The notes under the pieces are model-generated. The model was not told the DNA's origin. It did no database searches and saw nothing but the letters and a program-made list of their open reading frames with translations. The position numbers were made by a program, and so were the translations under genes. From a virus, in the IMG/VR virus record IMGVR_UViG_3300036795_000250, positions 65,194-129,193 of that record: a DNA stretch of 64,000 nt; one strand, written 5' to 3'. Within the stretch, counting starts at the first letter, position 1; the number at the start of each line of letters is the position of its first letter. Positions 1 through 64,000 of the stretch are shown in pieces.

Positions 1-83
1 ATCGGCGAGCCATGAGAAACGTAATGGACGGCTCGCCCGACGGATGGATTTTGCTCGGTCATCATGGAACCTTTCGCTTCTCG

Positions 84-407
84 CTATTGCTCTTGGTTGA
101 GTTGGACGGTTTTTCGCTTCCAGGACAGGAACTCCGCAGCATCGAACCGTTCGAGCATCGCGGCAAGAGTCGGCTCGATGGACACACCATGCGGGACAAT
201 CTCTATGGCGTAGTCGTCATCTGCCTCGCGGTCCTCAATCGTCACCGACGACTCGCCGGTAGACAGCGTCTCCATGGACAGGTTCCCGCCAGCCGCCTTG
301 AGCGCGTCATACATCGGCGCACAGGTGTCGGGCACCTGAGCATAGGCAGGGACTCGTTGGCCGTCTGGTGGGCGGTACCACAGCAGTGAGACAATCATGA
401 GGGTCAC
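84..407 (-). CDS. hypothetical protein
   Basis: ATG ORF overlapping its upstream neighbour by 4 nt (ATGA coupling). Confidence 0.6.
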   Translation of the reverse strand: MTLMIVSLLWYRPPDGQRVPAYAQVPDTCAPMYDALKAAGGNLSMETLSTGESSVTIEDREADDDYAIEIVPHGVSIEPTLAAMLERFDAAEFLSWKRKTVQLNQEQ

Positions 408-673
408 CTCGTTCCTGGGATCAGAGCTCTCAGCAGGTTCTTCTTCAGTACCTGCTCATCCCACAGCTCGATCTGTCCCGGCACTACTTGCGAAGGGTTG
501 AGCGCGTCGAATGAATATTGGTCGACTGAGCACTGGTCCACTTCCGGACCGTCCTTCCACCACACCACAAGCTTCAAACCAGCAAAGAGCGGGTGCGGCA
601 TCTGTCCTATGAAGACCCAGGTGCCAGTGTGGTTGGTGACACGGACGCCGGGTGTGAGATCAGAAACCTTCAT
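404..673 (-). CDS. hypothetical protein
   Basis: 89 aa, ATGA-coupled on both sides. Confidence 0.65.
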   Translation of the reverse strand: MKVSDLTPGVRVTNHTGTWVFIGQMPHPLFAGLKLVVWWKDGPEVDQCSVDQYSFDALNPSQVVPGQIELWDEQVLKKNLLRALIPGTR

Positions 674-1326
674 ATCTCCTCCACCTGGGTAGTGCCGTCA
701 TCGCCAAGCGCGAACCGATAGCGTTTGTCAGCCACGTCAAGGAACTCATCCTGGTGACTGACCAGGATGATCTGGACCCCGCTCTTGTCGGTCAGGTCTC
801 GTAGGAATTCAGCCATCAACGGCACATACTCCTTACTTAAATGGGCGAATGGTTCGTCCAGCACCAACACCGAGTCCCGCCACGCAGGTTTGGAGAGCAG
901 CAACACCACCAGCCGAAGCAGGAATCCCACCACTGCGGCGAGTCCACCGCCTCGGGCCGCCATGATGTCGGTGTCGATGACCCGCCCGTCAGTCAGTGTG
1001 GAGCGCACGATGAACTCCACGCTCGCCTGCTTGCCACGGTGGCTCGTGATGATGTGGAAGGACAGCTCATCGCCGAACACCGTGTGCAGTCCACGAGTGA
1101 CGAGAGCCTCAATCTGCGCCTGCGCGGTTGCTTGCCGCTGCTCGCCAATCGTCGAGAGCACCGTCATGACGTGGTCGTAGCGATCGATCTCCGCTTGCAG
1201 CTTGACGACCTCGCTCTGGATTTCCTTGCCGTGCGATGCCATGTGGCGCGCTTGCCCGGTGAGCTGGTCCAGTTCCCGTTGCATTGCCTGGATTCGGCTG
1301 ATCAGCGGTCCTAGTTCGACATCCAT
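670..1326 (-). CDS. SbcC/Rad50-like ATPase, C-terminal half
   Basis: N-terminal coiled coil, signature-like ARGGG, Walker B/D-loop VLVLDEPFAHLS, H-loop IILVSH; no Walker A. Confidence 0.85.
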   Translation of the reverse strand: MDVELGPLISRIQAMQRELDQLTGQARHMASHGKEIQSEVVKLQAEIDRYDHVMTVLSTIGEQRQATAQAQIEALVTRGLHTVFGDELSFHIITSHRGKQASVEFIVRSTLTDGRVIDTDIMAARGGGLAAVVGFLLRLVVLLLSKPAWRDSVLVLDEPFAHLSKEYVPLMAEFLRDLTDKSGVQIILVSHQDEFLDVADKRYRFALGDDGTTQVEEI

Positions 1327-2466
1327 CTATGTGATCCAGTCACTTGACATTTGTTGGATGACGCCGACCGTGCCCGCGTCGTCATCACGCAGCATCAGCG
1401 GAGCCTTCTTCGTCTTGCTGCTGTTGCCGAGCTTGAAGAGACAACTGACGCCGGACTGCGATTGCAGTAGCTCCACGAGGCGCAGGTGGTTCAGGATCAA
1501 CTCTTGATCCTTGCTGTCCCACACCACCGTCAGCGCCTCCTGCGCGCTGTTGCCCTGCTTGTCGGACGAGCTGATCGTCAGCGTGCCGGGTGTGAGCGCC
1601 AGGCGCACCGCGCTGGTCTCGGGATCGGCATTCACTCGTACCCGTTTGATCGCATCGATCAACTCCTGGCGGCCCAACTCCAATGGGTACCTGTTCTCTA
1701 ACGCCGGGCGTAGCAACAGATGCTCGACGTCCGGGAAGCGGGTCATCAGCTTCCTGAGGACGAAGACATCAGCGCCGATCCGGAAGGCGCAGTGGCGTTC
1801 GCCGGTTCCGATTTCTAGCTCGGTAGACTCACTGCTCCGCAGCAACTTGCTCAGGTCATCGACCGCGTTGGCCGGGATCTGGAGCGAGAGCGGGAACTCC
1901 AGGACGCTCGCTTGCTGGAACCGCAGACCGTCGCACGCGGTCAGCCGACTATGGGCAATGTCGATCATCATCAGCGCGATGCGCTCGATGTTCTTGCTCA
2001 CCGCCCCGCGCACCGAGGCAAGAGCGGTCAGGAAGCGCGCTCGGTCGGTGGTCGCCCAGACCATGGTGTCCAGGTCCGGCAGCGGTGGGTAGTCACGTTC
2101 CTGGGTAAGCCGCACCGTCCAGCGGGCCCGGCCGATGCGGATCTGCGCGGTGCTGTCGGCCACCTCGATCTCCACGGTGCCGGCCCGCGCCCCGGCCGAG
2201 CGCATGATCTCCATCATCCGCTTGGCGGGCACCAGCACCGTGCCACCGTGGCTGACCTCGGCCACCGTGGTCGACACGAGCATGGATTGCTCCAGGTTGC
2301 TGGCGAGCACCTGCACCTGGTTCGCAGATCGCTCGGTGCTGCCAGCTGTCAGTTGGAAGTTCTTCAACACCGGCAGCAGTTCCTTGGTCGTCACGACCAC
2401 GAACGCCTTTTCCAGGAGGGCATGCAGCGCCCCACTGTCAGCGCAGAAGAACAGGTCGGTGCTCAT
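1327..2466 (-). CDS. dnaN: DNA polymerase III beta sliding clamp
   Basis: 379 aa; LPVLKNFQL, ASNLE, GTVLVPAK, DYPPLP, ACDGLR, RFPDVEHLL, LIDAIKRV motifs typical of DnaN. Confidence 0.9.
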   Translation of the reverse strand: MSTDLFFCADSGALHALLEKAFVVVTTKELLPVLKNFQLTAGSTERSANQVQVLASNLEQSMLVSTTVAEVSHGGTVLVPAKRMMEIMRSAGARAGTVEIEVADSTAQIRIGRARWTVRLTQERDYPPLPDLDTMVWATTDRARFLTALASVRGAVSKNIERIALMMIDIAHSRLTACDGLRFQQASVLEFPLSLQIPANAVDDLSKLLRSSESTELEIGTGERHCAFRIGADVFVLRKLMTRFPDVEHLLLRPALENRYPLELGRQELIDAIKRVRVNADPETSAVRLALTPGTLTISSSDKQGNSAQEALTVVWDSKDQELILNHLRLVELLQSQSGVSCLFKLGNSSKTKKAPLMLRDDDAGTVGVIQQMSSDWIT

Positions 2467-2705
2467 GCGCCCAACGCTGCCTGGAGCTGTTGCACCTGCG
2501 CGGCCAGATCTGCCTTCAGGCTTGTGAGCAGAGTGAGCCCCTCGTCGATCGTGGTGACGCCAAACTCACGAGCGAGCGCCGCCGTCGACTCTCGCACCGT
2601 GGCGATGGCGGCATCTCGTTGATGCTGTGCCTTGGCCTGTTCTCGCTGCGCCGCCCCGATCCGTTCTTTGATCTGGCGTATCTGGTCGTCCAGAGTGTCG
2701 GTCAT
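2463..2705 (-). CDS. coiled-coil hypothetical protein
   Basis: start MTDTLDDQ at 2705; ATGA-coupled to dnaN. Confidence 0.65.
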   Translation of the reverse strand: MTDTLDDQIRQIKERIGAAQREQAKAQHQRDAAIATVRESTAALAREFGVTTIDEGLTLLTSLKADLAAQVQQLQAALGA

Positions 2706-2713
2706 GTCGTGCC

Positions 2714-2875
2714 TCACATCTCGCAGTCTTGGACTGCGATGACAAGATCCTGGGTGTCCTCGGTGCCTTCCTCGGCACTCGCCAGCCAAAACAGCACTGT
2801 GGACACTGGCTGGTTGACGTCCTCCTGTTTCACACCATGCCGGTCGCTGAAGATGATGGTGTAGAGGCCGCTCAC
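2714..2875 (-). CDS. small hypothetical protein (53 aa, not in ORF track)
   Basis: GTG overlapping the upstream stop; MSGLYTIIFSDRHGVKQEDVNQ...; fills the operon gap. Confidence 0.5.
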   Translation of the reverse strand: MSGLYTIIFSDRHGVKQEDVNQPVSTVLFWLASAEEGTEDTQDLVIAVQDCEM

Positions 2876-3708
2876 AGGAGATCTCCGTTCCCGACTAGCG
2901 AGGTGGGTAGCTTGCCGTTGACTGGTTTAAATTTTATGCAGGCATGGTGCACTGGACAGTAGGTGCACCCGGACGTGCCTTGCTTCGGTTCAAAGTCTTG
3001 TTGCCAGACATCGGTGGCGAATCGGCAGATCCGTGACCACAGTTGTGCCCGGTCGTCATCGGAGATGGTGAAGCCGAGGACCTGTTCGGTACACATGGGC
3101 TGGATGAGCCCGGTCATGTGTGCGTAGTCGCCGAACATCGCGGACAGCGCCAGATCGTAGAACACCAGCTGCGCCATCGTTTTACGCCAGTAGCTCTCGT
3201 TGCGGGTCGCTTTCAGATCCCAGATTCCCCAGTGCCCCTGTGCATTGCGGGTCAGCAGGTCCATCTCGCCCCGAAGATGGATGCAGGTCGGCTCACCCGT
3301 CAGCGACGGGATCTGCACCGGCACCGTGAATCGCTTGGCCGGCTCATAGTCGTAGGCCAGGACCAGTCTGCGTAGGATCGGCTCCAGCCGACGCACGAGT
3401 TCCGTGCAGAACTCACGAAGCTCACTGCGGTCGCTGCGCGACTTCCACCGGACCACACCATCTCCGGTCTCCAGCGACTCTTTCTCACACGAGACGATGA
3501 AGTCATCGACCATCGTGATCATCGCGCCAGGGGTCTGCTCCGGCTCCATCAGCCACGCGCGCATGATCCGATCGGCTACGGTGCCGTGGAAGAAGGGGCG
3601 CACGTCTTTGGACGGGTTCCGATGCCCGGTCCTGAACAGCATGCCTTGTTGCTTGCAGAACTCGTGTGCTTGCAGGCTGCTCCACGAGATCGAAAGAGGT
3701 TCCATCAC
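2872..3708 (-). CDS. PD-(D/E)XK RecB/Cas4-like exonuclease
   Basis: ISWSSL..HEFC, FHGTVAD, LRGEMDLL, IWDLKA, QLVFY, C-terminal CTYCPVHHAC (Fe-S-type cysteines). Confidence 0.85.
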   Translation of the reverse strand: MMEPLSISWSSLQAHEFCKQQGMLFRTGHRNPSKDVRPFFHGTVADRIMRAWLMEPEQTPGAMITMVDDFIVSCEKESLETGDGVVRWKSRSDRSELREFCTELVRRLEPILRRLVLAYDYEPAKRFTVPVQIPSLTGEPTCIHLRGEMDLLTRNAQGHWGIWDLKATRNESYWRKTMAQLVFYDLALSAMFGDYAHMTGLIQPMCTEQVLGFTISDDDRAQLWSRICRFATDVWQQDFEPKQGTSGCTYCPVHHACIKFKPVNGKLPTSLVGNGDLL

Positions 3709-4718
3709 GCTGCCCCGTGTAATAGCTCCATGATGAGCTGCTCGGTCTCATGTCCCAGTTGCAACGAGCGGACGTGCTCCATCACAGACTCGATGCTGGT
3801 GATCTCGATGGTTGCTTCACCGATCGACGCCAAGAACTGGTCCAGATCGACCTGGGTTTGTTTCTTCTGTGCTGCCTCGGTCAGCTTGAACACCTCATCG
3901 ATGGGTTTCGCGTCCAGCGGGACACGGGTAAACCGCCCGGCCACTGTGTCCCACTCGGTAGCGACGATCTCCCGAGTCAGGTTGTATTCGTGCAGGCTGC
4001 CCCGGGACAGAGCGCCGTTATTGCAGTACCGAACACCGTTGACGACAAACTCGCCCGCAGGCTCATGGATGTGTCCGTAGTAGACCGCGCCTTGGTTACC
4101 CATGAGGTCGGCGAAGACGTCGGTCGGGAAGTGTTCGAACTCCAGTTCCGTACCGGGTCGGTAAAACGGCGCATGGGTGACGATGAGCGCGGGAGCCGAG
4201 CCGTCCCACCGAGTACGCCAATCGTCCAGCGCGCTTGTGATGACACCGCGCGCGTACGCAGACGGAGTGCCGTCCGAGGCGCGGTCGTTCCAGATCTGGA
4301 GCCAGGGGATGCCGAAGATCGGCAGCTCGACCTCGGTGCGGGCGGCGGGGACGGCAGACCACCCCAGCAAAGGACGTGCGCAGGTCCGCAGCAGCACACC
4401 TAAGGGCTGGCTGTCCAGGACGCTCTCGCTACGGTCATGGGCCATATCGTGATTGCCCATGACGATGTAAAAAGGGCATGGGTAGTCGCTGATCAGTTCG
4501 ATCGATCGCTGTATGAGCCGATGGCTGGTGCGGGCCGGGATCTTGGAGTGGAAGAAGTCGCCCGCCTGCACCACGGCCGCGTAATTCCGGCTCCGCGCGA
4601 GGTCGACGGTTTGCCGCAGCAGAGCGAACAGATCATCGAGGTAGGTGTCCGTGCAGGAAGATGGTGGCCGGTCGGCCAAGTGCAGGTCACCGAGCAACAG
4701 AACCGTGCTCATCCTCAC
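3705..4718 (-). CDS. SbcD/Mre11-like metallophosphoesterase nuclease
   Basis: GDLHL, AGDFFH, GNHD, GHIH motifs. Confidence 0.9.
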   Translation of the reverse strand: MRMSTVLLLGDLHLADRPPSSCTDTYLDDLFALLRQTVDLARSRNYAAVVQAGDFFHSKIPARTSHRLIQRSIELISDYPCPFYIVMGNHDMAHDRSESVLDSQPLGVLLRTCARPLLGWSAVPAARTEVELPIFGIPWLQIWNDRASDGTPSAYARGVITSALDDWRTRWDGSAPALIVTHAPFYRPGTELEFEHFPTDVFADLMGNQGAVYYGHIHEPAGEFVVNGVRYCNNGALSRGSLHEYNLTREIVATEWDTVAGRFTRVPLDAKPIDEVFKLTEAAQKKQTQVDLDQFLASIGEATIEITSIESVMEHVRSLQLGHETEQLIMELLHGAA

Positions 4719-4917
4719 CGTCCTCGATCTTGCGTTCCCAGATGACGTAGCGGTCGCAACCCCAGCACTTCACCTGGTGATAACCTCTCGCCAACATGTC
4801 CGCAGCCCAGGTATTCCAGACGTCAACATGTTTGGGTATGTGCGGATGATGCTGACTCCCATTAGGACACGCCGCTATCTGCTTCTTGGTGGCCTTGTAC
4901 CGACCTTCGTTAGTCAT
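4687..4917 (-). CDS. small Cys-containing hypothetical protein
   Basis: 76 aa with CWGC, fills the operon gap. Confidence 0.5.
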   Translation of the reverse strand: MTNEGRYKATKKQIAACPNGSQHHPHIPKHVDVWNTWAADMLARGYHQVKCWGCDRYVIWERKIEDGEDEHGSVAR

Positions 4918-5847
4918 CTATCCCTCCACCGGCCTGCCGCAGGTCGGACATGTGCCTGCATTCACCAGCGCCGCGTGCAGCGCAGCGTGCTCCTCTTGTT
5001 CCCGCTGCTGCCAATGCAGCAGGCTCGCTTGGTACGTCACCGCGCTCTGCTGTGCTTGTCTGATGGTCGTGGTCAACTGGAGGCAGGTATGCAGTTTCCT
5101 CTGTGCCGCGTTGACCTCGTCCATATCCGGCACCGTGCGAACAACACGATCAGCGAGCACCGTCTCCGCAGCGCGCGCGGCATCAAGCAGCCGGGTCAAT
5201 TTGCTGGTCTCGCTCTGCAACGCCTCGGCGCTGCGCGCGAGGCGCCCAAGCTCGGCGACGCGATGCACGCGCTGCGGGAGATCCTGAAAGGACTGAAGTT
5301 GGGCGCGGAGCCCGTCAAGGTCCTGCTGGCGCACTTTCAACGTGCTCTGCGCACTGAGCCGACGCCGGTTGGCCTCCCGTGCCGCGTCAAAGATGATGCT
5401 GACATTGGTCAGAGCGCCCAACACTCGGGCCACGGTGCCTCCTGACTGGGTCAGCAGATAGGGACGGTCGAACTGGCCGGCGACGTTCAGCGATGAGCCC
5501 TCATCGTCGGCCGGAATGCCCAGCGCCGTCGTCACCGCCTCGGGGACAGCGCCCGCCAGCTTCGTGAACACCAACTCCTCGCCGCCGATGTTGAGCCGGT
5601 ACGCGCCATGATTCTCGCTGCGCTCGATGGTGGCGATCGTGTCCTCGAAATGCAGGCTCACCGAGGCAGCCTTGGCGCCATGACTGATGTAGGAGGTCCC
5701 GCGCGCGTTGCAAATCAGCATCCGCAGCGCACGGATCAGTGCGCTCTTGCCGCTCGACGACGGGCCCACGATCACCGTGAGCCGCCCCAGGCCCAGCTCG
5801 ACCTGACGCAGCGACTGGTAGTGCTGGACCCGAAGCCGTTCCCACAT
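4918..5847 (-). CDS. SbcC/Rad50-like ATPase, N-terminal half ending in a zinc hook
   Basis: LRVQHYQSL, Walker A GPSSSGKS, Q-loop GQFD, coiled coil, terminal CPTCG; start MWERL at 5847. Confidence 0.85.
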   Translation of the reverse strand: MWERLRVQHYQSLRQVELGLGRLTVIVGPSSSGKSALIRALRMLICNARGTSYISHGAKAASVSLHFEDTIATIERSENHGAYRLNIGGEELVFTKLAGAVPEAVTTALGIPADDEGSSLNVAGQFDRPYLLTQSGGTVARVLGALTNVSIIFDAAREANRRRLSAQSTLKVRQQDLDGLRAQLQSFQDLPQRVHRVAELGRLARSAEALQSETSKLTRLLDAARAAETVLADRVVRTVPDMDEVNAAQRKLHTCLQLTTTIRQAQQSAVTYQASLLHWQQREQEEHAALHAALVNAGTCPTCGRPVEG

Positions 5848-6941
5848 CAGACGGAGGGCAGCAGTTGGCGACAGGAGTCGCAACGGCCGGCCACTGCGTA
5901 GGGCAATTGGCCACCGATCGTCATCAACCGATCCGCCGTCTCGGGGCTCACGTCAGCCTGATTCGCCACGGCGGTCACCGCCTGCATCACGCTGTACATG
6001 GACAGGTTCGTCTCGTCGACCATGGAGTTGATGATCGCGGTGCGCTGCGGCACTGGCACGCGGAATCGGGTGAACACGTCGCGCAGCACATCCACCGTCT
6101 CTCCCTGGATCGAGGTGTCTGCCATTACCTGCACCGCGTCCAACGAGGACTCCAGGCCGCCCAGCACGCCGTCCACCGCCGCTCGCGCCCACTCATAGAC
6201 TTCCTCGCTCTGCCCGGCCCGCCGGGACCACGTGCCGCTGCTGGCGTGCGTATCGATAGAGCCGTTCGTGCACCAAAACCGGAACAAATAGCCGTCGATG
6301 CTGGTCGGGTGCTCACCAGACAAGGAGTTCAGGATCTGGAGACCGACCGACCACGAGTCATTTTCGGTCCCGGTCCGCTCGATCACCCGCTGCTTCTCGG
6401 GGATGATCAGACGCAGCCGGGTGGTGCGCAAGGTGTGCTGGAACTTGGACTTGTCCACCAGCACCTCGCCCACACCGTATTTGTCCTCGATCCCTTGGAG
6501 TACCTCGGACACGAGCCGCTGGTTGCTGAAGGGCAGCAGCGAGTCCTTGCTGACGGCCAGCACCGTGTCCTCGCGCGCGAGGGCCTTGTACTTCGTCGGC
6601 ATGTGGTTGTCGCTGTACCAGTAGTTCAGCTGCGGCTCGATCAGCGCGGCCGGGGTACGCAGGGTATAGGCCCGAGGCAGACCGCAGGCGCTGGTCGTCT
6701 CCAGCGCGGCATCCTTGGTCAGCTGGTACTCGCGCCGTCCAATGGAGACGTAGGCATCGACCCGAGCCAAACCATCGGCCGCCTCCAGGGCGTGGTTCCA
6801 GCCCGGCTCCAGCCGGAACCGGACGGGTTCCGTCGGCACCGTGAAGGGCACCGTGGTTAGTGGCTCGGTGGTGGCGAGGATCTCGCGAGTCTGCGCTAGC
6901 GAGAGCATGCGCCCCCGGACATCGTCGATCGTGTAGGTCAT
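5847..6941 (-). CDS. DUF932-family protein
   Basis: GLQILNSLSG..SIDGYLFRFWCTNG motif. Confidence 0.7.
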   Translation of the reverse strand: MTYTIDDVRGRMLSLAQTREILATTEPLTTVPFTVPTEPVRFRLEPGWNHALEAADGLARVDAYVSIGRREYQLTKDAALETTSACGLPRAYTLRTPAALIEPQLNYWYSDNHMPTKYKALAREDTVLAVSKDSLLPFSNQRLVSEVLQGIEDKYGVGEVLVDKSKFQHTLRTTRLRLIIPEKQRVIERTGTENDSWSVGLQILNSLSGEHPTSIDGYLFRFWCTNGSIDTHASSGTWSRRAGQSEEVYEWARAAVDGVLGGLESSLDAVQVMADTSIQGETVDVLRDVFTRFRVPVPQRTAIINSMVDETNLSMYSVMQAVTAVANQADVSPETADRLMTIGGQLPYAVAGRCDSCRQLLPSV

Positions 6942-6976
6942 CGTCCTTGTCCTCTCCCCGGAAGGGGCTTCCTTTT

Positions 6977-8383
6977 TTATGCTTGGGGGTCTGTCGTGAT
7001 GAGTAGCCCTGCCAACTCATCGGGATCGGTAATCACCTTGCTCGGCTTACTGGCGACGCGAGCCGGCGCTGGTGCCACGTCATCAGAAGCGGAGTCCTCC
7101 TCAACGGACACCAGGAGGTCGTTGAGAGCGGAACGGTGCGGCGGTTGCACCGACGGCTCGTCCTCCACCTGCCAGTCGATGTCTCCACCGGTCGTCAGCG
7201 ACGTCAGCTCATCGCCGCTCAGCGGCTCGGGGTGGATTGCGGCCTGAACCTCGGCGGGCTGGATGACCAACTCCCGAGCCATCGCGATGGCTTTCCAGCG
7301 CCATGCCGGGTGTGCGTCCGCATAGGACAGAATGTTCTCTTCACCTCGGACATAGAACCGGCCGATGCTGGTCTGGTCCATGTCTGCTGCGGCTAGCGTC
7401 TGGTCGTTCATGTAGTAGTAGCCGCTAGACAGCTTGATGTTGCCGTAGGCCACCAGCACTTGCAGCGCCGACCACAGCTCGTCGAACCCCTGCCCATAGC
7501 GGATACGGATCTCCGCCTCGCGGAACGGCACGCCAACTTTGTTCTTTACTGCCTTGACTTTGACCTGGGTTGATAGAGGGCGCTCGACATAGGCGTCATG
7601 GAGGGCGTCCCACACCTTTCCCTTAATCGTCTTGATCTGGCGGTACTCCAAGCGCAGGCTGGCGTAGTACTTCAGGGCCTTGCCGCCCGAACTGGTGACC
7701 TTCGGAGGCAGCCCGGGTCGCCCGCCGACCATCGCCACTTCTTCCATCAGGTGGTTCAGGAAGACCGCGCACGACGCCGTTTCGGAGAGCATCGCGTTGA
7801 GCAGCCGGAGCAAGCCGGCCAGCAGCCGTGCTCGGTTCATCGCGCTCGTGCGCTGATCGAATGACCCGTCCTCGATGGACGCGGGCGTCATCGCCGCCAC
7901 CGAGTCCCAGATGGACATCCGTACCTGACCCGTCGGGATCAGCTTGAGGGCCACCTCGGCGCCTTCTTCCAGCCACGCCGGCTGGACCAGAAGGAAGCTC
8001 GGGTGCTCCACATCCAGACCCAACGCTTTGCTGTAGTTGAGATCCAATGCGTGTTCGTAGTCGAGATAGAGGATGTACTCCTCGCGTCCCGACGTGATGA
8101 TGTCTTGCTGCAATCGAGCTGCTGCTTGAAGCGCTGTTGTGCTCTTCCCTGACGAGGGCAGCCCGTAGAGCTCCGTGATGCGACCCAGCGGTATGCCGCC
8201 CACGGCGGAGACGTAGTCGACCGCGATGTTCCCGGTCGAGGTCGCCTGCACCGGGCGCACCACGTCGCTGAACGTGCCAATACGCAGGTTGGACTTCTTG
8301 GCGATGTCCTTGATCAGTGAGGCAACAGAAGGGCTCGACTCGGATACCAAGTTCATCGCCTTCTCAACTGGTAGAAGCAGCAT
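6977..8383 (-). CDS. recA: RecA-like recombinase with acidic C-terminal tail
   Basis: GGIPLGRITELYGLPSSGKST, DYEHALD, WDSVAAM, GGKALKYYASLRL, KNKVGVPFREAE; start may be 8356. Confidence 0.95.
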   Translation of the reverse strand: MLLLPVEKAMNLVSESSPSVASLIKDIAKKSNLRIGTFSDVVRPVQATSTGNIAVDYVSAVGGIPLGRITELYGLPSSGKSTTALQAAARLQQDIITSGREEYILYLDYEHALDLNYSKALGLDVEHPSFLLVQPAWLEEGAEVALKLIPTGQVRMSIWDSVAAMTPASIEDGSFDQRTSAMNRARLLAGLLRLLNAMLSETASCAVFLNHLMEEVAMVGGRPGLPPKVTSSGGKALKYYASLRLEYRQIKTIKGKVWDALHDAYVERPLSTQVKVKAVKNKVGVPFREAEIRIRYGQGFDELWSALQVLVAYGNIKLSSGYYYMNDQTLAAADMDQTSIGRFYVRGEENILSYADAHPAWRWKAIAMARELVIQPAEVQAAIHPEPLSGDELTSLTTGGDIDWQVEDEPSVQPPHRSALNDLLVSVEEDSASDDVAPAPARVASKPSKVITDPDELAGLLITTDPQA

Positions 8384-8825
8384 CGTGGGCGCGCGAGGCG
8401 CTTAGGAGCGCTGTGGCTGGCGGGTGAAGTAGATAGTCAATGCCTCGCTGTAGAGCATCAGGGCTATTGCGGAGATGACCTAACACTCCTTGGTTACACG
8501 GGCCGCAGAGCAGTCCACGGACACACTGTCCACAGGCAGGTAGCTCGGGACAGCATAAGTGGTCGTGGTCCACCGGAAGCCGCTTCGTTTTACCGGTAGC
8601 CCGCTGGCAGATGTAACACACACCGCCTTGGGCTTCGTATAACTCCCAGTATTGTTCGCCGGTGATGCCGTAATTGCGGAGCACTGTCAGTGAATGTGCC
8701 CGATCCCGATTCGCTCGAACCTTAAGCCGGTGGTGGGTGTGACACCGAGGACCTGGATACGGTGCCGGCCGGGTGCTGGCCGGTCCGCAGTCCTTGCACA
8801 CCTTCTTGCGGGGAATGGCTGCCAC
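8364..8825 (-). CDS. recombination endonuclease VII
   Basis: YGIT.EQY..L...QGGVCYIC, LPVDHDH, VRGLLCGPCN..LG. Confidence 0.9.
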   Translation of the reverse strand: MAAIPRKKVCKDCGPASTRPAPYPGPRCHTHHRLKVRANRDRAHSLTVLRNYGITGEQYWELYEAQGGVCYICQRATGKTKRLPVDHDHLCCPELPACGQCVRGLLCGPCNQGVLGHLRNSPDALQRGIDYLLHPPATALLSASRAHDAASTS

Positions 8826-8833
8826 GGCAGTCT

Positions 8834-9928
8834 CTAGGCGTCGAGCTGGTTCAGCAGATCATCGAACGACAACGGGGCCGCTGCGATGGCGGGTGACGGG
8901 CTCGCTGGAGCTGGGCTCGCAGACGCGGCTCCGGGTGCTGCCGACGGTGCCGACGGAGCTAGCTCCGTGCTCGGTACACCGGCCGTGGCATCCTGCACGG
9001 CGGCGAAACCGGCGCCCGCAGGGTCGGTTGCCGTGCTGGCCGCGTCCTGCCCGCCTGTGAGTAACGTGGAGAAGTCTTCGGTACGCGGCGGGCTCGGTGC
9101 GAACTCGTCCAGGCCGCCAGGGTGATCCTTGAGCAACGCGTCCAGACCCTCGGTGAGAGACTCCGCGCTCTGCGTGGCGTCCTGCTCCGGCTGGCCGTTC
9201 ACGATGCGCCAACGCGCCTGCACCTTCTCTAGGTCCTCGATCATCCAGGAGCGCTCGACCTTGCGGCCACAGAACGCCTCCAGGTTCGGAGCCTTGTTCT
9301 CCCGGAACGTCTGGAGGACGTTGGCCTTCTGCTCTTCGCTGTCCTGCCAGGCGGCCTTGGCCGAGATAGCGATGTCGAACTTCTGGAAGTCACCCGAGAG
9401 ACAGGGGCCCAGGAGCAGATCGTGATTCTGGAGGCTGCCCCACTCCGCGACAAAGTCGACCAGCTTGTTGAAGATCGAGTCCGGGAAGGCCCACACCATC
9501 AACTGGCAGGAGAACGGCGAGGCGAGGTCGAAGCCGCCGCCGGTCGATTTGAGGGTGTACCGCACGACGTGCATGGCGAAGCGACGCTCGGGCGGAGATG
9601 CCATATCCGACGTGCTGGCCAGTGCGCACACCGGACAGTTCTTCGGATCGGTTCCCTTGTCCTCCAGAATGCCTTCATCACCGAGGCAGAGCGGCCGGCC
9701 GATGAAGTCCATCTTCAGGACCTCACGAGACTCGCCGCTCTTGGTCTCCACGGGCACGTATTTGGGCTGGCCGTTCACGATGGTCGGCGCGCGCAGCGTG
9801 TGAACGAAGGCGAACGCTGGTTCTTCCGGGCACAGAATCCGGGCCCGTTCATCCTTAGCCAGCTTCAGCTTAGGATAGTCGGACATGCTCGTATTCTTGT
9901 TCTTAGCCTCAAAGCTCATTTGGCGCAT
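8834..9928 (-). CDS. putative single-stranded DNA-binding protein (T4 gp32-like)
   Basis: CPVC motif, low-complexity acidic tail ending FDDLLNQLDA, position beside recA. Confidence 0.6.
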   Translation of the reverse strand: MRQMSFEAKNKNTSMSDYPKLKLAKDERARILCPEEPAFAFVHTLRAPTIVNGQPKYVPVETKSGESREVLKMDFIGRPLCLGDEGILEDKGTDPKNCPVCALASTSDMASPPERRFAMHVVRYTLKSTGGGFDLASPFSCQLMVWAFPDSIFNKLVDFVAEWGSLQNHDLLLGPCLSGDFQKFDIAISAKAAWQDSEEQKANVLQTFRENKAPNLEAFCGRKVERSWMIEDLEKVQARWRIVNGQPEQDATQSAESLTEGLDALLKDHPGGLDEFAPSPPRTEDFSTLLTGGQDAASTATDPAGAGFAAVQDATAGVPSTELAPSAPSAAPGAASASPAPASPSPAIAAAPLSFDDLLNQLDA

Positions 9929-10048
9929 AGTTTTTACTCGTCTTCTCGGTTATGGTGGTGTGTAAGGCAGTCGGGACTCGACCGCACGAATCACAGTACG
10001 GGGTGCCTCCGACATTTCACCACGACCTGGTGAGGGTTTATTCGGGCC

Positions 10049-10549
10049 TTACTGTTCCAAGTGGGTGGCAAATTGCTGGCTGCGCAGAATCGTCACGTGG
10101 TCTTGTCGCAGCCCATCAAGGCCACGATGCATTGTCCTAATAGCATCGTAGGTTTCATCGCAGTGCCCAGCCAACGCCTCTGCTAGCCGAGCCTCATGGC
10201 GATGTTCTAAGGTCGATAAGTCAGCCTCGGCATAGCGTTCCCTTGGGCCTTGAAACTCCGGTCCTTGGCGGACCGACGACGTCGCGACTCTCCGCACCGC
10301 CCGGTTCCAGTGATCGTCGGCACTGGCGGTGGCCGCAGTCGCTGCGCGCCGCGCGCGTGCTCGAATGCGAAGCGTTCTCACCAGCAACTCCTCAACCCGG
10401 TCGAGCCGCTGCCGAGTCTCGATGAGGCTGTTCATGACGACTTCGGGGCCGGCCCCGGGTGGCGGGATGGTGAAGGTGAACCGCAGATCAAGAGCCTCCA
10501 CAAGATAGTCCTGGAGGAGCCGCTCGACCTGCTGACTATCCACCGTCAA
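10049..10549 (-). CDS. helical hypothetical protein, possible UvsY-like mediator
   Basis: all-helical composition upstream of SSB/RecA; function inferred from context only. Confidence 0.5.
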   Translation of the reverse strand: MTVDSQQVERLLQDYLVEALDLRFTFTIPPPGAGPEVVMNSLIETRQRLDRVEELLVRTLRIRARARRAATAATASADDHWNRAVRRVATSSVRQGPEFQGPRERYAEADLSTLEHRHEARLAEALAGHCDETYDAIRTMHRGLDGLRQDHVTILRSQQFATHLEQ

Positions 10550-10851
10550 TTCGTGGCCCCCACGTATTTAGCAGACAACCTGTCCCACAACGCACGATGT
10601 GCAGCCAGCAGTTGTTTGATAAGAGGGTCATTGCCAGGCAGATCGAGCCGCACTTTCTGCTCCATGGTGAGCAGCAGTTCGGCTTCCTGCTCCAGGAGTT
10701 GCCACACCTCACGCACCGCTAGTTGGGACGCTGCGGTGCCCGGCAGCTTCTCGGCCAGCATGCGTGCGAGATCCTCTTCGTCCAGGGTGATATCGATCTT
10801 GTGATACTGGCCGTTCGCGGTTTGCACCGTCACGGCACGTCGCCATCGCAT
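10546..10851 (-). CDS. hypothetical protein
   Basis: start MRWRRAV with GGAGG RBS. Confidence 0.6.
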   Translation of the reverse strand: MRWRRAVTVQTANGQYHKIDITLDEEDLARMLAEKLPGTAASQLAVREVWQLLEQEAELLLTMEQKVRLDLPGNDPLIKQLLAAHRALWDRLSAKYVGATN

Positions 10852-10888
10852 GCAACAGCCTCCAAGAGGTTGGTGGACAAACCCACGA

Positions 10889-13231
10889 TCACGACCGAGC
10901 AAGCTCTGACGACGCCATCACGACGGTGGCCTGGCCGAACAGTTCGGCGACGTCGGCCTCATGTGCTGCGCCGAGCCCGGTACGATGCTTCTCCAACAGA
11001 ATGGTCCCGCCTGGGGTACGCAACTCGACAACATTGCGCCCCGGAATGCTATCGAGCAGTGCCAGGAATTGAGCCCATGTTGTCTGGTCGGGCATCTGCT
11101 GCAACTCGACAATCACACACTCGGTCTGCGGCAATGGTGTGGTACTCGGTGTAGCCGGGTCTGCGGCAGCGTCTACAGCGGTCTCCGGATTGTCCTCGGT
11201 GATAGGCACCTCAGGCTCCTCCACCTTCTTCTTGCCGTCAACCACACGCCACACGCCGGCCGGATCCTTCTTCAGGTGGTGCACTGAACCCCACGTTGCG
11301 CCGATGTACCAGTCCGCTGCCATCTGCGGCCAGCCATTGATCGGGAATATCACGGCTGGTTCCAGTACGTCGATAACCTGCTGCGGGGACAGTGATTTGT
11401 GCACGTAGAAGTTGAGCGCGTCATGGATGTTCATGACCAGGTGTACTCGGTCCATCAGACCAGCTCGCACCAAGACCTTACGAGCGCGGACCATCGCCGC
11501 TTTGGGAACGTCTCCGGTCGCCGAGGACTGGATCGGATAATTGATGCACGCCCGCTCGCCCTTGTTGTAGATCCAGCGCTCGGTCGAGCCGAACTCCCAG
11601 ATAGGACAGTGCCTGCCGAAGTGGGAGAGCACATAACCATTAGCCTTGCCAAACGCGATCTGGCCATCAGCCCATTGAGAGATATGCGGGTAGGACGCGT
11701 GGAACTGGCTGAACAGCGGCTGTGCTTCCGCGACCGGTATCCCCAGCCGTTCCGCCAGCGACTGCACCTTCATGCCATAGTCGACCGCGAAGTTCAACAT
11801 CTTCCCCAGAGAGCGCTCCTTCTCACCCACCTGCTCCACAGGAATGCCCAGCATCAGCGATCCGGTCATGACATGCGGGTCGATCCCGCGAGCGAAGGCA
11901 TCGATGAGCGCGGTCTCGTGGGCTTCTCCGGCGATGCCGCGTAGCTCGGCCTGCTCGTAGTCGAAGCCGAGGAGGTAGTGATCGGGCGGGGCGACGATGG
12001 CGTCACGGAAGTTCAGATCGAACGTCTCACCCGAGGCCAGTTCGTAGTGGTAGCGCTTCGGCGTGTTCTGATAGTTCGGATCGGAGAGTGCGAACCGGCC
12101 GGTGATGACGAACATCTGGAGGTGGTCGGGGTGGACCCGACCGTCGGCGGCGTAGGTGAAGTCGCGTTCGTACTTGACCAGGAAATTGTTGATGAGAGTC
12201 TTGATTTCCTTGTAATCCAGGATCTTCCTGACAACAGGGTGCTTCGCAGCCAGTTCCTTGAGCGCCTCTGCGTCGGTCGACATCGTGCGTTCGGCCTTTG
12301 GTTTGTTCCTGGTGCCAGCGGTGTAGTGACTCGTCTTCATACCCAACTGCGTGAACAGGATCTCTTGCAGTTGCTTGGGTGAACCGAGGTTGATCTGTAC
12401 CGGCTGCCCAACCATGGCCGACAGCTCTGCCTGGATCTCCGGGTCGAGCTTGGACTGGAACTCTTGGGCGCGTTGCGCCGCTGCGCGCAGGAAACTCCAG
12501 TCGTACTGAACCCCGTGATCTTCCATCTCACACACAACCTGGATGGTTTCCATCTCCAGTTGGTAGACCAGTGACCGTTCGGTCTTGGCCCGGGTGTAGT
12601 TCTCGCGGTGCAGTTGCAGCGTCCACAGCGAGTCTTCACAGGCGTACTCGACGGCTTGTGGCGACAGCTCCAGTACATTGAAGCGCAGTATCGCTCGCTT
12701 GTTCTGTGGCAGATCGGGAAATAACTCCCACAGCTCGATCATGTCGTGCTGAAAGGTCTCCCTGACTAGATACTTCAGACCGTATTTAGCATAGTCGGCT
12801 AGCACATACGCTTCGGCCATCGTGTCTGAGTAGACGGGGAAGTAACCGTTGGCCGCACGAACCGCGTCGCCATAGCGACGGTGATCCCAGAGATGCTGGC
12901 GGAAGTAGCGGGACAGGTGTCGCTTTTCGAATTTCGCGTTGTGGGCGACGCCTTTGCCGGAGATGAACCACGGCCACAGCAACTCCGCGACGGCCTGATT
13001 GTCTAGGTTCTCCGCGTCGTCATGGGCGAGTGGAACATAGCGCGCCCAGTGTTCCGAGTTCGTGAAGCTAAAACCGGCGATGAGGGCTGTCTCTGGGTGG
13101 AGGGAGAATTTCTCACGTGGCGGGCCGAGATATCCCGTCTCGATGTCGAACGCATAGACGTCCTCATCGATACGGTTGATGTGTGTCTCCAACTCATCCA
13201 GAGAGGTGATGACTCCATAGTTCTTCTTCAT
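10889..13231 (-). CDS. family A DNA polymerase (3'-5' exonuclease + polymerase, no 5' nuclease)
   Basis: ExoI FDIETG, ExoII HNAKFE, NLGSPKQL, TGRFALSDPNYQN, motif A FDYEQAELR, motif B RSLGKMLNFAVDYG, motif C NIHDAL; start MKKNYG. Confidence 0.95.
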   Translation of the reverse strand: MKKNYGVITSLDELETHINRIDEDVYAFDIETGYLGPPREKFSLHPETALIAGFSFTNSEHWARYVPLAHDDAENLDNQAVAELLWPWFISGKGVAHNAKFEKRHLSRYFRQHLWDHRRYGDAVRAANGYFPVYSDTMAEAYVLADYAKYGLKYLVRETFQHDMIELWELFPDLPQNKRAILRFNVLELSPQAVEYACEDSLWTLQLHRENYTRAKTERSLVYQLEMETIQVVCEMEDHGVQYDWSFLRAAAQRAQEFQSKLDPEIQAELSAMVGQPVQINLGSPKQLQEILFTQLGMKTSHYTAGTRNKPKAERTMSTDAEALKELAAKHPVVRKILDYKEIKTLINNFLVKYERDFTYAADGRVHPDHLQMFVITGRFALSDPNYQNTPKRYHYELASGETFDLNFRDAIVAPPDHYLLGFDYEQAELRGIAGEAHETALIDAFARGIDPHVMTGSLMLGIPVEQVGEKERSLGKMLNFAVDYGMKVQSLAERLGIPVAEAQPLFSQFHASYPHISQWADGQIAFGKANGYVLSHFGRHCPIWEFGSTERWIYNKGERACINYPIQSSATGDVPKAAMVRARKVLVRAGLMDRVHLVMNIHDALNFYVHKSLSPQQVIDVLEPAVIFPINGWPQMAADWYIGATWGSVHHLKKDPAGVWRVVDGKKKVEEPEVPITEDNPETAVDAAADPATPSTTPLPQTECVIVELQQMPDQTTWAQFLALLDSIPGRNVVELRTPGGTILLEKHRTGLGAAHEADVAELFGQATVVMASSELARS

Positions 13232-13239
13232 CACGAACC

Positions 13240-13536
13240 TCACTGCGGAAGATGTGATGCCGCCTGAAACGCGTGCACGATGGCATCCCGATACGGCCGG
13301 TCCAGTTCCTGAACCTGCGCGGACAACTGACCGAACGGGATCAGTGACCTGTGCTGCGGTGCGCTTTGCTCCTGCCAGAGTGACCACGCATCGTGTACGT
13401 CTTCCAGAGTCGTGTCGAGCCCCTTCGTGAGCGCCAGTAACGAATACATTCGCAGTAGCTCAGGCGGCAGGCCAGGCAGTTCCTGATCGATGTGGTCAAT
13501 GACCGGCCGAATATAGGTCACCGGATGGGTTGTCAT
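13240..13536 (-). CDS. conserved phage hypothetical protein (DVHDAW motif)
   Basis: EDVHDAWSLW..HRSLIPFGQLS..QELD.PY. Confidence 0.7.
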   Translation of the reverse strand: MTTHPVTYIRPVIDHIDQELPGLPPELLRMYSLLALTKGLDTTLEDVHDAWSLWQEQSAPQHRSLIPFGQLSAQVQELDRPYRDAIVHAFQAASHLPQ

Positions 13537-13701
13537 ACCGTCCTTCCGCGCAGACCGCGCGCTCCTCGTACACATCAAGCTGGTTCATCAAGGCCAACAC
13601 GGCGCGGGCAAGCACCCGAGTCTCAGACTGGCTCGCGTAATAGTCGGGTGCCTGCACCGCATACTGGGCTAGCGAGCGTGCCGCCTCAATGTCCTCGGAG
13701 A

Positions 13702-13923
13702 TCACGTCAGCTGAGCCCGCAACTGTTCCACCTCGGCGAGGAGCGCGAGTATGTGGCCGTTGACCAGATCCATCACACTGCCGTCGGGCTCACTCATCAG
13801 TCGCTGTGCATCAGCGACCCACTCGGCTCGTGACCAGCCGCGCCGATCAACGTGGTAGGAGGCAATGACGTGGTCGCGTTGCCGATTGAGGGCTTCCCTC
13901 ATTTGGTCATCGATATTCGTCAC
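13702..13923 (-). CDS. hypothetical protein
   Basis: in operon; ALLAEVEQLRA phage-type tail. Confidence 0.55.
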   Translation of the reverse strand: MTNIDDQMREALNRQRDHVIASYHVDRRGWSRAEWVADAQRLMSEPDGSVMDLVNGHILALLAEVEQLRAQLT

Positions 13924-13935
13924 GGCTATCTCCGC

Positions 13936-14784
13936 TCAGGTGACCGGAGACGTCCAGGTCGCGCTCCAGGTGATCGGGCCCACCAGACCGTCCACATGCA
14001 GACCCTTCTCCGCCTGGAACTGCCGACACATGCTCCAGCTCTCCGGGCCGAACATGCCGTCCGTGCTGAGGTGCCAGCCGCGCTGCGCCATCCGCGACTG
14101 CCATTCGGCGATTCCGGGACGGTCCCTGGTCCAGAAGCCGCTGTGGTTGTGGGGGTTGGCGGTCTCCGGGCCGTACCAGTCTCCGGCCGGGAGCGGGAAT
14201 GCGGGCGCGATCGAGCCCGGTGCGGGCGGCGGGGGTGATACGGGGCTGCCGCCGAAGAAAGTTGCGTACTGTGCCTCGGAGCCCATCCATACGGACTCGT
14301 CCACCGCACCAGAGATGCCCGGGATCGCGGCGGCGTCGGTGTACTGCCACAACACCTCCCCGTCGGTCGGAGCCGCCCCGCCCCACTTCGCCGACCACAG
14401 CAGGCCCCGGATACCACCGGGCAACGTGCTGGCCGAGCCGTAGGTCATTTCTTCCGGCACCGGTTCGCCGAGCGCGACCAGGAAGGAGTTCATCCATGCC
14501 GCGTTACCAGACGTCTCCGCATCAAGGACCTTGGCGTCAGCCCCGGCGACCGCGCGGAAGTGGCCAGCTTCGCCACCAGCGTCTCCGAACCGAGCGAAGT
14601 GGTACGCCGCGACCAGAAGCCCGGCAGCCTTCGCTCCCGCACGGTCACCGGAGAAGTCGGGGTTCGTGTAGGTCGTGCCCTCGGTTGCTTTGATCATGAC
14701 TGCGTCGATGCCGGACGCCTTGACGGCAGCCCAGTTGATCGGGTGTGCGTTATTGCCGGACACATCAATGACTCGATGGCTCAT
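13936..14784 (-). CDS. GH25 muramidase with C-terminal peptidoglycan-binding domain (endolysin-like)
   Basis: IDVS, IKATEG, AYHFA, LDAE, WQYT; PG_binding_1 pattern DGMFGP..FQ..GLHVDGLVGP.TW. Confidence 0.9.
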   Translation of the reverse strand: MSHRVIDVSGNNAHPINWAAVKASGIDAVMIKATEGTTYTNPDFSGDRAGAKAAGLLVAAYHFARFGDAGGEAGHFRAVAGADAKVLDAETSGNAAWMNSFLVALGEPVPEEMTYGSASTLPGGIRGLLWSAKWGGAAPTDGEVLWQYTDAAAIPGISGAVDESVWMGSEAQYATFFGGSPVSPPPPAPGSIAPAFPLPAGDWYGPETANPHNHSGFWTRDRPGIAEWQSRMAQRGWHLSTDGMFGPESWSMCRQFQAEKGLHVDGLVGPITWSATWTSPVT

Positions 14785-14794
14785 GTCGCGTTCC

Positions 14795-15244
14795 TTACTT
14801 CATTGCTTGCGCTAATACTGCGTAAACGACTAAGGCGATAGAGATGCTCATTACTAGCCACCAATCAAGGTTGGCTACGCGATGCCGCGTCCCTGTCGTG
14901 GGCAACTTCTCTGCCCATAACTTTTCCAAGCGCGCCGACTCATCTGTCACGAAGTTGTCGCCGTACTTGTGCCGCAGGAACGCGTTCCATTCGACAGTCC
15001 GTGCTGCACGTTCACTGACCGAACCTCTCGCCAGGTGGTCTTCCCACATCTCACGCCGTCGCTCGAAGCCGCAACCACATATCCAGAGGGTCCGGAAGAC
15101 GCGATGCCTGTTACCGGCGTAGTACATGAGATCAAGCGTGCTATCGAAATCCCAGTCGTCTGTGTGCTGTGAGGTCGGCTGCACCGGCACGATCAGCACA
15201 CATTTGCTAGGCGGCATTGAACGGAGGTCCTTACGGTAGGTCAC
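14795..15244 (-). CDS. hypothetical protein with C-terminal TM helix
   Basis: hydrophobic WWLVMSISIALVVYAVLA. Confidence 0.5.
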   Translation of the reverse strand: MTYRKDLRSMPPSKCVLIVPVQPTSQHTDDWDFDSTLDLMYYAGNRHRVFRTLWICGCGFERRREMWEDHLARGSVSERAARTVEWNAFLRHKYGDNFVTDESARLEKLWAEKLPTTGTRHRVANLDWWLVMSISIALVVYAVLAQAMK

Positions 15245-15295
15245 GCAACCTCTTCCTGTCGAGGTATCGGCCCTATGGCTGGGCTTGCTGGACGG

Positions 15296-15712
15296 TCACT
15301 CGGCACCGTCGATCGAGACGCCGAACGCACGAGCCACGGCGCGGGCAAGGGCCATCGAGAGTCCCGGCAGTTCGGGGATACTGATCCTCGAATCGATGGC
15401 CTGGGCGGCAGCGTCGAGCTGTTCCTGGGTGGCAGGGCGACCCGTCGCTTGCAGTTTCGTGATGGTGCACCAGGGACAGGCATGGGCTGCGAGAAAGGGA
15501 GCGTGGCCCGGGTGGGCCGGGCACTTCTTGAGCTGGCCGATGCTCACCTGTTCGGGCAGCGCCACAGTGTGATGCCAGCCATCGGCGATCAGCCGGTCGG
15601 CGGCAGGGCCCGCGTCGCGACACCGGGTGCAGTTCTCTGGCAGCCACCGCTGGTTGGCCACTGTCGACATCGGATGTGCGATGGCCACTGCGAGATCGTC
15701 CCGGTCGCTCAT
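15296..15712 (-). CDS. hypothetical protein
   Basis: ATGA-coupled; CxxC pairs. Confidence 0.5.
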   Translation of the reverse strand: MSDRDDLAVAIAHPMSTVANQRWLPENCTRCRDAGPAADRLIADGWHHTVALPEQVSIGQLKKCPAHPGHAPFLAAHACPWCTITKLQATGRPATQEQLDAAAQAIDSRISIPELPGLSMALARAVARAFGVSIDGAE

Positions 15713-16106
15713 GACTCATGTGTCCTCGGGCGGCGCAGTTGAGCCAGATACACGCGGGTCAGTTCCTCATAGGAGGCATTGGGATGCTCACCGTGGTACG
15801 CCTCCAGGGCGCGCGCGAGCTCATCCACTCGTTGGGCTTCCCGAGCCTCACTCTTGGCCCGCCAAGCCGCGTACTGACCTAGTTCTTCGTCGTTCGCGGT
15901 GTCGGTCCAGGACGCCGTCACATTCCCGAGGACGACGTCCTCGACGGCGGTTCCTTCTGGGACCGCATCTCGCAGCAGCGCCAGGAGCAAGCCTACGGTC
16001 GGTGCCCCATCGAAGCGCAGGCATGCGCGGACGCCGTTCTCGATCTGGGCGGTCTTCTGGTAGCGGTTCAGGTGGACAGTCACGTCGCGCTTGTCACGAT
16101 CACTCA
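15709..16106 (-). CDS. hypothetical protein
   Basis: probable start near VSDRDKR behind GGAGAGAG; start approximate. Confidence 0.45.
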
Positions 16107-16392
16107 CTAGTCTCTCTCCTCTCCCCGGGTCGGTGCCATCATTAGCGCCCACACACTCACGTGGGCAGTGCGTGCTACGTTGCCCGCAGGGAGAGGCCAC
16201 GAAATCACAGCGTTCTTCGGTAGCGCACTGAGCATTCCCCAGACGGCGGCGCGGCCAACATCTTCCGTGAACTGGATAGTCCAGGAGCCCCGCGCGCCCA
16301 TCGCGTTGATGGCTTCGGTTGCCCCCGCGATCATCTGGTCGTTGAGGTCGCTCATGATTGACTGGTTCCCTTCAGCAGCCCGGGAATCATCC

Positions 16393-16686
16393 CTATTTTC
16401 TCGCCGACCGAGGTATGCGAAGCCGATCTCGGTCGCGGGCGATGCGCAGCGCGATGACGGAGAGAGTCCGCATCTGGCCCAGGGTCTGCTCCAGCTCGGC
16501 GCGCAAGCGCACCATCTCCTCTCGTAACATCGCCCGGTCCTGGCACGCCCGGCGATAGCCACGCTCCAGCTCGACTCGGGTATGTCGGCTGGGTAGTTCG
16601 AAGAAAGTGACATGCTCGATGCTGCCGTAGCAGATGGCTCGTACCGCACCATCGACCAGCTCGTCCCGTTGTGGTATGGCGCTCAT
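16393..16686 (-). CDS. hypothetical protein
   Basis: ATGA-coupled to the upstream ASCH gene. Confidence 0.5.
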   Translation of the reverse strand: MSAIPQRDELVDGAVRAICYGSIEHVTFFELPSRHTRVELERGYRRACQDRAMLREEMVRLRAELEQTLGQMRTLSVIALRIARDRDRLRIPRSARK

Positions 16687-16994
16687 GTCGAGCTCGCTTG
16701 GCCCTCCGACGATCGTTCGATCGGCAGCAGCGACATCACGATGTAGTTCTCCGCAACGCCCACACCCGTGTAGGCAAATCCGATGTGGAATCTCAGCTCG
16801 CGACCGGTCCAGCGATTGTTGGTGCAGTCCTGCCGGTCACACTCGTGGTCCTTGTCCTTGTCGTACTCGCGCAGTCGTAAGGTGTCGCCTGCCTGGAAGC
16901 CTCGATCGTTGAGCCGAACCTCGAAGGTCTTCTCGCCGGACACCAGCCGATTGAAATAGACCGGCCAGGTTTTCAGCTCATGCTCACTGGACAT
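16683..16994 (-). CDS. ASCH/DUF3850-domain protein
   Basis: HELKTWPVYF..GEKTFEVRLNDRGFQAGDTLRLREY. Confidence 0.85.
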   Translation of the reverse strand: MSSEHELKTWPVYFNRLVSGEKTFEVRLNDRGFQAGDTLRLREYDKDKDHECDRQDCTNNRWTGRELRFHIGFAYTGVGVAENYIVMSLLPIERSSEGQASST

Positions 16995-17673
16995 CGAGCT
17001 GCTCCTGCACATCAGCCAGGCGGGCCCGTGTCGTGGCACCGCAGCGTGGACACTGCCATTCCGGTAGTACGCTCAACCGGGCTCGGAGATCGCTGATCGT
17101 GTCCGTGGCACTGCGCAGGAGTTCCTGGCTGGCCTCGAACGCGGAGACGTCCTGCTCGGTCTGAGCGATGCGATCCCGCAACGCGGACTCACCGAAGCGG
17201 TTCTCCCACATCGCCAGTTCGGTCTGTGCTCGTTCCAACTCGTCCAGCAGGTGCGGTCGTTCGCAGCCCTTGCACGGGATGTCGGGCGAGCACTTCTCGG
17301 AGCAGTCGAAGCACCAGGCCCGGGTGCCGGTTGTGCGGTGCTCTCCGCACTCGCGTCCATCCAGGTCAGTGAATTCGGCTCCGTTCGGTGGGGCGCTCAC
17401 TGTGGTCTCGGTGTCGGGCTGCACCATGTCACCGTGCAGCGCCGTGTCGAGTTGCCCGCGCAGATCCAGCAACTCTTGGAGCTTGGCCGCGTACGCAATC
17501 TGCTGATCGAGTTTGGCTTGCATGTGTCGTAACACGACGTCGACGTCTCGCAGTTCGGCGCGGAGCGACTCGTTGATCGTCGCGATCTCCTCCGCACCGT
17601 GCAGCAGTGTGGCAAACGCCTCGTCGTCGATGGGCTGCTCGATAGCCGCTTCGCCATAGATTTGATCGGTCAT
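16984..17673 (-). CDS. coiled-coil hypothetical protein with Cys-rich segment
   Basis: start MTDQIY after AGGAGG; CGEHRT..AWCFDCSEKC..PCKGC. Confidence 0.6.
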   Translation of the reverse strand: MTDQIYGEAAIEQPIDDEAFATLLHGAEEIATINESLRAELRDVDVVLRHMQAKLDQQIAYAAKLQELLDLRGQLDTALHGDMVQPDTETTVSAPPNGAEFTDLDGRECGEHRTTGTRAWCFDCSEKCSPDIPCKGCERPHLLDELERAQTELAMWENRFGESALRDRIAQTEQDVSAFEASQELLRSATDTISDLRARLSVLPEWQCPRCGATTRARLADVQEQLDVQ

Positions 17674-17876
17674 GCTTCCTCCTGCACCGTAGTAGCGTCC
17701 TGTTCGGTGGGTCCGCTGCCGCGCAAGGCAGCGCGGAACGGGAGGGCCTGGCGGCCGTTGCGGAGCAAGATCAGGTCGAACGATCTGCCGTCGGCCGCGT
17801 AGCACCGTTCCCGGCGGATCGCATCGAGCACGCGCTGCGGGATGGTGAGACGAACATCGACCAGGTTGCGAGTCAC
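17670..17876 (-). CDS. hypothetical protein
   Basis: fills the operon gap, RBS present. Confidence 0.5.
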   Translation of the reverse strand: MTRNLVDVRLTIPQRVLDAIRRERCYAADGRSFDLILLRNGRQALPFRAALRGSGPTEQDATTVQEEA

Positions 17877-17894
17877 AACTGTTCCCCTTTCCTC

Positions 17895-18833
17895 TCATAC
17901 CCAGAGCGTGACGAGGGATTCCAGGACTCCGTCCCGTGCTCCTGCTGCCAGTGCCGCGTCGAGCGTGGCCAGCACCCGCCACCGAGCGCGGCAGTGCTCG
18001 CTCGGGTAGCGGTCGAGCACGGGCAGATATTTCTCCGCCAGGCTGAAGGGCAGATCCGGCAGCAGGGCGATGTCCCGCCGGGACATCCCGGTGTGCACCG
18101 CCTCGCGCAGCTGCGCCATGACGGTCAAGCCGGAATCCAGCTGGCCGACGATGCGCCGGTAGTCCGTGGTAGGCAGCAGCGGGACCAGGCTGTGTGCGAC
18201 ACGACCTTTCAACAGCATCACCGCATCGGCGAATCGGTCCGTCGGAGCCTCATCGCACAATTCGTCGATGGCCGCAGCACTGGGAGCCTCGTCGAACAGC
18301 GCGAGCTTGCCGCTGACGCTCTTGAGCTGGTGCAAGGATCCCGCGCTGCGCTGTGCCAGGTAGCCCGCCGTGGCATCGGTGAGCGGGACCATGCTCTGTA
18401 CCCACGGCACCAGTTCCGACACGGGTGGACGGCGGCACTCCACGATGTGTCCGGCGCGTCGGATCAAGCCGATATGGTCATGGGCTGGCGCCGTAGCCGC
18501 GCTGGACACAAACAGTAGGTATGTCATGGGGTTGAGCCGCTTGCGATCGAGCCACCCCGCCAGCGGGTGCCAATCCACCAGTTGCTCCGCGTGCCTGATA
18601 GTGACCAGTCGCGGTACGTCGGCCTGCATGGGGTACTGGTGTGCGGCAGCCCAGATCACCCGGTCCGGCTCGGTGCCAGCGGTCAGACTTACTGAGTCCA
18701 CCGCACCGGGTCGCAGTGCCAGGCGCAGCCGGTCGACCAGCTCTTCGACCAGGACCGGCTCGTCGCCGCAGCACCAGGTCACCCGCTTGATGTCGCTCCG
18801 GTCTGCGTGCTGGCACCACTGGTGGAAGTTCAC
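17895..18833 (-). CDS. DNA polymerase III delta (HolA)-like clamp-loader subunit
   Basis: CGDEPVLVEE N-terminus, PMQADVPRLV, KLALF..IDEL; about 310 aa, next to a delta'-like gene. Confidence 0.7.
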   Translation of the reverse strand: MNFHQWCQHADRSDIKRVTWCCGDEPVLVEELVDRLRLALRPGAVDSVSLTAGTEPDRVIWAAAHQYPMQADVPRLVTIRHAEQLVDWHPLAGWLDRKRLNPMTYLLFVSSAATAPAHDHIGLIRRAGHIVECRRPPVSELVPWVQSMVPLTDATAGYLAQRSAGSLHQLKSVSGKLALFDEAPSAAAIDELCDEAPTDRFADAVMLLKGRVAHSLVPLLPTTDYRRIVGQLDSGLTVMAQLREAVHTGMSRRDIALLPDLPFSLAEKYLPVLDRYPSEHCRARWRVLATLDAALAAGARDGVLESLVTLWV

Positions 18834-19141
18834 GTTGGGCGACCGTTGGGGCTGATGATGCCGCCACTAGGCGGTTGTTGCAGCGGGGCCAGCAGCCGCG
18901 TTCGGTTGGCTTGCTGCGTACCGGCATCCAAGATCTCGGCGATCGCTGTCTCGAAGCCGATCTCAAAGGTCTGGATGTCCTCGTCGGTCAGTTGCAAACG
19001 GACCTGCATAAATTCGATGAAGCTGTTCAGGCGCAGCATCACCACAGTGGAGCCTTCCAGCGCAACGCCCTGCATCTGAAGCGCCTGCAACTTCTCCCGG
19101 TTGGACTGGCGCAGCGCATTCAGTGGTTCGATCTCGTCCAC
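18830..19141 (-). CDS. hypothetical protein
   Basis: overlap-coupled in operon. Confidence 0.6.
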   Translation of the reverse strand: MDEIEPLNALRQSNREKLQALQMQGVALEGSTVVMLRLNSFIEFMQVRLQLTDEDIQTFEIGFETAIAEILDAGTQQANRTRLLAPLQQPPSGGIISPNGRPT

Positions 19142-19938
19142 TAGTGCTCCTCCTCGACAAACGGCTCTATGGCTACGCGAATAGCTAGCGTGTCTCGTAC
19201 ACCTGTCACACTGCCCAGCGCTAAAATCATTTTCCGTACAACGGTCTTCTGTTGGGCCATCCCGTATGTTTCAGCCTCGGTAAAGATTCGCCAGTTCCCG
19301 GTCGCTGCTTCATGCAGCCATCGGTAGAGCAACGCCCGAGTAAGTCCGTCGCTGGACTGACACACCCGGTGGAAAAGCCACTGATCATGCGCTGCGATGG
19401 CTTGCGCTAGCCCGAGAACATTTTCCCGAGCGGCCTCGTAGCCCACGATGATCTCGCCCGAGGGCACCGTCCCGGGAGTCAGCGCAGCTGCCGCCGCAGC
19501 CGAGCGGGTGGACATGCCCAGGTCGATGAGGATTTGGGTGACCTGCTTCAGTGGCAGATAGCCACACAGAAAGATCTGCGACCGAGATGTGATAGTGGGC
19601 GATGGGTGGTGCTGTGCCAACAGGATGAACCTCGTGGTGGGGGGTGGCGCCTCCAAGGCTGTCAACAAAATGTTCCACACCGGCTCGCCTGCCGGGAGAC
19701 GAGTGAGGATCACCCGCAGAGAGCCTGACGGTGCACCCTGTGCGAAGAGCCGCATGTCCCGCGCGCTGCGGGCCGTCAGCTCATGTTCGTAGATATCCAC
19801 CGGCCAGACACCGTGATGTTGCAGGACATGGTGAGCCAACGTGCTTTTGCCTACATGCGCTGGTCCGATGAGCAGTGAGACCGTAGGCAACTCGGCTTCT
19901 AGTGCTTGACGTACGGACTCATGTCCGATGATGGCCAT
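19141..19938 (-). CDS. clamp-loader AAA+ subunit (HolB/DnaX-like)
   Basis: IIGHESVRQAL, Walker A GPAHVGKST, NILLTALEAPP..TRFILLA, TITSRSQ (SRC-like). Confidence 0.8.
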   Translation of the reverse strand: MAIIGHESVRQALEAELPTVSLLIGPAHVGKSTLAHHVLQHHGVWPVDIYEHELTARSARDMRLFAQGAPSGSLRVILTRLPAGEPVWNILLTALEAPPPTTRFILLAQHHPSPTITSRSQIFLCGYLPLKQVTQILIDLGMSTRSAAAAAALTPGTVPSGEIIVGYEAARENVLGLAQAIAAHDQWLFHRVCQSSDGLTRALLYRWLHEAATGNWRIFTEAETYGMAQQKTVVRKMILALGSVTGVRDTLAIRVAIEPFVEEEH

Positions 19939-20029
19939 GTCAGGCTCCCCAGCCGCCCGGAGACGACAAGGCCGACCGTTCGGCAGTGAACCTCGCGTGC
20001 CGGCCTTGTCGAGACGATGCGAGTGCCCG

Positions 20030-20692
20030 TCACACTCGGATGTGCTGCTGTGCCTCGGCGTCCTGCTGCGGCTCGGTGCTCTGCGGGGCCTCGGTATTCT
20101 GTTCGGCCTCAGTGCTCTGCTGCTCCTCGAACCTCGCAAGAATGCGCGCCTGGTTCTCAGCGGCGACGGCGGCCTTCTGTGCGTCTTCCGCAGCCTTCTG
20201 CGCCTTGGTGCGGCGGTGGCGCTTGGGCTTCTCCGGCGGCAGCCCCACGACGGCGTCATACATCGACGCCGCTTTGCGCAAGATCGTCTCGCCGACCATG
20301 ATCTTCTTGCCGGTGGACTGCTCCTTGAGCACGAACCCGTGCCGACCCCGGTTGCCGAACGGGGTTTGGAACTGTTCATCCTCGCCCAGGTGTATTTCGC
20401 CCAGGATCAGATACTTCTTCTGGCTAAACAGCTCCGACATCTTCGCAGCCCGCGTCTTCGCCAGTTTGGTCTCGCGGCTCAGCGCAGCACTAGCAGCCTC
20501 AGTAGCTGCCTCAGGAGCTGCCGCATGCGCCTCCTGAGATACCGACTCCGCAGCGGGCCGTGAGTCAGGTTGCGCCGCCTCGCGGGCCTGAAAGTGCCCA
20601 TGCGCAGCGTGTGACTGCACCTCAGCCTGACCGGAATCGCCAAAAGGTTCAAGAAACGAAGCTTCTCGGTCTGACAACGTGACCTCCCGCAC
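20030..20692 (-). CDS. hypothetical protein, Lys/Glu/Ala-rich
   Basis: coding-like composition; start uncertain. Confidence 0.55.
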   Translation of the reverse strand: MREVTLSDREASFLEPFGDSGQAEVQSHAAHGHFQAREAAQPDSRPAAESVSQEAHAAAPEAATEAASAALSRETKLAKTRAAKMSELFSQKKYLILGEIHLGEDEQFQTPFGNRGRHGFVLKEQSTGKKIMVGETILRKAASMYDAVVGLPPEKPKRHRRTKAQKAAEDAQKAAVAAENQARILARFEEQQSTEAEQNTEAPQSTEPQQDAEAQQHIRV

Positions 20693-20811
20693 CTATCTGT
20701 CTGCGATCTTCTTTTCGCAGACGCGTATCGTCGCACTGATCCAGGCACCTACTGGGGCGACTAGCAACTTGGGTTTCTTTTTCGGAGGCTGAGTCCTACC
20801 GCGACATACGG

Positions 20812-21276
20812 TCAGCCCTTGACTCTCACTATCGGGATGCCCGCTGCTTCGGCTCGTGCCGTACAGTCCAGTGTGCCTCGATTGCGCGCCCCTATCTTCA
20901 GACACGCGATACCGGTGTCGGCGCCCAGGTTGACCATCGTTTGATTCCGCGCCAGGCCGGCCTCTGGGCAGTAGGAGGTGCCGTTGGCGTGCATCGGACG
21001 TGGACCGTGCTGGCAATCCGGGTCGCAGGCACGGTTCCAGTCGGCTGGGTAACGCACGACCAGTCCGCCCCAGCCCTCCCACAACTCTTCGGCCATGCGG
21101 TCGGCGCCGCGCGCGTTCCCCGAGATCAGCAGCGTGCCGGGCTGCCACGCGTCCAGGAGCGCGGTCCGCAGGAGTTCCTCGTTGTCCCAGTACCGGGAAC
21201 CGGTGATCAGGACGTGGCGGGATCGTGGACGCTCATACCGTGGTGCGGCGCGGGGAGCAAACGCTGCCGTGGTCAT
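20812..21276 (-). CDS. SLOG family (DUF2493/YspA-like) protein
   Basis: VLITGSRYW, ISGNARGAD, YPADW, AGLARNQTMV, RGT..C..A..AGIP. Confidence 0.85.
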   Translation of the reverse strand: MTTAAFAPRAAPRYERPRSRHVLITGSRYWDNEELLRTALLDAWQPGTLLISGNARGADRMAEELWEGWGGLVVRYPADWNRACDPDCQHGPRPMHANGTSYCPEAGLARNQTMVNLGADTGIACLKIGARNRGTLDCTARAEAAGIPIVRVKG

Positions 21277-21475
21277 GGCGTGGGGCCAGGTCGCTGCTTC
21301 ATTGTGCTGCCTTCACACACCAATCTCGTGTGCCATGAATCTCGCGCAGCCACTCCACACACGTCTCCTGCTTTCCGGGAACATGCCACGGGTCGGTTCG
21401 CAATGCCACGTCGCGCAAGCGATGTAGTTGGTGGGCCACCCGCAGCAGCGTCGTGCGGGAACCCTTCACCACAGT

Positions 21476-21565
21476 CAGATAGCTGGTCGCAAGATAGCTG
21501 ACCACAATGCAGCTAGCCAGAAGATAGCTGGCGAGAAGATAGCTGGCGAGAAGATAGCCGGTGAT
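21476..21565. repeat. 15-bp tandem repeat, 6 degenerate units (AAGATAGCTGGCGAG)
   Basis: units at 21476, 21491, 21506, 21521, 21536, 21551; reads YLLAS in ORF 21299-21571. Confidence 0.85.
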
Positions 21566-21583
21566 ACGCATAGGAGTCTGTCC

Positions 21584-22273
<690 letters not shown>

Positions 22274-22494
22274 TCAAGGCGCAATGCCGCTCCAGTTTAT
22301 ATATCTCGTGTGCGCAACCCCAGTGACGCTAGACAGGCAAGATTCGCGCTGTCAATAGCTGCGCGATACGCATCTGATTAGCCGCATGCCGTCTCGGCAA
22401 GAAAGGCAGTCAGGCCAGAGGCGCAATAGAGTGTTTCGCTCCGGCGGCACGCGGATGACCAGGCAAGACAGCCTCGAAGTGGTGCAGTGTCACG

Positions 22495-23211
22495 CTATTG
22501 GTACGGCACTTGTTCGAACGTGGCTTCGTTGATGGTACCAAAGCTAAAAATCGCGCCGTTATGGTGAATGACCTGGAAAATGTTGGTTTGTGTAGGGAAC
22601 CGTCGGCGAATAGCGACGAAGGACGCTATGGACTGGAGCGCCTTTGGATACAGCGGTACAACGGTCCGACCGTCTACATGGACAAAGATCACGCTGTACC
22701 CGTGCTCCATGATGCGGCGCAGTCGTTGACCTTCCCTTTTACTGCTGGCGCAGCGCGCATTCGTGAGCACCTCAATAGCTACGGCGCCCACAGTGATGTC
22801 GAGGTTGTATCGATCAACCGGCGTGAAGCAATCGACCATATATCCCCGTGATTTGAGCATCCTGACAATGATGTGCCCGGCGTCAGAGAGGGCCCGCTCA
22901 TCCCATCGTCGTTGTCGAGCGACGGCCTGGCGGTGCAGTGCGTGCTCGGAGCTGGGCCGCGCGCGGCGGGCGCGCGCCGCCGCCTCGGTGGGAGTAACAC
23001 GTTCCTCAGCAGACAGTTGCGCCGTGCGGACCAGGCCGGCCTCGGAGCAGTTCCGTAAGGGCACCCCAGCCTCGCGAATCCGACGACGGATCGTTTGCAG
23101 CCCGGCATGATAGTGCTGGGCGAGAGCGAACACCGACTCGCCAGCTACAAACCTACGGACGATCTCCTCGGCATCGAGATCGAGTCGACGACTACCAGTC
23201 ATCGTAGCCAC
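22495..23211 (-). CDS. HTH plus PD-(D/E)XK (Vsr/DUF559-like) putative endonuclease
   Basis: N-terminal GES..LA..Y..TIRRR..AGV HTH; YNLDITVGAVAIEV. Confidence 0.6.
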   Translation of the reverse strand: MATMTGSRRLDLDAEEIVRRFVAGESVFALAQHYHAGLQTIRRRIREAGVPLRNCSEAGLVRTAQLSAEERVTPTEAAARARRARPSSEHALHRQAVARQRRWDERALSDAGHIIVRMLKSRGYMVDCFTPVDRYNLDITVGAVAIEVLTNARCASSKREGQRLRRIMEHGYSVIFVHVDGRTVVPLYPKALQSIASFVAIRRRFPTQTNIFQVIHHNGAIFSFGTINEATFEQVPYQ

Positions 23212-23219
23212 CCTTCCCG

Positions 23220-23813
23220 TTAATTCCGTGCCGCGAAGAAGTTGCCGAGGTCATGTACCACATTCAGTGCGTTGGACTCGTCGATCTCGCACTGCGCGAT
23301 GAGCCATCGCCGGTAGGCTGCATCCAGATCAGCCAGATTCGAGCCTTCCAGCACGTACTGGGCGTGCTCGTGGGCGTCAGTGATGCTCCATTGCCAGCGA
23401 CGTTGCCCGTCCCGGTCGTGGGGCCCCGCGTGTCCTGGTGGGACCGCGACGGCACAGGCCAGGTACGGCGTTCCGGTGAACGCGGACACGGACGGTGTGA
23501 TGGACAGGGGGCCAAGGGCAGCGCTGTCCAGTTCTGGCCGATCGGCGCGGAGCATTTGCACGCTCATCGCAGCAACTTGCTCGGGCGCCTGAAGCTTCTC
23601 GGTGAGTTGCTTGAGGACGGCCGCGTCGTGCTGAGCGATGGCCGTCGCTCTGAACACTTCAGCGCTATAGGCTCTGGCCTGATCGATGTTGAGTGCGAAA
23701 ATGACCTCACGCGAGAACTCGATGAACAGTACGTAGGTCCCATCAGCAGTGTACTTGGTAGACACCCACACCGCGTCGTCTGCCAGATCTGGTCTATCGG
23801 GTTCGTCGCTCAC
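23220..23813 (-). CDS. hypothetical protein
   Basis: 197 aa GTG ORF with GAGGAG RBS. Confidence 0.6.
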   Translation of the reverse strand: MSDEPDRPDLADDAVWVSTKYTADGTYVLFIEFSREVIFALNIDQARAYSAEVFRATAIAQHDAAVLKQLTEKLQAPEQVAAMSVQMLRADRPELDSAALGPLSITPSVSAFTGTPYLACAVAVPPGHAGPHDRDGQRRWQWSITDAHEHAQYVLEGSNLADLDAAYRRWLIAQCEIDESNALNVVHDLGNFFAARN

Positions 23814-24290
23814 TCGCTCGATCTCCTCTTAAGTTGTTGGTGCGTATGGTGTTTCTCTAGAAGCCAATCTGCTATAAAGTATTGGTACAGCGGCCCGTGC
23901 TCGCGTCGGTGAAAGCAGCGAGTACCAGGAAGCCCTAAGACCATGCCGGTTCACGTTACGCGCATAAGCACGCGCTCGCCAAGGCGCTGCGTGTACTCCA
24001 TACGGTGTGCATTCCGCTCTGTCTTGTTACCGTGTGACTACTCAGAGAACGATTCTTCTTGCGCCGTATACGATACAGATCATCCACAAAGGTCACGTGT
24101 ACCGAGATAAAACGACGGACAGTCCATTCGGTACACGCAGGAATGGAGATATGCCCATGCGATCAGAGACCGACGTGGTGTATCACCAGGCAGCGCTAAA
24201 GGCGGTCGGAGATCTGGACATGACGCCAACCTTTAAATCACCAGCATGTGATTTAAAGGTTGGTGGCTTTCCCTTGCAATCCAGGATCTC

Positions 24291-24869
24291 ATGAGAAGCC
24301 GTCGCCAGCCGTCACCGATCACCGTGGCCAACGAGCATGTGCCGATCCTGTGGGTATGCCGGCTCATCGGCATGGCCGTGCCCGACGAGATCTTCCGGGC
24401 GACCAAGGTGCGTTGCCCGTTCGGCGCCATCTACCACAGCGACCACGGCGTAGCGCCTGCGTTCCGGATTTATCCCGACGCGAACGATGCCAACTGTTTC
24501 GCGAAGTGCGGTCACTTCAGGCCGGTCTCGCTCGCCGCGTTGGCATGGGACCGTCCCCCGGCGCAGGTGGCGGTCGAACTGCTGGACCGGATCGGCTACC
24601 GACCTCTCTCACTTGCGCAGCTCTGGGCCGCAGCGGTGAGCAGGGAGCAGTCTCCTGACACCACGCTGCTGAGCCTGGCGCTGCGCGCCTATTGCGAGCG
24701 GGTGGATCGCGACTGGCCGGTCCGTCAGTATGAGCCGGAGATCGCGGTAACCCTGGATCGATGCCTGGCCCTGCTGTCGCGGGTGCACAGCGAGGACCAG
24801 GCGGCACAGTGGCTGACCGGTGGGAAGGCCGTGATGGACCGAGCGCTGTACCGTGAACGCCCTTGCTGA
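24291..24869 (+). CDS. stand-alone CHC2 zinc-finger (primase Zn-binding domain) protein
   Basis: KVRCPFGAIYHSD..PAFRIY...NCFAKCG; no TOPRIM domain. Confidence 0.7.
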   Translation: MRSRRQPSPITVANEHVPILWVCRLIGMAVPDEIFRATKVRCPFGAIYHSDHGVAPAFRIYPDANDANCFAKCGHFRPVSLAALAWDRPPAQVAVELLDRIGYRPLSLAQLWAAAVSREQSPDTTLLSLALRAYCERVDRDWPVRQYEPEIAVTLDRCLALLSRVHSEDQAAQWLTGGKAVMDRALYRERPC

Positions 24870-24900
24870 TCCAACTGCGGTACAGGTGTGGATTGTCGCC

Positions 24901-25458
24901 TCAGGCGTGACGCTGCGGCTGTGGTTCCAGCTTGTGCGCCCAGGATTCGATGGCCGCGAGGTCACGGGCGACCATGCCGGTCGCTGGGTCTACCTGGATC
25001 AGCAGCGTCTCGATGCCGTGCCGTGCCGTAACAAACCCGGTACCGCACTCTTGCCAGATGGTGAAGTCGTCGTCCAGCCAGGCGAGTGGGCGAGCACCAG
25101 CGAACTCAGCGACCGCAGCCCACTTCCAGAGCCGGGCGTGGATGCGCAGGCCGAACTCCACCACCGGCAGCACGGGCAGGCCGATGCGGGGGCCAATGGC
25201 TTCGTTCGCTTCGTGCTCCCAGGTGGTCGCCCACACCAACTCCAGGCCCACGCGCTCGGCCAGCGCGAGCAGCGTCGGCCCATGCGTCGGGTTCAGCCGC
25301 ACCGGGAGTGGAGAATGCTCGCCACGTGGGGTAATCCAGTGTGTTTCGTACCCGTCCGGGAGGTGTGCCGCCTTTGCCGCGTACGGGTTCAACGGCCCGT
25401 CCACGTCCAGAAATAGGAGCGGACGGCGTGAGGCCAGCTCGCTGTGCCGTAGGCTCAC
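24901..25458 (-). CDS. HAD-family protein (Swiss-army-knife RNA repair type)
   Basis: LFLDVDGPLN, LVWATTW, LAWLDDD. Confidence 0.85.
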   Translation of the reverse strand: MSLRHSELASRRPLLFLDVDGPLNPYAAKAAHLPDGYETHWITPRGEHSPLPVRLNPTHGPTLLALAERVGLELVWATTWEHEANEAIGPRIGLPVLPVVEFGLRIHARLWKWAAVAEFAGARPLAWLDDDFTIWQECGTGFVTARHGIETLLIQVDPATGMVARDLAAIESWAHKLEPQPQRHA

Positions 25459-25963
25459 CGCGTCGTCTCTGCGGTCGTCTTAGTGACGCTGACGTAGTCC
25501 TTCGCGAGGTCGGGCCAGGACCCGAAGAACTCCGCCGCGTGGGCCAGCGAGCAATAGCGATAGTGCTTCTTGAAGAGGAAGCGGTAGACCCGAATCGCAC
25601 GCTCGCGATCGATGGTGATCGTAATGATGCTGTAGCAATAGTCGAGCGGTTTGCCACACACCTCGCATCCGGGACGTTCGGCCTCCTCGGCAGTCGCTGC
25701 GCTTGCGGCCTTCTCGATCAACACAGACCCTCCCCAACATCTTGTCTCAACAGCACGTGTTGGCAGCAATCAACGGGAAGACCAGTGTCCTCGTCAATTA
25801 GAGACCAGTCAACCAGGGAACGTTGTTGTGTGATGCCATTTCACCCATATGCCACAGCTGATGTGGACGCTGTGGCAAGAGCGTCCGCTGTACCAACGAC
25901 GCGCTTCAGTACCAGTCGACTCTCCGCAGCCTGACCTGGGATGACGCCTCCGGAGAGCGCGGG

Positions 25964-26338
25964 CTACCGAGCGCTCAGTTGATCACTCGTGTCGTCGACG
26001 GCGACGAACAGGGGCAGCGCATCGGCCCTGAGTTCATAGCAATGGTGTCGGCCCGGCACGGTCAGGCGCAGAGAATCGCCCCGGCACAATGTCACGTAGT
26101 TTTTTTGCCACAAATACTCTTGCTCATCGGCGTCGAATGTGTCTGTCCAGGTGTGGTCTTCCAGCGTCATTACCCGCGTGGATTGAACAATGCGATGTGC
26201 TGTGTCGCGGAGCCAGTCAGCCACCATGCTGGGCGAGTACAGAATCTCGGACTCCGTTGTCCCACTGCGGCTACTGGATATCGTGACGTGCCAGCGAGTA
26301 CAGCAAGCCATGGTTGTCTCCTTGGATCTGGATGACAA
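25964..26338 (-). CDS. hypothetical protein
   Basis: ORF with AGGAG RBS before the internal Met; start uncertain. Confidence 0.45.
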   Translation of the reverse strand: MSSRSKETTMACCTRWHVTISSSRSGTTESEILYSPSMVADWLRDTAHRIVQSTRVMTLEDHTWTDTFDADEQEYLWQKNYVTLCRGDSLRLTVPGRHHCYELRADALPLFVAVDDTSDQLSAR

Positions 26339-26343
26339 GCAAC

Positions 26344-26388
26344 GGCCCCAGTAACGAGACGGGGGATGCGACGCTCGTTACTGGGGCC
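26344..26388. terminator. 15-bp perfect inverted repeat, terminator-like hairpin
   Basis: GGCCCCAGTAACGAG ... CTCGTTACTGGGGCC. Confidence 0.6.
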
Positions 26389-26573
26389 TCTTGATCTCGG
26401 GAGATCCGACCGGCGCTCACCTTCCCACGTGCCAGCGCGGGGAACCTCGACCGAGAGAGCTGTAAGTCCATAGAAGCGCTAGTGCTGTCGACGTAAGGCT
26501 GCTGCTACCGATCACATCGACAACCCGAAACGTACGCGTGCGGATAGAACTGCGTCAACCAACTAGACACATG

Positions 26574-26606
26574 AAAAAGGCCCGTACTGATATCAGTACG
26601 GGCCTT
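26574..26606 (-). terminator. intrinsic terminator downstream of lsr2
   Basis: 30-bp perfect palindrome AAGGCCCGTACTGATATCAGTACGGGCCTT running into a T-tract on the minus strand. Confidence 0.75.
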
Positions 26607-26676
26607 GCGTGCGTGTACAGAGTTGGCGGACGTGGGACCGGGAGCCGCCCGAGGACGATTCCCGGTCCAATCGCGC

Positions 26677-27099
26677 CTAGCGAGCGTGAGCCGCGTCGTA
26701 CTCCGCAAGAAGCTTCCTGCTCACGAAGCCGTATTTCTTCTTCGTGTCGCCCGTCTGTTCCGCCTTCCAGGCGTGGATGATCCTCCGGTCGGCGTTGGTG
26801 AGGTCCTGGTCGGTGCGCTCGGCCGGTGCCTCCTCCTCGTCGCCGTCAGCCTCGTCGTCCTCGTCGTCGAAAGCACCCTCGTCGTCGAGCAAGGACACCG
26901 GGTCCGCGAGATCGTCATCGGTTGCGAGCCGAGCGACACGGAGGAAGGGCTTCAACGCTTCTTCCAGCAGTTTCCGGTTCTTCTCCGTGACGTCGATCAG
27001 GTACCACTTGTCGTCGAGACCGAACTGAGTGGTCTGGACGTTCTCAGCCGTGGCGGGGGTGCCGTTGAGGTCGTCGAACAAGATTTCCCTTGTGGCCAT
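26677..27099 (-). CDS. lsr2: Lsr2-like nucleoid-associated protein (atypical)
   Basis: dimerisation domain LFDDLNG..TTQFGLDDKWYLIDVTEKN..LEEALKPF; C-terminal IHAW...YDAAH; acidic linker. Confidence 0.8.
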   Translation of the reverse strand: MATREILFDDLNGTPATAENVQTTQFGLDDKWYLIDVTEKNRKLLEEALKPFLRVARLATDDDLADPVSLLDDEGAFDDEDDEADGDEEEAPAERTDQDLTNADRRIIHAWKAEQTGDTKKKYGFVSRKLLAEYDAAHAR

Positions 27100-27273
27100 C
27101 GCTGTGTACCTTCTCAAAATAGGCGGTCGGTGGTGGCGATCATAGACGTTATCGAGAATCGTCGACAAGACGTTTCACTCACTCAGCCTGTGAGTCTTGG
27201 ACCGGCACGGACACATGCGGCCGATGTTCTTAGTGAGTGGTTGGTAGCACGGAGACGAGGGAGAAGGAGAGCT

Positions 27274-27462
27274 GTGAACGAAACCATTCGGCTGGCGCGC
27301 ATCGCCGCTGCCCACGAACAAAGACAGCTGGGTGGTGGCATCGTGTCCGGCTACTGCGCCGAGTGTGAGCACATCTGGCCGTGTCCCACGTATGTCTGGG
27401 CGTCTGAAGATCGTGATGTGTTCGCCGCCTGGGATCCCGACGACGATGAGGAGGAGTCGTAA
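27274..27462 (+). CDS. small phage protein (CxxC..WPCPT)
   Basis: GTG after AAGGAG; CAECEHIWPCPT. Confidence 0.65.
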   Translation: MNETIRLARIAAAHEQRQLGGGIVSGYCAECEHIWPCPTYVWASEDRDVFAAWDPDDDEEES

Positions 27463-27701
27463 TGTCTGGAAAAGATCCTATGCACCATCGCATCGATTGG
27501 GTCCGGCTGTGCGCCGCGCTGGAGATGGCCTGCGAGATCCGGGCCTGCACTCTCCACGATGCCGCCCTCGTCATCGGGGTCTCGCCGAGCACGCTGACCC
27601 GCATGCGCCAGGGCCGCACGCTCAGTGCGGACGCGCTGGCCGGACTGGTGGCGTGGCTGTACCCGCAGCACATCCCGCGCTGGATTCGGGAGGTGCCGTG
27701 A
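27462..27701 (+). CDS. XRE-type HTH protein
   Basis: AALVIGVSPSTLTRMRQG. Confidence 0.75.
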   Translation: MSGKDPMHHRIDWVRLCAALEMACEIRACTLHDAALVIGVSPSTLTRMRQGRTLSADALAGLVAWLYPQHIPRWIREVP

Positions 27702-28036
27702 TGCCGACGCCCTATCCCGGCAGGGAGAACGAACAGGACCTCGGTGACGGGCACTCGTACACCTGGCTGTACAGCTCGACCGATCAGGTCGTCGGGCTGA
27801 TCGAGCATCATCCGAAGGGCGCTGGCGCGCGGCCAGAGGCACTGTACTGCGGCGGCTACGTAGCCTGGGCACCAGAAGATGCTCAACAAGGTGTGCACCC
27901 GCCGTGGGCCGCATGGCACCAGTTGGTCGCGGGCGGCCCCGGCGATGAAGAGCATCTGACCATCGCGCCGAGCCTGGCCTGCCGCACCTGCCCGAGCCAC
28001 GGGTGGATCCGCGACGGGCGCTGGGTGCCCGCATGA
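27701..28036 (+). CDS. hypothetical protein (DUF6527-like)
   Basis: LTIAPSLACRTCPSHGWIRDGRW. Confidence 0.6.
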   Translation: MPTPYPGRENEQDLGDGHSYTWLYSSTDQVVGLIEHHPKGAGARPEALYCGGYVAWAPEDAQQGVHPPWAAWHQLVAGGPGDEEHLTIAPSLACRTCPSHGWIRDGRWVPA

Positions 28037-28055
28037 CGTCAGGATGGGGTAGGCC

Positions 28056-28301
28056 ATGACGAAGGACCCGCGCACACAGCTCGATGCTTATGCCACCGAG
28101 GAGGCCCTGCCGATCGGCATCCGATCGACCCGCGAGCACCTGGCTCCGAGAGTATTCGCTGCGGTGCGGGCCCTACTGGAGCTGGCCGAGCGTTCCCGTG
28201 ACCTCGAAGGTCTCGTTGCCGGTTGGGAGATCGAGCAGACCATCTCAATCGCATTGACACCGCCGCGTCGATCCTCAGTCGCCGACGACCCCTCGGAATG
28301 A
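28056..28301 (+). CDS. hypothetical protein
   Basis: continues the plus-strand run. Confidence 0.5.
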   Translation: MTKDPRTQLDAYATEEALPIGIRSTREHLAPRVFAAVRALLELAERSRDLEGLVAGWEIEQTISIALTPPRRSSVADDPSE

Positions 28302-28700
28302 GGTGCGCAGTTCGACATCGGTGGCCTTCTCGACCCGCATGTAGGGGTTAGAGCCAGGCTGGTGTAAAGGCGCATACGGCTTATCGTTGCCGAGCATGAA
28401 GAACTCGGCCGCTTCGTGTTGCTCGACTAGCAGGATCTGATCGAATAGCCAGTCTCGCCACGAGCGCTCCTCATAGGCGGCCGGCGGGACTGGCATCAGG
28501 TGATCGACGCAGATCGTCCTGTCTTGGTCCGAGGAATCAGGGGCCACAATGCCAATGATCAGCGTCAGCCCGATACTGCCTTGTCCTCGGTCATAACCGT
28601 CAACAAGGGCAAACCGCCAGCCGCGCTTGTAAGCGAGTTGGTCAACCAGGGCGGCCAGCAGATCGGGGTATGGGGCGAGCTGTGTCATGGACTCGGGCAT
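28275..28700 (-). CDS. conserved phage hypothetical protein
   Basis: LAYKRGWRF..WLFDQILLVEQHEAAEFF..PYAPLH. Confidence 0.65.
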   Translation of the reverse strand: MPESMTQLAPYPDLLAALVDQLAYKRGWRFALVDGYDRGQGSIGLTLIIGIVAPDSSDQDRTICVDHLMPVPPAAYEERSWRDWLFDQILLVEQHEAAEFFMLGNDKPYAPLHQPGSNPYMRVEKATDVELRTSFRGVVGD

Positions 28701-29183
28701 CGTCGGCCTCCCAGCGGGAGTGGCCATCATAGGGGTGGCGATCGACGTCCCGATAACGCACCCCCGCGCAGAATGCGTCGATCGTGGGCGCGGGATGAGT
28801 CCGTCCCATATGTACATCAATTGGTACACTAGGGACATTGAGTTGCATGTCGCGATTCGCCTTGGCTGACAACGGAATTCCGACGGCTGCCGATACGGCA
28901 AGCTCCATACAGCCGTTGTGTCGATACCCCGAATGGGTGATGCTAGTTGCTCGTTGCGATCTGCATCTCTAACGTGAAATAGCTGGTACGAGCTCGTAGC
29001 GTTAAGGTACTGACACTCTAGACCCGGGTGTTATGTACATGTTAGAAGCCATATGGATCAGACCGCTTTGGAGGGTCTAGAGTGCCGACAGTGCAACATC
29101 AGTGCGCGAGGCAACAGCAAGCTTCTCCACGCGTCGCGCCGCTGATATGGACCACTGATCATGGCCACTGAAAGCTGTCTGTC

Positions 29184-29600
29184 ATGACATCCCGGAGAAT
29201 CCGGTGGGACGACCGTACGTTATCCCCATATGAGCTGACCTTCGTCCCGCCTAATTGCCGCGCGGTCACGGACCCCAACCTCGCTCGTCAGCGCATCCGC
29301 GACGTGCTGACCCACGCGGAGCTACCGGCCCACCGAGCACAGCGGTACCTGACGCTGTGGGATTCCTGCCTGTACCACGGTTTGCAGGAGTCCGGGCTCG
29401 TCGTGGCATGCCTGCGAGCGTTGGCTGATGCGGTGGGTTTGCCGTCGAGCGCCATCACCAGGCAATGGTCGGCATGGTGCATCGACCAGCAGGTGTGGGT
29501 CTCCGTCCCGGGACGGCTCTACTCACGACATCCGCGTGCACGCGATCCTCATCTGGGTCTGCGTACGCGGGCATATCTAGTGATCGCGCCCCTGTCATAG
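29184..29600 (+). CDS. hypothetical protein
   Basis: 138 aa ATG ORF. Confidence 0.5.
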   Translation: MTSRRIRWDDRTLSPYELTFVPPNCRAVTDPNLARQRIRDVLTHAELPAHRAQRYLTLWDSCLYHGLQESGLVVACLRALADAVGLPSSAITRQWSAWCIDQQVWVSVPGRLYSRHPRARDPHLGLRTRAYLVIAPLS

Positions 29601-29667
29601 CTTCGCACAGATCTCAACCGGCACAGCCCCTGCCGATCGAACCACGATAAGAGGTGAGAACTGTCCA

Positions 29668-29988
29668 ATGCCACTACCAGTTCGGTGTGACCGGCTCACC
29701 GTCATCGACGGCGGATGGCGCATCAAGACCAACGATGCCGGTACCCATTACATCGACGTGCTCTCGATGCTGTTCAACTACCGGATCTGTACGACTCCGA
29801 TCCGGTCGCTCTATCTCACCGACCGGCACTGGTGCTACGCCGGGAAGGGTGGTGACGTGTTCCTGCGGTGCGTGCTCGCTGCGTCGGCCTGGGATGGCGC
29901 GGACGACACAGAACCCGTGGGCTGGAACAAGAATGGACAGACCGGCGAGTGGCGCGCACCCGAGATCACAGTACCGCCGCAGGACTAG
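29668..29988 (+). CDS. conserved actinophage-type hypothetical protein
   Basis: MLFNYRI..RHWCY..AWDG..EPVGWNK. Confidence 0.65.
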   Translation: MPLPVRCDRLTVIDGGWRIKTNDAGTHYIDVLSMLFNYRICTTPIRSLYLTDRHWCYAGKGGDVFLRCVLAASAWDGADDTEPVGWNKNGQTGEWRAPEITVPPQD

Positions 29989-31005
29989 ACTGGGTTCCCA
30001 TGAAACGCGGGCGGAAAACCCAGACGGTGTACCGAATGCAGGTCAACGAGGGCGGGTGTTGGAGATCGTTGACCCAGCGGAATACCAAGCAAGAGGCACT
30101 CGATGATCTGGCGGACTCCGAGCTCGACGATCCCGATCTCGAATATCGAGTGACACCGCGCCGCATCTATCCCAAGCGAACGGCGTTCGACTAAGGAAGG
30201 AGGGAGGGAGGTGTTATGGGCTTAGCACCGGCCAGGCGCAGCGAGTCAGCTGAGATCTGGGGGCGTAACCGTGCGCGTGTAGCGCTAGGGCCGGTCGATT
30301 CCTCTCGGGAACACACAGCAGTGACTCTGTTATATGCAGGGATTTTAGGCGCCAGCCTGACTAGCCTCGCTTCGCTGAGCGCGACTAGCGGCACGTGGTG
30401 GTTGCTGATAACAGCAATCATGTCGAGCTTCTGCGCCGGCTCCGCACTCGCCATTGTGGACCGTTGGGTGAGTCAGGATCAGTTCTGCTGACCGTTACTG
30501 CGTGCTGGGCACCGAGGTCGTCGGTACCCGAGTCACGGTAACCGGGGTAACGCAAGCCGAGTGCGCCCAATCACTCCCAACCCGCTGGATGGAGGTGTTT
30601 TTCGGGAAATCCTTGAGACACAAGGTGCACGTTCCCGAGTATCGCGCTTTCACCAGGGCAAACCTCTCACGAGGTGGTCACATTTCACACTTTCACAGTT
30701 CCGCACGAACCCGCACGTTCTATCGGATAAATATCCGCTGCGTAGTGCTTGTGCCCAGGGGTAGGGGAACCCGGGGCTGGAAGGCGACCACCAACGGTCT
30801 CTTTTACCTACTGGCTGGTTACCTCTTAGAGATTTTATCTTTTATTCCATGTATCAACCCACTGGATTGATACCGCGAGCCGAGCGCTTGGGAAAGAGCT
30901 ACTGCATCTTTCCCTTCGGCTTCGCCAAAAGACACAGCTCAGTTTAGCATATCGAAAAAAGGGATTATAGGTAAATCGGTCCACTATGGAGACAGGTGTT
31001 TATCG

Positions 31006-31341
31006 ATGATGTCTCACGAGTCACCAGTGGACGCAGGTCCTCCGAACTGCGCCAATGACCAAGACAGCTCTGTTGATCACGACAGTGAAGGGGAGACGTC
31101 TGAGTCGGATCAGGCAGTCAATGCCGAATTGACACCCTATAGCGAATTGATAACGATCCTGGAGCGGCTGGACTTCCTGCTCCGCGAGACGCGCAGACGC
31201 GAGGGCTTGTCTCTGAGACATGTCGCTAGACTCACTGGGATCCCGTTCAACTCGATCCGGAGATTCGAGGCACATGGTGTGCCGGATGCGGTACTGACCG
31301 TGCTGCGTTTCGTCGGTTCGCATCGCACGTCCGGCTCATAA
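31006..31341 (+). CDS. XRE-type HTH protein
   Basis: RRREGLSLRHVARLTGIPFNSIRRFE. Confidence 0.7.
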   Translation: MMSHESPVDAGPPNCANDQDSSVDHDSEGETSESDQAVNAELTPYSELITILERLDFLLRETRRREGLSLRHVARLTGIPFNSIRRFEAHGVPDAVLTVLRFVGSHRTSGS

Positions 31342-31456
31342 TCCAGTACATCGTGACCCCGTCGCCGACGACTGTTCCTATTGCGGTACAAGGTAACAAC
31401 TTCTGGTGGAACGACGACTTACCCTTGTGCAGGGTGGGGCGCTGAGGGGTCTTTCC

Positions 31457-31867
31457 TCAGCAGGAACAACCTTTGTCCCCAGACCCTGGTCGAGGGTTGT
31501 TCCACAGAACATGGGTGCCGAGTCGGTCAGTCGCGGCGGGTGATGTCAGCCTGCCCAGCTGGTTCATGATGCGCAGGATGTCCCGAATCTGGTACTCATT
31601 CGACACTCCTACAGGGTTACGGGACATCTGTTCACACGCCTCAGGCCAGCGAGCACAGCCACATTCTTGGGCGTGCCACTCATCGGCCAGCGTCCCAGCG
31701 ACCTGGAGAGCCAGCGCGTCCAGGTCAGCGCTCTCGGCCTCCCCAGCTGGCTTCTGGGCTGCGTTGTGGTGGTCCACGTCCGCGTTGTACTGATCGATCG
31801 TGGCGCGGTCGTAGAGGAACGCCCGGCGGATGGCCGACAGCCGCCACCACGTGATGATCTGCTTCAT
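31457..31867 (-). CDS. hypothetical protein
   Basis: AGGAGG RBS before ATG. Confidence 0.5.
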   Translation of the reverse strand: MKQIITWWRLSAIRRAFLYDRATIDQYNADVDHHNAAQKPAGEAESADLDALALQVAGTLADEWHAQECGCARWPEACEQMSRNPVGVSNEYQIRDILRIMNQLGRLTSPAATDRLGTHVLWNNPRPGSGDKGCSC

Positions 31868-31891
31868 AGCGGGGTTTCCTCCTAGGACTGA

Positions 31892-32074
31892 TCAGTCCTG
31901 ATAGGCCAGCACCAGTAGCCAGTGGCCGGTTTCCGGTTCCTTGGTGAGGCTGAGCCCGATCACACTGACGTGCTGTTCATGAGTGCTCAGCCACTCGGCG
32001 GCCTGGAAGAACGCATCCGACTCGCATACTCCGCTGAACTGTTGAGCGAGCGCCGTCAGCGGGGCGTCGGTCAT
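31892..32074 (-). CDS. small hypothetical protein, paralogue of the next gene
   Basis: FSG...DAFFQAAEWL. Confidence 0.6.
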   Translation of the reverse strand: MTDAPLTALAQQFSGVCESDAFFQAAEWLSTHEQHVSVIGLSLTKEPETGHWLLVLAYQD

Positions 32075-32292
32075 GGTGCGCGTTCCTCCACGACAATCAG
32101 GACTGTGCCTCGGTTGTCCGGGCGCGGGGAGATCGACGTAGCGATGACGTCGGCCTCGGCCACGATCAGCGGGTTTCGCTTGTACCACTCGGCAGCCTGC
32201 TGGAACACATCGGCCAGGTCGGTGCCCTCGAACGCCAGGGTCATCGTGTTGGCGACGATGCCGGGGACGTCTGACCCGTCGATCCGCCTCAT
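32071..32292 (-). CDS. small hypothetical protein
   Basis: FEG...DVFQQAAEWY; ATGA-coupled. Confidence 0.6.
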   Translation of the reverse strand: MRRIDGSDVPGIVANTMTLAFEGTDLADVFQQAAEWYKRNPLIVAEADVIATSISPRPDNRGTVLIVVEERAP

Positions 32293-32564
32293 GCGTTGTC
32301 CCACGGTTCGTCGAACTCGCCGTCCTTGGCGCCTGCGATGAACGCATCCCACTCGCCGGGTGTGAACACCAGGATGGTGCCCTCGGGGTCCGCAGAGTTG
32401 CGCATGGCTACGTAGGTGACGCCGTCGCTGTGGGGCACCAGGGCGATCTCCGGGCAGCCGTTGAGGCTCTCTGAGGTACCGGGGCGCTGCCACTCCGCAT
32501 GGGTGAGGTCGAGCTGGCTGCGTACGTCGGCCTTGTCGTCATAGATCGATGCGCTGTCTGACAT
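32289..32564 (-). CDS. DUF397 domain protein
   Basis: CPEIA..VAMRNSADPEGTILVFTPGEWDAFIAGAKDGEFD. Confidence 0.9.
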   Translation of the reverse strand: MSDSASIYDDKADVRSQLDLTHAEWQRPGTSESLNGCPEIALVPHSDGVTYVAMRNSADPEGTILVFTPGEWDAFIAGAKDGEFDEPWDNA

Positions 32565-32694
32565 GCGCGCACTGTACTGGGAGGCCGCTGACGACGACTG
32601 ACCCACCAGGCCGCCCGGCAGGGCGTCTACGGCGGCCACAGGGACCTCGGGGGCACCTGCGCACACAGACCCGGTGGGTCAGCCGCTGGATGGG

Positions 32695-32823
32695 CTACTT
32701 GCAGTTGCCGCAGCAGCCACAGCCAGGGCCGGTGCAGTTGCTGCACGAGCAGCCGAGGTTCTTCTCACTACCGTTTTCACTGGCCGGCGGGCGCGGTGTC
32801 GGTAGCGCGGTGGTGGTGTTCAT
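32695..32823 (-). CDS. 42-aa Cys-rich peptide (metallothionein-like)
   Basis: GGAGGA RBS; ends GCSCSNCTGPGCGCCGNCK (7 Cys). Confidence 0.6.
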   Translation of the reverse strand: MNTTTALPTPRPPASENGSEKNLGCSCSNCTGPGCGCCGNCK

Positions 32824-33009
32824 GGCTTCCTCCATAGTCATGCGAGTGGTGAGGCGCGACCCAGTGTCTATGCATGGTCGACTATGTGTCAGTCCTCCAG
32901 ACGAGGGACTGCCGAGGACTGCGTGGTGGTCCCTCCACGTGACGGTGGTCGGGTTTAGCCTCTCTGGGAGGCTCACTACCACTGTCACCCGTATAGAGGA
33001 CCGTCTATC

Positions 33010-36000
33010 GTGTCGGATTCGTTCGTTCACCTGCATGTTCACACCGAGTACTCGATGTTGGACGGGGCGGCGAAGGTCGCGCCACTGTTCGCCGAGGCAG
33101 CTCGGCTGGAGATGCCTGCGCTCGCGCAGACTGATCACGGGAACATGTACGGCTCGGCCGAGTTCTATCATCAAGCCGTCAAAACCGGCATCAAGCCCAT
33201 TTTGGGTATTGAGGCGTATCTCGCGCCGACCAGCCGCTACCACAAGACGCCGGTCTTCTGGGGTCAGCAGAGCCAGCGCAACAGCGACAACAAGACCGGT
33301 ATGGGCGGTGATGTCTCCGGAACCGGTGCTTACACACACATGACCATGCTCGCTCGCACCGCTACCGGGTTGCGGAACTTGTTCAGGCTCTCCTCGATCG
33401 CGTCGTTCGAGGGCAAGTATCGCCAGCCTCGCATGGACAAAGATCTGCTTGCTGAGCTGGCCGACGGCGTGATCGCCACGACAGGGTGCCCGTCCGGGGA
33501 GGTACAGACCCGGCTACGGCTCGGTCAGCCCGATCAGGCCCTCCAAGCGGCCAGCGACTACCGGGACATCTTCGGTCGGGAGAACTTCTACCTGGAACTG
33601 ATGCACCACGGGCTGGCGATCGAGTCAGCAGTACGCGAAGGGCTCGTGGATATCGGCCGCAGGCTTCAACTGCCCCCGCTACCCACGAACGACTCTCACT
33701 ACGTCACCCGGGACCAGGCCGCCGCGCATGAGGCGCTGCTGTGTGTGCAGTCGGGTAAGACGCTCTCCGACCCGACCCGGTTCAAGCTCGACGGCGATGG
33801 TTACTACCTCAAGTCGCCCGCCGAGATGCGTGGCTACTGGGACAAAGAACTGCCCGGCGCGGCGGACAACACACTGCTGGTTGCCGAGCGCATCGGCGAC
33901 TACGCCGAAGTGTTCACCGAGGTGAATCGAATGCCTCGGTTCCCGCTGGAGCCTGGGCAGACCGAGCTCGACTTGCTGCGTGCGGAGGTCGAGAAGTACA
34001 CCCCCACTCGGTTCAAGAACGGGCTGCCGCCGGGCTACGCCGAACGGATCGAGCGAGAGCTGGAGGTCATCGGGGCAACCGGGTTCCCCGGCTACTTCCT
34101 GGTGGTCGGCGACCTGGTCCGCTGGGCAAAGGCGCAAGGCTATTTTGTCGGCCCCGGCCGTGGCTCGGCGACCGGTTCTCTGGTGGTCTACATCCTGCAT
34201 ATCACCGACCTCGACCCCATCGAGCACTCGCTGATCTTCGAGCGATTCTTGAACCCGGAGCGCGTCTCCCCGCCGGACATCGATCTCGATTTTGACGATC
34301 GCGGTCGTGCCGCGACGATCCAGTACGTGATTGACAAGTGGGGGGCGGAAAACGTCGCCCAGGTCATCATCTTCGGCACGATCAAGACCAAGGCCGCTAT
34401 CAAGGACGCCGCCCGTGTGCAGTTCGGGCAGCCTGGTTTCAGCATCGCCGACCGCATTTCCAAAGCCCTGCCGCCCCCGGTGGAGGCCAAAGACATCCCC
34501 ATCGCCGGGATTTTTGATCCAGGGCATCCGCGCTATGCGGAAGCTGCCGAAGTGCGGAGCATGATCGAGACCGATCCCGAGGTCGCCAAGATCATGAACA
34601 CTGCTCGGGGTTTGGAGGGACTGACCCGCAACGCAGGTGTGCACGCTTGCGCGTTGATCCTCTCCAGCGAGCCGTTGCTAGACGTGGTCCCGCTCTGGAT
34701 GCGGGATGACGGGTCGATCATCACTGGCTGGGACTACCCATCCTGCGAGGACATCGGCCTGCTCAAGATGGACTTCCTCGGGCTGCGGAACCTCACGATC
34801 ATCGACGATGCCATCAAGGCCGTCGAGGCCAACCATGGTGTCACCATTGACCTCTTGACGTTGGAATTGGATGACGCGAAGACCTACGAGTTGCTCTCTA
34901 GCGGGCACTCGTTGGGTGTGTTTCAACTTGACGGCGGCGGGATGCGTGAGCTGCTGCGGCGAATGCAGCCGAAGAAGTTCGGTGACATCTCCGCCGCGCT
35001 CGCGCTCTACCGCCCTGGCCCGATGGCCGCCAATGCCCACATCAACTTTGCCGAGCGCTCGAATGGCCGCCAGCGCATCACTCCCATCCATCCCGAACTG
35101 AAGGGTGTGTTGGAGCCGATTCTCGGCGAGACCTTCCATTTGGTGGTCTATCAGGAGCAGGTGATGCAGATCGCCCGAGACCTGGCTGGCTACACCATGG
35201 GCGGGGCGGACCTGCTGCGCCGGGCGATGGGCAAGAAGAAGAAAGAGGTGCTGGAGAAAGAGTTCGAGAAGTTTCAGGCGGGGATGGGTGAGAAGGGTTT
35301 CGGCTCCCAGGCCATCCAGACCCTCTGGGATGTGCTTCTGCCATTCTCCGGCTATGCCTTCAACAAATCTCACACCGCCGCCTATGGTCTGATCGCGTAT
35401 TGGACTGCCTATCTGAAGGCGAACTACGAGGCCGAGTACATGGCCGCGCTGCTCACTAGCGTTGGCGACAAGAAAGGCAAGCTGGCGTTGTACCTAGGTG
35501 AGTGTCGCCGCATGAAAATCAAGGTGCTTCCGCCAGATGTGAATGAGTCCATGCTGCACTTCGCGGCAGTCGGTGGCAACATACGATTCGGTCTCGGCGT
35601 GATCCGCAACGTCGGTGCCAACGTCGTCGAATCCATTATCAAGACCCGCCAAAAGAAAGGCGCCTACACCTCCTTCACTGATTTCCTGGAGAAGGCGGAG
35701 TTGGTTTGCTGCAACAAACAGGTCGTCGAGTCCCTGATCAAGGCGGGCGCGTTCGACTCGTTCGGCGACAGCCGCCGAGCACTGGTCCAGGCACATGAAG
35801 AAGCCGTGGACGCGGTGACCGGACTGAAAAAACAGGAAGCACTGGGGCAGTTCGACTTGTTTGGCGCGGACGCGAGCGACGCTCCTGAGGAGAGCACCTC
35901 CCCACTAGCCCACCTCACGTTTGATGCGGCGGAGTGGCCCAGGAAACAACTCTTGAGCTACGAGCGGGAAATGCTCGGGCTCTACGTCTCCGCGCACCCG

Positions 36001-36660
36001 CTGGACGGGGCCGAACACCTCCTGCGCGGGCACGCCCCGAAACCGATCGCCGTCCTCCTGGACGAGGCGCCAGCGAAAGACAACGCGGTCACGATTGCGG
36101 GCATCATTTCCTCGGTAGAGCGACGAGTCAACAAGAAAGGCGAGCCGTGGGCGATCGTCACGGTGGAAGACCTCGATGCCTCCGTGGACGTACTGTTCTT
36201 CGCCCGCTCCTACGCGGTGATGCATGAGGAACTGGTGCAGGACAGCGCGGTCGCGATCAAAGGGCGACCGAGCTACCGGGAGGCACCGAAGCAGTCCTCG
36301 AAGGACACCGCCGACGATGGCGAAGCTCTGACCGGGCAGCCACCCGCACGAGAAGAGTCCATGAGCATCATGGCGGACGGACTGATCACCCTGGACATCA
36401 GCGACGCCGAACACAACCCACAGACCGGGCCGCTGCCGTTCGAGTTGCGAGCCGACCCGCGCACCCTCAACAGTGAGACCGTGGGTGAGCTGAAATCCAT
36501 GCTCGTGGCACACCGAGGTGCTACGCCGCTGCGCATCCGCGTCAGCTACCAGGGCCGCGAGACCGTGCTGGCGCTGGACGACTACCCGGTCACCGTCACC
36601 AACGCGCTGCTCGGGGAGTTGAAAGCGTTGCGCGGGATCACAGTGGCAGCCACCAGATGA
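33010..36660 (+). CDS. dnaE: DNA polymerase III alpha subunit (DnaE1-type)
   Basis: PHP FVHLHVHTEYSMLDG, GPGRGSA, catalytic PPDIDLDF, GLLKMDFLGL, YAFNKSH, clamp motif QFDLF, OB fold. Confidence 0.98.
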   Translation: MSDSFVHLHVHTEYSMLDGAAKVAPLFAEAARLEMPALAQTDHGNMYGSAEFYHQAVKTGIKPILGIEAYLAPTSRYHKTPVFWGQQSQRNSDNKTGMGGDVSGTGAYTHMTMLARTATGLRNLFRLSSIASFEGKYRQPRMDKDLLAELADGVIATTGCPSGEVQTRLRLGQPDQALQAASDYRDIFGRENFYLELMHHGLAIESAVREGLVDIGRRLQLPPLPTNDSHYVTRDQAAAHEALLCVQSGKTLSDPTRFKLDGDGYYLKSPAEMRGYWDKELPGAADNTLLVAERIGDYAEVFTEVNRMPRFPLEPGQTELDLLRAEVEKYTPTRFKNGLPPGYAERIERELEVIGATGFPGYFLVVGDLVRWAKAQGYFVGPGRGSATGSLVVYILHITDLDPIEHSLIFERFLNPERVSPPDIDLDFDDRGRAATIQYVIDKWGAENVAQVIIFGTIKTKAAIKDAARVQFGQPGFSIADRISKALPPPVEAKDIPIAGIFDPGHPRYAEAAEVRSMIETDPEVAKIMNTARGLEGLTRNAGVHACALILSSEPLLDVVPLWMRDDGSIITGWDYPSCEDIGLLKMDFLGLRNLTIIDDAIKAVEANHGVTIDLLTLELDDAKTYELLSSGHSLGVFQLDGGGMRELLRRMQPKKFGDISAALALYRPGPMAANAHINFAERSNGRQRITPIHPELKGVLEPILGETFHLVVYQEQVMQIARDLAGYTMGGADLLRRAMGKKKKEVLEKEFEKFQAGMGEKGFGSQAIQTLWDVLLPFSGYAFNKSHTAAYGLIAYWTAYLKANYEAEYMAALLTSVGDKKGKLALYLGECRRMKIKVLPPDVNESMLHFAAVGGNIRFGLGVIRNVGANVVESIIKTRQKKGAYTSFTDFLEKAELVCCNKQVVESLIKAGAFDSFGDSRRALVQAHEEAVDAVTGLKKQEALGQFDLFGADASDAPEESTSPLAHLTFDAAEWPRKQLLSYEREMLGLYVSAHPLDGAEHLLRGHAPKPIAVLLDEAPAKDNAVTIAGIISSVERRVNKKGEPWAIVTVEDLDASVDVLFFARSYAVMHEELVQDSAVAIKGRPSYREAPKQSSKDTADDGEALTGQPPAREESMSIMADGLITLDISDAEHNPQTGPLPFELRADPRTLNSETVGELKSMLVAHRGATPLRIRVSYQGRETVLALDDYPVTVTNALLGELKALRGITVAATR

Positions 36661-37001
36661 ACTGGGAAGAGATCGAGATCCAGCTCGACCGCCATCCGAT
36701 CTGCCACCGTTGCGATGGTGAACTGCTGCTCTCCGCGCGAGTGTCGGTCACGATCGACTGGGTAGAGGGACAGCGAGTTCCCTCGTACCGCACGGTCACG
36801 CTCTGCCCGCAGTGCCACCGGGATCTCCCCGAAGCCCAGGGTCTCCTGGTGTTCTTCGCGCTATATGGCCAAATTTCACGGGAGACCGTCCGAGAGGTGA
36901 CGGTGCTGATCCGGGAGTGGCTCAGCACCGTCACCGCGACGGCCTACACCGATGAGCAGTTGGCGGAAGACATCCGCCGTTGGGAAGCTGGTGAGATGTG
37001 A
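36657..37001 (+). CDS. small CxxC protein (DUF6300-like)
   Basis: CHRC..LCPQC, ATGA-coupled to dnaE. Confidence 0.7.
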   Translation: MNWEEIEIQLDRHPICHRCDGELLLSARVSVTIDWVEGQRVPSYRTVTLCPQCHRDLPEAQGLLVFFALYGQISRETVREVTVLIREWLSTVTATAYTDEQLAEDIRRWEAGEM

Positions 37002-37018
37002 GCTAGTCGGTCAGTGTC

Positions 37019-37879
37019 CTACGGTTTCCGTGCTGCTCCCGCGTACATCACCATGCGGGCTTCATCGGTCGGGTCTGGTTCGTAGCCAGGTTCATCCGGA
37101 TGCCAGTCCGGCATCAGCACCAGACCTGGGTCGATGAGATTCCAGCGGTAGTAGAACGTCATGATTTCGGAAACGCTACGAGTGAAGGTGTTTTCTGCAA
37201 CGTTGAGGTTGTATGCCTGCTGAAGGTTGGACATCTTCAGTCGCACATTTTCCGTCATACCGTCCCAGGAGCCGTGGCTCAACGCGAAGATACTGCCCGA
37301 CGCCAGTGGTTGCTTGAACTTCTCAACGATGCGGTAGGGGCCAGTTTCGTGGCCGACAAAGTGCAGCATCGAGGCCATGAGCAAGCCGATCGGCTTGCTG
37401 AAGTCCAGCAGATCCCGCACCTCTTCATTGTTCAGGATAGAGTCGGGGTTCATGAAGTCTGCAAAGATCTCCGTCGCGTACTGGTTATCCGCCAAAATCT
37501 GGCGACCTTTGTCGGCCGCGTACCGTTCATAGTCAACGTAGACGACCCGGGCTTTGGGGTTGTCGGTCTGAGCGATCTCATGAACGTTGCCCATCGTGGG
37601 CAACCCGGACCCGAGGTCCAGGAACTGATCGATGCCCTCACCGGTCATGTAGCGCACGGCTCGCTGCATGAAGTGCCTGTTGGACTTGGCGAGCACGCCG
37701 GTCCAGGGGAATGCGCGCAGGATGAAGCTGGCCGCGACCTGATCGACCGCGTAGTTGTCGGGGCCGCCGAGGAAGAAGTCATAGACCCGGCTCGCGCTGG
37801 CGACGGTGGGAGTGGAGTCGTGTGGTCCGGTGCGGGGTGAGGGTGCGGCAGGCATGGGCGGTCCTCCGGGCAATGGCAC
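37019..37879 (-). CDS. actinobacterial SAM-dependent methyltransferase (Methyltransf_19 type)
   Basis: SRVYDFFLGG.DNY.VD, GIDQFLDLGSGLPT.GNVHEIAQ, RVVYVD. Confidence 0.92.
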   Translation of the reverse strand: MPLPGGPPMPAAPSPRTGPHDSTPTVASASRVYDFFLGGPDNYAVDQVAASFILRAFPWTGVLAKSNRHFMQRAVRYMTGEGIDQFLDLGSGLPTMGNVHEIAQTDNPKARVVYVDYERYAADKGRQILADNQYATEIFADFMNPDSILNNEEVRDLLDFSKPIGLLMASMLHFVGHETGPYRIVEKFKQPLASGSIFALSHGSWDGMTENVRLKMSNLQQAYNLNVAENTFTRSVSEIMTFYYRWNLIDPGLVLMPDWHPDEPGYEPDPTDEARMVMYAGAARKP

Positions 37880-37896
37880 GGCGCTGCTAGGGGGAT

Positions 37897-37930
37897 GGGC
37901 TGGCCACCACCACGAGGCAGTGGCCAGCCC
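37897..37930. terminator. 11-bp inverted repeat after the DUF397 gene
   Basis: GGGCTGGCCAC...GTGGCCAGCCC. Confidence 0.5.
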
Positions 37931-37971
37931 CTGCGAACTGGTCTAGGGGGGGAAGGGTTAAGGGGCCAAGG

Positions 37972-38172
37972 TCAGCCGGCGGTGGCGGCCAAGAACCTCT
38001 TCCAGACGTCCGTGTCGAACTCGACCACGGCGAATGCAGCGGGGTTCTTGCTGTCCTTCACGCCCACAACCGTGTTCGCGAACGCCACCTCAACGCAGTT
38101 GTTGGTGTTTTGCGTTTGGCTCCGAGTCGACTTGCGGAAGTCGGCTGCACTCCAGTCGATCGAGGACTTCAT
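37972..38172 (-). CDS. DUF397 domain protein
   Basis: FRKSTRS...NCVEVA...VGVKDSKNP...W..FL. Confidence 0.93.
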   Translation of the reverse strand: MKSSIDWSAADFRKSTRSQTQNTNNCVEVAFANTVVGVKDSKNPAAFAVVEFDTDVWKRFLAATAG

Positions 38173-38217
38173 TATGTTAATTCTTCTTTCGTTGCGCGGG
38201 GGTCTGGCGGATAAGTG

Positions 38218-39144
38218 CTACCTGAACTGAATTTTCAGGTTGTCCATAAACCTGAGACTATCATGTGGACTTAATGCGACCGCAGTCAGCGCTGCCCATG
38301 CGGTCTCGAACGCAGCCACACCTGGTTTATCCTCGATAATGCGGGCTTCGAATCCCGCTTCTGTATAGCCGAGGTCGAGTGGTCCAGCGAGTCCTGGCGC
38401 AGGAATGCGCAGCAACAAGAACTCGGTTGGCCTTACAACAAAGCTGTTCGTTGACGGCGCCAAGAACGGGATGATCTGAATGGTGATATTTTCTCGTTCC
38501 GAGAGTTGTATCATATGGTCGAGCTGGCGCAAGAGCGTTCGCTGTGTGCCGACGCCAGGAATACGTAGCAGGCAGGACTCCGACAAGACCGCATTGAGCT
38601 GGGTGCGATGCTCTTTGCGAGTGAAGATGTCAACGAGTGACAGTCGGGCCTGGACACTTGCAGCGACGTCTTCTGACGACCGTTCTTTGTTGGTTGCGAA
38701 AAGTGCTTGTGCGTACTCGTCGCATTGGAGGGGGCCCGGGACAAGTTCCGACCCACAGAGGCGGATCAGATCAGCGTCTTCTTCCAGATCGATCAGCTTG
38801 CGGACGTCTTCGCCAAACACAGCTTTGGCGCCGGTCCACCGGCCACGCTGGCTGGCGTTCTTCCGCATCCACTCCATGTCTTGTGTTGTGGCCTTGTCCA
38901 CGGCCGAGTGCCCGGCCTGCTCCAGTGCCGTGGAGAGGACGTCGATGATTGCGGTGAGGTCCGAGGCCCGTTGCGGCACGCGCTGCCCTTGCTCGATCAG
39001 GTTGATCTTGTTGCGCGCGTCCGTGGCTTTCAGATGCGGGAAGGCGCGCTCGCCCAACTGCTCCTGCGTCAGCTTGGCCAGCTCTCGATAGCGGCGAACG
39101 GTATGCCTGAGCAGAAGCTTATTGGTCGTAGGCGTAACGGCCAT
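38218..39144 (-). CDS. XRE-HTH/DUF5753 regulator (WhiJ/Scr1-like)
   Basis: RELAKLTQEQL..IEQG; LVPGPLQ..EYA, AVLSESCL, QLDH...NITIQIIPF, ALSPHDS. Confidence 0.88.
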   Translation of the reverse strand: MAVTPTTNKLLLRHTVRRYRELAKLTQEQLGERAFPHLKATDARNKINLIEQGQRVPQRASDLTAIIDVLSTALEQAGHSAVDKATTQDMEWMRKNASQRGRWTGAKAVFGEDVRKLIDLEEDADLIRLCGSELVPGPLQCDEYAQALFATNKERSSEDVAASVQARLSLVDIFTRKEHRTQLNAVLSESCLLRIPGVGTQRTLLRQLDHMIQLSERENITIQIIPFLAPSTNSFVVRPTEFLLLRIPAPGLAGPLDLGYTEAGFEARIIEDKPGVAAFETAWAALTAVALSPHDSLRFMDNLKIQFR

Positions 39145-40157
39145 GCGTGTCGTGCCTCCGGGCGAGACGGGCTCATCGAATCGATCATCCCCGACGGTTA
39201 CTCAGCGTAGCAGATGAATCATCCTTTTGGTCGTATGCACAAGCGCAACAGTTGCGAGTAGCCTGCTCATGCCGCAACTGTTGCTGCCGTAACCGTTGCG
39301 CCTGAGCTGGAGGGTACCGGGCTGTGGCCTGCAACAGGAAGGGGAGGCTGTGAACGCCAGGGTGATCGTTGATCTTGCCACCGATAGCGTCCACGACCTG
39401 GCCTTTCTCCCTCGCTCCTGGCAGAACATGCAGGTCGAGGTTGCGGCTCTTACCGGTCGTGCCGCCAAGGTCACCCGCCGGGGAGTCGCAGCAGGTGAGC
39501 AGGTAAATGCGCTGTGTTGTGACGCCAGCATGGCGCCGTGCGTTGTCGTTTTGTGTTCTGCGAAGTGTCCATACCTCATGCTAGCGAGCGCGTGGAAACC
39601 CTTGCAGGGAGATACCCGGGTCGTCGGTACCGAGTCGTCCAGATTCGCAGCAGGCTTCCGGCAGCAACGACCTCTCTATACGGCGATTGAGCACATGATC
39701 CCTGGTCAACGAGGCTGGGGGGTAACGGGTGCAGACGCAAATGCACGCTGATTGCCGCCTGCGGACGTGTGCTCGACCGCTGAGCAGAGCGGTGGTGGAC
39801 CTCCCCGATATCCACTACCGCTCTGCTCGTTCTCCTCGCGTCCCCGGCTGCGATCTCAGCCGCACGGGACGCCACCACAGGGGCACCTCTGGGGTGTGTG
39901 CGCCGACGGTCCGCAATCGTCTGGCGACCCCCGAGGTTCCCTCATCGCGACCAGTGATCGAGCTCGCCCTTCCCCAACGGAGAGAGCTCCACTGGTCGCC
40001 AGGACACGGTCACAGGGCACTGTGCTGGCGTTGCCTGGTGCCCTGTGCCGTGTCCCCCGAACAGCGGCGACGTCGGAGTGATCTCTACCGGCATGAGTGT
40101 GATGTGCATGTTGGTCCCCCGACGTCGCCGTATCCACCGATCGAGGGGCGGCGGCGA

Positions 40158-40538
40158 ATGGAACTCGGACCACGAACATCGATACCGTGCCGCACAGCTG
40201 ATGGGAAACTCGGTCGGATCGATGTGGTCGTACAAGACACCTGGTTCACTCTCGTTGTCGAGAACGGCACGGTGGCGTGGCTGACCACCCGCACCGGGGA
40301 CGCGGTAGCGAGCGTGTTGTTCCGGCGGGACTTCGTCCCGCTGACGCAGATCCCGTGCCGGATGGGGCAGGACCACACCTGGTCCTGGATCTGGATTGCG
40401 GTGTACGGAGACCTGACCAGGTTCTGCATCGGGGACGACGAGCCGGTATTCCTGACCCAGGAGCGAGCTGATGCACTCGCCAAGGTGCTGTTGTGGGCCG
40501 GTGGAGAGACGTCGCGGGCGCGGGTGACGGGCTCATGA
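40158..40538 (+). CDS. hypothetical protein with internal duplication
   Basis: two IPCR...LT...DA.A.VL halves. Confidence 0.55.
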   Translation: MELGPRTSIPCRTADGKLGRIDVVVQDTWFTLVVENGTVAWLTTRTGDAVASVLFRRDFVPLTQIPCRMGQDHTWSWIWIAVYGDLTRFCIGDDEPVFLTQERADALAKVLLWAGGETSRARVTGS

Positions 40539-40715
40539 GGTTCCTCGGAGTCTGGGGGCAGGCGCAGGGCTGGGAACTCGTCGGTTGGTACGTGGCGATC
40601 GCACTGCTGTTGACGCTTGATGTGTCGGCGTTGTTATGGCGCCGCCATCATCGTCATATCAGGCTCTGCGCTGATAGGGACGCCCAGGCTAAGAACGATG
40701 TGTTGATGCGTAAGA

Positions 40716-41039
40716 GTGGTGACGAGGATGACGATGGCCGAGAGTCCAGCGATGACGGCATTGCAGACGCTGGTGTCAGAGAACGGGTGGATTCCGTTGC
40801 AGGCGCCGAACATCTATATCCGGCCATGGCCGGACGGCTCGATGGATACGCTGGCAATTCAGCACGAACATGACGCGCTCGCTCATCGTGCCAACGCTAG
40901 TGAGCGCATCGTCTGGCGCGAACAGGGCGGTCTGCTGGCCGTGATTGCAGCGCTGCGCCGAGTACCACCGCCCGAGGCAGAGAACGCGCCCACAGTGGTG
41001 CTCCCGACCGATTCCCCGGATCGGCAGATCGGGCTCTGA
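40716..41039 (+). CDS. hypothetical protein
   Basis: in plus-strand run. Confidence 0.55.
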   Translation: MVTRMTMAESPAMTALQTLVSENGWIPLQAPNIYIRPWPDGSMDTLAIQHEHDALAHRANASERIVWREQGGLLAVIAALRRVPPPEAENAPTVVLPTDSPDRQIGL

Positions 41040-41056
41040 GAGTCATTCACAGAAAG

Positions 41057-41455
41057 GTGCATTGCGTGCCGATCGACAACGCTCGCGACGATGCGGCGAT
41101 CGTCGAACTCCGCTGGTGGCTCACCGTCAACTTTGGTCGTTCCACCAAACACATGCTGGCCAAGTCTTACGGACTGTCCGTGGTGTGTGTTCACAGCCTC
41201 ATCGAGGAAGAGCGGCACCGTCGCTACTTGATCGAGCATCCGACGACCCCGACGCTAGTCGCTCCGGAGCCAGACCCTCTCACCGTGGGCGAGGACGCAC
41301 TTCTCGCTTACATCAAGGCGGGCCTCGTCGACCCAGAGACCGACACCGTCAGATCGCTGGCACATCGATTCCGTTTGTCTGAGGTGTATATCAAAGAGCG
41401 GCTGCACGAGTACGACGTGAAACTGAAGCCACGTCCCCGAAAGCGAGCAGCATGA
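41057..41455 (+). CDS. hypothetical protein, probable C-terminal HTH
   Basis: TVRSLAHRFRLSEVYIKERL. Confidence 0.5.
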   Translation: MHCVPIDNARDDAAIVELRWWLTVNFGRSTKHMLAKSYGLSVVCVHSLIEEERHRRYLIEHPTTPTLVAPEPDPLTVGEDALLAYIKAGLVDPETDTVRSLAHRFRLSEVYIKERLHEYDVKLKPRPRKRAA

Positions 41456-41560
41456 TCCGCGAAGTAGTCGTCCCCATTCCCCAGCGCCAGTCCTCGGAGG
41501 ACATCCGGATCGCCCACGAGCTGCTGGCGCCGCGAGAGCCTACCCAGGAGGTGAGTCCCC

Positions 41561-42061
41561 ATGGACCGTCCGCAACTGGCGGACGACAGATGGCTGGTCA
41601 TCCAGCCACTGCTCCCGATCGTGGATACCGATCACCCGCATAGCCAGCAACGATTGCTCGACCGTCACGTCTTTGCGGTCCTCGCCATCGTGCTGCTCAA
41701 CGATCTGTCGTGGAGGGCCGGGATGCGTTATGGGGTCTCCGCGACCACGCTGCGCTATCGCTGGCGGCAGTGGCGCGCGGCTGAGGTGTTCACCCGCATC
41801 CGCAGTGAGATCAGTAACCTCACCAACGCTGGTGACTGGGCCTGGCGTATCGCTGCGGCTTCGGATTCTCGTGCGCAGCGGGCATTACTGCAAGCCGAGA
41901 GCATCGCTGCGGCTGCGGACAAGCTCGCCGAGCACTTCGCGCAGGCTGAGCGCGACGCACGGGCCGCAGAGCACGCGCCGCGTCCAGCACGTCGTGCCGG
42001 CCCGACCCCGGATGACTACCGGCTCGCGCGGGTGGCCCAGAACGAGTTCGCCGAGTCCTGA
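41561..42061 (+). CDS. IS5-family transposase N-terminal (DUF4096)-like domain protein, no DDE domain
   Basis: LADDRWLVIQPLLP..DRHVF..SWR..YGVSATTL..RWRQWRAAEVF. Confidence 0.65.
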   Translation: MDRPQLADDRWLVIQPLLPIVDTDHPHSQQRLLDRHVFAVLAIVLLNDLSWRAGMRYGVSATTLRYRWRQWRAAEVFTRIRSEISNLTNAGDWAWRIAAASDSRAQRALLQAESIAAAADKLAEHFAQAERDARAAEHAPRPARRAGPTPDDYRLARVAQNEFAES

Positions 42062-42076
42062 TCGAGGGAGCGATCT

Positions 42077-42455
42077 GATGCTGATGACGAGCGACCTTGC
42101 CCGGTACTACGTTCCCCCGCGCCTGTGGTTCGTGGCAGCGGCGGTATCTGTTGCTGCCCGTCAGGACGGTCAGGAGATGCTCACCGCTGCCACCCTTCTG
42201 CCCTGGCTGGATGCGGTCCTGGAAGTTCCACAGTCCGAGGTTCTTGGCATTGAGCGCGCCATGCTGCTCGCACGCTTAGACGTGTACACGGCGCAGGGTG
42301 TCTGGGCAGCGATCTTGCGGGACGCGGACGTGACGATGAACGATTTTCATCACGAGCTCGCGCTGCGAGCTCAGCAGCTAGGGCTCGCCCGGCGCACGGG
42401 GCTGACGGGAGGGCAGCGTCGTCATGGGTTCGACAACGCCACCGACGCAGGCTGA
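42077..42455 (+). CDS. hypothetical protein
   Basis: start MLMTSD after GAGGGAG; start approximate. Confidence 0.5.
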
Positions 42456-42813
42456 GGCTGATACGCGCCGCTACGGCGAGCACCTGACGCTGCGGGCAGC
42501 AGGAGCCGCCGGGCTGACCATGCGTACCTTGCTCACTGCACCAGACGACGAATTCAGTCCGATCGCCATCGCTCGCCGTGTTCGGGTGCGTCCTGGCGTC
42601 ATCGGTGCAGCAATCAAGCGTCTGGAAGAGCTCGGTTTTGTGACCATACGACTTGATCATGACGCGCCTCTTGTGAGAGGTTACTGCCCACGTTGGGTGC
42701 GCATCACCGAGTCCGGGCGTACGGCGGCGGAACGGGAAGGACTCACACCCGCACCCTCCGAGAGGCACAACACGCACCGCAGCCGACACCATCATGGTGG
42801 CACAGGGAAATGA
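42424..42813 (+). CDS. MarR-like winged-helix protein
   Basis: IARRV..I..AIKRLEELGFV...VRITESGR. Confidence 0.6.
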   Translation: MGSTTPPTQAEADTRRYGEHLTLRAAGAAGLTMRTLLTAPDDEFSPIAIARRVRVRPGVIGAAIKRLEELGFVTIRLDHDAPLVRGYCPRWVRITESGRTAAEREGLTPAPSERHNTHRSRHHHGGTGK

Positions 42814-43192
42814 GAACAGGTCCACAGTGTCCTTTATAGATGCTCTAACACCACCAGCTCGCCGCGCCTACGCGCGGTCGCTCCGCACGCGGTATGAAAA
42901 CGGCGCGACCTTGGAAGAGTTGCGTGCCGAACTCAAGCTCGCCACGTTGACGGTTCGCGGTTTGCTTGTGGAGGCAGGCGCCACGATCCGGCCACCAGGC
43001 ACGCTAGTGACCGACAAACAAGCCGCCACGTTTGTGAAGCTGTACAAGGCCGGGGAGACGATTCAGCAGGTTTCCGAGCGCGTCGGATATTCGTTTGGGA
43101 CCGTTCGTCGTTATCTGCTGCTAGCTGGTGTCGAGCTACGGCCACGCGGGATCCCAGCCGATAGACAGGCCACAACCAAACGAGCGAAGTGA
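42794..43192 (+). CDS. tandem HTH protein
   Basis: two Y..G.T...TVR.L..AG repeats. Confidence 0.75.
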   Translation: MVAQGNENRSTVSFIDALTPPARRAYARSLRTRYENGATLEELRAELKLATLTVRGLLVEAGATIRPPGTLVTDKQAATFVKLYKAGETIQQVSERVGYSFGTVRRYLLLAGVELRPRGIPADRQATTKRAK

Positions 43193-43405
43193 TTACATGA
43201 CGACGCCAGACGATCACGAGGTATCCGATCCGGAGCCACGGTCCGACGGGGACGATCGGGTAGTGGTAACACCCTACGACGACAGTCATAGCGAGCACGA
43301 CTAAAGCATCAATAGCTGGGCAGTCCGATAACCATTACCCCGCAGGGGATCAACGTCACGGCTCTTCCCAGCTGTTCGCGTTCACGAGAGGTAAGGGAAA
43401 GGCGC

Positions 43406-43927
43406 ATGAAGACCGAGCGCGCACGCCGGTTTCGGAACACCAGGTGTCAACTAGAGACGCGCGGATTCCGAGCCAGCTCATATCTCCAGAACCATGAACG
43501 GCTGTATGCGCTGCGAGGCAATGGCATATCACGCAACCAGATGACCTTGGAAGAACTGGAGTCCTTTGTTGACGAATGGGACAACTCCCAGCGACAACAA
43601 GGACCTCTCAATGACGCAGGGTTTGCCAAGCTGGCGACGCGTTACCGTGCTGGAGAAACCCTGCTGCGCCTGGCGAATGATGCTGGTGTTCCTCGCACCA
43701 GGCTGCGCCGAGCTCTCATCGCGGCCGGCGTCCCGATGCACCCGCTACGGCGTCTCAGTGTCGCCACGGTCGAGGATCTGGAGGGGCGTTACCTCGCTGG
43801 GAAAAGTTTGCGAGATCTTGCGGTAGAAACCGGTATTCCCTACTCCACTATTCGCGAGGCGCTCATAGCGGCGGGCGTCACAATGCGACACGGCGCTACG
43901 GCGACGTCAAGATCGAGCAGCCCGTGA
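43406..43927 (+). CDS. tandem HTH protein
   Basis: RYRAGETL..LA..GV..L..AGV and RYLAGKSLRDLA..TIR..L..AGV. Confidence 0.75.
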   Translation: MKTERARRFRNTRCQLETRGFRASSYLQNHERLYALRGNGISRNQMTLEELESFVDEWDNSQRQQGPLNDAGFAKLATRYRAGETLLRLANDAGVPRTRLRRALIAAGVPMHPLRRLSVATVEDLEGRYLAGKSLRDLAVETGIPYSTIREALIAAGVTMRHGATATSRSSSP

Positions 43928-43960
43928 CACGACGTGACAGCGAACTTGGCCACACAAGGG

Positions 43961-44281
43961 CTAGTGACCGAGGCCGCCTGGGGCGTGCTTCTGGTTGCGC
44001 ACGAGCGAGTACCGGCGGACGAGGTGTGCGGGCACCCAGTGCGTGACCTCGGTCGAGTAGCTGTCGTCTCGCGTGCTCAGGGCATAGCTGACCAAGGCGA
44101 GCCAGCCGCCGTCCCCGCGCTGTATCCAGCCGCCCAGGTAGCCGACCACCTCAAAGCCTAGTTCGAGGCCCTGCGGTGTGTTCCGGTACACGTGGTGCCG
44201 TTCTGGTGCGAGCAGGCGCCCGACGTCGACCCACACCTTGACGGGTGGCTTGACGCGGCGCACGCTCGGCGGCTCGAACAC
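43961..44281 (-). CDS. hypothetical protein
   Basis: PVKVWVD..PQGL..G.L..W...DGGWLALVSY..HWVPA. Confidence 0.6.
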   Translation of the reverse strand: MFEPPSVRRVKPPVKVWVDVGRLLAPERHHVYRNTPQGLELGFEVVGYLGGWIQRGDGGWLALVSYALSTRDDSYSTEVTHWVPAHLVRRYSLVRNQKHAPGGLGH

Positions 44282-44423
44282 GCGTTCGATTAGACCACAG
44301 AGGCAAGATCAACGGCGGAGGGTAACCCTCCTTTGCGCTCCGGGCGTTGCGACTGCAAATATCGATGCGCACAAAAAATCATGCCCCCGAGCTCAGGATC
44401 GAGATCGGGGGCAGCGAGCAGGA

Positions 44424-44780
44424 TCATGATCCTGAGCTCGGGCAGACGAAGTCCTTCGCCAGTTGCACGTCGGTCGCAGCGTCCTGCACGCCCGCACTGA
44501 TCAACGACTTCTCCACGTCGAGCTGGAGCATGCCACCGGCCAGCATTCCGCAGATGTCCTTGGCTAGCGTGGTGGATTCCGCCAGCCTGGTAGCGTCGTC
44601 ACCGACAGAACTCGCCAAACCATCATTGACAGCCTCACGTTCGCTGAAGCCGATGTAATCCGGGCTGCCCGGAGTTGTTGTGCTTGCGGGTGGGGATGGT
44701 GCGGCAGAACCACCGCACGCGCTCAGCGCGCCGATTGTCACCAGGGCGAGAATACAGGCCAGTGCTCTGAAGAGTTTCAT
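44424..44780 (-). CDS. lipoprotein (DUF732-like)
   Basis: lipobox LSAC; DICGML..FVCP. Confidence 0.75.
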   Translation of the reverse strand: MKLFRALACILALVTIGALSACGGSAAPSPPASTTTPGSPDYIGFSEREAVNDGLASSVGDDATRLAESTTLAKDICGMLAGGMLQLDVEKSLISAGVQDAATDVQLAKDFVCPSSGS

Positions 44781-44814
44781 GATGAGACATCCTTGTTAGT
44801 CCAGGAGGATCGTA

Positions 44815-45012
44815 ATGTTGGTACTCATCTATTTAGGCTTCGCGTGGGTGACCGGATCCGGACTCGCGATGCCGCATAACGTTGCGGGATTGCTAAGCGG
44901 CTTCGCGTTTGGGGCAGTCCTCGCTATCCTCGCAACGATTGTCTACATCAGACACGAGGACCAGGATGCATCACGGCGATCTCATAATATCCATCCCTCA
45001 CAATCGCCGTGA
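44815..45012 (+). CDS. small membrane protein
   Basis: AGGAGG RBS; two hydrophobic helices. Confidence 0.6.
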   Translation: MLVLIYLGFAWVTGSGLAMPHNVAGLLSGFAFGAVLAILATIVYIRHEDQDASRRSHNIHPSQSP

Positions 45013-45029
45013 TGCGTCCGCTCTTTCTG

Positions 45030-45632
45030 CTAGCTCAGGCCCAAGCCAGCGATATCTTGATTCAGCCTGCTGACCGCAGCACCGAACTGCTGGACCGCAG
45101 TGTTCGCGAATGGAGCCGCGCCAGCATTGTTCCCGGCGTGTACGTCCGCGAGATACTGCATTTCAGCCTGGCCACCCGCGATCAGGTCGGTCTTCAGTTG
45201 TGGGTCAGGTACGTACTGCGCGCACGTCAGAAAATCCGTGACGCTTTGTTCGTAGCCGCCAGCGTCGACCGCCACGAATTGCTGGCCGCTGGCGACCTGC
45301 GTCTGGATGATGTGCAACGCAGTCCGCGCCGCTTCGAGCGACGAGAGTCCGTCCGGCGGGTTGTAGGCCAGATTGCACGAGACGCTGTACCACGTCGACA
45401 CAGAGCCGCCACCAGCCCCACCGCTGGTGGTCGTCGCGGTGGGAGCGATGGTTGTGCGGACCAAGCTACGCGGTGCCAGCGTCGTCGGAGCGGTGGTGGG
45501 AGCAGCAGCGGAAACTCCGCTAGCCCCGCTGCTGCATGCGGTGAGGCCAGCCATGATGGACAGAGCCAGAACGGCTCCGCCCCCAAGTCTGACGGGGATT
45601 GAGCGCTTCATAGGAACACTCTTCTTTCTCAT
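45030..45632 (-). CDS. lipoprotein
   Basis: lipobox LTAC followed by a Thr/Ala/Pro linker. Confidence 0.75.
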   Translation of the reverse strand: MRKKSVPMKRSIPVRLGGGAVLALSIMAGLTACSSGASGVSAAAPTTAPTTLAPRSLVRTTIAPTATTTSGGAGGGSVSTWYSVSCNLAYNPPDGLSSLEAARTALHIIQTQVASGQQFVAVDAGGYEQSVTDFLTCAQYVPDPQLKTDLIAGGQAEMQYLADVHAGNNAGAAPFANTAVQQFGAAVSRLNQDIAGLGLS

Positions 45633-45642
45633 TCGCTGATCA

Positions 45643-45915
45643 TCAGATGTGATCAGCCGCTCGGGGTACTGCGGCGGGGAGGTCAGCCAACAAGCCCCGC
45701 TCCGTTACCAACCGCCCCCACGATTGCAAGCTGATGGGGCGGTACGGGCGCCCGTCACAGGTGACGTTGACGCCGCTGTCGATGAGATACGGGACCATAC
45801 GGCCGATCTGATCGACGACATCGCTGGCTCGGTCCCAGGTGCGCAGCGCGTTCAGCGCCGCGCGCACGAGAGTGTCAACGTTGATCGATTGTTCTGGTAC
45901 AGCGTCGGTGTTCAT
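45643..45915 (-). CDS. hypothetical protein
   Basis: ATGA-coupled to the FtsK-like gene. Confidence 0.55.
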   Translation of the reverse strand: MNTDAVPEQSINVDTLVRAALNALRTWDRASDVVDQIGRMVPYLIDSGVNVTCDGRPYRPISLQSWGRLVTERGLLADLPAAVPRAADHI

Positions 45916-47300
45916 GCGGCACTCCTGTTTGGTGTTGTGGCGGGCCCGTCGATCAGTTGGCCGTTGTGCTCCACGAACAGCTCGATCCCCGTCCCCCTAG
46001 CCTCCAAGGCGTAGGGCTCCGGATCGAGGACTCGGACCGTCGTGGTCCAGGGCAGCGGGACGTCTTTCACCTCCCTGCTCTCGCCCCGATCAAGGTAGGA
46101 GATCACCTCCGCATTGCCGACGCCGGACACCGTGTAGGTGATGTGGGAGTACACCGGCACGGACGAGTTAGCGGCCACCACGAGCTCCGGCACTGGCTCC
46201 GTCGGCCACACGGGCTCAGGTGCTGCGCGGAGGTCGGCCACGGGCATGACGGTACTGATCAGTTCCCGTGCGTCCGCCTTGCTGACGTAGGCGCCCTGGA
46301 ACCGCGTCGGTGAGGCAGCACCGTTAGCCAGGTACAGACCATCGCCGGACCCGAACAGATGTTCCGCTCCGCCCTGATCGAGCGCCACCCGGGAATCCGA
46401 CTGAGACCGCACCCGGAACGCAACCGAGCTCGGCAGACTCGACTTCAGCGCGGTCGGGATCAGGTCCGCAGTCGGTTTCTGCGTGGCCAGCACCAAGATG
46501 ATGCCCGCCGCACGGCCCTTCGTCGCCAACTTGACCAGTAGCGGAGCGATCTCCTTTTTGTGGCTGGCCAGCAGATCGGCCAGTTCGTCCACCACGATCA
46601 CCGTATAAGGCAGCTGGTTCAGCCCGAGAGCGTTGTACTCGGCGATGTCGTCAACGCCGTGTTCCGCAAAGGATCTGCTGTATTCAGCCATTGTCGCTCT
46701 TACCGCTCGTAGCTCATCGACCGCATCAATGGACTCCGTGATGATCGGAGACATCAGATGCGGCACGTGCGCGAACGGAGTGAATGCCGTCATCTTGGGA
46801 TCAATGAGCAGCAGTCGCAACGCTGTCGCGTCATTGCGGGCGAGCAGGTCAAGCAACAGGCCGGTCAGGAAGATGCTCTTGCCGCTACCGGTGATCCCGG
46901 CAACGAGCAGGTGGACGTCCTCGGCCAGGTTCGCGGTCAGCGTCTCACCGGCAATGCTCCGACCGAGCGTGTAGGTGAGAGCAGGCGCGTCCGTTGACAT
47001 CGGGACGTCGTCACGGGCGAGGTAGGCCCGCACGACGCGTGGCACATCGACGGTCAACAAGGCTTCGCCGTTGGTTGGCATCCGCATATCGATGTTGTCG
47101 TGCCCCAACAGAAAGGCGATATCTTTGCGCATTGCCAGCACATCGCTGACCTTGGTTCCCATGCTTACCGAGATGCCGTAGCGGGTCAGTTGGGGAGCCA
47201 CCGTGCATGAGGCAACGCGGGCGTCGACATTCCGCGTTTCGAACAACCTCATGATTTTGCGTGCATTGTCGTCAGTGTCGATAGTCGATGATGTCGTCAT
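45912..47300 (-). CDS. FtsK/SpoIIIE-type ATPase with C-terminal MmpS-like domain
   Basis: HLLVAGITGSGKS, LLIDPK, VIVVDELADL, GRAAGIILVLATQKP, GAEHLFGSGD; C-terminal ITYTVSG..ISY..VPLPW. Confidence 0.88.
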   Translation of the reverse strand: MTTSSTIDTDDNARKIMRLFETRNVDARVASCTVAPQLTRYGISVSMGTKVSDVLAMRKDIAFLLGHDNIDMRMPTNGEALLTVDVPRVVRAYLARDDVPMSTDAPALTYTLGRSIAGETLTANLAEDVHLLVAGITGSGKSIFLTGLLLDLLARNDATALRLLLIDPKMTAFTPFAHVPHLMSPIITESIDAVDELRAVRATMAEYSRSFAEHGVDDIAEYNALGLNQLPYTVIVVDELADLLASHKKEIAPLLVKLATKGRAAGIILVLATQKPTADLIPTALKSSLPSSVAFRVRSQSDSRVALDQGGAEHLFGSGDGLYLANGAASPTRFQGAYVSKADARELISTVMPVADLRAAPEPVWPTEPVPELVVAANSSVPVYSHITYTVSGVGNAEVISYLDRGESREVKDVPLPWTTTVRVLDPEPYALEARGTGIELFVEHNGQLIDGPATTPNRSAA

Positions 47301-47448
47301 GGCGCATGCCTCCTTTCGACAGCTTGTCCTTTAATCCTACGCTGACTTAACGATCCTGAATTCACCACGCTGACCAAACATGCGAAGCGGCTAATCTCGA
47401 TGATGGTCGGCGCTATCTTCTGCAAGCGACACGAAAGCGCTGGTCAGA

Positions 47449-47472
47449 GGATGGTCACCCTCCTTATTTCGC
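47449..47472. repeat. 24-bp direct repeat, copy 1 (GGATGGTCACCCTCCTTATTTCGC)
   Basis: identical to 49960-49983. Confidence 0.8.
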
Positions 47473-47793
47473 TTGGGTGCCTTCGCTCGTTGGTCCGACA
47501 ACCAACCGGATCGCAGCGTCGGGGTTGTCCATGTGCCGACGAAAAGCGCTCATCGAACTGAGGTACCGGAAAATTTGGTCAGCGCGGTGACGGTCCTCGA
47601 CACGGACGGAGACCAGCCTGGTCGAATCGTCCACCGTGATGCTGTCGTTGACCAAGTCCGCGTAGTTCTGCTTCCAGTCCTCGCGATGGGTGAACCAGAT
47701 GGGCAGGTAGCCGCGCCACCAGTTGACGGAGCGCGGGAAGTTCGGTGCGGTGATCGCAGACTGGTCAATCGTGACGGTGTATGTGGAAGGCAT
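47464..47793 (-). CDS. array gene, hypothetical
   Basis: ATG just downstream of a repeat and GAGAGG RBS. Confidence 0.65.
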   Translation of the reverse strand: MPSTYTVTIDQSAITAPNFPRSVNWWRGYLPIWFTHREDWKQNYADLVNDSITVDDSTRLVSVRVEDRHRADQIFRYLSSMSAFRRHMDNPDAAIRLVVGPTSEGTQAK

Positions 47794-47880
47794 TGCCCTA
47801 ACCTCTCTCGCTTTACTGGCCTGGCAGCCAGAGCAACGCGCGGGCTAAGCCGCGCGCCACTCAAGCTGTCAGGGGACGAA

Positions 47881-48447
47881 TCAGCTGCCCAAGAGTTTCT
47901 CGATCTCGGACAACCTGGCCCGCAATTGCTGTTGCTCGGCAACCAGTGCGTCCCGGTCAACGGCCGTGTCGACAATCGTCAGGTCGCCATGGTCTCGGGC
48001 GCGGGCGATGTCGGCGTGGTCCGCAGGCACGTCCCGGACCTCCAGGACAGTGCCCTCTTGGGCTTCCAGACGCGGGTTTTTGACACTGCCGCCGCTATCG
48101 GCGAACCCGCCGGACACGATGATGACGCCATCGCCAAGGCGCACGGGTTCATCACGGCCGCGCCGACGGGCGATCATGCGACCGAACAGGTACAGCTCGC
48201 CGCTGTACGGGGCGTACCCCTCGGGGTCGGAGAGCCGGACTGTGACGGTCCGACTTGCGGTGCCGTCGGTGCCGTAGACCTCGCGGGCCAGCTCGCGGAC
48301 GCGTTCCTCGTCGCGGAGATCGAAAACCCACGTCTTGGCGTTGGCGTCCCAGCGCCCACCGATGGCCCGTGCCTTGCTGGGCATGGTCGGTTCGTACGGC
48401 GCGTGGAGGGTGACGGTCGTTTCGTCGGTAGTGACGTTGATGCCCAT
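47881..48447 (-). CDS. array gene, conserved phage protein with HARP-like N-terminus
   Basis: HAPYEP....ARAIGGRWDANAKTWVF. Confidence 0.75.
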   Translation of the reverse strand: MGINVTTDETTVTLHAPYEPTMPSKARAIGGRWDANAKTWVFDLRDEERVRELAREVYGTDGTASRTVTVRLSDPEGYAPYSGELYLFGRMIARRRGRDEPVRLGDGVIIVSGGFADSGGSVKNPRLEAQEGTVLEVRDVPADHADIARARDHGDLTIVDTAVDRDALVAEQQQLRARLSEIEKLLGS

Positions 48448-48522
48448 CGCGTATTCCTTCCTGTGCTATTGGATTGGCAGCCAACGCAGCAACCGGCGCA
48501 TGTCCGGTCACCACGCAAGTGG

Positions 48523-49233
48523 TCAGTCCTCGGTGCCTTCGGACTTCTGCGCGTGCCACTCGTCGAGCAGCTTCTGCGCGTCGGCCTCGCTCATCGGTGC
48601 ATCCGGGATCGGCACCACGACGACGTTGTTGGGCAGCACCGCATCCTCGATGTAGTGCTGCCCGCCGGTACCGTCCAGGCGGAATGCGAGCCGTCCGCTC
48701 CCGCTCTGCTCAACCCAGCCGTTCACCTCTGCGGCGATACGCTCGGCAGGGCTCTGCTGAGACTCGGGGTTGTTCGGATCCGCCCACCGTTGCGCAGCCT
48801 TGACCGCGTCCCGTGCGGCCTGCCCCGCCTCGATGCGTGTCAGGTAGTCGGCCGCAACGTCCAGAGCCTCCACGATCACGCTGGACAGCGGCGAGGCCAT
48901 GAACACCACGTTGGGCTCGGGGAACTGCGCGGGAGAGATCTCCCAGGCATCCGCGTTGGTGTCCGCGCTCACCTGGCCGTGCTCGATACCCCAGAGACTC
49001 CCCTCACCGATCGTGACCCCGTAGAGAGAGACCTCAACTTCCATACCCACTCCCATGAAGTCATCGCGGCGCCACCGGGCGAGGTAGTCCTCTCGGTCCG
49101 CCGGAGTATCAAACTCTTGATCCTTCGGGTCGTAGTCCTCATCTCGGTACATGCTGGCCTCGATGACGACCATGGGCGTGACGTCGTCATCGGGAGACTG
49201 CCACAACGTTTTCTGTTCGATCGGTTTGGTCAT
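48523..49233 (-). CDS. array gene, acidic hypothetical
   Basis: start MTKPIEQ; stop inside the repeat. Confidence 0.7.
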   Translation of the reverse strand: MTKPIEQKTLWQSPDDDVTPMVVIEASMYRDEDYDPKDQEFDTPADREDYLARWRRDDFMGVGMEVEVSLYGVTIGEGSLWGIEHGQVSADTNADAWEISPAQFPEPNVVFMASPLSSVIVEALDVAADYLTRIEAGQAARDAVKAAQRWADPNNPESQQSPAERIAAEVNGWVEQSGSGRLAFRLDGTGGQHYIEDAVLPNNVVVVPIPDAPMSEADAQKLLDEWHAQKSEGTED

Positions 49234-49309
49234 GATTCCTTCTTTCCCTTGTTGTTGACCTGATTGCCAGCACAGCGCGCGGGCCGAAACCCGTGCACCA
49301 TGCAAGCGG

Positions 49310-49591
49310 TCAGCTCTGCCGAGCCAGGAACGCGGCGATCACGGCGTCGTAGTCGCGCGCCATACCCTCTTTCGTAGGCCAGTTGCCCAACGACGCACCA
49401 GTTTCGATGTCGCCGATGTAGAAGCCTCCCAGGTCCGACGGGGACGGCCCTGCGTAGAACCGGCTCACGTTGTTCCCGTCGGCGTTGTACAGCAACCATT
49501 CACCCGTGCCCACATCGCGCCACGCCCACCCGGCGGGGAGGTTCGCGTCATCCCACGTGGTGCCGTCGGTGACGTCGAATACTGCGCTCAT
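49310..49591 (-). CDS. array gene, hypothetical
   Basis: start MSAVFDV; stop inside the repeat. Confidence 0.65.
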   Translation of the reverse strand: MSAVFDVTDGTTWDDANLPAGWAWRDVGTGEWLLYNADGNNVSRFYAGPSPSDLGGFYIGDIETGASLGNWPTKEGMARDYDAVIAAFLARQS

Positions 49592-49664
49592 ATCTCCTTC
49601 TCTCTTTTCGCTGGCCTGGCAACACCAGCACGGAGCGCGGGCAAGCCGTGCGCCATGCAAGCGG

Positions 49665-49919
49665 TCAGGTGTGCGCAACTTCGCTGTAGGGCTTCCAGCC
49701 ACGGACGGATTCACCGGCATACCAGCGTGTCTCTTTGGCGTAGAGCTGGGCAGCAAAGCCAGACGTTCGGGCGGCTTCGGCGTCGCGCTTGCGGTCGAAG
49801 TTGCCTTCGAGCTCATAACCGTCGGCCGCACAGATCGACCAGCAGCCACCAGTTTTGACCACTAGCCATGTTGAGGGTGGGTTCGCGGCGTGTTCTTCGG
49901 GATTGCTGAATAGCGACAT
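49665..49919 (-). CDS. array gene, hypothetical
   Basis: stop inside the repeat. Confidence 0.65.
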   Translation of the reverse strand: MSLFSNPEEHAANPPSTWLVVKTGGCWSICAADGYELEGNFDRKRDAEAARTSGFAAQLYAKETRWYAGESVRGWKPYSEVAHT

Positions 49920-49959
49920 TCTTCGACACCTTTCTCGGTATGACTTTCTTTGGTAGAAG

Positions 49960-49983
49960 GGATGGTCACCCTCCTTATTTCGC
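49960..49983. repeat. 24-bp direct repeat, copy 2
   Basis: identical to 47449-47472. Confidence 0.8.
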
Positions 49984-49994
49984 CCGGCACGGTG

Positions 49995-50336
49995 TCAGGC
50001 GACCTCTGCCAGATCCCGCAACACGACGTCCCGCACCTCTTGCGGGAGATCCGTCCAGCGGCAGGCGCGGTGTGCGTTGCGGAACCGGTAGGCGGCCACC
50101 TCGTACGCGGGCATATCGCCGTACATGCCGAATCCCTGCGCGTGTGTCGGGTGCTTCGACATGCCCCGGTAGCCGAGTCGCATATCCGCGTAGGTCGTGC
50201 CACACACGGGCGTCGCGTAGAAGATCGTGTACCGGTCCGCCGTCTTCGGGCCGTCGTCGTAGATTGCCAGCACTTCGCGCGGGCAATCACCATCGCGCCA
50301 ACCTGTCGACTGCCGACGGGGCGAATATTTGTTCAT
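49995..50336 (-). CDS. array gene, hypothetical
   Basis: LAIYDDGPKTADRYTI..PTHAQGFG. Confidence 0.7.
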   Translation of the reverse strand: MNKYSPRRQSTGWRDGDCPREVLAIYDDGPKTADRYTIFYATPVCGTTYADMRLGYRGMSKHPTHAQGFGMYGDMPAYEVAAYRFRNAHRACRWTDLPQEVRDVVLRDLAEVA

Positions 50337-50404
50337 GATCTACAACCCTTCTGCTGTCTGGCAACCAGCACAGGGCACGGTCGAGCCGTGCGCCATGCAA
50401 GCTG

Positions 50405-50572
50405 TCAGCCCTCAATCTCTCCGACGACTTCGCGGATCTTCTGTGCGACCGCTAGGGGCAGGCTCAACCAGCGCGAGTCACCCTGTGGGCCCGCGAACTT
50501 GACGCGAACCATGTCCGTGTCGCCGACACCCTTCAGAGCCAAGTCAATCTGGCGTTGCTCGTAATTGCTCAT
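50405..50572 (-). CDS. array gene, 55 aa hypothetical (not in ORF track)
   Basis: MSNYEQRQIDLAL after AGGAGG; stop inside the repeat. Confidence 0.6.
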   Translation of the reverse strand: MSNYEQRQIDLALKGVGDTDMVRVKFAGPQGDSRWLSLPLAVAQKIREVVGEIEG

Positions 50573-50574
50573 AG

Positions 50575-50784
50575 TCAGACCTCCTTTTCGTTACGTTCGT
50601 GCAGTTCGACGAAATCCTGTGGTACCTCGGTCACCTCGGCGCCGTCGGATGATGTGTGGTAGTTCAGTTCGTAGATACCGACAGGGTCAGGTTGACCCGG
50701 GTCGTTATCGGTCGTCGGCTCATCGTCATAGACCGCCACCCGCAACAGATCGAGTGCCGGATGTTTCCACACACGTAGCGGCAC
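50575..50784 (-). CDS. array gene, hypothetical
   Basis: fills the gap between neighbours. Confidence 0.5.
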   Translation of the reverse strand: MPLRVWKHPALDLLRVAVYDDEPTTDNDPGQPDPVGIYELNYHTSSDGAEVTEVPQDFVELHERNEKEV

Positions 50785-50787
50785 AGA

Positions 50788-51294
50788 TCAGCCCCCCGTC
50801 ATGACGTCGCGGGCGAGCGACATCAGCGTGTCGATCTCATCTTCGCGACCCTCGAACAACTGCCAGTCGTCGTTGCCGTCGGCTCGAACGTGCACGGCAT
50901 AGGTATGCGCCGACGCGTCCCAGTCGATGGTGAGCAGTTCCCCGGATGCGGGCGCTGGGTTGTCGCTTGCCGGGCTGTCGGGGGCTGTCTGGGCACCGCG
51001 CGCCTTGAGGTGCTGGTACCGCGTGCCTGCCACGAATGCATCCATCCACAGCGCGGCAAGAGTGGTCTTGTTGTCGTCGGCTTCAGCTACGGTCATCCGA
51101 CCGTGCAACGCGACCAGGCCGCGCATGGCGCGCTGAGTAGCCGCGTACACCAGCGATTGGGTATTGACGATCCGCCCGGCAATGTCTGGGATTGACTGGC
51201 CGCTGTCCGCCTGCGCATCGGTGTCGATGAGTGCCTGCGAGATCAGCCAAAAGTCTGGGTGGTCGGGCCGATCGGGGAAATTCTTATCCGTCAT
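50788..51294 (-). CDS. array gene, hypothetical
   Basis: start MTDKNFPDRPDHPDF. Confidence 0.7.
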   Translation of the reverse strand: MTDKNFPDRPDHPDFWLISQALIDTDAQADSGQSIPDIAGRIVNTQSLVYAATQRAMRGLVALHGRMTVAEADDNKTTLAALWMDAFVAGTRYQHLKARGAQTAPDSPASDNPAPASGELLTIDWDASAHTYAVHVRADGNDDWQLFEGREDEIDTLMSLARDVMTGG

Positions 51295-51369
51295 GGTTGC
51301 GTGTCCTTCCTCTGTGGTTCTGGCCACCAGCGCAGCAACCGGGCTCTTGTCCGGTCACCACGCAAGCGG

Positions 51370-51855
51370 TCAGTCTCCGATCAGCAACGTACCGGCGTGA
51401 AGTTCCTTGGTGGTCACGTGTGGTGAGCTTTCACCCGGGTGAGGCATGTGCATGATCAGCCGCCCGGCATGTTCGGCGTCGGTGTCCGATGGGATGCGCC
51501 GCACGGTGAACGCGAACGCGCCGCGCGGGTCACCGACACTGATCATTACCGTAACGCTGTCTTCGCGCTCGTCCAGATGGATTGCAGCGGAGTTGACCCA
51601 CGACAGCGGGATCGGTTCCGGGTCGTGCGGGCCGTAGTCCACGCTGTCATCAGTGACCGGACCGTCAAGAAGGTTTTCGAGGCATAGCGCACCTTCGGGC
51701 CCACCGGAGAACACTTCGCCGTCTTGGGTGAGCGGTTCACTGCACGCGCGGCATCGGTGGGTTTCCTCGCGGTCCGTGTCGAACTCGACCGTGACGTACT
51801 CGACATCGTCCGTGACCTCTTGCGATTCACTGTCGATGCTGATCAGGGGAAGCAT
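51370..51855 (-). CDS. array gene, hypothetical
   Basis: stop inside the repeat; ISVGDPRGAF. Confidence 0.7.
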   Translation of the reverse strand: MLPLISIDSESQEVTDDVEYVTVEFDTDREETHRCRACSEPLTQDGEVFSGGPEGALCLENLLDGPVTDDSVDYGPHDPEPIPLSWVNSAAIHLDEREDSVTVMISVGDPRGAFAFTVRRIPSDTDAEHAGRLIMHMPHPGESSPHVTTKELHAGTLLIGD

Positions 51856-51934
51856 GGTTATGTCCTCTCGTTGGTTCTGGCAACCAACGGAACGAACGAG
51901 CCGGTCAGGGATCGCACGTTCCGCAAGTGGTCAG

Positions 51935-52501
51935 TCATTCGCCGCGCAGCTCCGCGTCATAGTGCATGGCGCCGTTCGCGTCGACCTTGTCGTAATCCAG
52001 GCCCAACGCATCGCAGAGGTGGCGCGCGTTGGCCAGGAAGTCACCCAACACCAATTCGGGCGACTCGTCAGAGACTAAGGTCATGAGCGCAAACGAGCGA
52101 AGACCTCTCAGCGCCCACTGTGCACGCAGGTAGTTGTCTGCGGAATAGTCTTTCCAGTCGAGTTGATCATCACTCGTGCACTCGTCAAGGTCAACAAGTC
52201 TGACGTCGTCGGGGATCGACTCCATGAACGGCGTGGCTGGATAGAGCACTTCCGCAGCATCGGAAGCCGGGGGGCTGCTGGTCAGCTTGCGCCAGTTGAT
52301 CGGCCCGTTGTGGGCGGACAGCAACGTATCGAGTTGGGCGAAATCGGCCGCCAGTTGGCTTTGGTAGTCGTCCGCCCGCGAACGGTGTTCCGACGCTGCC
52401 ATGTATCGCAAGGCGCCATCCGACTCATCCGCCGCTTTATGCTCATTGTCAATTCGAGCGAGTAGCTCACGAATGCCCATCAACAATTCACGTTCGGCCA
52501 T
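51935..52501 (-). CDS. array gene, hypothetical
   Basis: DFLANARHLCD..GLDY; stop abuts the repeat. Confidence 0.7.
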   Translation of the reverse strand: MAERELLMGIRELLARIDNEHKAADESDGALRYMAASEHRSRADDYQSQLAADFAQLDTLLSAHNGPINWRKLTSSPPASDAAEVLYPATPFMESIPDDVRLVDLDECTSDDQLDWKDYSADNYLRAQWALRGLRSFALMTLVSDESPELVLGDFLANARHLCDALGLDYDKVDANGAMHYDAELRGE

Positions 52502-52576
52502 TGCTCTCACCTTTCTCTGTGGTCTGGCAACCAACACAGTGCACGGACCACTAGGGCCCGTGCGCCACGCAAGCGG

Positions 52577-52831
52577 TCAGCCATTGACGTACGATTCTGC
52601 GATGGTGAGGAATTCCTTGTAGCTCTTGGGCGGCTTCGTCATTCCGAACTGAGATGGATCGACAACCGGCCTGTTTGACCAGCTCGATTTGTCATCCCGC
52701 TTGGCACCGAACGAGAGTCCGCTAGTGCCGCGCGCGTTGACCAGCGTGTAGCGGGTTCCAGACTCGGACACCCATTCGACCGCAAACGCAGCGAGGTTGC
52801 TGACGTTGACGAGACCCACTTTTTCAGTCAT
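52577..52831 (-). CDS. array gene, hypothetical
   Basis: start MTEKVG; stop inside the repeat. Confidence 0.65.
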   Translation of the reverse strand: MTEKVGLVNVSNLAAFAVEWVSESGTRYTLVNARGTSGLSFGAKRDDKSSWSNRPVVDPSQFGMTKPPKSYKEFLTIAESYVNG

Positions 52832-52898
52832 TGCTCTACCTCCGTTGTCTGGCAACCAACACAGTGCGCGGACCGAAGCCCGTGCGCCATGCAAGTGG

Positions 52899-53147
52899 TC
52901 AGTTGGCCAGTCCGCCCGGGTATTCGTCCGACTGATACACATCGCGTCCCTGGTCAAAGCCGTTCGTGTAGTGACCCTCACCGGACTCGTACGCGTCCTG
53001 CTCGGACTGAGTACCCGTACCGAGGTCATCACTGGCCGCCCAGTCGTAACCAGCGTGGAAGCCGACCCGAGCCTGTTCCCGTGCCTCACCCTGCAAACCG
53101 ATCTGATCGAGCCACGCGGACACGTCGAACGCTGGATTTTCCGTCAT
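52899..53147 (-). CDS. array gene, acidic hypothetical
   Basis: stop inside the repeat. Confidence 0.65.
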   Translation of the reverse strand: MTENPAFDVSAWLDQIGLQGEAREQARVGFHAGYDWAASDDLGTGTQSEQDAYESGEGHYTNGFDQGRDVYQSDEYPGGLAN

Positions 53148-53228
53148 GATCCAAAACCTCTCTGTCGTTGGTCTGAGAACACAACAGAGCGGCTATCTCC
53201 CCCTCGTGGATAGCCGCTCGATGAGTCA

Positions 53229-53615
53229 TCAGAGCTTGACGCCGAACACGTTGACGCGCTCGACGTAGTAAGGGCCGACGTAGTGTGTCCACCGACGGCT
53301 GACACTCGCCACGATGGCCGCCCACAGTCGCGAGTTGAAGTCCGGGCCGTCCCCCTCGACGTGCGCGCTTCTCTCGGTCAGCACGCCCGTGTAGGGGTCC
53401 TCGTACGGCTTGAGCTCGCTCAGCCAGGTACGGCGGTCGTAGGGACCAGGATCCGCGCTCGGAGAGCCGAATCCCTCACCCTCCAACCAGTCCGCGCACT
53501 CCCGTGCGTTGTCGAACGAGTGGGAGTCGGTGCGTTCGTCGGTGCGCTCCCTCTCGTCTGCTCCCTCTTCCCACGCTGCGTAGGTTGCCGTGTGGACTTC
53601 AATGGTGATTTTCAT
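53229..53615 (-). CDS. array gene, hypothetical
   Basis: start MKITIE; stop inside the repeat. Confidence 0.65.
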   Translation of the reverse strand: MKITIEVHTATYAAWEEGADERERTDERTDSHSFDNARECADWLEGEGFGSPSADPGPYDRRTWLSELKPYEDPYTGVLTERSAHVEGDGPDFNSRLWAAIVASVSRRWTHYVGPYYVERVNVFGVKL

Positions 53616-53710
53616 GGTTGGTGGGCTCCCTAGGTGGGCTGATTGAACAACAGAACGGCCACCGTGTGATCGATGGCCGTTCGATGAACCGTCAGACCTT
53701 GTGCGCGCAC

Positions 53711-54088
53711 TCAGGCTTGCGCTACGTCCGCGACGTGTTCGAGCAGCGGAACAACGCCGTTGCTCTTGGGTGTCCAGGAAACCGCGTGCCCTCGGTCTCC
53801 GCCGAGAGGGGAACCGCAGCCGTCGCATGATGACGACGAAAACCAAGGTTCGCAGGATTCGACCTCGGTACCGGTTGCGCGCGCCTCCCTGCCGCAGTGC
53901 TCGCAGTCCAGCGAACCGAGCGTGATATCCGTGTCACCCCACAACGCGGCCATTTTGTCACTCTGCGCGCTGGTGATGTCTTCCCCGGAACTGTCCAGTA
54001 CCTCGCCGTTGGCGAGCAGCGCGACGCAATCCGTACAGATAGTCAGTTCGGTTGTGTCGAATTCCTTGCCGTTCACGCCAATTGTCAT
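53711..54088 (-). CDS. array gene, Cys-rich hypothetical
   Basis: ICTDC..FSSSSCDGCGSPLGGDR. Confidence 0.7.
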   Translation of the reverse strand: MTIGVNGKEFDTTELTICTDCVALLANGEVLDSSGEDITSAQSDKMAALWGDTDITLGSLDCEHCGREARATGTEVESCEPWFSSSSCDGCGSPLGGDRGHAVSWTPKSNGVVPLLEHVADVAQA

Positions 54089-54161
54089 TGCTCTCAACTC
54101 CTGTTGTCTGGCAACCAACGGAGCGAACGAGCCCGTAGGGGATCGCACGCTCCGCAAGCGG

Positions 54162-54380
54162 TCAGCTATCCAACCGATCCATCATGTGACCGAACATCAC
54201 GTGTAGCCGCGTGTTGACCTTGACGCGTGCCGCGTTGACGATGGCAGGGTCAACACCCAACGTGATGAGCGCAGCCTCTCCCGCGTCGATAGCGTCCTTG
54301 CCCGGGTAGTTCATGATGATGTTGTAGGCCAGTTCGACCCTGTGATCCTCCGTTGTGGTGGTCGTGATCTTTCCGTTCAT
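54162..54380 (-). CDS. array gene, hypothetical
   Basis: stop inside the repeat. Confidence 0.6.
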   Translation of the reverse strand: MNGKITTTTTEDHRVELAYNIIMNYPGKDAIDAGEAALITLGVDPAIVNAARVKVNTRLHVMFGHMMDRLDS

Positions 54381-54452
54381 TGCGCAGCCCTCTCGTTGTC
54401 TGCCAACCAACACCGCGCACGGACCGCTAGAGCCCGTGCGCCATGCAAGCTG

Positions 54453-54740
54453 TCAGCGTTTGTCGTCGGCGACCACGTCGCCGCACATTTCGTGGTCGTG
54501 TTCCTGGTCGCCTGGCATGGCGCACGTGCGCTGATCTGGTTGCACGTCGTCCGGGTTGAATGCGCGGAGTAGGTCAGCGCCGGTACGTGTCACGGTCCAT
54601 TCGCGGTGCCCTGCCGATCGGGGGCGAACGAGTCGCGCGTCCCACACAGCGCGCCACTGGTCATCATTCGCACGGGCATCCCGAGTGTTGAACCGCGCTA
54701 CGTGTTTCAGCACGTGCTCGATAGTGAGTCTTTCGCCCAT
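54453..54740 (-). CDS. array gene, hypothetical
   Basis: start MGERLT; stop inside the repeat. Confidence 0.6.
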   Translation of the reverse strand: MGERLTIEHVLKHVARFNTRDARANDDQWRAVWDARLVRPRSAGHREWTVTRTGADLLRAFNPDDVQPDQRTCAMPGDQEHDHEMCGDVVADDKR

Positions 54741-54814
54741 TGTGTTGCCCTTCCGTTGGCCTGAGTAACTAGCAGTGTGCACGGGCTCTTGTCCGTGCAC
54801 ACTGCCGTAGCTGA

Positions 54815-55009
54815 TCAGGGTTGCGGTGAGTCGTGCCCAGAGTTGAGCTGATCGCAGAGCGCTTCCGCCTGTCCGGCGGTCTCGCGTTCTTGCGACGGGT
54901 AGGCGCTGGTATCGCCGTTGCGGTAGGCAATCCACGCGTCGTAGTCGACCACGCGGAAGCTGTCCGTCTCATTGGTGTTCGAGTGCGGACGTAGGACGAC
55001 ATAGCCCAT
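54815..55009 (-). CDS. array gene, hypothetical
   Basis: stop inside the repeat. Confidence 0.6.
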   Translation of the reverse strand: MGYVVLRPHSNTNETDSFRVVDYDAWIAYRNGDTSAYPSQERETAGQAEALCDQLNSGHDSPQP

Positions 55010-55088
55010 TATTTTGACCTTTCATTACTAGGCTGATCACCTAGCACGGTGCGCGGGCTCTACAGTCCGTGCGCCATGCCGTAGCTGA

Positions 55089-55424
55089 TCAGCGGAGCAC
55101 TGGCATGCTTGGCTGGAGTAGCTTCCGCAGCTCCGCTGCCTGGTCTCCACCTTGACGCATGATCGACTCGACCAGCATCACAGTCAGCTCAACCGCGCTT
55201 GGGAGGTGCATTTCGGCGGCTTGGTCTGCGAGTTGCTGACATTCGGAGTCCGGATTCAGGTCCCCACCACAGTCACAGCCGTCAGTTGACGGCCCGTGTT
55301 CATAGTTCGAGCACAGTTCGTCCCCGTCAATCGTTACGGGATCCATTACCCACGTACGTGCACCCGACTCGTCTTCGGCCAAATTCAGATAGACCGCTAC
55401 CGATTCTTCTATCTTGTGTTTCAT
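55089..55424 (-). CDS. array gene, hypothetical
   Basis: start MKHKIE; stop inside the repeat. Confidence 0.6.
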   Translation of the reverse strand: MKHKIEESVAVYLNLAEDESGARTWVMDPVTIDGDELCSNYEHGPSTDGCDCGGDLNPDSECQQLADQAAEMHLPSAVELTVMLVESIMRQGGDQAAELRKLLQPSMPVLR

Positions 55425-55499
55425 TGTCTCTCTGTCCTTCCTAGGCTGATCACCTAGCACGGTGCGCGGACCGTAACCCGTGCGCCATGCCGTAGCCGA

Positions 55500-55706
55500 T
55501 CAGATCATGCCGTCTGAGTACCAAGGCTCATCTTCGTACTCACTCGTTCCGTTGCAGGCAGCACAATCAGCCGTGCATACCGCGTCCCACGTGGAGCGTG
55601 GCGAGCGTTGCACCATGGTGTGACCGTTGACCGCCCGGTACGGCTTGCGCCACTCCTCGTTGTCCTGCTCCGCGATCAGGTCTCGTGTGTTCACTTGCTG
55701 TGTCAT
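55500..55706 (-). CDS. array gene, hypothetical
   Basis: start MTQQVN; stop inside the repeat. Confidence 0.6.
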   Translation of the reverse strand: MTQQVNTRDLIAEQDNEEWRKPYRAVNGHTMVQRSPRSTWDAVCTADCAACNGTSEYEDEPWYSDGMI

Positions 55707-55796
55707 CGTTCGGCCCTCCTTACTCCGTTGTCTGGCAACCAACGGAACGAACGAGCCTGTAGAGGGATCGCGCGTTCCGCAAGTGGTCAGAGCCGA

Positions 55797-56069
55797 TCAG
55801 GCACGCTCACGCGTGAACGGGTGAATCGTGGTGAGCCGTTCCCCGTTCATCGTGGTGTGACCCGGTAGTCCGTTCTTACGGACGCGAAACCAGCCATTCC
55901 AGGGACTGTGATAGGTCTCGGCGTAGGTGGGGTCACTCAGGTGCACCGTGTCCGCGAACACGACCGTTACGCGGTCAAGGTCATAATCCCAGTAGCTCCC
56001 CCCGTCGGTGATCCGCTCACCGTTCGCCGTCAAGAACCGTGCATCCGTGTTCGGGTCGATGTTTTCCAT
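55797..56069 (-). CDS. array gene, hypothetical
   Basis: stop in the CTGATCGG tail. Confidence 0.6.
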   Translation of the reverse strand: MENIDPNTDARFLTANGERITDGGSYWDYDLDRVTVVFADTVHLSDPTYAETYHSPWNGWFRVRKNGLPGHTTMNGERLTTIHPFTRERA

Positions 56070-56158
56070 CGTGTGGCCTTTCTAGGTAGTCCGATAAAGC
56101 AAGTGAATGGCTACCGGGAATGCCGCTAGCCATTCAATGAGTCATCGGGCCGATCAGA

Positions 56159-56356
56159 TCATTTCTTTGGTTCTATGGTGAGATCTCCGATAGCCAACGT
56201 GGCTGACCTCATCGAACGGTGGACAGAGACGGTCAGCCAGTTGTGCCACTCGTCTTGTTTTTTGACCGAGTAGAATTGGCCAAGCATGCCGTTTCGGCGG
56301 ATGCGATAGTCGCCGATTTGCCATTCCCAGCCGCGAACTATTGTTATGGTTTTCAC
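56159..56356 (-). CDS. array gene, lower-GC hypothetical
   Basis: GTG start next to the truncated repeat. Confidence 0.5.
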   Translation of the reverse strand: MKTITIVRGWEWQIGDYRIRRNGMLGQFYSVKKQDEWHNWLTVSVHRSMRSATLAIGDLTIEPKK

Positions 56357-56401
56357 TAGTTGTGCTCCGTAGGGGGTCGCGCGTTCCGCAAGCGGTCAGA
56401 A

Positions 56402-56743
56402 TCAGTCGACTGGCACGGTCTCACTGGCAACGTGTTCCGTGCACATGTACACGTCGCCCTGCAAGCCGCCCAGACGGACCGTGACGGCTCCCGGGTTCGG
56501 GCAGTCGCCAGACCACCCGCACGGGTCGGCAGGGCTCCCACCAGCCGCACGGGAGCCGAGCACGCTGCGCAGTTTCTGCCGCGCGATCACGCGCAGCGTG
56601 TGCGTGCCGAACCGCTTGTCCAACCGCACGAGATAGGCAATCTCTGCCGCGATCTCGTCATCCGTGAACAGGCTTGGTCTCGTCTGTGGGGTTGGCTCGT
56701 TCATCCGGGCTTTGCCGGGTACGTACTTCTCTCCGCCACGCAT
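56402..56743 (-). CDS. array gene, hypothetical
   Basis: start MRGGEK; C-terminal C..C..C.H. Confidence 0.55.
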   Translation of the reverse strand: MRGGEKYVPGKARMNEPTPQTRPSLFTDDEIAAEIAYLVRLDKRFGTHTLRVIARQKLRSVLGSRAAGGSPADPCGWSGDCPNPGAVTVRLGGLQGDVYMCTEHVASETVPVD

Positions 56744-56825
56744 GGTCTTGTCCTTTCTAGGCTGATCACCTAGCACAGCGCGCGGGCCCTAGTGGTCCGT
56801 GCACCATGCCGTAGCTGATCAGAGG

Positions 56826-57011
56826 TCACAGCACCTGTTCAAGGTCGGCAGTCACGTAGCTGCGTTCCGCACCGGACTTGTCCAGTTTGACGACCGTCAT
56901 CTCTGGTACCTGGTGTTGCCGCACGACTACCCCGTACCGGTCACCTCGCATCCATTGATCTGTCCAGACCGGAATCTCGACACGTGTTCCTGGTGCGTAT
57001 GTGCCTGTCAT
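56826..57011 (-). CDS. array gene, small beta-rich hypothetical
   Basis: GTRVEI...D.WMRGDRYG.V..VKLDKSG. Confidence 0.65.
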   Translation of the reverse strand: MTGTYAPGTRVEIPVWTDQWMRGDRYGVVVRQHQVPEMTVVKLDKSGAERSYVTADLEQVL

Positions 57012-57080
57012 TTTCCCTACCTCTCTGGTCTGAGTAGCTAGCACAGTGCACGGGCAAGCCGTGCACCATGCCGTAGCCGA

Positions 57081-57335
57081 TCAGTACTCGAAGTCGGCTG
57101 AGCCGATCAGCATCGCGGCGAATGCGATGCCTTCTAGGAAATCTGCGCTCACCGCTTGCGCTGCCCACTCAGTCCCTGCCAGACACTCAACGAGGTTCTG
57201 TCGGTCGGTAGTGATCATCTCTTGCAGTCGCTGAGCTAGTCCGTCCCGCGCTTCCCGGATGCCCTCGGAGCGGCTGGATTCGGTCAGCGCGGCGATTTTG
57301 TCTACGTAGTCGCCGATCTGCTCTTCTGTGGTCAC
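57081..57335 (-). CDS. array gene, hypothetical
   Basis: stop inside the repeat. Confidence 0.6.
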   Translation of the reverse strand: MTTEEQIGDYVDKIAALTESSRSEGIREARDGLAQRLQEMITTDRQNLVECLAGTEWAAQAVSADFLEGIAFAAMLIGSADFEY

Positions 57336-57430
57336 GGATTGACCCTCTCGTCATGGTGGGCCGATAAGCCAACAGAACGGCCCTCACGTGCTCTGTGTGG
57401 GCCGTTCGATGAGTCATCGGGGTACATCCC

Positions 57431-57805
57431 CTACCGGGGGTCGACGATGCGCGTACGGATGCCGTCGGGCCCTGCCGCGATTTCGGTCACGAGACCGCGT
57501 GGGTTGATGGTGAGCGCGTACTCATGTGCCGCTTCGATGTCACTGACACGCGGCGCTGGCTGATCGGTGTACGTGCTCAGGTAGGGCATGCCGAGAGCAT
57601 CCCGGTAGATCCCCGCTTCCCCCCACGTGACGGGGAAGCTGAACGGCTCACCAGTCTCGGTCAGGAGTTGCGCCATCCAGTTGTCGAGCACGCGGACAGA
57701 CATCGTCTTGCCCGCGACGCGCATGTGCACGCATACCTCGGAGCCTGGAAGCTCGATCGCGACCACGTCGCCAACGGCGACGGTTGTGGTCAAATACTTG
57801 CGCAT
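57431..57805 (-). CDS. array gene, hypothetical
   Basis: start MRKYLTT after GAGGA. Confidence 0.6.
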   Translation of the reverse strand: MRKYLTTTVAVGDVVAIELPGSEVCVHMRVAGKTMSVRVLDNWMAQLLTETGEPFSFPVTWGEAGIYRDALGMPYLSTYTDQPAPRVSDIEAAHEYALTINPRGLVTEIAAGPDGIRTRIVDPR

Positions 57806-57900
57806 AACAATCAATCCTCTGTGTAGGCGCCGATAAGCCAACGGAGCGGCTACCGGCAAGGTCGGTAGCCGTTCGATGAGTCATCGGTGTGTAGAGCCGA

Positions 57901-58110
57901 TCAGGCGACTTCGGTCCGGAGCAACCGCGCCAATCGGTAGTAGGTGGCATTCGGCAGTGCGCTGAAAAGCGCGTCGCGAATGGCGAGCGCGTCCGCTTTC
58001 ACCGTGTCCTGAAACACCGTGCGGTCAGCGCTGCCAACGTCGCCCGGGAGCGGTACAGGCAGGCACGTGACGCTGAGCGTGCCCCAACTGTGGATAGTCA
58101 GGTCAGTCAT
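57901..58110 (-). CDS. array gene, hypothetical
   Basis: start MTDLTI. Confidence 0.6.
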   Translation of the reverse strand: MTDLTIHSWGTLSVTCLPVPLPGDVGSADRTVFQDTVKADALAIRDALFSALPNATYYRLARLLRTEVA

Positions 58111-58184
58111 GCTCTTGTCCTCTCTGTGGTCTGAGTAGCTAGCACGGTGCGCGGACCGAAGCCCGTACACCGTGCCGTAGCTGA

Positions 58185-58790
58185 TCAGAGCAATTCCGCC
58201 TTGCCGCTGTCGGTGAGCACGTACCGGCCGTCCGCGTTGAGCTCAACCCAGCCGTGCTGAACCAACACGTCGATCATGGTTCCGGGATTGCCCTGCGAGC
58301 GCAGGCCACGCGCGATCATGCGCAACTCGCGTTGCGCCGGAGTGCCCGGGGAGGTGTCCACCGTGTCAGCGGCAACCGTGACGACGATGGAACGCGGATC
58401 GACCAGGTAGGAAACCCCGATCGGCGCACGGTTGAATTCGGCCCGCACATCGTCGGTGATCTGCGGTACCGCTTCCGCGCGGAAGCATTGCCGCGCCGCG
58501 CTCTCGGAGGATGCTTCCACGGTGGCGGAATACTCCCGTTTGCCGTTGAGCGAGGATGCCGTCACGGTGTACGTATGCAGCTGCACGGTGGGAGTGTGCC
58601 TGTTGTCGATCATGTAACTTCCCTTCTCAGAATCGAGAATCCAGCGATCAGGCTGAGCTATGACGCTCAAGGTTCCGATATCGAGCCTGCCTGATCGGTC
58701 GGTAGTGGAGTCGGGCGTCACTGCGACGTAGCTACCGGTGGACATATGGCGGAGCTCTCTCGCCAGTTCATCTCGCCCCATCGTGATCAC
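58185..58790 (-). CDS. first array gene, hypothetical with C-terminal winged-helix-like end
   Basis: LVQHGWVE...RYVLTDSGK; stop inside the repeat. Confidence 0.65.
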   Translation of the reverse strand: MITMGRDELARELRHMSTGSYVAVTPDSTTDRSGRLDIGTLSVIAQPDRWILDSEKGSYMIDNRHTPTVQLHTYTVTASSLNGKREYSATVEASSESAARQCFRAEAVPQITDDVRAEFNRAPIGVSYLVDPRSIVVTVAADTVDTSPGTPAQRELRMIARGLRSQGNPGTMIDVLVQHGWVELNADGRYVLTDSGKAELL

Positions 58791-58993
58791 TAGTCACGGT
58801 CAGCGGATTGACTACACGGATGCGTTCGACCGTGCGCACTTTATGTTGGGGCCTCCGGACTCTCACGGCTGGTATCCGCCAGCGCTATGTCCCAAGGGCC
58901 TTGTGTCCCGAGGGCTCGAACCCCGGTGACGCCGATCTGTTCTCAGTCTCTCTGTCGTCACTACATCTGCGACGTTAGCCAGTTCCGTAAACG

Positions 58994-59009
58994 ACATGAG
59001 TACTCATGT
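58994..59009. promoter_or_regulatory. 16-bp perfect palindrome, candidate operator in the array leader
   Basis: ACATGAGTACTCATGT; a TTGACC hexamer lies about 40 nt upstream on the minus strand. Confidence 0.4.
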
Positions 59010-59942
59010 AGCGATGTTGCTCTTAGCTAGGCGTATCGCTACAGGTCAAGCACTCTATTTGCGTTAGCCACTAGTTTCCTGCCTTCGGCGTGTCTCTCAG
59101 AAACACAGGGTGTGTCGTGATCTAGCTCCCTGGTGAGTAGAGGCCCGATGTCCGTATCAGTGCCTGGTCATAGTGACGTCTCTACGGGGTGATCACTACA
59201 GGTGGTCCCATGGGTAGGGGAGGTGACGTAGGTAGGTGTACTCAGAGGCACTGCCTCGCAGGCCAGTACTCACACCACGTGCCCCGTGCGTGGTCATGGG
59301 TATGTGCCTGCCGTTGGGCGTGGTGTGGGCGGTAGAGGCGCATACAGAGGTCACTGTGCATGATGTCCGATACGGTCTCGTCTCACTAGCGATGATCATG
59401 TGTGGGAACGCGGAGCGTTCGGTACTCAGTAGAGCAGCGCATGCCTGGTTAGTGCAGGTGGGCTCTGTGGTCGGTAGCCGCTGCTCTCTCGGGTATCAGT
59501 AGGTATGTGGGTCATCGGATAGTGAGTTGAGGAGTGGATTGAACAGTCTCTGTCTGAGACGCACGTCGCGTGCCGCTGTCCTGCCCGTTGCACGCTTGCC
59601 GACCGACTGCCGTCGGTCGGCAAGCGCAGCTACTGCGCACCGCAGAGCGGCACACACTGCTCTGTCCACAGAGGTCACTAAGGACAAGCCCAGTTACCTA
59701 GTCACCCTTATGTCACATCTCAGCGCTAGCAACACAGCGTCGCTGACTGCCTACAGTCGGCAGAGGGTAGCTAGGGGTAGATGGATCATGCTCCGCTTTA
59801 CGACTGCAAATTCACTAGTGCAAATTGATCATCGAAACCTGAATGACGTCTCGTGCACAGCCCAAAAAGATCATGATACCTTAATCGATACAGAAGGATC
59901 ACCCACCAACCCGACCAGAACACCTCCCCACCCTCTACCCTG

Positions 59943-60365
59943 ATGCGCATGCCGGAGCTGAGGCGCTATGTCCTGCGGTCGCTGACGGATCAGTCCGATA
60001 CGGTGTGGGTCAATAAGGACGATCTGCTGCAAGTCCTGCGCCACGGGCTGCACGGCAACGCGTGCAGCCACGGCGACCGTGCCTGCGTCGACGATGCGAT
60101 CGCCGAGGTGGCCGACATCATCGAGAGGACGGTGTCGCGCCTGGACCGCAGCGATCCGCTGAACGCCTGGGTGCCGCCGGGGCAAGCGCAGCCGTGCACC
60201 TGCCGCAGCGCGGTCCCCCCGCTACCGGAGCGCGGGGTACGGGCGATCCTGGCCGCAGCATGGTCGTCGTCGTGGTCGTCCTGGGCTGGCACGCTCTTGC
60301 GGGTGTCCTTGCTGATCTCGGGGGTCTTGGTCGTGCTCTTCCTGTGCTTGCCTGCTCCGTGGTAA
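59943..60365 (+). CDS. hypothetical protein with C-terminal TM helix
   Basis: hydrophobic C-terminus. Confidence 0.55.
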   Translation: MRMPELRRYVLRSLTDQSDTVWVNKDDLLQVLRHGLHGNACSHGDRACVDDAIAEVADIIERTVSRLDRSDPLNAWVPPGQAQPCTCRSAVPPLPERGVRAILAAAWSSSWSSWAGTLLRVSLLISGVLVVLFLCLPAPW

Positions 60366-60580
60366 CCCACCAACCAGACGAGAACACCTCCCCCTCACCG
60401 TGGAGGCCCTCCGCTATCGTCACCAGGCGGATGGTGGCGTGGACGGTCACACGGCAAGCACCGGGGCTAGCGCGCCAGGCTGGTTGGGCGCGGTAGTTCT
60501 ACCTGGCTCCGGTCGCCACCGTCCGCCTCGGGCTTGGCAGCGGGGGACGAGACTCCCTCACCAACCCAGCACTAGCCTGG

Positions 60581-61375
60581 GTGGTAGCCATCGGTATCGT
60601 TGCGTCCATGGCGATGTTCCATCGGGCGGTTCGTATTCGTCGCGGAATTTTGCAGACCGGGGTTCACACATGGACACGTGGCAATCGCACCGTGACTCTA
60701 GTTGGTACGATTCATATCGGGGACCGGCGCTACTACCAGATCCTTCAACGTCTGCTGGATGATGGCGAAGAGCAGGGTGCTCTGGTCCATTTCGAGGGCA
60801 CCAAGGAACCAACAGACGAAGCTTTCGCGTCCTTGACCAACGCGGATCGGCGCGCCCTTGACCTGATGGGTGACGGGCAGACGTTTGCGGAAACGTTGGT
60901 CACCGCGACCACGGGTCTCGTGACGCAGACAGACGCGATGACCTTCCGGTCGTCCTGGGTCAACACCGACGTGAGCGAGCTCGACGTGATCCGCATGGTC
61001 GGGCCGCAGAACATAGTCAACCGGTTCTCCTCGTTCTCCCGAACCCCTGATATGAGCGCTATCAGTAGATTGCCACCGATGATTCCGGTGGGTTGGTTCA
61101 TCAGGTTTGCGCTTCGGTATTTCACTGCGGCTAGTTCGTTGCTCCGCGCTATCCGGCCGGGTGAGCTTGACCGGAATGTTCTGGTGAAGTGGCGGAATAT
61201 GGTGGCGGTCACTGCTGCATTGAATACTCCCGACGGGTCGCATGTCATAGCTGTCTGGGGATCGGAGCACGTCGGCGGTATCGGCGCGCTGCTGGAACGC
61301 AACGGTTTTGCCTTGACGACGGTGCGATGGATTCCCGCGATCGGGCGGACTACCCCGGCGGGCGGCTCTGCCTGA
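60581..61375 (+). CDS. TraB/GumN-related hypothetical protein
   Basis: VTLVGTIHIGD..YY, VHFEG, WRN..AV, AVWGSEH. Confidence 0.6.
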   Translation: MVAIGIVASMAMFHRAVRIRRGILQTGVHTWTRGNRTVTLVGTIHIGDRRYYQILQRLLDDGEEQGALVHFEGTKEPTDEAFASLTNADRRALDLMGDGQTFAETLVTATTGLVTQTDAMTFRSSWVNTDVSELDVIRMVGPQNIVNRFSSFSRTPDMSAISRLPPMIPVGWFIRFALRYFTAASSLLRAIRPGELDRNVLVKWRNMVAVTAALNTPDGSHVIAVWGSEHVGGIGALLERNGFALTTVRWIPAIGRTTPAGGSA

Positions 61376-61377
61376 CC

Positions 61378-61887
61378 TCACCGCACGGCATGGTGAGCAC
61401 TCCGGCAGGACCAGCACCGGCCGCCACGCTTGTACCCGGAGGCGGTGCCACAGCAGCCGTGGCCGATGGCCACGCATACCTGCGACAGGATTGTCTCGAC
61501 CTGCTCAGCGAACGTCGGGTCGTAGCGCATCCGGCCGTAGACGGTGTGATGGCGATAGCCCACTATCTCGGCGGCCCGGACCACGTCAGCGCACGTCATG
61601 AGTGCGGCCAGGAACGCCATCCGGGTGGGGAGATCAAAATCGGCATCGGCGAGCGCCCGGCGATACTCCCGGGACTGCACGGCGTGTTCGGTCCGGGTAG
61701 CTGAGCTCCGCTCGCCATAGCGGTAGCGCGTGCTCGGCCGGAACTTCGGTGGTGGCACGGGAGATGTCCTTCGTACGGTCGTGAGGAGAGGGCGCCCCGC
61801 GCACGCGGGGCATAGCCAGCCCTCACCGAGCAGCGTGAAACGTGGCGTCCAGCCACTCGCCGAGGCGCTCATCACGGATCTCCTCAA
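61378..61887 (-). CDS. HTH/zinc-finger hypothetical protein
   Basis: AAEIVG..TVY....DPTFA; GTASGY..RCWSCR; start uncertain. Confidence 0.5.
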   Translation of the reverse strand: MRRSVMSASASGWTPRFTLLGEGWLCPACAGRPLLTTVRRTSPVPPPKFRPSTRYRYGERSSATRTEHAVQSREYRRALADADFDLPTRMAFLAALMTCADVVRAAEIVGYRHHTVYGRMRYDPTFAEQVETILSQVCVAIGHGCCGTASGYKRGGRCWSCRSAHHAVR

Positions 61888-62122
61888 CGTGCAGCGTGTA
61901 GCCGTGCTTCATCGCGAGCAGATCGGCTTGGGCCCGGTTGCCGGCATGGATCCTCGTGCGGAAGCCGGCCGGCTGCATACCCAGCGCCGCCGAGAGCAGG
62001 CCCATCTCGTAGCCAGCGAAGTAACTAGCGTCGTCGTAGGGTCCGCCCTGGCTGGCTACCACCACGAACGGCATGACGATGCCGGATCTGGTGTCCTCGG
62101 GTTCGTTCATCGGATGGCCCAC
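61823..62122 (-). CDS. conserved phage hypothetical protein
   Basis: VMPFVVVASQGGPYDDASYFAGYEMG. Confidence 0.65.
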   Translation of the reverse strand: MGHPMNEPEDTRSGIVMPFVVVASQGGPYDDASYFAGYEMGLLSAALGMQPAGFRTRIHAGNRAQADLLAMKHGYTLHVEEIRDERLGEWLDATFHAAR

Positions 62123-62123
62123 G

Positions 62124-62321
62124 CTAGTGCCGGTCCAGGTCCTGCTCGCCGATCTCCTGGCGGGCGTTGCCCAGTGCGATACACGTCTGCCCGAACGCGA
62201 TCAGTTCCTCGTTGCTGGGCAGCGTCAGGATCTCGTGACCGTCCACGAGCACGCGCACCGAGCCGTCCGGTTGCAGGGCCGAGGTCACCGCGTCGAGGCT
62301 GCTCGGGGTGCGGTGTGACAT
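62124..62321 (-). CDS. hypothetical protein
   Basis: AAGGA RBS. Confidence 0.55.
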   Translation of the reverse strand: MSHRTPSSLDAVTSALQPDGSVRVLVDGHEILTLPSNEELIAFGQTCIALGNARQEIGEQDLDRH

Positions 62322-62348
62322 GAGGTGTCCTTTCGAGAGAGGGTGACT

Positions 62349-62786
62349 TTAGCGGGGAGTGATGGTGTAAGAAGCCAGGATCGCGTCCACGACCAGAGCA
62401 GCCCTGCGCAACGCGGCCACCCTGCGGAAGACCCGGCCGGGGTTCGGCTCGATAGCGCGGGCGCCCAGATCCATCAGCACCTCGCGCTCTACCGGAATGG
62501 CCTGCTGTTGTGGAGTGGCGGCCTGACGCCGATGGCTCGCTTCGGCCCGGCGCAGGATCTCCTGTGTCCGCGCAGGTGCGTCGCCCAGGACGCGCCCGTC
62601 GGCTTCGTACAACTCCACCGGGGACAAGGCCGAGCGGGTGCCGGAGGTGATCTGCTGCCGGGTGAGATCGAGCACCGCCTCGGCGAGGTATTGCGTCGCG
62701 GCGAGCGCGGGGGTACCGCCCTCAGCGAGCACGAATAGCACCGCCTCGGCCCGGCCCCGCATCTCCTCGATCTCGGGCTCGCTCAC
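62349..62786 (-). CDS. hypothetical protein
   Basis: GTG start overlapping the upstream stop. Confidence 0.55.
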   Translation of the reverse strand: MSEPEIEEMRGRAEAVLFVLAEGGTPALAATQYLAEAVLDLTRQQITSGTRSALSPVELYEADGRVLGDAPARTQEILRRAEASHRRQAATPQQQAIPVEREVLMDLGARAIEPNPGRVFRRVAALRRAALVVDAILASYTITPR

Positions 62787-63193
62787 GAGGTTCTCTGCTT
62801 GCTCGTGACGGCATAGCGAGCCAGGATCGCGTCCACCACGAGAGCCGCTTTCCTGACCGTGGCCGCGCCGTAGGCGGGTTGGATGGCGCGAGCGCCCAGC
62901 TCGATCAGCTCTTCGCGGGTGGCAAGCGCGGGGCACTGCCAAGCACGCGGGTACAGCATGGCGACGCGGGCCAAGCGGGGGTCGGCGTTATCCGCGTACT
63001 CCCCGTGCTGCCACCGGTAGGCGAACTCGGCTCCGGACAGACCTAGCACGGTCCGCGCCTCGGTGTCGAACACCGCCCATGACTCGTCCTCGCTCAGCTC
63101 CTCCACCGTCACGGTGGCGCTGTCATAGTCGATCAGCGCGCTCTCGGCGACGTCGCGGGTCTGCTGGAGGTCTTCTTCGGCCATCTCGTTCAT
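62783..63193 (-). CDS. hypothetical protein
   Basis: start MNEMAEE. Confidence 0.55.
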   Translation of the reverse strand: MNEMAEEDLQQTRDVAESALIDYDSATVTVEELSEDESWAVFDTEARTVLGLSGAEFAYRWQHGEYADNADPRLARVAMLYPRAWQCPALATREELIELGARAIQPAYGAATVRKAALVVDAILARYAVTSKQRTS

Positions 63194-63747
63194 GTGGTGC
63201 CTTTCCCTGGTGAGCGAGCGATTTCGCTCCGAGGCCCGATGGCGGAGAAGAACAGGCTGAAGTGCTGCTTGAGGACCCGGCGCGGGACGCTGGCGTAGAC
63301 CTCGTCGGTCCGTCGCACGTGGGTGATCAGCCGCTCGATGTCCCGCAGTTCGATCAGCTCGGCGCACCGCGCGCAGGCGGCCCAGTGCTCGGAGAAGACG
63401 TTCTGCGCCAAGTCGGTCGCCGGGGCCTCGGTGTGCCGCACTGTCTCCCACTGCGGAGCGATGCGCTTTCGTTCGGTCTCAGCCAGGAAGTTGCGGGCGG
63501 CTACGGTGCTGCGCAGTTCGCCGCCGGTCCCGTACGACCACATCACGTCGGGGACCGAGCAGAAGTCGCAGTACATCACCACGGTGGTTGCTTCGGCACG
63601 CGGGATGGGTTGCGGCTGGTGATCCTTCTCCGCGTTCAGCGGGTGTCGCCAGCTCACCTCGTCGTTGCTATCCAGGCGCCGGAACCGGTTGAGCGGCTCG
63701 CTGCACACGCCGCAGACGACGTCCGGCACCGAGGACGGTTCTGTCAT
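63190..63747 (-). CDS. Cys-rich hypothetical protein
   Basis: CGVC, CDFCS, WAACARCAELIE. Confidence 0.7.
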   Translation of the reverse strand: MTEPSSVPDVVCGVCSEPLNRFRRLDSNDEVSWRHPLNAEKDHQPQPIPRAEATTVVMYCDFCSVPDVMWSYGTGGELRSTVAARNFLAETERKRIAPQWETVRHTEAPATDLAQNVFSEHWAACARCAELIELRDIERLITHVRRTDEVYASVPRRVLKQHFSLFFSAIGPRSEIARSPGKGTT

Positions 63748-63867
63748 GAGGTGGATCCTTCCGTAGGCTCCTCGGTAGGCAGCCTCGTGGCTACGGCGAG
63801 CGGGCAGGAAAACTTATGCCGCCCCAGCGCGCCCTCCGGGCAACCGTTGGCGCACACCACGTCGAGG

Positions 63868-63903
<36 letters not shown>

Positions 63904-64000
63904 GCCAGTTCGGCCATCTCGGCGCGCCAGTCCGCTGCCCCCGCCGTCTCATGCGCTGGCGTCTCCTTCAGGCGCTCCCAGATCGGCAGACCATCCATAT

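Follow-up and report, generated by a model that had tools for sequence, protein, structure and literature searches.

The window analysed here, a 64,000-nt stretch of the 129 kb genome of a large, uncultured actinobacterial phage, contains part of an operon in which 28 small genes of one orientation (55–236 aa; 47464..58790, minus strand, read from ORF lists) are punctuated by imperfect hairpins. We propose, with moderate confidence, that these hairpins are cis-acting modules of the sense RNA at which the polycistronic message is cut and stabilized, and that the turnover of genes at these repeats is a by-product. The hairpins fold better on the coding strand, stand between a stop codon and the next ribosome-binding site (RBS), are restricted to one operon and recur in other phages, and no dedicated recombinase accompanies them.

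Gene content of the array

The first-pass annotation had described about 28 short, mutually unrelated, co-oriented ORFs, and the 28 minus-strand genes read in 47464–58790 agree with this, as blastp detected no paralogues among them (E<=1e-3). None of the 28 reached the Pfam cut-off, and 5 of the 20 scanned against PHROGs had matches, all of unknown function. Directly downstream lies a gene encoding an FtsK/SpoIIIE-like ATPase (45912..47300, minus strand). Upstream, a gene-poor region of ~1.15 kb (58791..59942) adjoins a divergent plus-strand ORF, includes a strong perfect hairpin near 59591–59626 and presumably holds the array promoter. Between 45500 and 60800, neither promoter-like sites (3 vs 3.4 expected) nor U-tract terminator-like sites (5 vs 9.2 expected) exceeded chance, and the array was therefore counted as one transcription unit.

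Inventory and families of the hairpins

Using a repeat search, per-copy folds and alignment, we detected 23 complete hairpins of 51–61 nt and one 5'-half copy, which all lie within 47821–58188 on the minus (coding) strand, in keeping with the 24 imperfect-hairpin junctions of 50–60 nt noted previously. The earlier count of 12+1 for family A stood (here 12 complete copies and 1 truncated one, including subtype A2), while the earlier five B and six C copies became six B and five C after one was reassigned. Two junctions, at 50572/50575 and 49919/49995, are free of hairpins.

Family A copies were defined by per-copy fold and pairing analysis, with scores against covariance model R1 given in parentheses. 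Those with the upstream stop inside the hairpin's CTGA are located at 54400..54456 (65.3 bits), 52849..52902 (73.2), 52524..52580 (70.3), 51320..51373 (67.5), 50358..50408 (65.7), 49616..49668 (60.6), 49260..49313 (65.1) and 48474..48526 (58.1; 3' end CAA), and the last hairpin of the array lies at 47821..47872 (67). The complete A2 copies, defined in the same way, occupy 55732..55790 (64.4), 54108..54165 (68.2; stop in CTGA) and 51877..51934 (66.3; abutted by the stop codon). The truncated A2 copy (56370..56399), found by repeat search (family D8) and fold, retains the 5' arm and loop and lacks the 3' arm, with its breakpoint inside the hairpin. Family B, from per-copy folds, comprises 58131..58188 (27.6), 57030..57084 (29), 55446..55503 (35.1), 55033..55092 (33.4) and 54761..54818 (28.3), all with the stop TGA in CTGA, together with 56762..56822 (36.2). 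Family C, from per-copy folds and alignment, comprises 57830..57887 and 57361..57420 (both also by strand comparison; the latter scoring only 11.1 bits with R1), 56091..56148, 53639..53695 and 53173..53232 (stop in CTGA). Because the family A model did not recognize family C (11.1 and 8.7 bits), membership of the latter is by architecture alone.

A covariance-model search of the rest of the replicon had been suggested, and across the 129-kb genome R1 matched only positions 113014–123381 of the genome, so that its copies are confined to the array. The first-pass annotation had also named a strong match to a described Rfam or attC model as an outcome that would speak against a new system; the hairpins gave no Rfam matches. 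Flanking direct repeats were absent at 21 of the 23 copies.

The same hairpin families were identified in two otherwise dissimilar phage contigs, G001 and G002, families A and B being ~75–80% identical between phages without other DNA similarity. Divergent hairpins are present in Saccharomonospora phage PIS 136.

Structure, covariation and strand

The hairpin structure is strongly supported by pairing and covariation. The arms measure 23–29 nt, about two helical turns, and enclose a loop of 4–8 nt. Among the 23 complete copies, the 5' terminal triplet is CTG in 20 and CCG in 3, and the 3' triplet is CAG in 19, CGG in 3 and CAA in 1; the outer CTG/CAG or CCG/CGG pair reported before is thus borne out, CAA being the single exception. 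The 'poorly paired spacer' of that description was overstated, since the lower stem is mostly paired and carries 1x1 mismatches at fixed positions.

For the 12 family A copies, 94.8% of cells pair, compared with 33–40% when partners are slid, and double changes occur in 8 of 21 pairs. When 25 copies from three phages were considered, 93.2% of cells were paired (33–42% with partners slid), with compensatory double changes in 12 of 19 pairs. The 56 double-change cells in this set compare with 16.1+/-3.7 after shuffling, and 0 of 500 shuffles reached 56, although the copies share descent and the permutation and Wilcoxon figures of this study consequently overstate their independence. Across 44 hairpins from four phages, the coding-strand fold is the more stable in 39 (mean -30.7 vs -25.7 kcal/mol), and G-U pairs make up 166 of 938 pairs on the coding strand and 67 of 854 on the complement.

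Layout of the junctions

The reading of each unit as stop, repeat, RBS and ATG was confirmed. The upstream stop is the TGA within the hairpin's first CTGA at 15 of 24 junctions and lies 1–14 nt upstream at the other 9; it is likewise inside CTGA at 7 of 14 junctions in G002 and 3 of 4 in G001. From the end of the hairpin to the chosen start codon there are 17–27 nt in all 23 cases, and the leaders contain a purine-rich Shine-Dalgarno sequence.

The 3' arm is predicted to pair alternatively with the linker, forming a small rival hairpin. Native combinations of arm and linker average -5.9 kcal/mol, as against -4.0 kcal/mol when swapped, and 0 of 2000 permutations reached the native mean (copies related by descent, as above); in the present genome alone, the mean is -4.3 kcal/mol (p=0.037).

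Proposed function of the junctions

Two readings had been offered in the first-pass annotation, an integron-like cassette system and an array for transcript processing or stabilization. The former found no support, as detailed below, and the latter appears to fit the sequence because of the sense-strand asymmetry, the ~23–29 nt arms, the lack of excess promoters and U-tract terminators and the stop–hairpin–RBS layout. We suggest that transcription of the accessory-gene operon would start in the non-coding region at 58.8–59.9 kb and proceed leftward as one long polycistronic message, in which every junction would present a stop (usually UGA in the first CUGA), an imperfect hairpin, a short linker that can form the small rival hairpin with the lower 3' arm, a Shine-Dalgarno sequence and a start codon. 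The hairpins would most likely be cut by an RNase III-type host endonuclease specific for double strands, or else by a different RNase of the host. Cleavage would leave the stable upper stem-loop at the end of the upstream message and the small hairpin at the start of the downstream one, immediately ahead of the RBS, so that each gene would have a protected message of its own, as in the T7 early region with its RNase III sites. A host factor is suggested, rather than a phage one, by the absence of an RNase III gene, a Y1 HUH nuclease and a common recombinase from the three array genomes (present phage, G001 and G002), and of any protein common to the four array-bearing genomes compared.

Since the same 55–80 nt unit flanks every gene, the junctions may also allow genes to be gained, lost or replaced one at a time by homologous recombination. 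Signs of turnover are the half copy at 56370–56399, the likeness of neighbouring hairpins and the single cassette in common with G002. In addition, for both cassettes searched (2/2), the matches listed included no homologue on the contigs bearing the 76% and 65% identical FtsK-like orthologues.

Two features sit less easily with processing. RNase III needs little sequence, so this enzyme does not explain the ~75–80% identity of families A and B between dissimilar phages, which suggests either a partner that recognizes sequence or a recent exchange. Nor does processing account for the fixed positions of the 1x1 mismatches.

Alternative explanations

The junctions might instead act without cleavage, as translation-linked two-state switches that tune re-initiation or loading at the next RBS through long-range translational coupling, a possibility that we regard as unlikely but the best of the alternatives. 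A ribosome that ends translation at the basal UGA would melt the ~10-nt lower stem, freeing the lower 3' arm to pair with the linker. The covariation of the rival hairpin with the 3' arm is consistent with this, the mismatched lower stem has about the length that a terminating ribosome would cover, and in the three phages pooled the stop lies in the hairpin base at 25 of 42 junctions. At the remaining 17 of 42, however, it lies 1–22 nt before the hairpin, and PIS 136 has a weak rival hairpin (-1.3 to -2.1 kcal/mol). Moreover, holding the first 13 nt open leaves the predicted accessibility of the Shine-Dalgarno sequence (0.59 vs 0.59) and of the start codon (0.51 vs 0.50) unchanged between the two states, so that these predictions show no effect of the rival hairpin.

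Binding sites for a sequence-specific RNA-binding regulator of host or phage origin (such as a translational repressor, antiterminator or chaperone) that sets the timing or level of accessory-gene expression would explain why sequence is kept beyond the needs of pairing, why mismatches hold fixed positions and why otherwise dissimilar phages have hairpin families in common. We consider such a role improbable, given that the four genomes have no phage protein in common and that three quite different sequence families occur within one operon.

Equally doubtful is that gene shuffling is the primary role, with the repeats persisting because they enable single genes to be exchanged by homologous recombination, in the manner of the promoter-early stem-loops (PeSLs) of T4-type phages. 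The array genes are mostly orphans, with no Pfam matches and, for g10, no homologue among 5.8 billion proteins. The half hairpin and the greater likeness of neighbouring hairpins than of random pairs (0.32 vs 0.237, p=0.018, from copies related by descent) suit this explanation, as do one G002 cassette with identical hairpins on both sides, the presence of cassette g22 in cluster E phages without hairpins and the RecA/UvsX-like gene of the present phage. Yet selection for evolvability alone would not maintain G-U-dependent sense-strand pairing with compensatory changes, and promoter and terminator content of the PeSL kind is missing.

Selfish miniature palindromes (REP/MITE-like), or polar DNA signals for the adjacent FtsK-like translocase, are very improbable: the repeats are palindromic and in one orientation, and the FtsK-like gene abuts the array here and its homologue is preceded by the last hairpin in G002, but copies are limited to one operon without target duplications or a transposase, the fold is strand-specific through G-U pairs, the precomputed Pfam matches of the FtsK-like protein include no gamma (DNA-reading) domain, and the PIS 136 hairpins are not beside the FtsK gene.

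The integron-like reading would require folded single-stranded DNA sites and a dedicated recombinase or HUH nuclease. In integrons, every cassette carries a single gene without a promoter and is bounded by attC, a folded imperfect palindrome. The array shares this form, in that its sites have an outer triplet pair, an imperfect stem and a variable loop, often include the stop, and alternate with single unrelated genes that lack promoters. It differs in lacking IntI and the AAC/GTT core and in folding better on the coding strand. The earlier statement that the window contains no recombinase holds for site-specific recombinases, although a RecA/UvsX-like gene is found at 6977–8383. The contig search that had been proposed returned tyrosine recombinase genes at genome positions 3563–4138 and 55825–56334, more than 55 kb away, and no Y1 HUH nuclease. 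Such cassettes are the least probable of the explanations, since AAC/GTT cores, promoters and U-tracts are all missing from the hairpins, 21 of 23 copies lack flanking direct repeats, pairing depends on coding-strand G-U, and the array genomes differ in recombinase class (tyrosine here and in G001, serine only in G002), none having a Y1 HUH nuclease.

Comparison with known systems

The RNA-processing reading has a precedent in coliphage T7, whose early polycistronic mRNA carries the RNase III signals R0.3 to R1.3. These are sequence-related intercistronic sense-strand hairpins of ~50–60 nt, and processing leaves hairpin-protected ends. The array likewise has sequence-related sense-strand hairpins of ~50–60 nt between cistrons of one transcript. 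It differs in host phylum, in the stop embedded in the hairpin, in the rival 3' hairpin and in having no Rfam match, and its cleavage is predicted.

In T4-type phages, each PeSL joins a promoter of the sigma-70 type to a stem-loop that terminates transcription (PMC2839356, PMC4122927). The PeSLs resemble the array as short repeated units beside small orphan genes in a variable region and as a likely substrate for gene shuffling, and differ in that promoter-like and terminator-like sites of the array do not exceed chance; mini-circles and shuffling breakpoints were likewise not seen for the array. SAS and ESAS elements are described as imperfect inverted repeats just upstream of a conserved RBS-bearing leader (PMC3203893, PMC11373665, PMC12699233), the ESAS having arms of 15–17 bp and now being interpreted as SigA promoters that carry an operator-like repeat (PMC11373665). 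On that description, they share with the array the imperfect inverted repeats, the RBS leader, the non-structural genes and the single orientation, and the G002 leader GAGTCAAGGAGGTA is SAS-like. The SAS motif is absent from the present phage (1 match at 2 mismatches vs 1.5 expected, outside the array), and unlike the ESAS so described, the array has arms of 23–29 nt and no promoter.

Close in layout are the cluster M mycobacteriophages, for which the published account describes intergenic stem-loops upstream of the conserved repeats CR3/CR4 and inserted genes that bring a repeat copy along (PMC7953290). A fixed leader like CR3 is absent from the present phage: at 3 mismatches, 2 matches (vs 1.4 expected) were found, one in the CDS of the array's first gene and one outside the array, neither being a junction leader. 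The array also differs in having three hairpin families in one operon and an outer CTGA...CAG frame that provides the stop codon. With the cluster M phage Estes there is no sequence or model homology (best R1 match 17.3 bits, E 0.06). Near its right genome end, however, Estes has small leftward genes separated by gaps of ~75–110 nt, each with a long imperfect hairpin that begins at or near the upstream stop and is followed by a fixed RBS-bearing repeat leader and ATG, and the coding-strand fold is the better one in 12 of 12 intergenic gaps. The same stop–hairpin–RBS leader architecture as in the array is therefore present in a cultured phage.

Organization of the hairpin array

The virus record (129,193 bp, judged 96% complete, ~62% G+C) contains within the window, its right half (65194–129193), genes for a 1,943-aa tape measure protein, a portal protein, a terminase, PolA, a DnaE-type polymerase, a RecA/UvsX-like protein and an FtsK/SpoIIIE-like ATPase. 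Given that its DnaE has 65% identity to that of the Saccharomonospora phage PIS 136 and ~49% to those of Streptomyces phages, the host is probably an actinobacterium.

The array occupies the minus strand at 47464–58790 and comprises 28 genes (cassettes), encoding products of 55–236 aa and separated by hairpins. Repeat finding, per-copy folds and alignment all agree on these hairpins, which bears out the array described in the first-pass annotation. We detected 23 complete copies (51–61 nt) plus one half copy, each lying on the minus strand within 47821–58188, and two junctions inside the array have no hairpin. Family A has 12 complete members and one truncated member, subtype A2 included, as previously counted; families B and C have six and five, respectively, instead of the five and six first assigned. 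The complete hairpins begin with CTG (20/23) or CCG (3/23) and end with CAG (19/23), CGG (3/23) or CAA (1/23), with arms of 23–29 nt and loops of 4–8 nt. In 15 of 24 junctions, the stop codon of the upstream gene is the TGA of the first CTGA of the hairpin, and in the other nine it lies 1–14 nt upstream. The next start codon is found 17–27 nt after the hairpin end, preceded by a purine-rich Shine–Dalgarno sequence, and the linker 3' of the hairpins is A/C-rich with no U run. A 23-nt repeat-like stretch at 50262–50284 falls within gene g22, the product of which can be aligned over its full length with proteins of cluster E phages, and was taken as a chance resemblance. A tRNA scan found no tRNA.

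Between the array and a divergent plus-strand ORF lies a gene-poor region of ~1.15 kb (58791–59942), with lower G+C and no convincing gene, which probably holds the array promoter and may be an early control region or leader RNA. It includes a perfect 15-bp GC-rich hairpin near 59591–59626 (−41.9 kcal/mol in a 60-nt window). At the other end, the gene for the FtsK/SpoIIIE-like ATPase comes directly after the array, both in the window phage (45912–47300) and in G002, a viral contig with the same hairpin families (43027–44130, that is, 3027–4130 of L019, its 40001–59404 segment). Precomputed Pfam matches of this ATPase lack the FtsK gamma domain. In G002, the last hairpin and a fixed leader precede the FtsK-like gene. 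In the window phage, the 160 nt that separate the last cassette from this gene do not fold better than shuffled sequences (z −0.08); the words CTGACC and GCTTGC in this gap (47300–47464) recall the 5' arm of family A in a decayed form.

Selection on the sense strand

RNAalifold applied to the MAFFT alignment of all 23 copies returned no structure owing to misalignment of family C and of the family B 3' ends, and the structure was therefore supplied by hand on family A. With this 21-pair structure, 94.8% of the cells in the 12 family A copies are paired, compared with 33–40% when the partners are slid, and compensatory double changes occur in 8 of the 21 pairs. Among 25 A-type copies drawn from three phages, pairing holds in 93.2% of 474 cells and double changes are present in 12 of 19 pairs, with 56 double-change cells observed against 16.1±3.7 in shuffles, a value reached by none of 500 shuffles.

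When both strands were folded for 44 hairpins from four phages, the coding strand gave the more stable fold in 39 (18/23 in the window phage, 14/14 in G002, 4/4 in G001, another hairpin-bearing viral contig, and 3/3 in PIS 136). Mean fold energies were −30.7 kcal/mol for the coding strand and −25.7 kcal/mol for its complement, with 166 and 67 G–U pairs, respectively. The direction of this difference is consistent, while its nominal P value of 3e-7 overstates the independence of copies related by descent. Because the coding strand folds better, with many G–U pairs, selection acts on the hairpin in its single-stranded sense form, of which mRNA is the simplest case. The array provides clear evidence for a hairpin acting as sense-strand RNA, and the element is real and well supported as an RNA element.

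Proposed transcript processing and alternative readings

In the region 45500–60800, we found three promoter-like sites, with 3.4±1.9 expected, and five U-tract terminator-like sites, with 9.2±3.2 expected. Given the probable promoter in 58791–59942 and the lack of promoter or terminator excess inside the array, the simplest view of the array is a single long transcript.

The lower 3' arm of the hairpins is complementary to the linker that follows, and both vary together (CUAGG–CCUAG, GUUG–CAAC, CUGCC–GGCAG and CUGGUC–GACCAG). Native combinations of arm and linker have a mean energy of −5.9 kcal/mol, compared with −4.0 kcal/mol for swapped pairs, and none of 2000 permutations reached the native value; within the window phage alone, the native mean is −4.3 (P=0.037). 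This effect reaches its maximum in G002 (−5.7 to −12 kcal/mol) and is not seen in PIS 136. The resulting small hairpin is mutually exclusive with the lower stem and compatible with the upper stem.

The best available reading is that the junctions serve in RNA processing and stabilization. The transcript-processing array advanced in the first-pass annotation is thereby retained and fits a sense-strand RNA element, with the cleavage itself being a step that we infer from sequence and predicted folds. In the favoured model, a cut would fall between the lower and upper stems, with matched 3' and 5' ends predicted on the 3' arm ~10–12 nt from the hairpin end; the upstream product would then end in the upper stem-loop, and the downstream product would start with the small hairpin just ahead of the ribosome-binding site. 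The model is concrete and testable, and in it both cut products would be capped by hairpins.

A simpler switch, in which a ribosome terminating upstream unmasks the next ribosome-binding site, is not supported, since holding the first 13 nt open, as such a ribosome would, leaves predicted accessibility unchanged (0.59 vs 0.59 for the Shine–Dalgarno sequence and 0.51 vs 0.50 for the start codon). Promoter or terminator units are likewise disfavoured, given that neither signal rises above chance and the linker is A/C-rich. Czyz et al. (2014, PMC3993855) report that hairpins without U-tracts fail to terminate transcription by mycobacterial RNA polymerase, which further disfavours a terminator role.

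The reading of the array as an integron-like cassette system with its own recombinase is unsupported. Integron core sites have the form RYYYAAC/GTTRRRY. In attC sites, AAC/GTT cores lie at the hairpin base, whereas the array hairpins have CTG or CCG paired with CAG, CGG or CAA at this position. The bottom DNA strand is the active fold in integrons, in contrast with the better-folding coding (top) strand here, and an IntI-type tyrosine recombinase accompanies integron arrays. The recombinase and HUH nuclease search of the contig called for in the first-pass annotation recovered only PF00589 tyrosine recombinase genes, at genome positions 3563–4138 and 55825–56334, more than 55 kb from the array. 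The recombinase class also differs between array-bearing genomes: a tyrosine recombinase is present in G001, while G002 has no PF00589 gene and only a serine recombinase. Neither a Y1 HUH nuclease (PF01797) nor an RNase III gene was detected in the window genome, G001 or G002. The two tyrosine recombinase genes of the record, ~52 kb apart and outside the window, may reflect a temperate phage or a record with a second mobile element.

REP/RAYT, IS200/IS605-derived and MITE elements were rejected in view of the lack of PF01797, the absence of flanking direct repeats in 21 of 23 copies, which also speaks against an integron-like system, and the location of the copies in one operon. Finally, a bulge–helix–bulge reading of family A was set aside. 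It is an alternative register in some minimum free energy folds, but the hairpins of families B and C, like those of the other phages, have in common just a simple long-hairpin consensus, and the archaeal splicing endonuclease is not known from bacteria.

Distribution across genomes and databases

A covariance model built from family A (R1) was run against the rest of the genome, a search proposed in the first-pass annotation, and found no copies outside genome positions 113014–123381. Its 18 minus-strand matches in the whole genome correspond to the 12 training copies (58–73 bits) and the six family B copies (27.6–36.2 bits), the other matches being weaker mirror images of the same 18; scores for family C were not significant (11.1 and 8.7 bits). 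Correspondence to an already described Rfam model was also checked: Rfam 15 gave no match at E≤1 in 45000–61000 and none at the gathering score in the whole window. At the DNA level, the array had no megablast match among 50,697 phage records. A degenerate pattern scan of the viral collection recovered only G001 and G002; a metagenome scan recovered both again together with two short contigs with single weak matches, and a scan of prokaryote genomes yielded one MAG contig with weak matches. Since the scans gave so few contigs, the hairpin families are therefore rare in the collections searched. Searches of the viral collection with the FtsK-like protein, PolA, the FtsK alignment or the g27 alignment found no close relatives.

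G002 (59,404 bp, 88% complete) has 14 minus-strand hairpins of A and B types at 44171–51665, and G001, a 23,652-bp fragment, has four at its start. The stop codon lies within CTGA in 7 of 14 junctions in G002 and 3 of 4 in G001. In G002, a nearly invariant leader, GAGTCAAGGAGGTA, follows each hairpin on the minus strand, 5–9 nt ahead of the array genes' start codons. The PIS 136 record (JX006077, L013) contains divergent, unannotated minus-strand hairpins at 29884–29946, 31689–31747 and 32081–32131, with the same layout: a CTGA...CCAG (or CCGG...CCGG) frame, then a ribosome-binding site and a start codon. This phage is cultured and could be an experimental system. Its record also carries two IS200/IS605-type elements.

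The hairpins are the sole DNA similarity between the window genome and G001, G002 and PIS 136, except for the DnaE gene in PIS 136. The window phage has seven proteins in common with G002, four with PIS 136 and none with G001, and no protein is common to all four array-bearing genomes.

In the cluster E phage Quink (KF279417, L027), a hairpin at 6415–6473, within the 118 nt that separate gp131 from gp130, matches R1 with 22.8 bits (E=0.0025); it lies on the strand opposite to the genes and is probably a palindrome of unrelated origin.

Gene content and possible turnover

None of the 28 array products reached the Pfam cut-off, five of the 20 scanned against PHROGs matched families of unknown function, and no paralogues were found among the 28 genes. 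Homologues of g22 were identified in 88 phage records, mostly of cluster E mycobacteriophages and Rhodococcus phages; in Quink, the homologue lies in a tightly packed gene run with no space for a hairpin. For g26 (47881–48447, 188 aa, phrog_18108), the only phage homologues come from phages of Fusobacterium, Dolichospermum and Salisaeta, a phylogenetically very broad range for an actinophage gene. Only g11 is in common with G002, where the flanking hairpin type differs. Orthologues of the FtsK-like protein occur at 76% identity on a 130,405-bp contig (P0002) and 65% on a 38,632-bp contig (P0003). For g27, the cassette adjoining the FtsK-like gene, just one homologue was recovered, from another contig (46,882 bp), and none was recovered for g10. 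Neither of these two cassettes, the two searched, has a homologue listed on the contigs with close FtsK-like orthologues, in a search that requires shared 5-residue words and assesses relatives from protein listings.

The half hairpin at 56370–56399 marks a breakpoint within a copy, and similarity is higher between adjacent hairpins than between pairs taken at random (0.32 vs 0.237, P=0.018). G002 contains one cassette with identical hairpins on both sides and one pair of adjacent paralogous cassettes. Taken together, the half copy, the likeness of neighbours, the cassette distribution and the G002 cases suggest, short of proof, recombination at the hairpin repeats. Among the sequencing runs listed as containing the sequence, none is RNA, and the single DNA run may be the source sample. 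In that run, one contig spans the whole stretch, along with some short unrelated pieces, and one joint (58323→49698) appears in just one of two tallies of joints; these contigs are uninformative on excision or expression.

A bolder proposal, which we consider rather improbable, is that the junctions form a gene-capture platform that needs no recombinase, in which the hairpins are preferred crossover points for the trade of single genes between dissimilar actinophages. The element would give the upstream gene a stop codon and protection of its message end, and the ribosome-binding site follows, so that an inserted gene would be expressed immediately, while the repetition would make the hairpins crossover points. 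Such a platform would be a functional counterpart, at the RNA level, of integron cassettes, in lineages comprising the window phage, G001, G002, PIS 136 and cluster M. Should the junctions guide gene exchange as well, this would help to account for the assembly and expression of large sets of orphan accessory genes by phages. The hairpins could also be used as portable insulators for multi-gene constructs in actinobacteria.

Comparison with known phage systems

The RNase III sites of phage T7 are hairpins between cistrons of one transcript, and they constitute the closest analogue for the mechanism proposed here. The array resembles them in having sense-strand hairpins of at least ~20 bp between the cistrons of one transcript.

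Intergenic repeats of actinophage non-structural operons, such as the start-associated sequences (SAS) and ESAS of cluster K and the CR of cluster M, have been catalogued for more than 10 years with no mechanism. To these, the array adds 23 copies in three families, two of which recur in a phage contig without other DNA similarity. SAS are 13-bp motifs ahead of start codons, and imperfect inverted repeats of 17 bp (ESAS) lie upstream of roughly half of them (PMC3203893). The latter, of 15–17 bp, have more recently been interpreted as SigA-like promoters that include an inverted repeat (PMC11373665), and the role of both is putative (PMC12699233). In contrast with the 15–17-bp arms and SigA-like promoters of ESAS, the array hairpins have arms of 23–29 nt and a promoter signal not above chance. 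The SAS motif GGGATAGGAGCCC has one match with two mismatches in the window (1.49 expected), at 61258, outside the array, and R1 has no match at E≤1 in Anaya 30000–60835. The G002 leader does resemble the cluster K start-associated sequences.

For the evolutionary role, the closest analogue is the PeSLs of T4-type phages (PMC2839356), which are promoter–terminator units with an early sigma-70-type promoter, whereas neither signal exceeds chance in the array. Hints of PeSL-like exchange, with gene differences breaking at the units, come from the half copy, the likeness of adjacent hairpins and the two cassettes with no homologue listed on the relatives' contigs.

The cluster M mycobacteriophages have the same architecture. 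In Estes, gaps of 74–109 nt separate small leftward genes, and most hold a long imperfect hairpin; several of these hairpins begin on the stop codon, a fixed leader bearing the ribosome-binding site and an ATG come next, and the coding strand folds better in 12 of 12 gaps. Both systems thus have the order stop codon, long hairpin, leader with ribosome-binding site and start codon, among small co-oriented genes near the genome end. Their sequences differ, with a best R1 score in Estes of 17.3 bits (E=0.06). The CR3-type leader of Estes has two matches with three mismatches in the window (1.41 expected), neither being a junction leader and one lying inside the reading frame of the first array gene. 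Because cluster M phages grow on Mycobacterium smegmatis and have this architecture, the processing model is directly testable with RNase mutants. The array hairpins are new sequence families of a type of element already seen in actinophages.

Follow-up and report, generated by a model that had tools for sequence, protein, structure and literature searches.

Stop-linked hairpins punctuate an accessory operon of an uncultured soil phage and may act as mRNA elements

The window analysed in this work (64,000 nt) is the second half of a 129,193-bp IMG/VR record of an uncultured soil phage. It contains an operon of small co-oriented genes, most of them without a known family, which is punctuated by hairpin modules and has an FtsK/SpoIIIE-like gene directly downstream (Table 1). 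Comparison of the array proteins with Pfam and PHROGs gave no named function, the three matches being to PHROGs of unknown function, and no paralogs were found among the 29 proteins compared. Gene 10 had zero homologs among 5.8 billion proteins, and relatives of array genes 19 and 27 sit in quite different contexts. Two tyrosine recombinases/integrases are encoded in this genome, more than 55 kb from the array, and the phage is probably temperate.

The repeats that the first-pass annotation had placed at about 47821-58188 were confirmed: 24 copies were present at 47,817-58,188, all of them on the minus (coding) strand, and regex and nhmmer searches of the whole 129,193-bp record found no copies outside this interval. 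Thirteen copies belonged to type A (one of them truncated), six to type B and five to type C. The arm variants quoted earlier were also recovered, GCATGG/CTGTGY at 49313 and 52902, GCGTGG/CTGCGY at 48526 and 51373, GAGTGG/TTGCTC at 47872, and GCGGAACG/CGTTCCGT at 51934 and 55790.

Table 1. Operon, downstream gene and hairpin copies in the window, listed in the direction of transcription after the operon.
Feature	Positions	Strand	Characteristics	Basis
Operon	47464..58613	-	28 small co-oriented genes, 55-236 aa	ORF and start-codon reading
Hairpin, type B	58127..58188	-	TGA serves as upstream stop; apical loop c-UUCG-g	
Hairpin, type C	57827..57889	-	preceding B-type head remnant (57896-57904) carries the upstream stop	
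Hairpin, type C	57357..57422	-	upstream stop TAG 10 nt before	
Hairpin, type B	57026..57084	-	embedded stop; CUUGC loop	
Hairpin, type B	56758..56822	-	stop 3 nt before (TGACCT then CTGATC...)	
Hairpin, truncated type A	56370..56399	-	limited to the 5' arm and loop, with the break at the loop	
Hairpin, type C	56087..56150	-	preceding B-type head remnant (56149-56157)	
Hairpin, type A	55728..55790	-	GCGGAACG variant; preceding B-type head remnant (55792-55800) carries the upstream stop	
Hairpin, type B	55442..55503	-	embedded stop; UACG-containing loop	
Hairpin, type B	55029..55092	-	embedded stop	
Hairpin, type B	54757..54818	-	embedded stop	
Hairpin, type A	54396..54456	-	embedded stop	
Hairpin, type A	54104..54165	-	GCGGAGCG variant; embedded stop	
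Hairpin, type C	53635..53697	-	stop 17 nt upstream	
Hairpin, type C	53170..53234	-	embedded stop (CTGATGACTCATCG...)	
Hairpin, type A	52845..52902	-	embedded stop; c-UUCG-g loop	
Hairpin, type A	52520..52580	-	embedded stop	
Hairpin, type A	51873..51934	-	GCGGAACG variant; stop abuts the first base of the hairpin (TGA then CTGACC...)	
Hairpin, type A	51316..51373	-	GTGGTGACCGG variant; embedded stop	
Hairpin, type A	50354..50408	-	embedded stop	
Hairpin, type A	49612..49668	-	embedded stop; CUUGC loop; 2-nt insertion in the 3' arm; sole z-score above 0	
Hairpin, type A	49256..49313	-	embedded stop; u-UUCG-g loop	
Hairpin, type A	48470..48526	-	GTGGTGACCGG variant; embedded stop	
Hairpin, type A	47817..47872	-	GAGTGG/TTGCTC variant; stop 9 nt upstream	
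FtsK/SpoIIIE-like gene	45912..47300	-	directly downstream of the array	Pfam PF01580, E 3e-36

Beyond the window, the hairpin family was found with a covariance model in two more genomes. The complete 68-kb genome of the related phage G297 contained 13 copies, likewise placed shortly before an FtsK-like gene; this homolog (39% at the amino acid level) sits right after the last hairpin. Proteins shared by the two phages were only 34-70% identical, and the four array genes common to both occurred in a different order and were followed by other hairpin variants. A Pseudonocardiaceae prophage presented a single copy and no proteins in common with the array. With the exception of this prophage, no copies appeared in 151 + 3 + 7 + 147 host-family genomes. 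Amycolatopsis genomes carry a different, REP-like palindrome family.

The same module of about 85 nt recurred at every junction of the array, consisting of a stop codon (CTGA...), an imperfect hairpin of 21-26 bp, a purine-rich leader of about 20-30 nt and a start codon. The hairpin begins at the stop codon of one gene and closes shortly ahead of the ribosome-binding site of the next, the UGA of CUGA being both the upstream stop codon and the base of the stem. All 38 copies (24, 13 and 1 in the three genomes) were co-oriented with the genes. The embedded TGA was the upstream stop in 15 of the 24 window copies and in 9 of the 13 copies of G297, and the remaining copies of both phages had the stop at most 17 nt upstream of the hairpin; across all 37 full copies a stop codon was found in the stem base or within 17 nt of it. 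No upstream ORF read into the stem at the junctions of the window and G297. Intergenic lengths ranged from 67 to 95 nt in the window and leader lengths from 20 to 33 nt in G297, and the Shine-Dalgarno leader was mostly unpaired in folded intergenic regions. Type C, unrelated in sequence, occupied the same site and displayed the closing pairs of the other types (CUGA/UCAG or CCGA/UCGG). The positions of the 1x1 mismatches, with the pattern '(((.(.(((.(((', were identical in both phages despite differing neighbouring pairs.

MFE z-scores against dinucleotide shuffles were -1.7 or lower in 22 of the 23 full copies, the exception being the copy at 49668 (+0.46). The covariation of the inner stems, proposed from the sequence at first reading, was borne out by the 18 copies of types A and B, in which 9 of 13 pairs changed on both sides (0 of 500 shuffles as high) and 92.7% of cells were paired, compared with 22-56% in slid controls. 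The full stem of type A (21 pairs) was paired in 91.2% of cells and had 8 compensatory pairs, a number reached by 13 of 500 shuffles, and its covariation score was matched by none of 500. For type C, 95 of 105 cells were paired and 6 of 21 pairs were compensatory. When 29 copies from the three genomes were aligned, with the alignment fitted to the covariance model's own structure, 91.8% of cells were paired (25-45% in slid controls) and 14 of 21 pairs changed on both sides, with 0 of 500 shuffles as high; all such p-values overstate independence, because copies within one genome share descent. In addition, palindromes may stay symmetric through template switching at the DNA level, so that compensatory changes do not by themselves imply selection on RNA.

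G-U pairs had been said to fall mostly on the minus strand, and the strand-symmetric arm alignment agreed with this (59 G·U vs. 29 A·C, the latter being those that would be G·U on the plus strand) except for type B, which taken alone presented no excess (12 vs. 12), a result counted against the RNA reading. In the 29-copy alignment G·U amounted to 95 and A·C to 19 (62 and 14 in the window, 29 and 5 in the second phage, 4 and 0 in the prophage). When both strands were folded, 19 of 23 copies were more stable as minus-strand RNA (mean difference -3.14 kcal/mol; Wilcoxon p = 0.0024), whereas the bias was absent from 281 coding control windows (mean strand difference +0.17 kcal/mol). With DNA parameters it was nearly gone (-0.73; 15 vs. 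8 copies), being about four times larger under RNA than under DNA parameters. The sense strand also folded better in 10 of the 13 copies of G297, and the RNAalifold consensus of the 29 copies reached -29.15 kcal/mol in sense vs. -11.26 in antisense. Counting against the RNA reading, the other strand folded at least as well in 4 of the 23 copies of the window and in 3 of the 13 of G297. The earlier proposal, in which stronger conservation of the fold than of the sequence on the transcribed strand favours an RNA or single-stranded DNA element over a double-stranded operator, was supported and replicated in independent genomes; RNA is separated from single-stranded DNA of the same strand only by the larger bias under RNA parameters and by the translation-linked layout. 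The stable loops named in the first-pass annotation were all found (UUCG at 52902, 49313 and 58188, a UACG-containing loop at 55503, CUUGC at 49668 and 57084), but the tetraloop argument is weak, because the three UUCG copies share one apical sequence and represent one or two events.

Judging from sequence and position, we tentatively regard the repeats as candidate cis-acting mRNA hairpins of one long accessory-gene operon, which may mark and protect cistron ends and may also serve as a joint for gene shuffling. The hairpin most likely acts on the message, because its fold is kept while its letters change and is best on the mRNA strand. Each junction of the transcript would present the stop at the stem base, a stem with conserved 1x1 mismatches, and a free purine-rich leader in which the ribosome-binding site precedes the next start codon by about 20-30 nt. 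A double-strand-specific nuclease, such as a host enzyme of the RNase III type, or trimming by a 3'-to-5' exonuclease would act at the hairpin, which would then cap the 3' end of the upstream message, while the leader downstream would be set free, in the manner of the RNase III sites between the T7 early genes. The module could also provide homology for gene gain, loss and reordering, since the same 85 nt or so stand at every junction. No RNase III gene was found in this genome, which counts against this reading.

In coliphage T7, RNase III processing signals lie between the cistrons of the early genes (R0.3-R1.3). As in T7, a hairpin of about two helical turns with internal loops is placed here between cistrons of a long phage transcript and is predicted to stay as the protective 3' end of the upstream message. 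In contrast to T7, cleavage is putative, there is no sequence or Rfam similarity, and the hairpins include the stop codon of the preceding gene or lie next to it, belong to a repeat family that has a conserved leader, and are found in actinobacterial phages. The analogy is partial, since the upstream stop codon is not known to form part of the RNase III sites of T7. A length of two helical turns and the presence of internal loops are described, in the available text of one source, as determinants of RNase III reactivity that results in protective 3' hairpins (PMC1540722).

It is unlikely that the hairpins are primarily DNA recombination joints, at which folded single-stranded DNA or repeated homology would swap single-gene cassettes in an integron-like or copy-choice manner and the RNA structure would be a by-product. 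Such exchange would fit the three type B head remnants (CTGATCGGC), which share one breakpoint and are joined to a type A or C copy, the type A copy cut at its loop, the mutually unrelated array genes, the lack of a homolog of gene 10 and the other contexts of genes 19 and 27, the reordering of the four genes shared with G297 next to other hairpin variants, and the same hairpin in a prophage without any array protein. However, tyrosine recombinase is absent from the complete G297 genome, the two recombinases of this genome scored 45 and 33 bits on the integron-integrase model (cut-off, 265), neither a Y1 transposase in this genome nor attC-type R/L boxes were found, and neither the G·U excess of the sense strand nor the fixed stop/start spacing is accounted for by a role in DNA alone. 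Integron attC sites separate promoterless gene cassettes of the same orientation by imperfect hairpins with conserved mismatches, in which structure is conserved more than sequence and which often contain stop codons. The array resembles them as a one-orientation series of promoterless single genes separated by imperfect hairpins with stops in the site, conserved mismatches and a structure more constant than the sequence, but it has no integron integrase and no R''/L''-L'/R' boxes, its better-folding strand is the sense one, and its repeat unit includes a conserved leader with the ribosome-binding site. The promoter-early stem-loops (PeSLs) of T4-type phages, as far as the available text of two papers describes them, are likewise short repeated cassettes between small non-essential genes of a plastic region, implicated in modular shuffling (PMC2839356, PMC4122927), but they combine a strong sigma-70 promoter with a terminator, whereas here there is neither promoter nor U-tract. 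Promoter-like sites numbered 3 in 15 kb (2.9 expected), one of them touching a repeat. Integron, REP, PeSL and ESAS elements were each ruled out as the identity of the repeats, and the hairpin had no match in Rfam.

A role in translation appears similarly improbable. A ribosome at the UGA would melt the lower stem, whose refolding would place the stop next to the following leader and so hand ribosomes onward (by coupling or by a bypass resembling a shunt), or else the hairpin would insulate each ribosome-binding site from the sequence upstream of it. The stop placement in 37 of 37 full copies, with no ORF entering the stem, and the narrow leader and intergenic spacing agree with this, as does the MFE fold of junctions 2 and 8, in which the B-head remnant is paired with the Shine-Dalgarno region downstream. 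Against it, each downstream gene has its own Shine-Dalgarno, unpaired in most folds, so independent initiation suffices, and a stop-start distance of about 70-95 nt is long compared with known coupling. Coupling models based on RNA unfolding and scanning are established, and MIRUs, in the available account, are also intergenic repeats in operons that keep neighbouring stops and starts coupled (PMC12548453), but a MIRU is a translated direct repeat and the hairpin here is untranslated.

It is quite doubtful that the copies are terminators or attenuators without a U-tract (factor-dependent or 'I-shaped'), through which operon expression would fall stepwise or which a phage antiterminator would override. 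The hairpins are stable, G+C-rich and directly after stop codons, and U-less hairpins have been reported at 3' ends in actinobacteria, whereas mycobacterial RNA polymerase has been reported to need a U-tract. No U-run stands behind 22 of the 24 copies, a series of 24 terminators would shut off the distal genes, the FtsK-like one among them, and the conserved mismatches and the leader would be left unexplained. A terminator scan, which flagged two sites inside repeats (five in the whole region vs. 8.7 expected), upheld the earlier statement that no U-tract follows the repeats, and a classical terminator was ruled out.

Very unlikely, too, is a reading as REP/MITE-like palindromes, selfish or neutral, that multiply in intergenic space, owe their symmetry to DNA repair and have no function for the phage: the family is multi-copy with truncated and hybrid members, and Amycolatopsis genomes hold another such family, but the copies are confined to one operon and one orientation and invariably separate a stop from a start, the array precedes FtsK in both phages despite the divergence of their proteins, mismatch positions are conserved, this genome has no RAYT/Y1 transposase, and host-family genomes lack the hairpin save for one prophage. 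REP elements, in the available text, are also intergenic operon hairpins proposed as mRNA stabilisers (PMC3733652); unlike them, the repeats here have no GTAG/CGTC 5' tag and no RAYT and are not genome-wide.

The least probable reading is that of double-stranded binding sites for a phage regulator, comparable to mycobacteriophage stoperators (L5) or ESAS inverted repeats (Cluster K), since, although the repeats are intergenic, in one orientation and only in the non-structural operon of a probably temperate two-integrase phage, their arms change together in at least five variants plus the unrelated type C, which a single DNA-binding protein would not tolerate, and a G·U strand bias is meaningless for duplex DNA. 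The conserved inverted repeats (CIRs) of Streptomyces phage phiC31 are similarly highly conserved and intergenic in an actinophage early region, but they are 17-bp repressor operators. The consensus of the Cluster K SAS motif was absent from the repeats analysed here. For ESAS, Pope et al. argued that departures in the arms do not support RNA pairing and favoured DNA-binding sites, at least in the available text (PMC3203893). SAS/ESAS elements, according to the accessible parts of two reports, share with our repeats the actinobacteriophage host genome, the non-structural arm, the single orientation and an imperfect inverted repeat just upstream of a motif linked to the ribosome-binding site and the start (PMC3203893, PMC12699233), whereas the arms of our hairpins covary, extend over 21-26 bp in contrast with 17 in ESAS, and include the stop codon.

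The phage record that contains the window (129,193 bp, estimated to be 96% complete) encodes DnaE, PolA, RecA, a sliding clamp and an FtsK-like protein, and its closest named relative is Saccharomonospora phage PIS 136 (65% identity in DnaE). On the minus strand, 28 small co-oriented genes precede the FtsK-like gene. They form an array of single promoterless ORFs with one site per cassette, and a hairpin repeat was present at 24 of the 28 junctions. Two of the remaining junctions were tight (2-3 nt) and the two longer ones carried a different 24-nt motif, GCGAAATAAGGAGGGTGACCATCC, which may be an alternative junction module; at 47468 the upstream gene terminates at the TAA of this motif. The only match of the gene 10 product among 5.8 billion proteins was itself, and gene 27 had 74 relatives, which came from phages and genomes of actinobacteria. 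A copy of gene 27 with 77% identity (P0002) is encoded on a 130-kb contig, the likeliest close relative. When the whole record was searched by regular expressions and nhmmer, the repeats were confined to this array, a 10.4-kb operon, and to the minus strand.

Coordinates of the features described in the text
Feature	Sequence	Coordinates	Strand
Window	Phage record	65,194-129,193	
Hairpin repeats, types A, B and C	Window	47,817-58,188	minus
Array of 28 small genes	Window	58,613 to 47,464	minus
Array gene 10 (111 aa)	Window	55089-55424	minus
Array gene 27	Window	47881-48447	
24-nt motif	Window	49961-49979 and 47450-47468	minus
A+C-rich non-coding stretch	Window	58800-59520	
Promoter-like site	Window	near 59,045	
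Sigma-70 site touching a repeat	Window	50364-50335	
Two tyrosine recombinases, outside the window	Phage record	G000:C1:3563-4138 and 55825-56334	
Junction with a different hairpin	L275 (phage G297)	about 6,717-6,800	
The same junction	L274	262-350	
Two short repeat arrays	L185 (phage PIS 136)	12,901-13,050 and 15,680-15,890	
17-bp palindromes	L198 (phage locus)	9,277-15,908	
Tandem array, 12-nt unit	L212 (phage contig)	14,107-14,590	
Tandem array, 24-nt unit	L209 (phage contig)	16,952-17,375	
Tandem array, 10/20-nt unit	L190 (phage contig)	18,965-19,700	

Three types of hairpin were distinguished. Type A (n = 13, one copy cut at the loop) began with CTGAC and ended with CAG in all aligned copies; type B (n = 6) presented the same inner stem as type A with a different outer stem containing a 2-nt bulge, and type C (n = 5) was unrelated in sequence to the other two. 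All of them started with CTGA or CCGA and closed with TCAG or TCGG; a purine-rich leader, similar among the types, and then a start codon came next, and their stems of 21-26 bp contained conserved 1x1 mismatches. In 15 of the 24 window copies the upstream gene ended at the hairpin's own TGA, and in the other nine its stop codon lay at most 17 nt upstream of the hairpin; no upstream ORF entered the stem in any window copy.

The first-pass annotation had proposed that the inner stems covary, and the arm pairs quoted in its support were present in our alignments. Across the 13 inner-stem pairs of the 18 A and B copies, 92.7% of the cells were paired and nine pairs had changed on both sides, although copies of one genome are not independent, a limit shared by all the pairing counts in this work. 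None of 500 shuffles equalled this level of covariation, and slid registers were only 22-56% paired. Type A alone (21 pairs) displayed 91.2% of paired cells and eight compensatory pairs, a number reached by 13/500 shuffles, and type C had 95 of 105 cells paired, with compensatory pairs at 6/21. Palindrome correction at the DNA level could mimic compensatory change. Folding was far better than that of the copy's own dinucleotide shuffles in 22 of the 23 full copies.

A preference for the minus strand, which is the coding strand, had also been claimed. RNA folding of both strands agreed with it, the minus strand being more stable in 19/23 copies (mean difference -3.14 kcal/mol), whereas the same difference averaged +0.17 in 281 coding windows of the region; with DNA parameters the value for the repeats fell to -0.73. 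The statement that G·U pairs lie mostly on the minus strand held overall (59 G·U vs. 29 A·C, counted from a strand-symmetric arm alignment in which A·C stands for what would be G·U if the plus strand were read) but failed for type B (12 vs. 12). UUCG, UACG and CUUG-type loops were found where they had been annotated, although we placed little weight on these tetraloops because the three UUCG copies have a common apical sequence.

A covariance model built from 12 type A copies retrieved all six type B copies, none of which had been used in its building. Among 151 genomes sampled from the family of Saccharomonospora sp. CUA-673, it gave one strong match (60.3 bits), in the Pseudonocardiaceae genome G054. 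This copy, at C42:26,497-26,554, lies in a prophage that also has a terminase, a ParB-like gene and DUF932. Two co-oriented genes flank the copy, and the upstream one ends at the hairpin's TGA. Nothing else in its surroundings resembled the window phage, tblastx of the prophage against the record yielding only compositional noise. A gapped pattern made of the positions common to this copy and type A retrieved two IMG/VR records: G298, a provirus with the same hairpin copy as G054, and G297, a phage of 67.8 kb that is complete and has terminal repeats.

Phage G297 contained 13 sense-strand copies inside 6 kb, and the end of its array directly precedes an FtsK homolog. Homologs of four array genes were present (34-70% identity) in a different order, each followed by G297's own hairpin variants. 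The layout of stop, hairpin, leader and start was the same as in the window: the embedded TGA was the stop in 9/13 copies, 1/13 was ambiguous and 3/13 had a stop 6-10 nt upstream, and leaders measured 20-33 nt. Both arms of the inner stems differed from their counterparts in the window, with 1x1 mismatches at identical positions. One further G297 junction had a different hairpin (CCAGCCTGGCGGAC...GTCCGCCGTACTGG) unmatched by the model; therefore more than one hairpin type occurs in this phage, as in the window.

In the three-genome alignment (29 copies), 91.8% of the cells were paired and double changes occurred at 14/21 pairs (0/500 shuffles), the alignment having been fitted to the structure of the model, which is thereby somewhat favoured. 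G·U pairs exceeded A·C in every genome (95 vs. 19 in all 29 copies). The RNAalifold consensus was -29.15 kcal/mol for the sense and -11.26 kcal/mol for the antisense strand, and it was also lower on the sense strand for the window copies alone and for the other copies alone.

Several features together fit an element that most likely acts in mRNA: the bias towards the sense strand, which was stronger with RNA than with DNA energy parameters; a stem that translation does not enter and that has a stop codon at its base; an unpaired leader whose short distance is constant; and a mismatch geometry kept while the sequence changes. In the T7 early region, RNase III sites are arranged so as to leave protective 3' hairpins. 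The window repeats resemble signals of this type in being intercistronic hairpins of about two turns with mismatches, with a 2-nt bulge in type B, and their processing is predicted here. RNase III substrates are described as extending over about two helical turns interrupted by an internal loop or bulge, and cutting only one of their strands leaves protective 3' hairpins (PMC1540722). On the basis of the mRNA-fitting features, the likeness to RNase III substrates and the T7 arrangement, we tentatively favour, at somewhat less than an even chance, that the hairpin would act in mRNA to mark and protect cistron ends.

Lesser weight was given to a primary role in recombination. A module that doubles as a recombination joint fits several observations: three type B head remnants, each interrupted at an identical position and fused to a copy of another type, together with the type A copy cut at the loop; the absence of paralogs among the array genes and the presence of one ORFan gene; and the changed order of the shared genes in G297, each followed by hairpin variants of that genome. 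The array is similar to an integron cassette array in its co-oriented single promoterless ORFs with one site each. However, the tyrosine recombinases of the record, neither of integron type, lie >55 kb from it and scored 45.1 and 32.7 bits on TIGR02249 (cut-off 265), and none was found in the complete genome of G297. The attC consensus boxes, R''(RYYYAAC)-L''...L'-R'(GTTRRRY), were not present in the window hairpins, GTTGGTT occurring in some 3' arms without the complementary ...AAC in the 5' arm.

Translational coupling was also given lesser weight. Sequestration of the Shine-Dalgarno sequence by the hairpin was rejected, the leader being unpaired in most folds. It is improbable, but conceivable, that the module is a bacterial counterpart of the ribosome shunt, in which a ribosome terminating on the UGA at the stem base would be brought beside the leader on the far side by the refolding stem and would re-initiate there. 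Translation of an operon of unrelated, freely shuffled genes would then run as one coupled chain, with the module as a plug-in joint for new genes.

Termination without a U-tract ranked below cistron-end protection as well. As the first-pass annotation had noted, no U-tract followed the hairpin in 22/24 copies; a classical intrinsic terminator, which needs one behind its G+C-rich hairpin, was thus discarded. The PeSL of T4-type phages combine a strong sigma-70-type early promoter with an effective intrinsic terminator, whereas here the U-tract is lacking and no promoter goes with the repeats: a scan limited to the sigma-70 consensus gave three sites vs. 2.9 expected in 15 kb, only one of them touching a repeat.

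A function as duplex operators also received lesser weight. The 13-bp consensus of Cluster K SAS, a motif located upstream of start codons, was matched once, with two mismatches, in 64 kb (1.49 expected) and outside the array. The ESAS are 17-bp imperfect inverted repeats whose arms are reported as not supporting RNA pairing (PMC3203893), unlike the arms of the present repeats, which keep pairing through double changes (9/13 pairs in the window and 14/21 in the three-genome alignment).

Selfish repeats were likewise given lesser weight: a REP/RAYT system consists of a gene for a Y1 transposase and of palindromes with GTAG/CGTC tags that are dispersed across the genome, whereas PF01797 was not matched and the copies lie within one operon. 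CRISPR-like repeats were discarded for their wrong length and because the "spacers" are genes, and ribozymes for the lack of an Rfam match, with no hit at gathering score in the window and none at E<=1 in 47,300-59,700.

If the modules act on the message, they would represent an uncatalogued RNA motif family and a route by which dozens of small genes, newly acquired and unrelated to one another, stay expressed from a single phage transcript, each plugged in between two standard parts, a stop-hairpin and a leader; expression and shuffling of phage accessory operons, usually separate questions, would become linked. The family is open to direct testing, with one member in the prophage of a sequenced bacterium, G054, of the family of Saccharomonospora.

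Other searches revealed no further members. Megablast of the 11-kb array against phage and plasmid collections gave zero matches, short exact repeat patterns found only single chance matches in viral contigs, and longer type B and type C patterns found none. A type A 23-mer had no match in genome contigs and one in a metagenome contig, judged to be chance (5' arm only, no hairpin). No relatives of the FtsK-like protein were found in viral contigs, and the one DNA run that matched contained only the probable source contig and no variant strain, while no RNA run was listed for the region. A wider gapped pattern retrieved 90 stretches, and all 77 new single-hit loci were rejected by the model (L273 and L274 were known before). 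In 3, 7 and 147 further genomes only weak matches appeared, to another palindrome family; those in Amycolatopsis scored 28-37 bits. Four genomes of this genus (L267, L268, L269, and L271) contain a separate family of near-perfect 25-bp palindromes, CTGRMGGAGCRGTGCGCACGGCC..., with GCGGGATCGC and GCGATCCCGC on their flanks; its appearance suggests a REP- or MITE-like element of the genus.

A stem-extension scan detected no such hairpin families at 27 viral loci with a gene 27 homolog, at 45 bacterial loci with a gene 19 homolog, or in the first 48 kb of PIS 136; the repeats at these loci were of other kinds, namely tandem repeats, palindromic operators, and CRISPR-like repeats. PIS 136 has a 28-29-nt repeat, GGTTCATCCCCGC...GCGGGGCGGA, in two short arrays with 61-bp spacing, which look like phage-carried CRISPR arrays. 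Locus L198 contains at least 10 copies of a perfect 17-bp palindrome, TGCATACTAAGTATGCA, each beside a TTGGCA-like box; these copies probably serve that phage as repressor operators or promoters. Long tandem arrays were observed in three unrelated phage contigs (L212, L209, and L190) that have the gene 27 homolog in common.

Upstream of the first array gene, about 0.7 kb of non-coding DNA is A+C-rich in the minus-strand reading and without Rfam match. This stretch, which may supply the operon with its promoter and leader, includes a promoter-like site, TTGACC-N18-TAAGAG.
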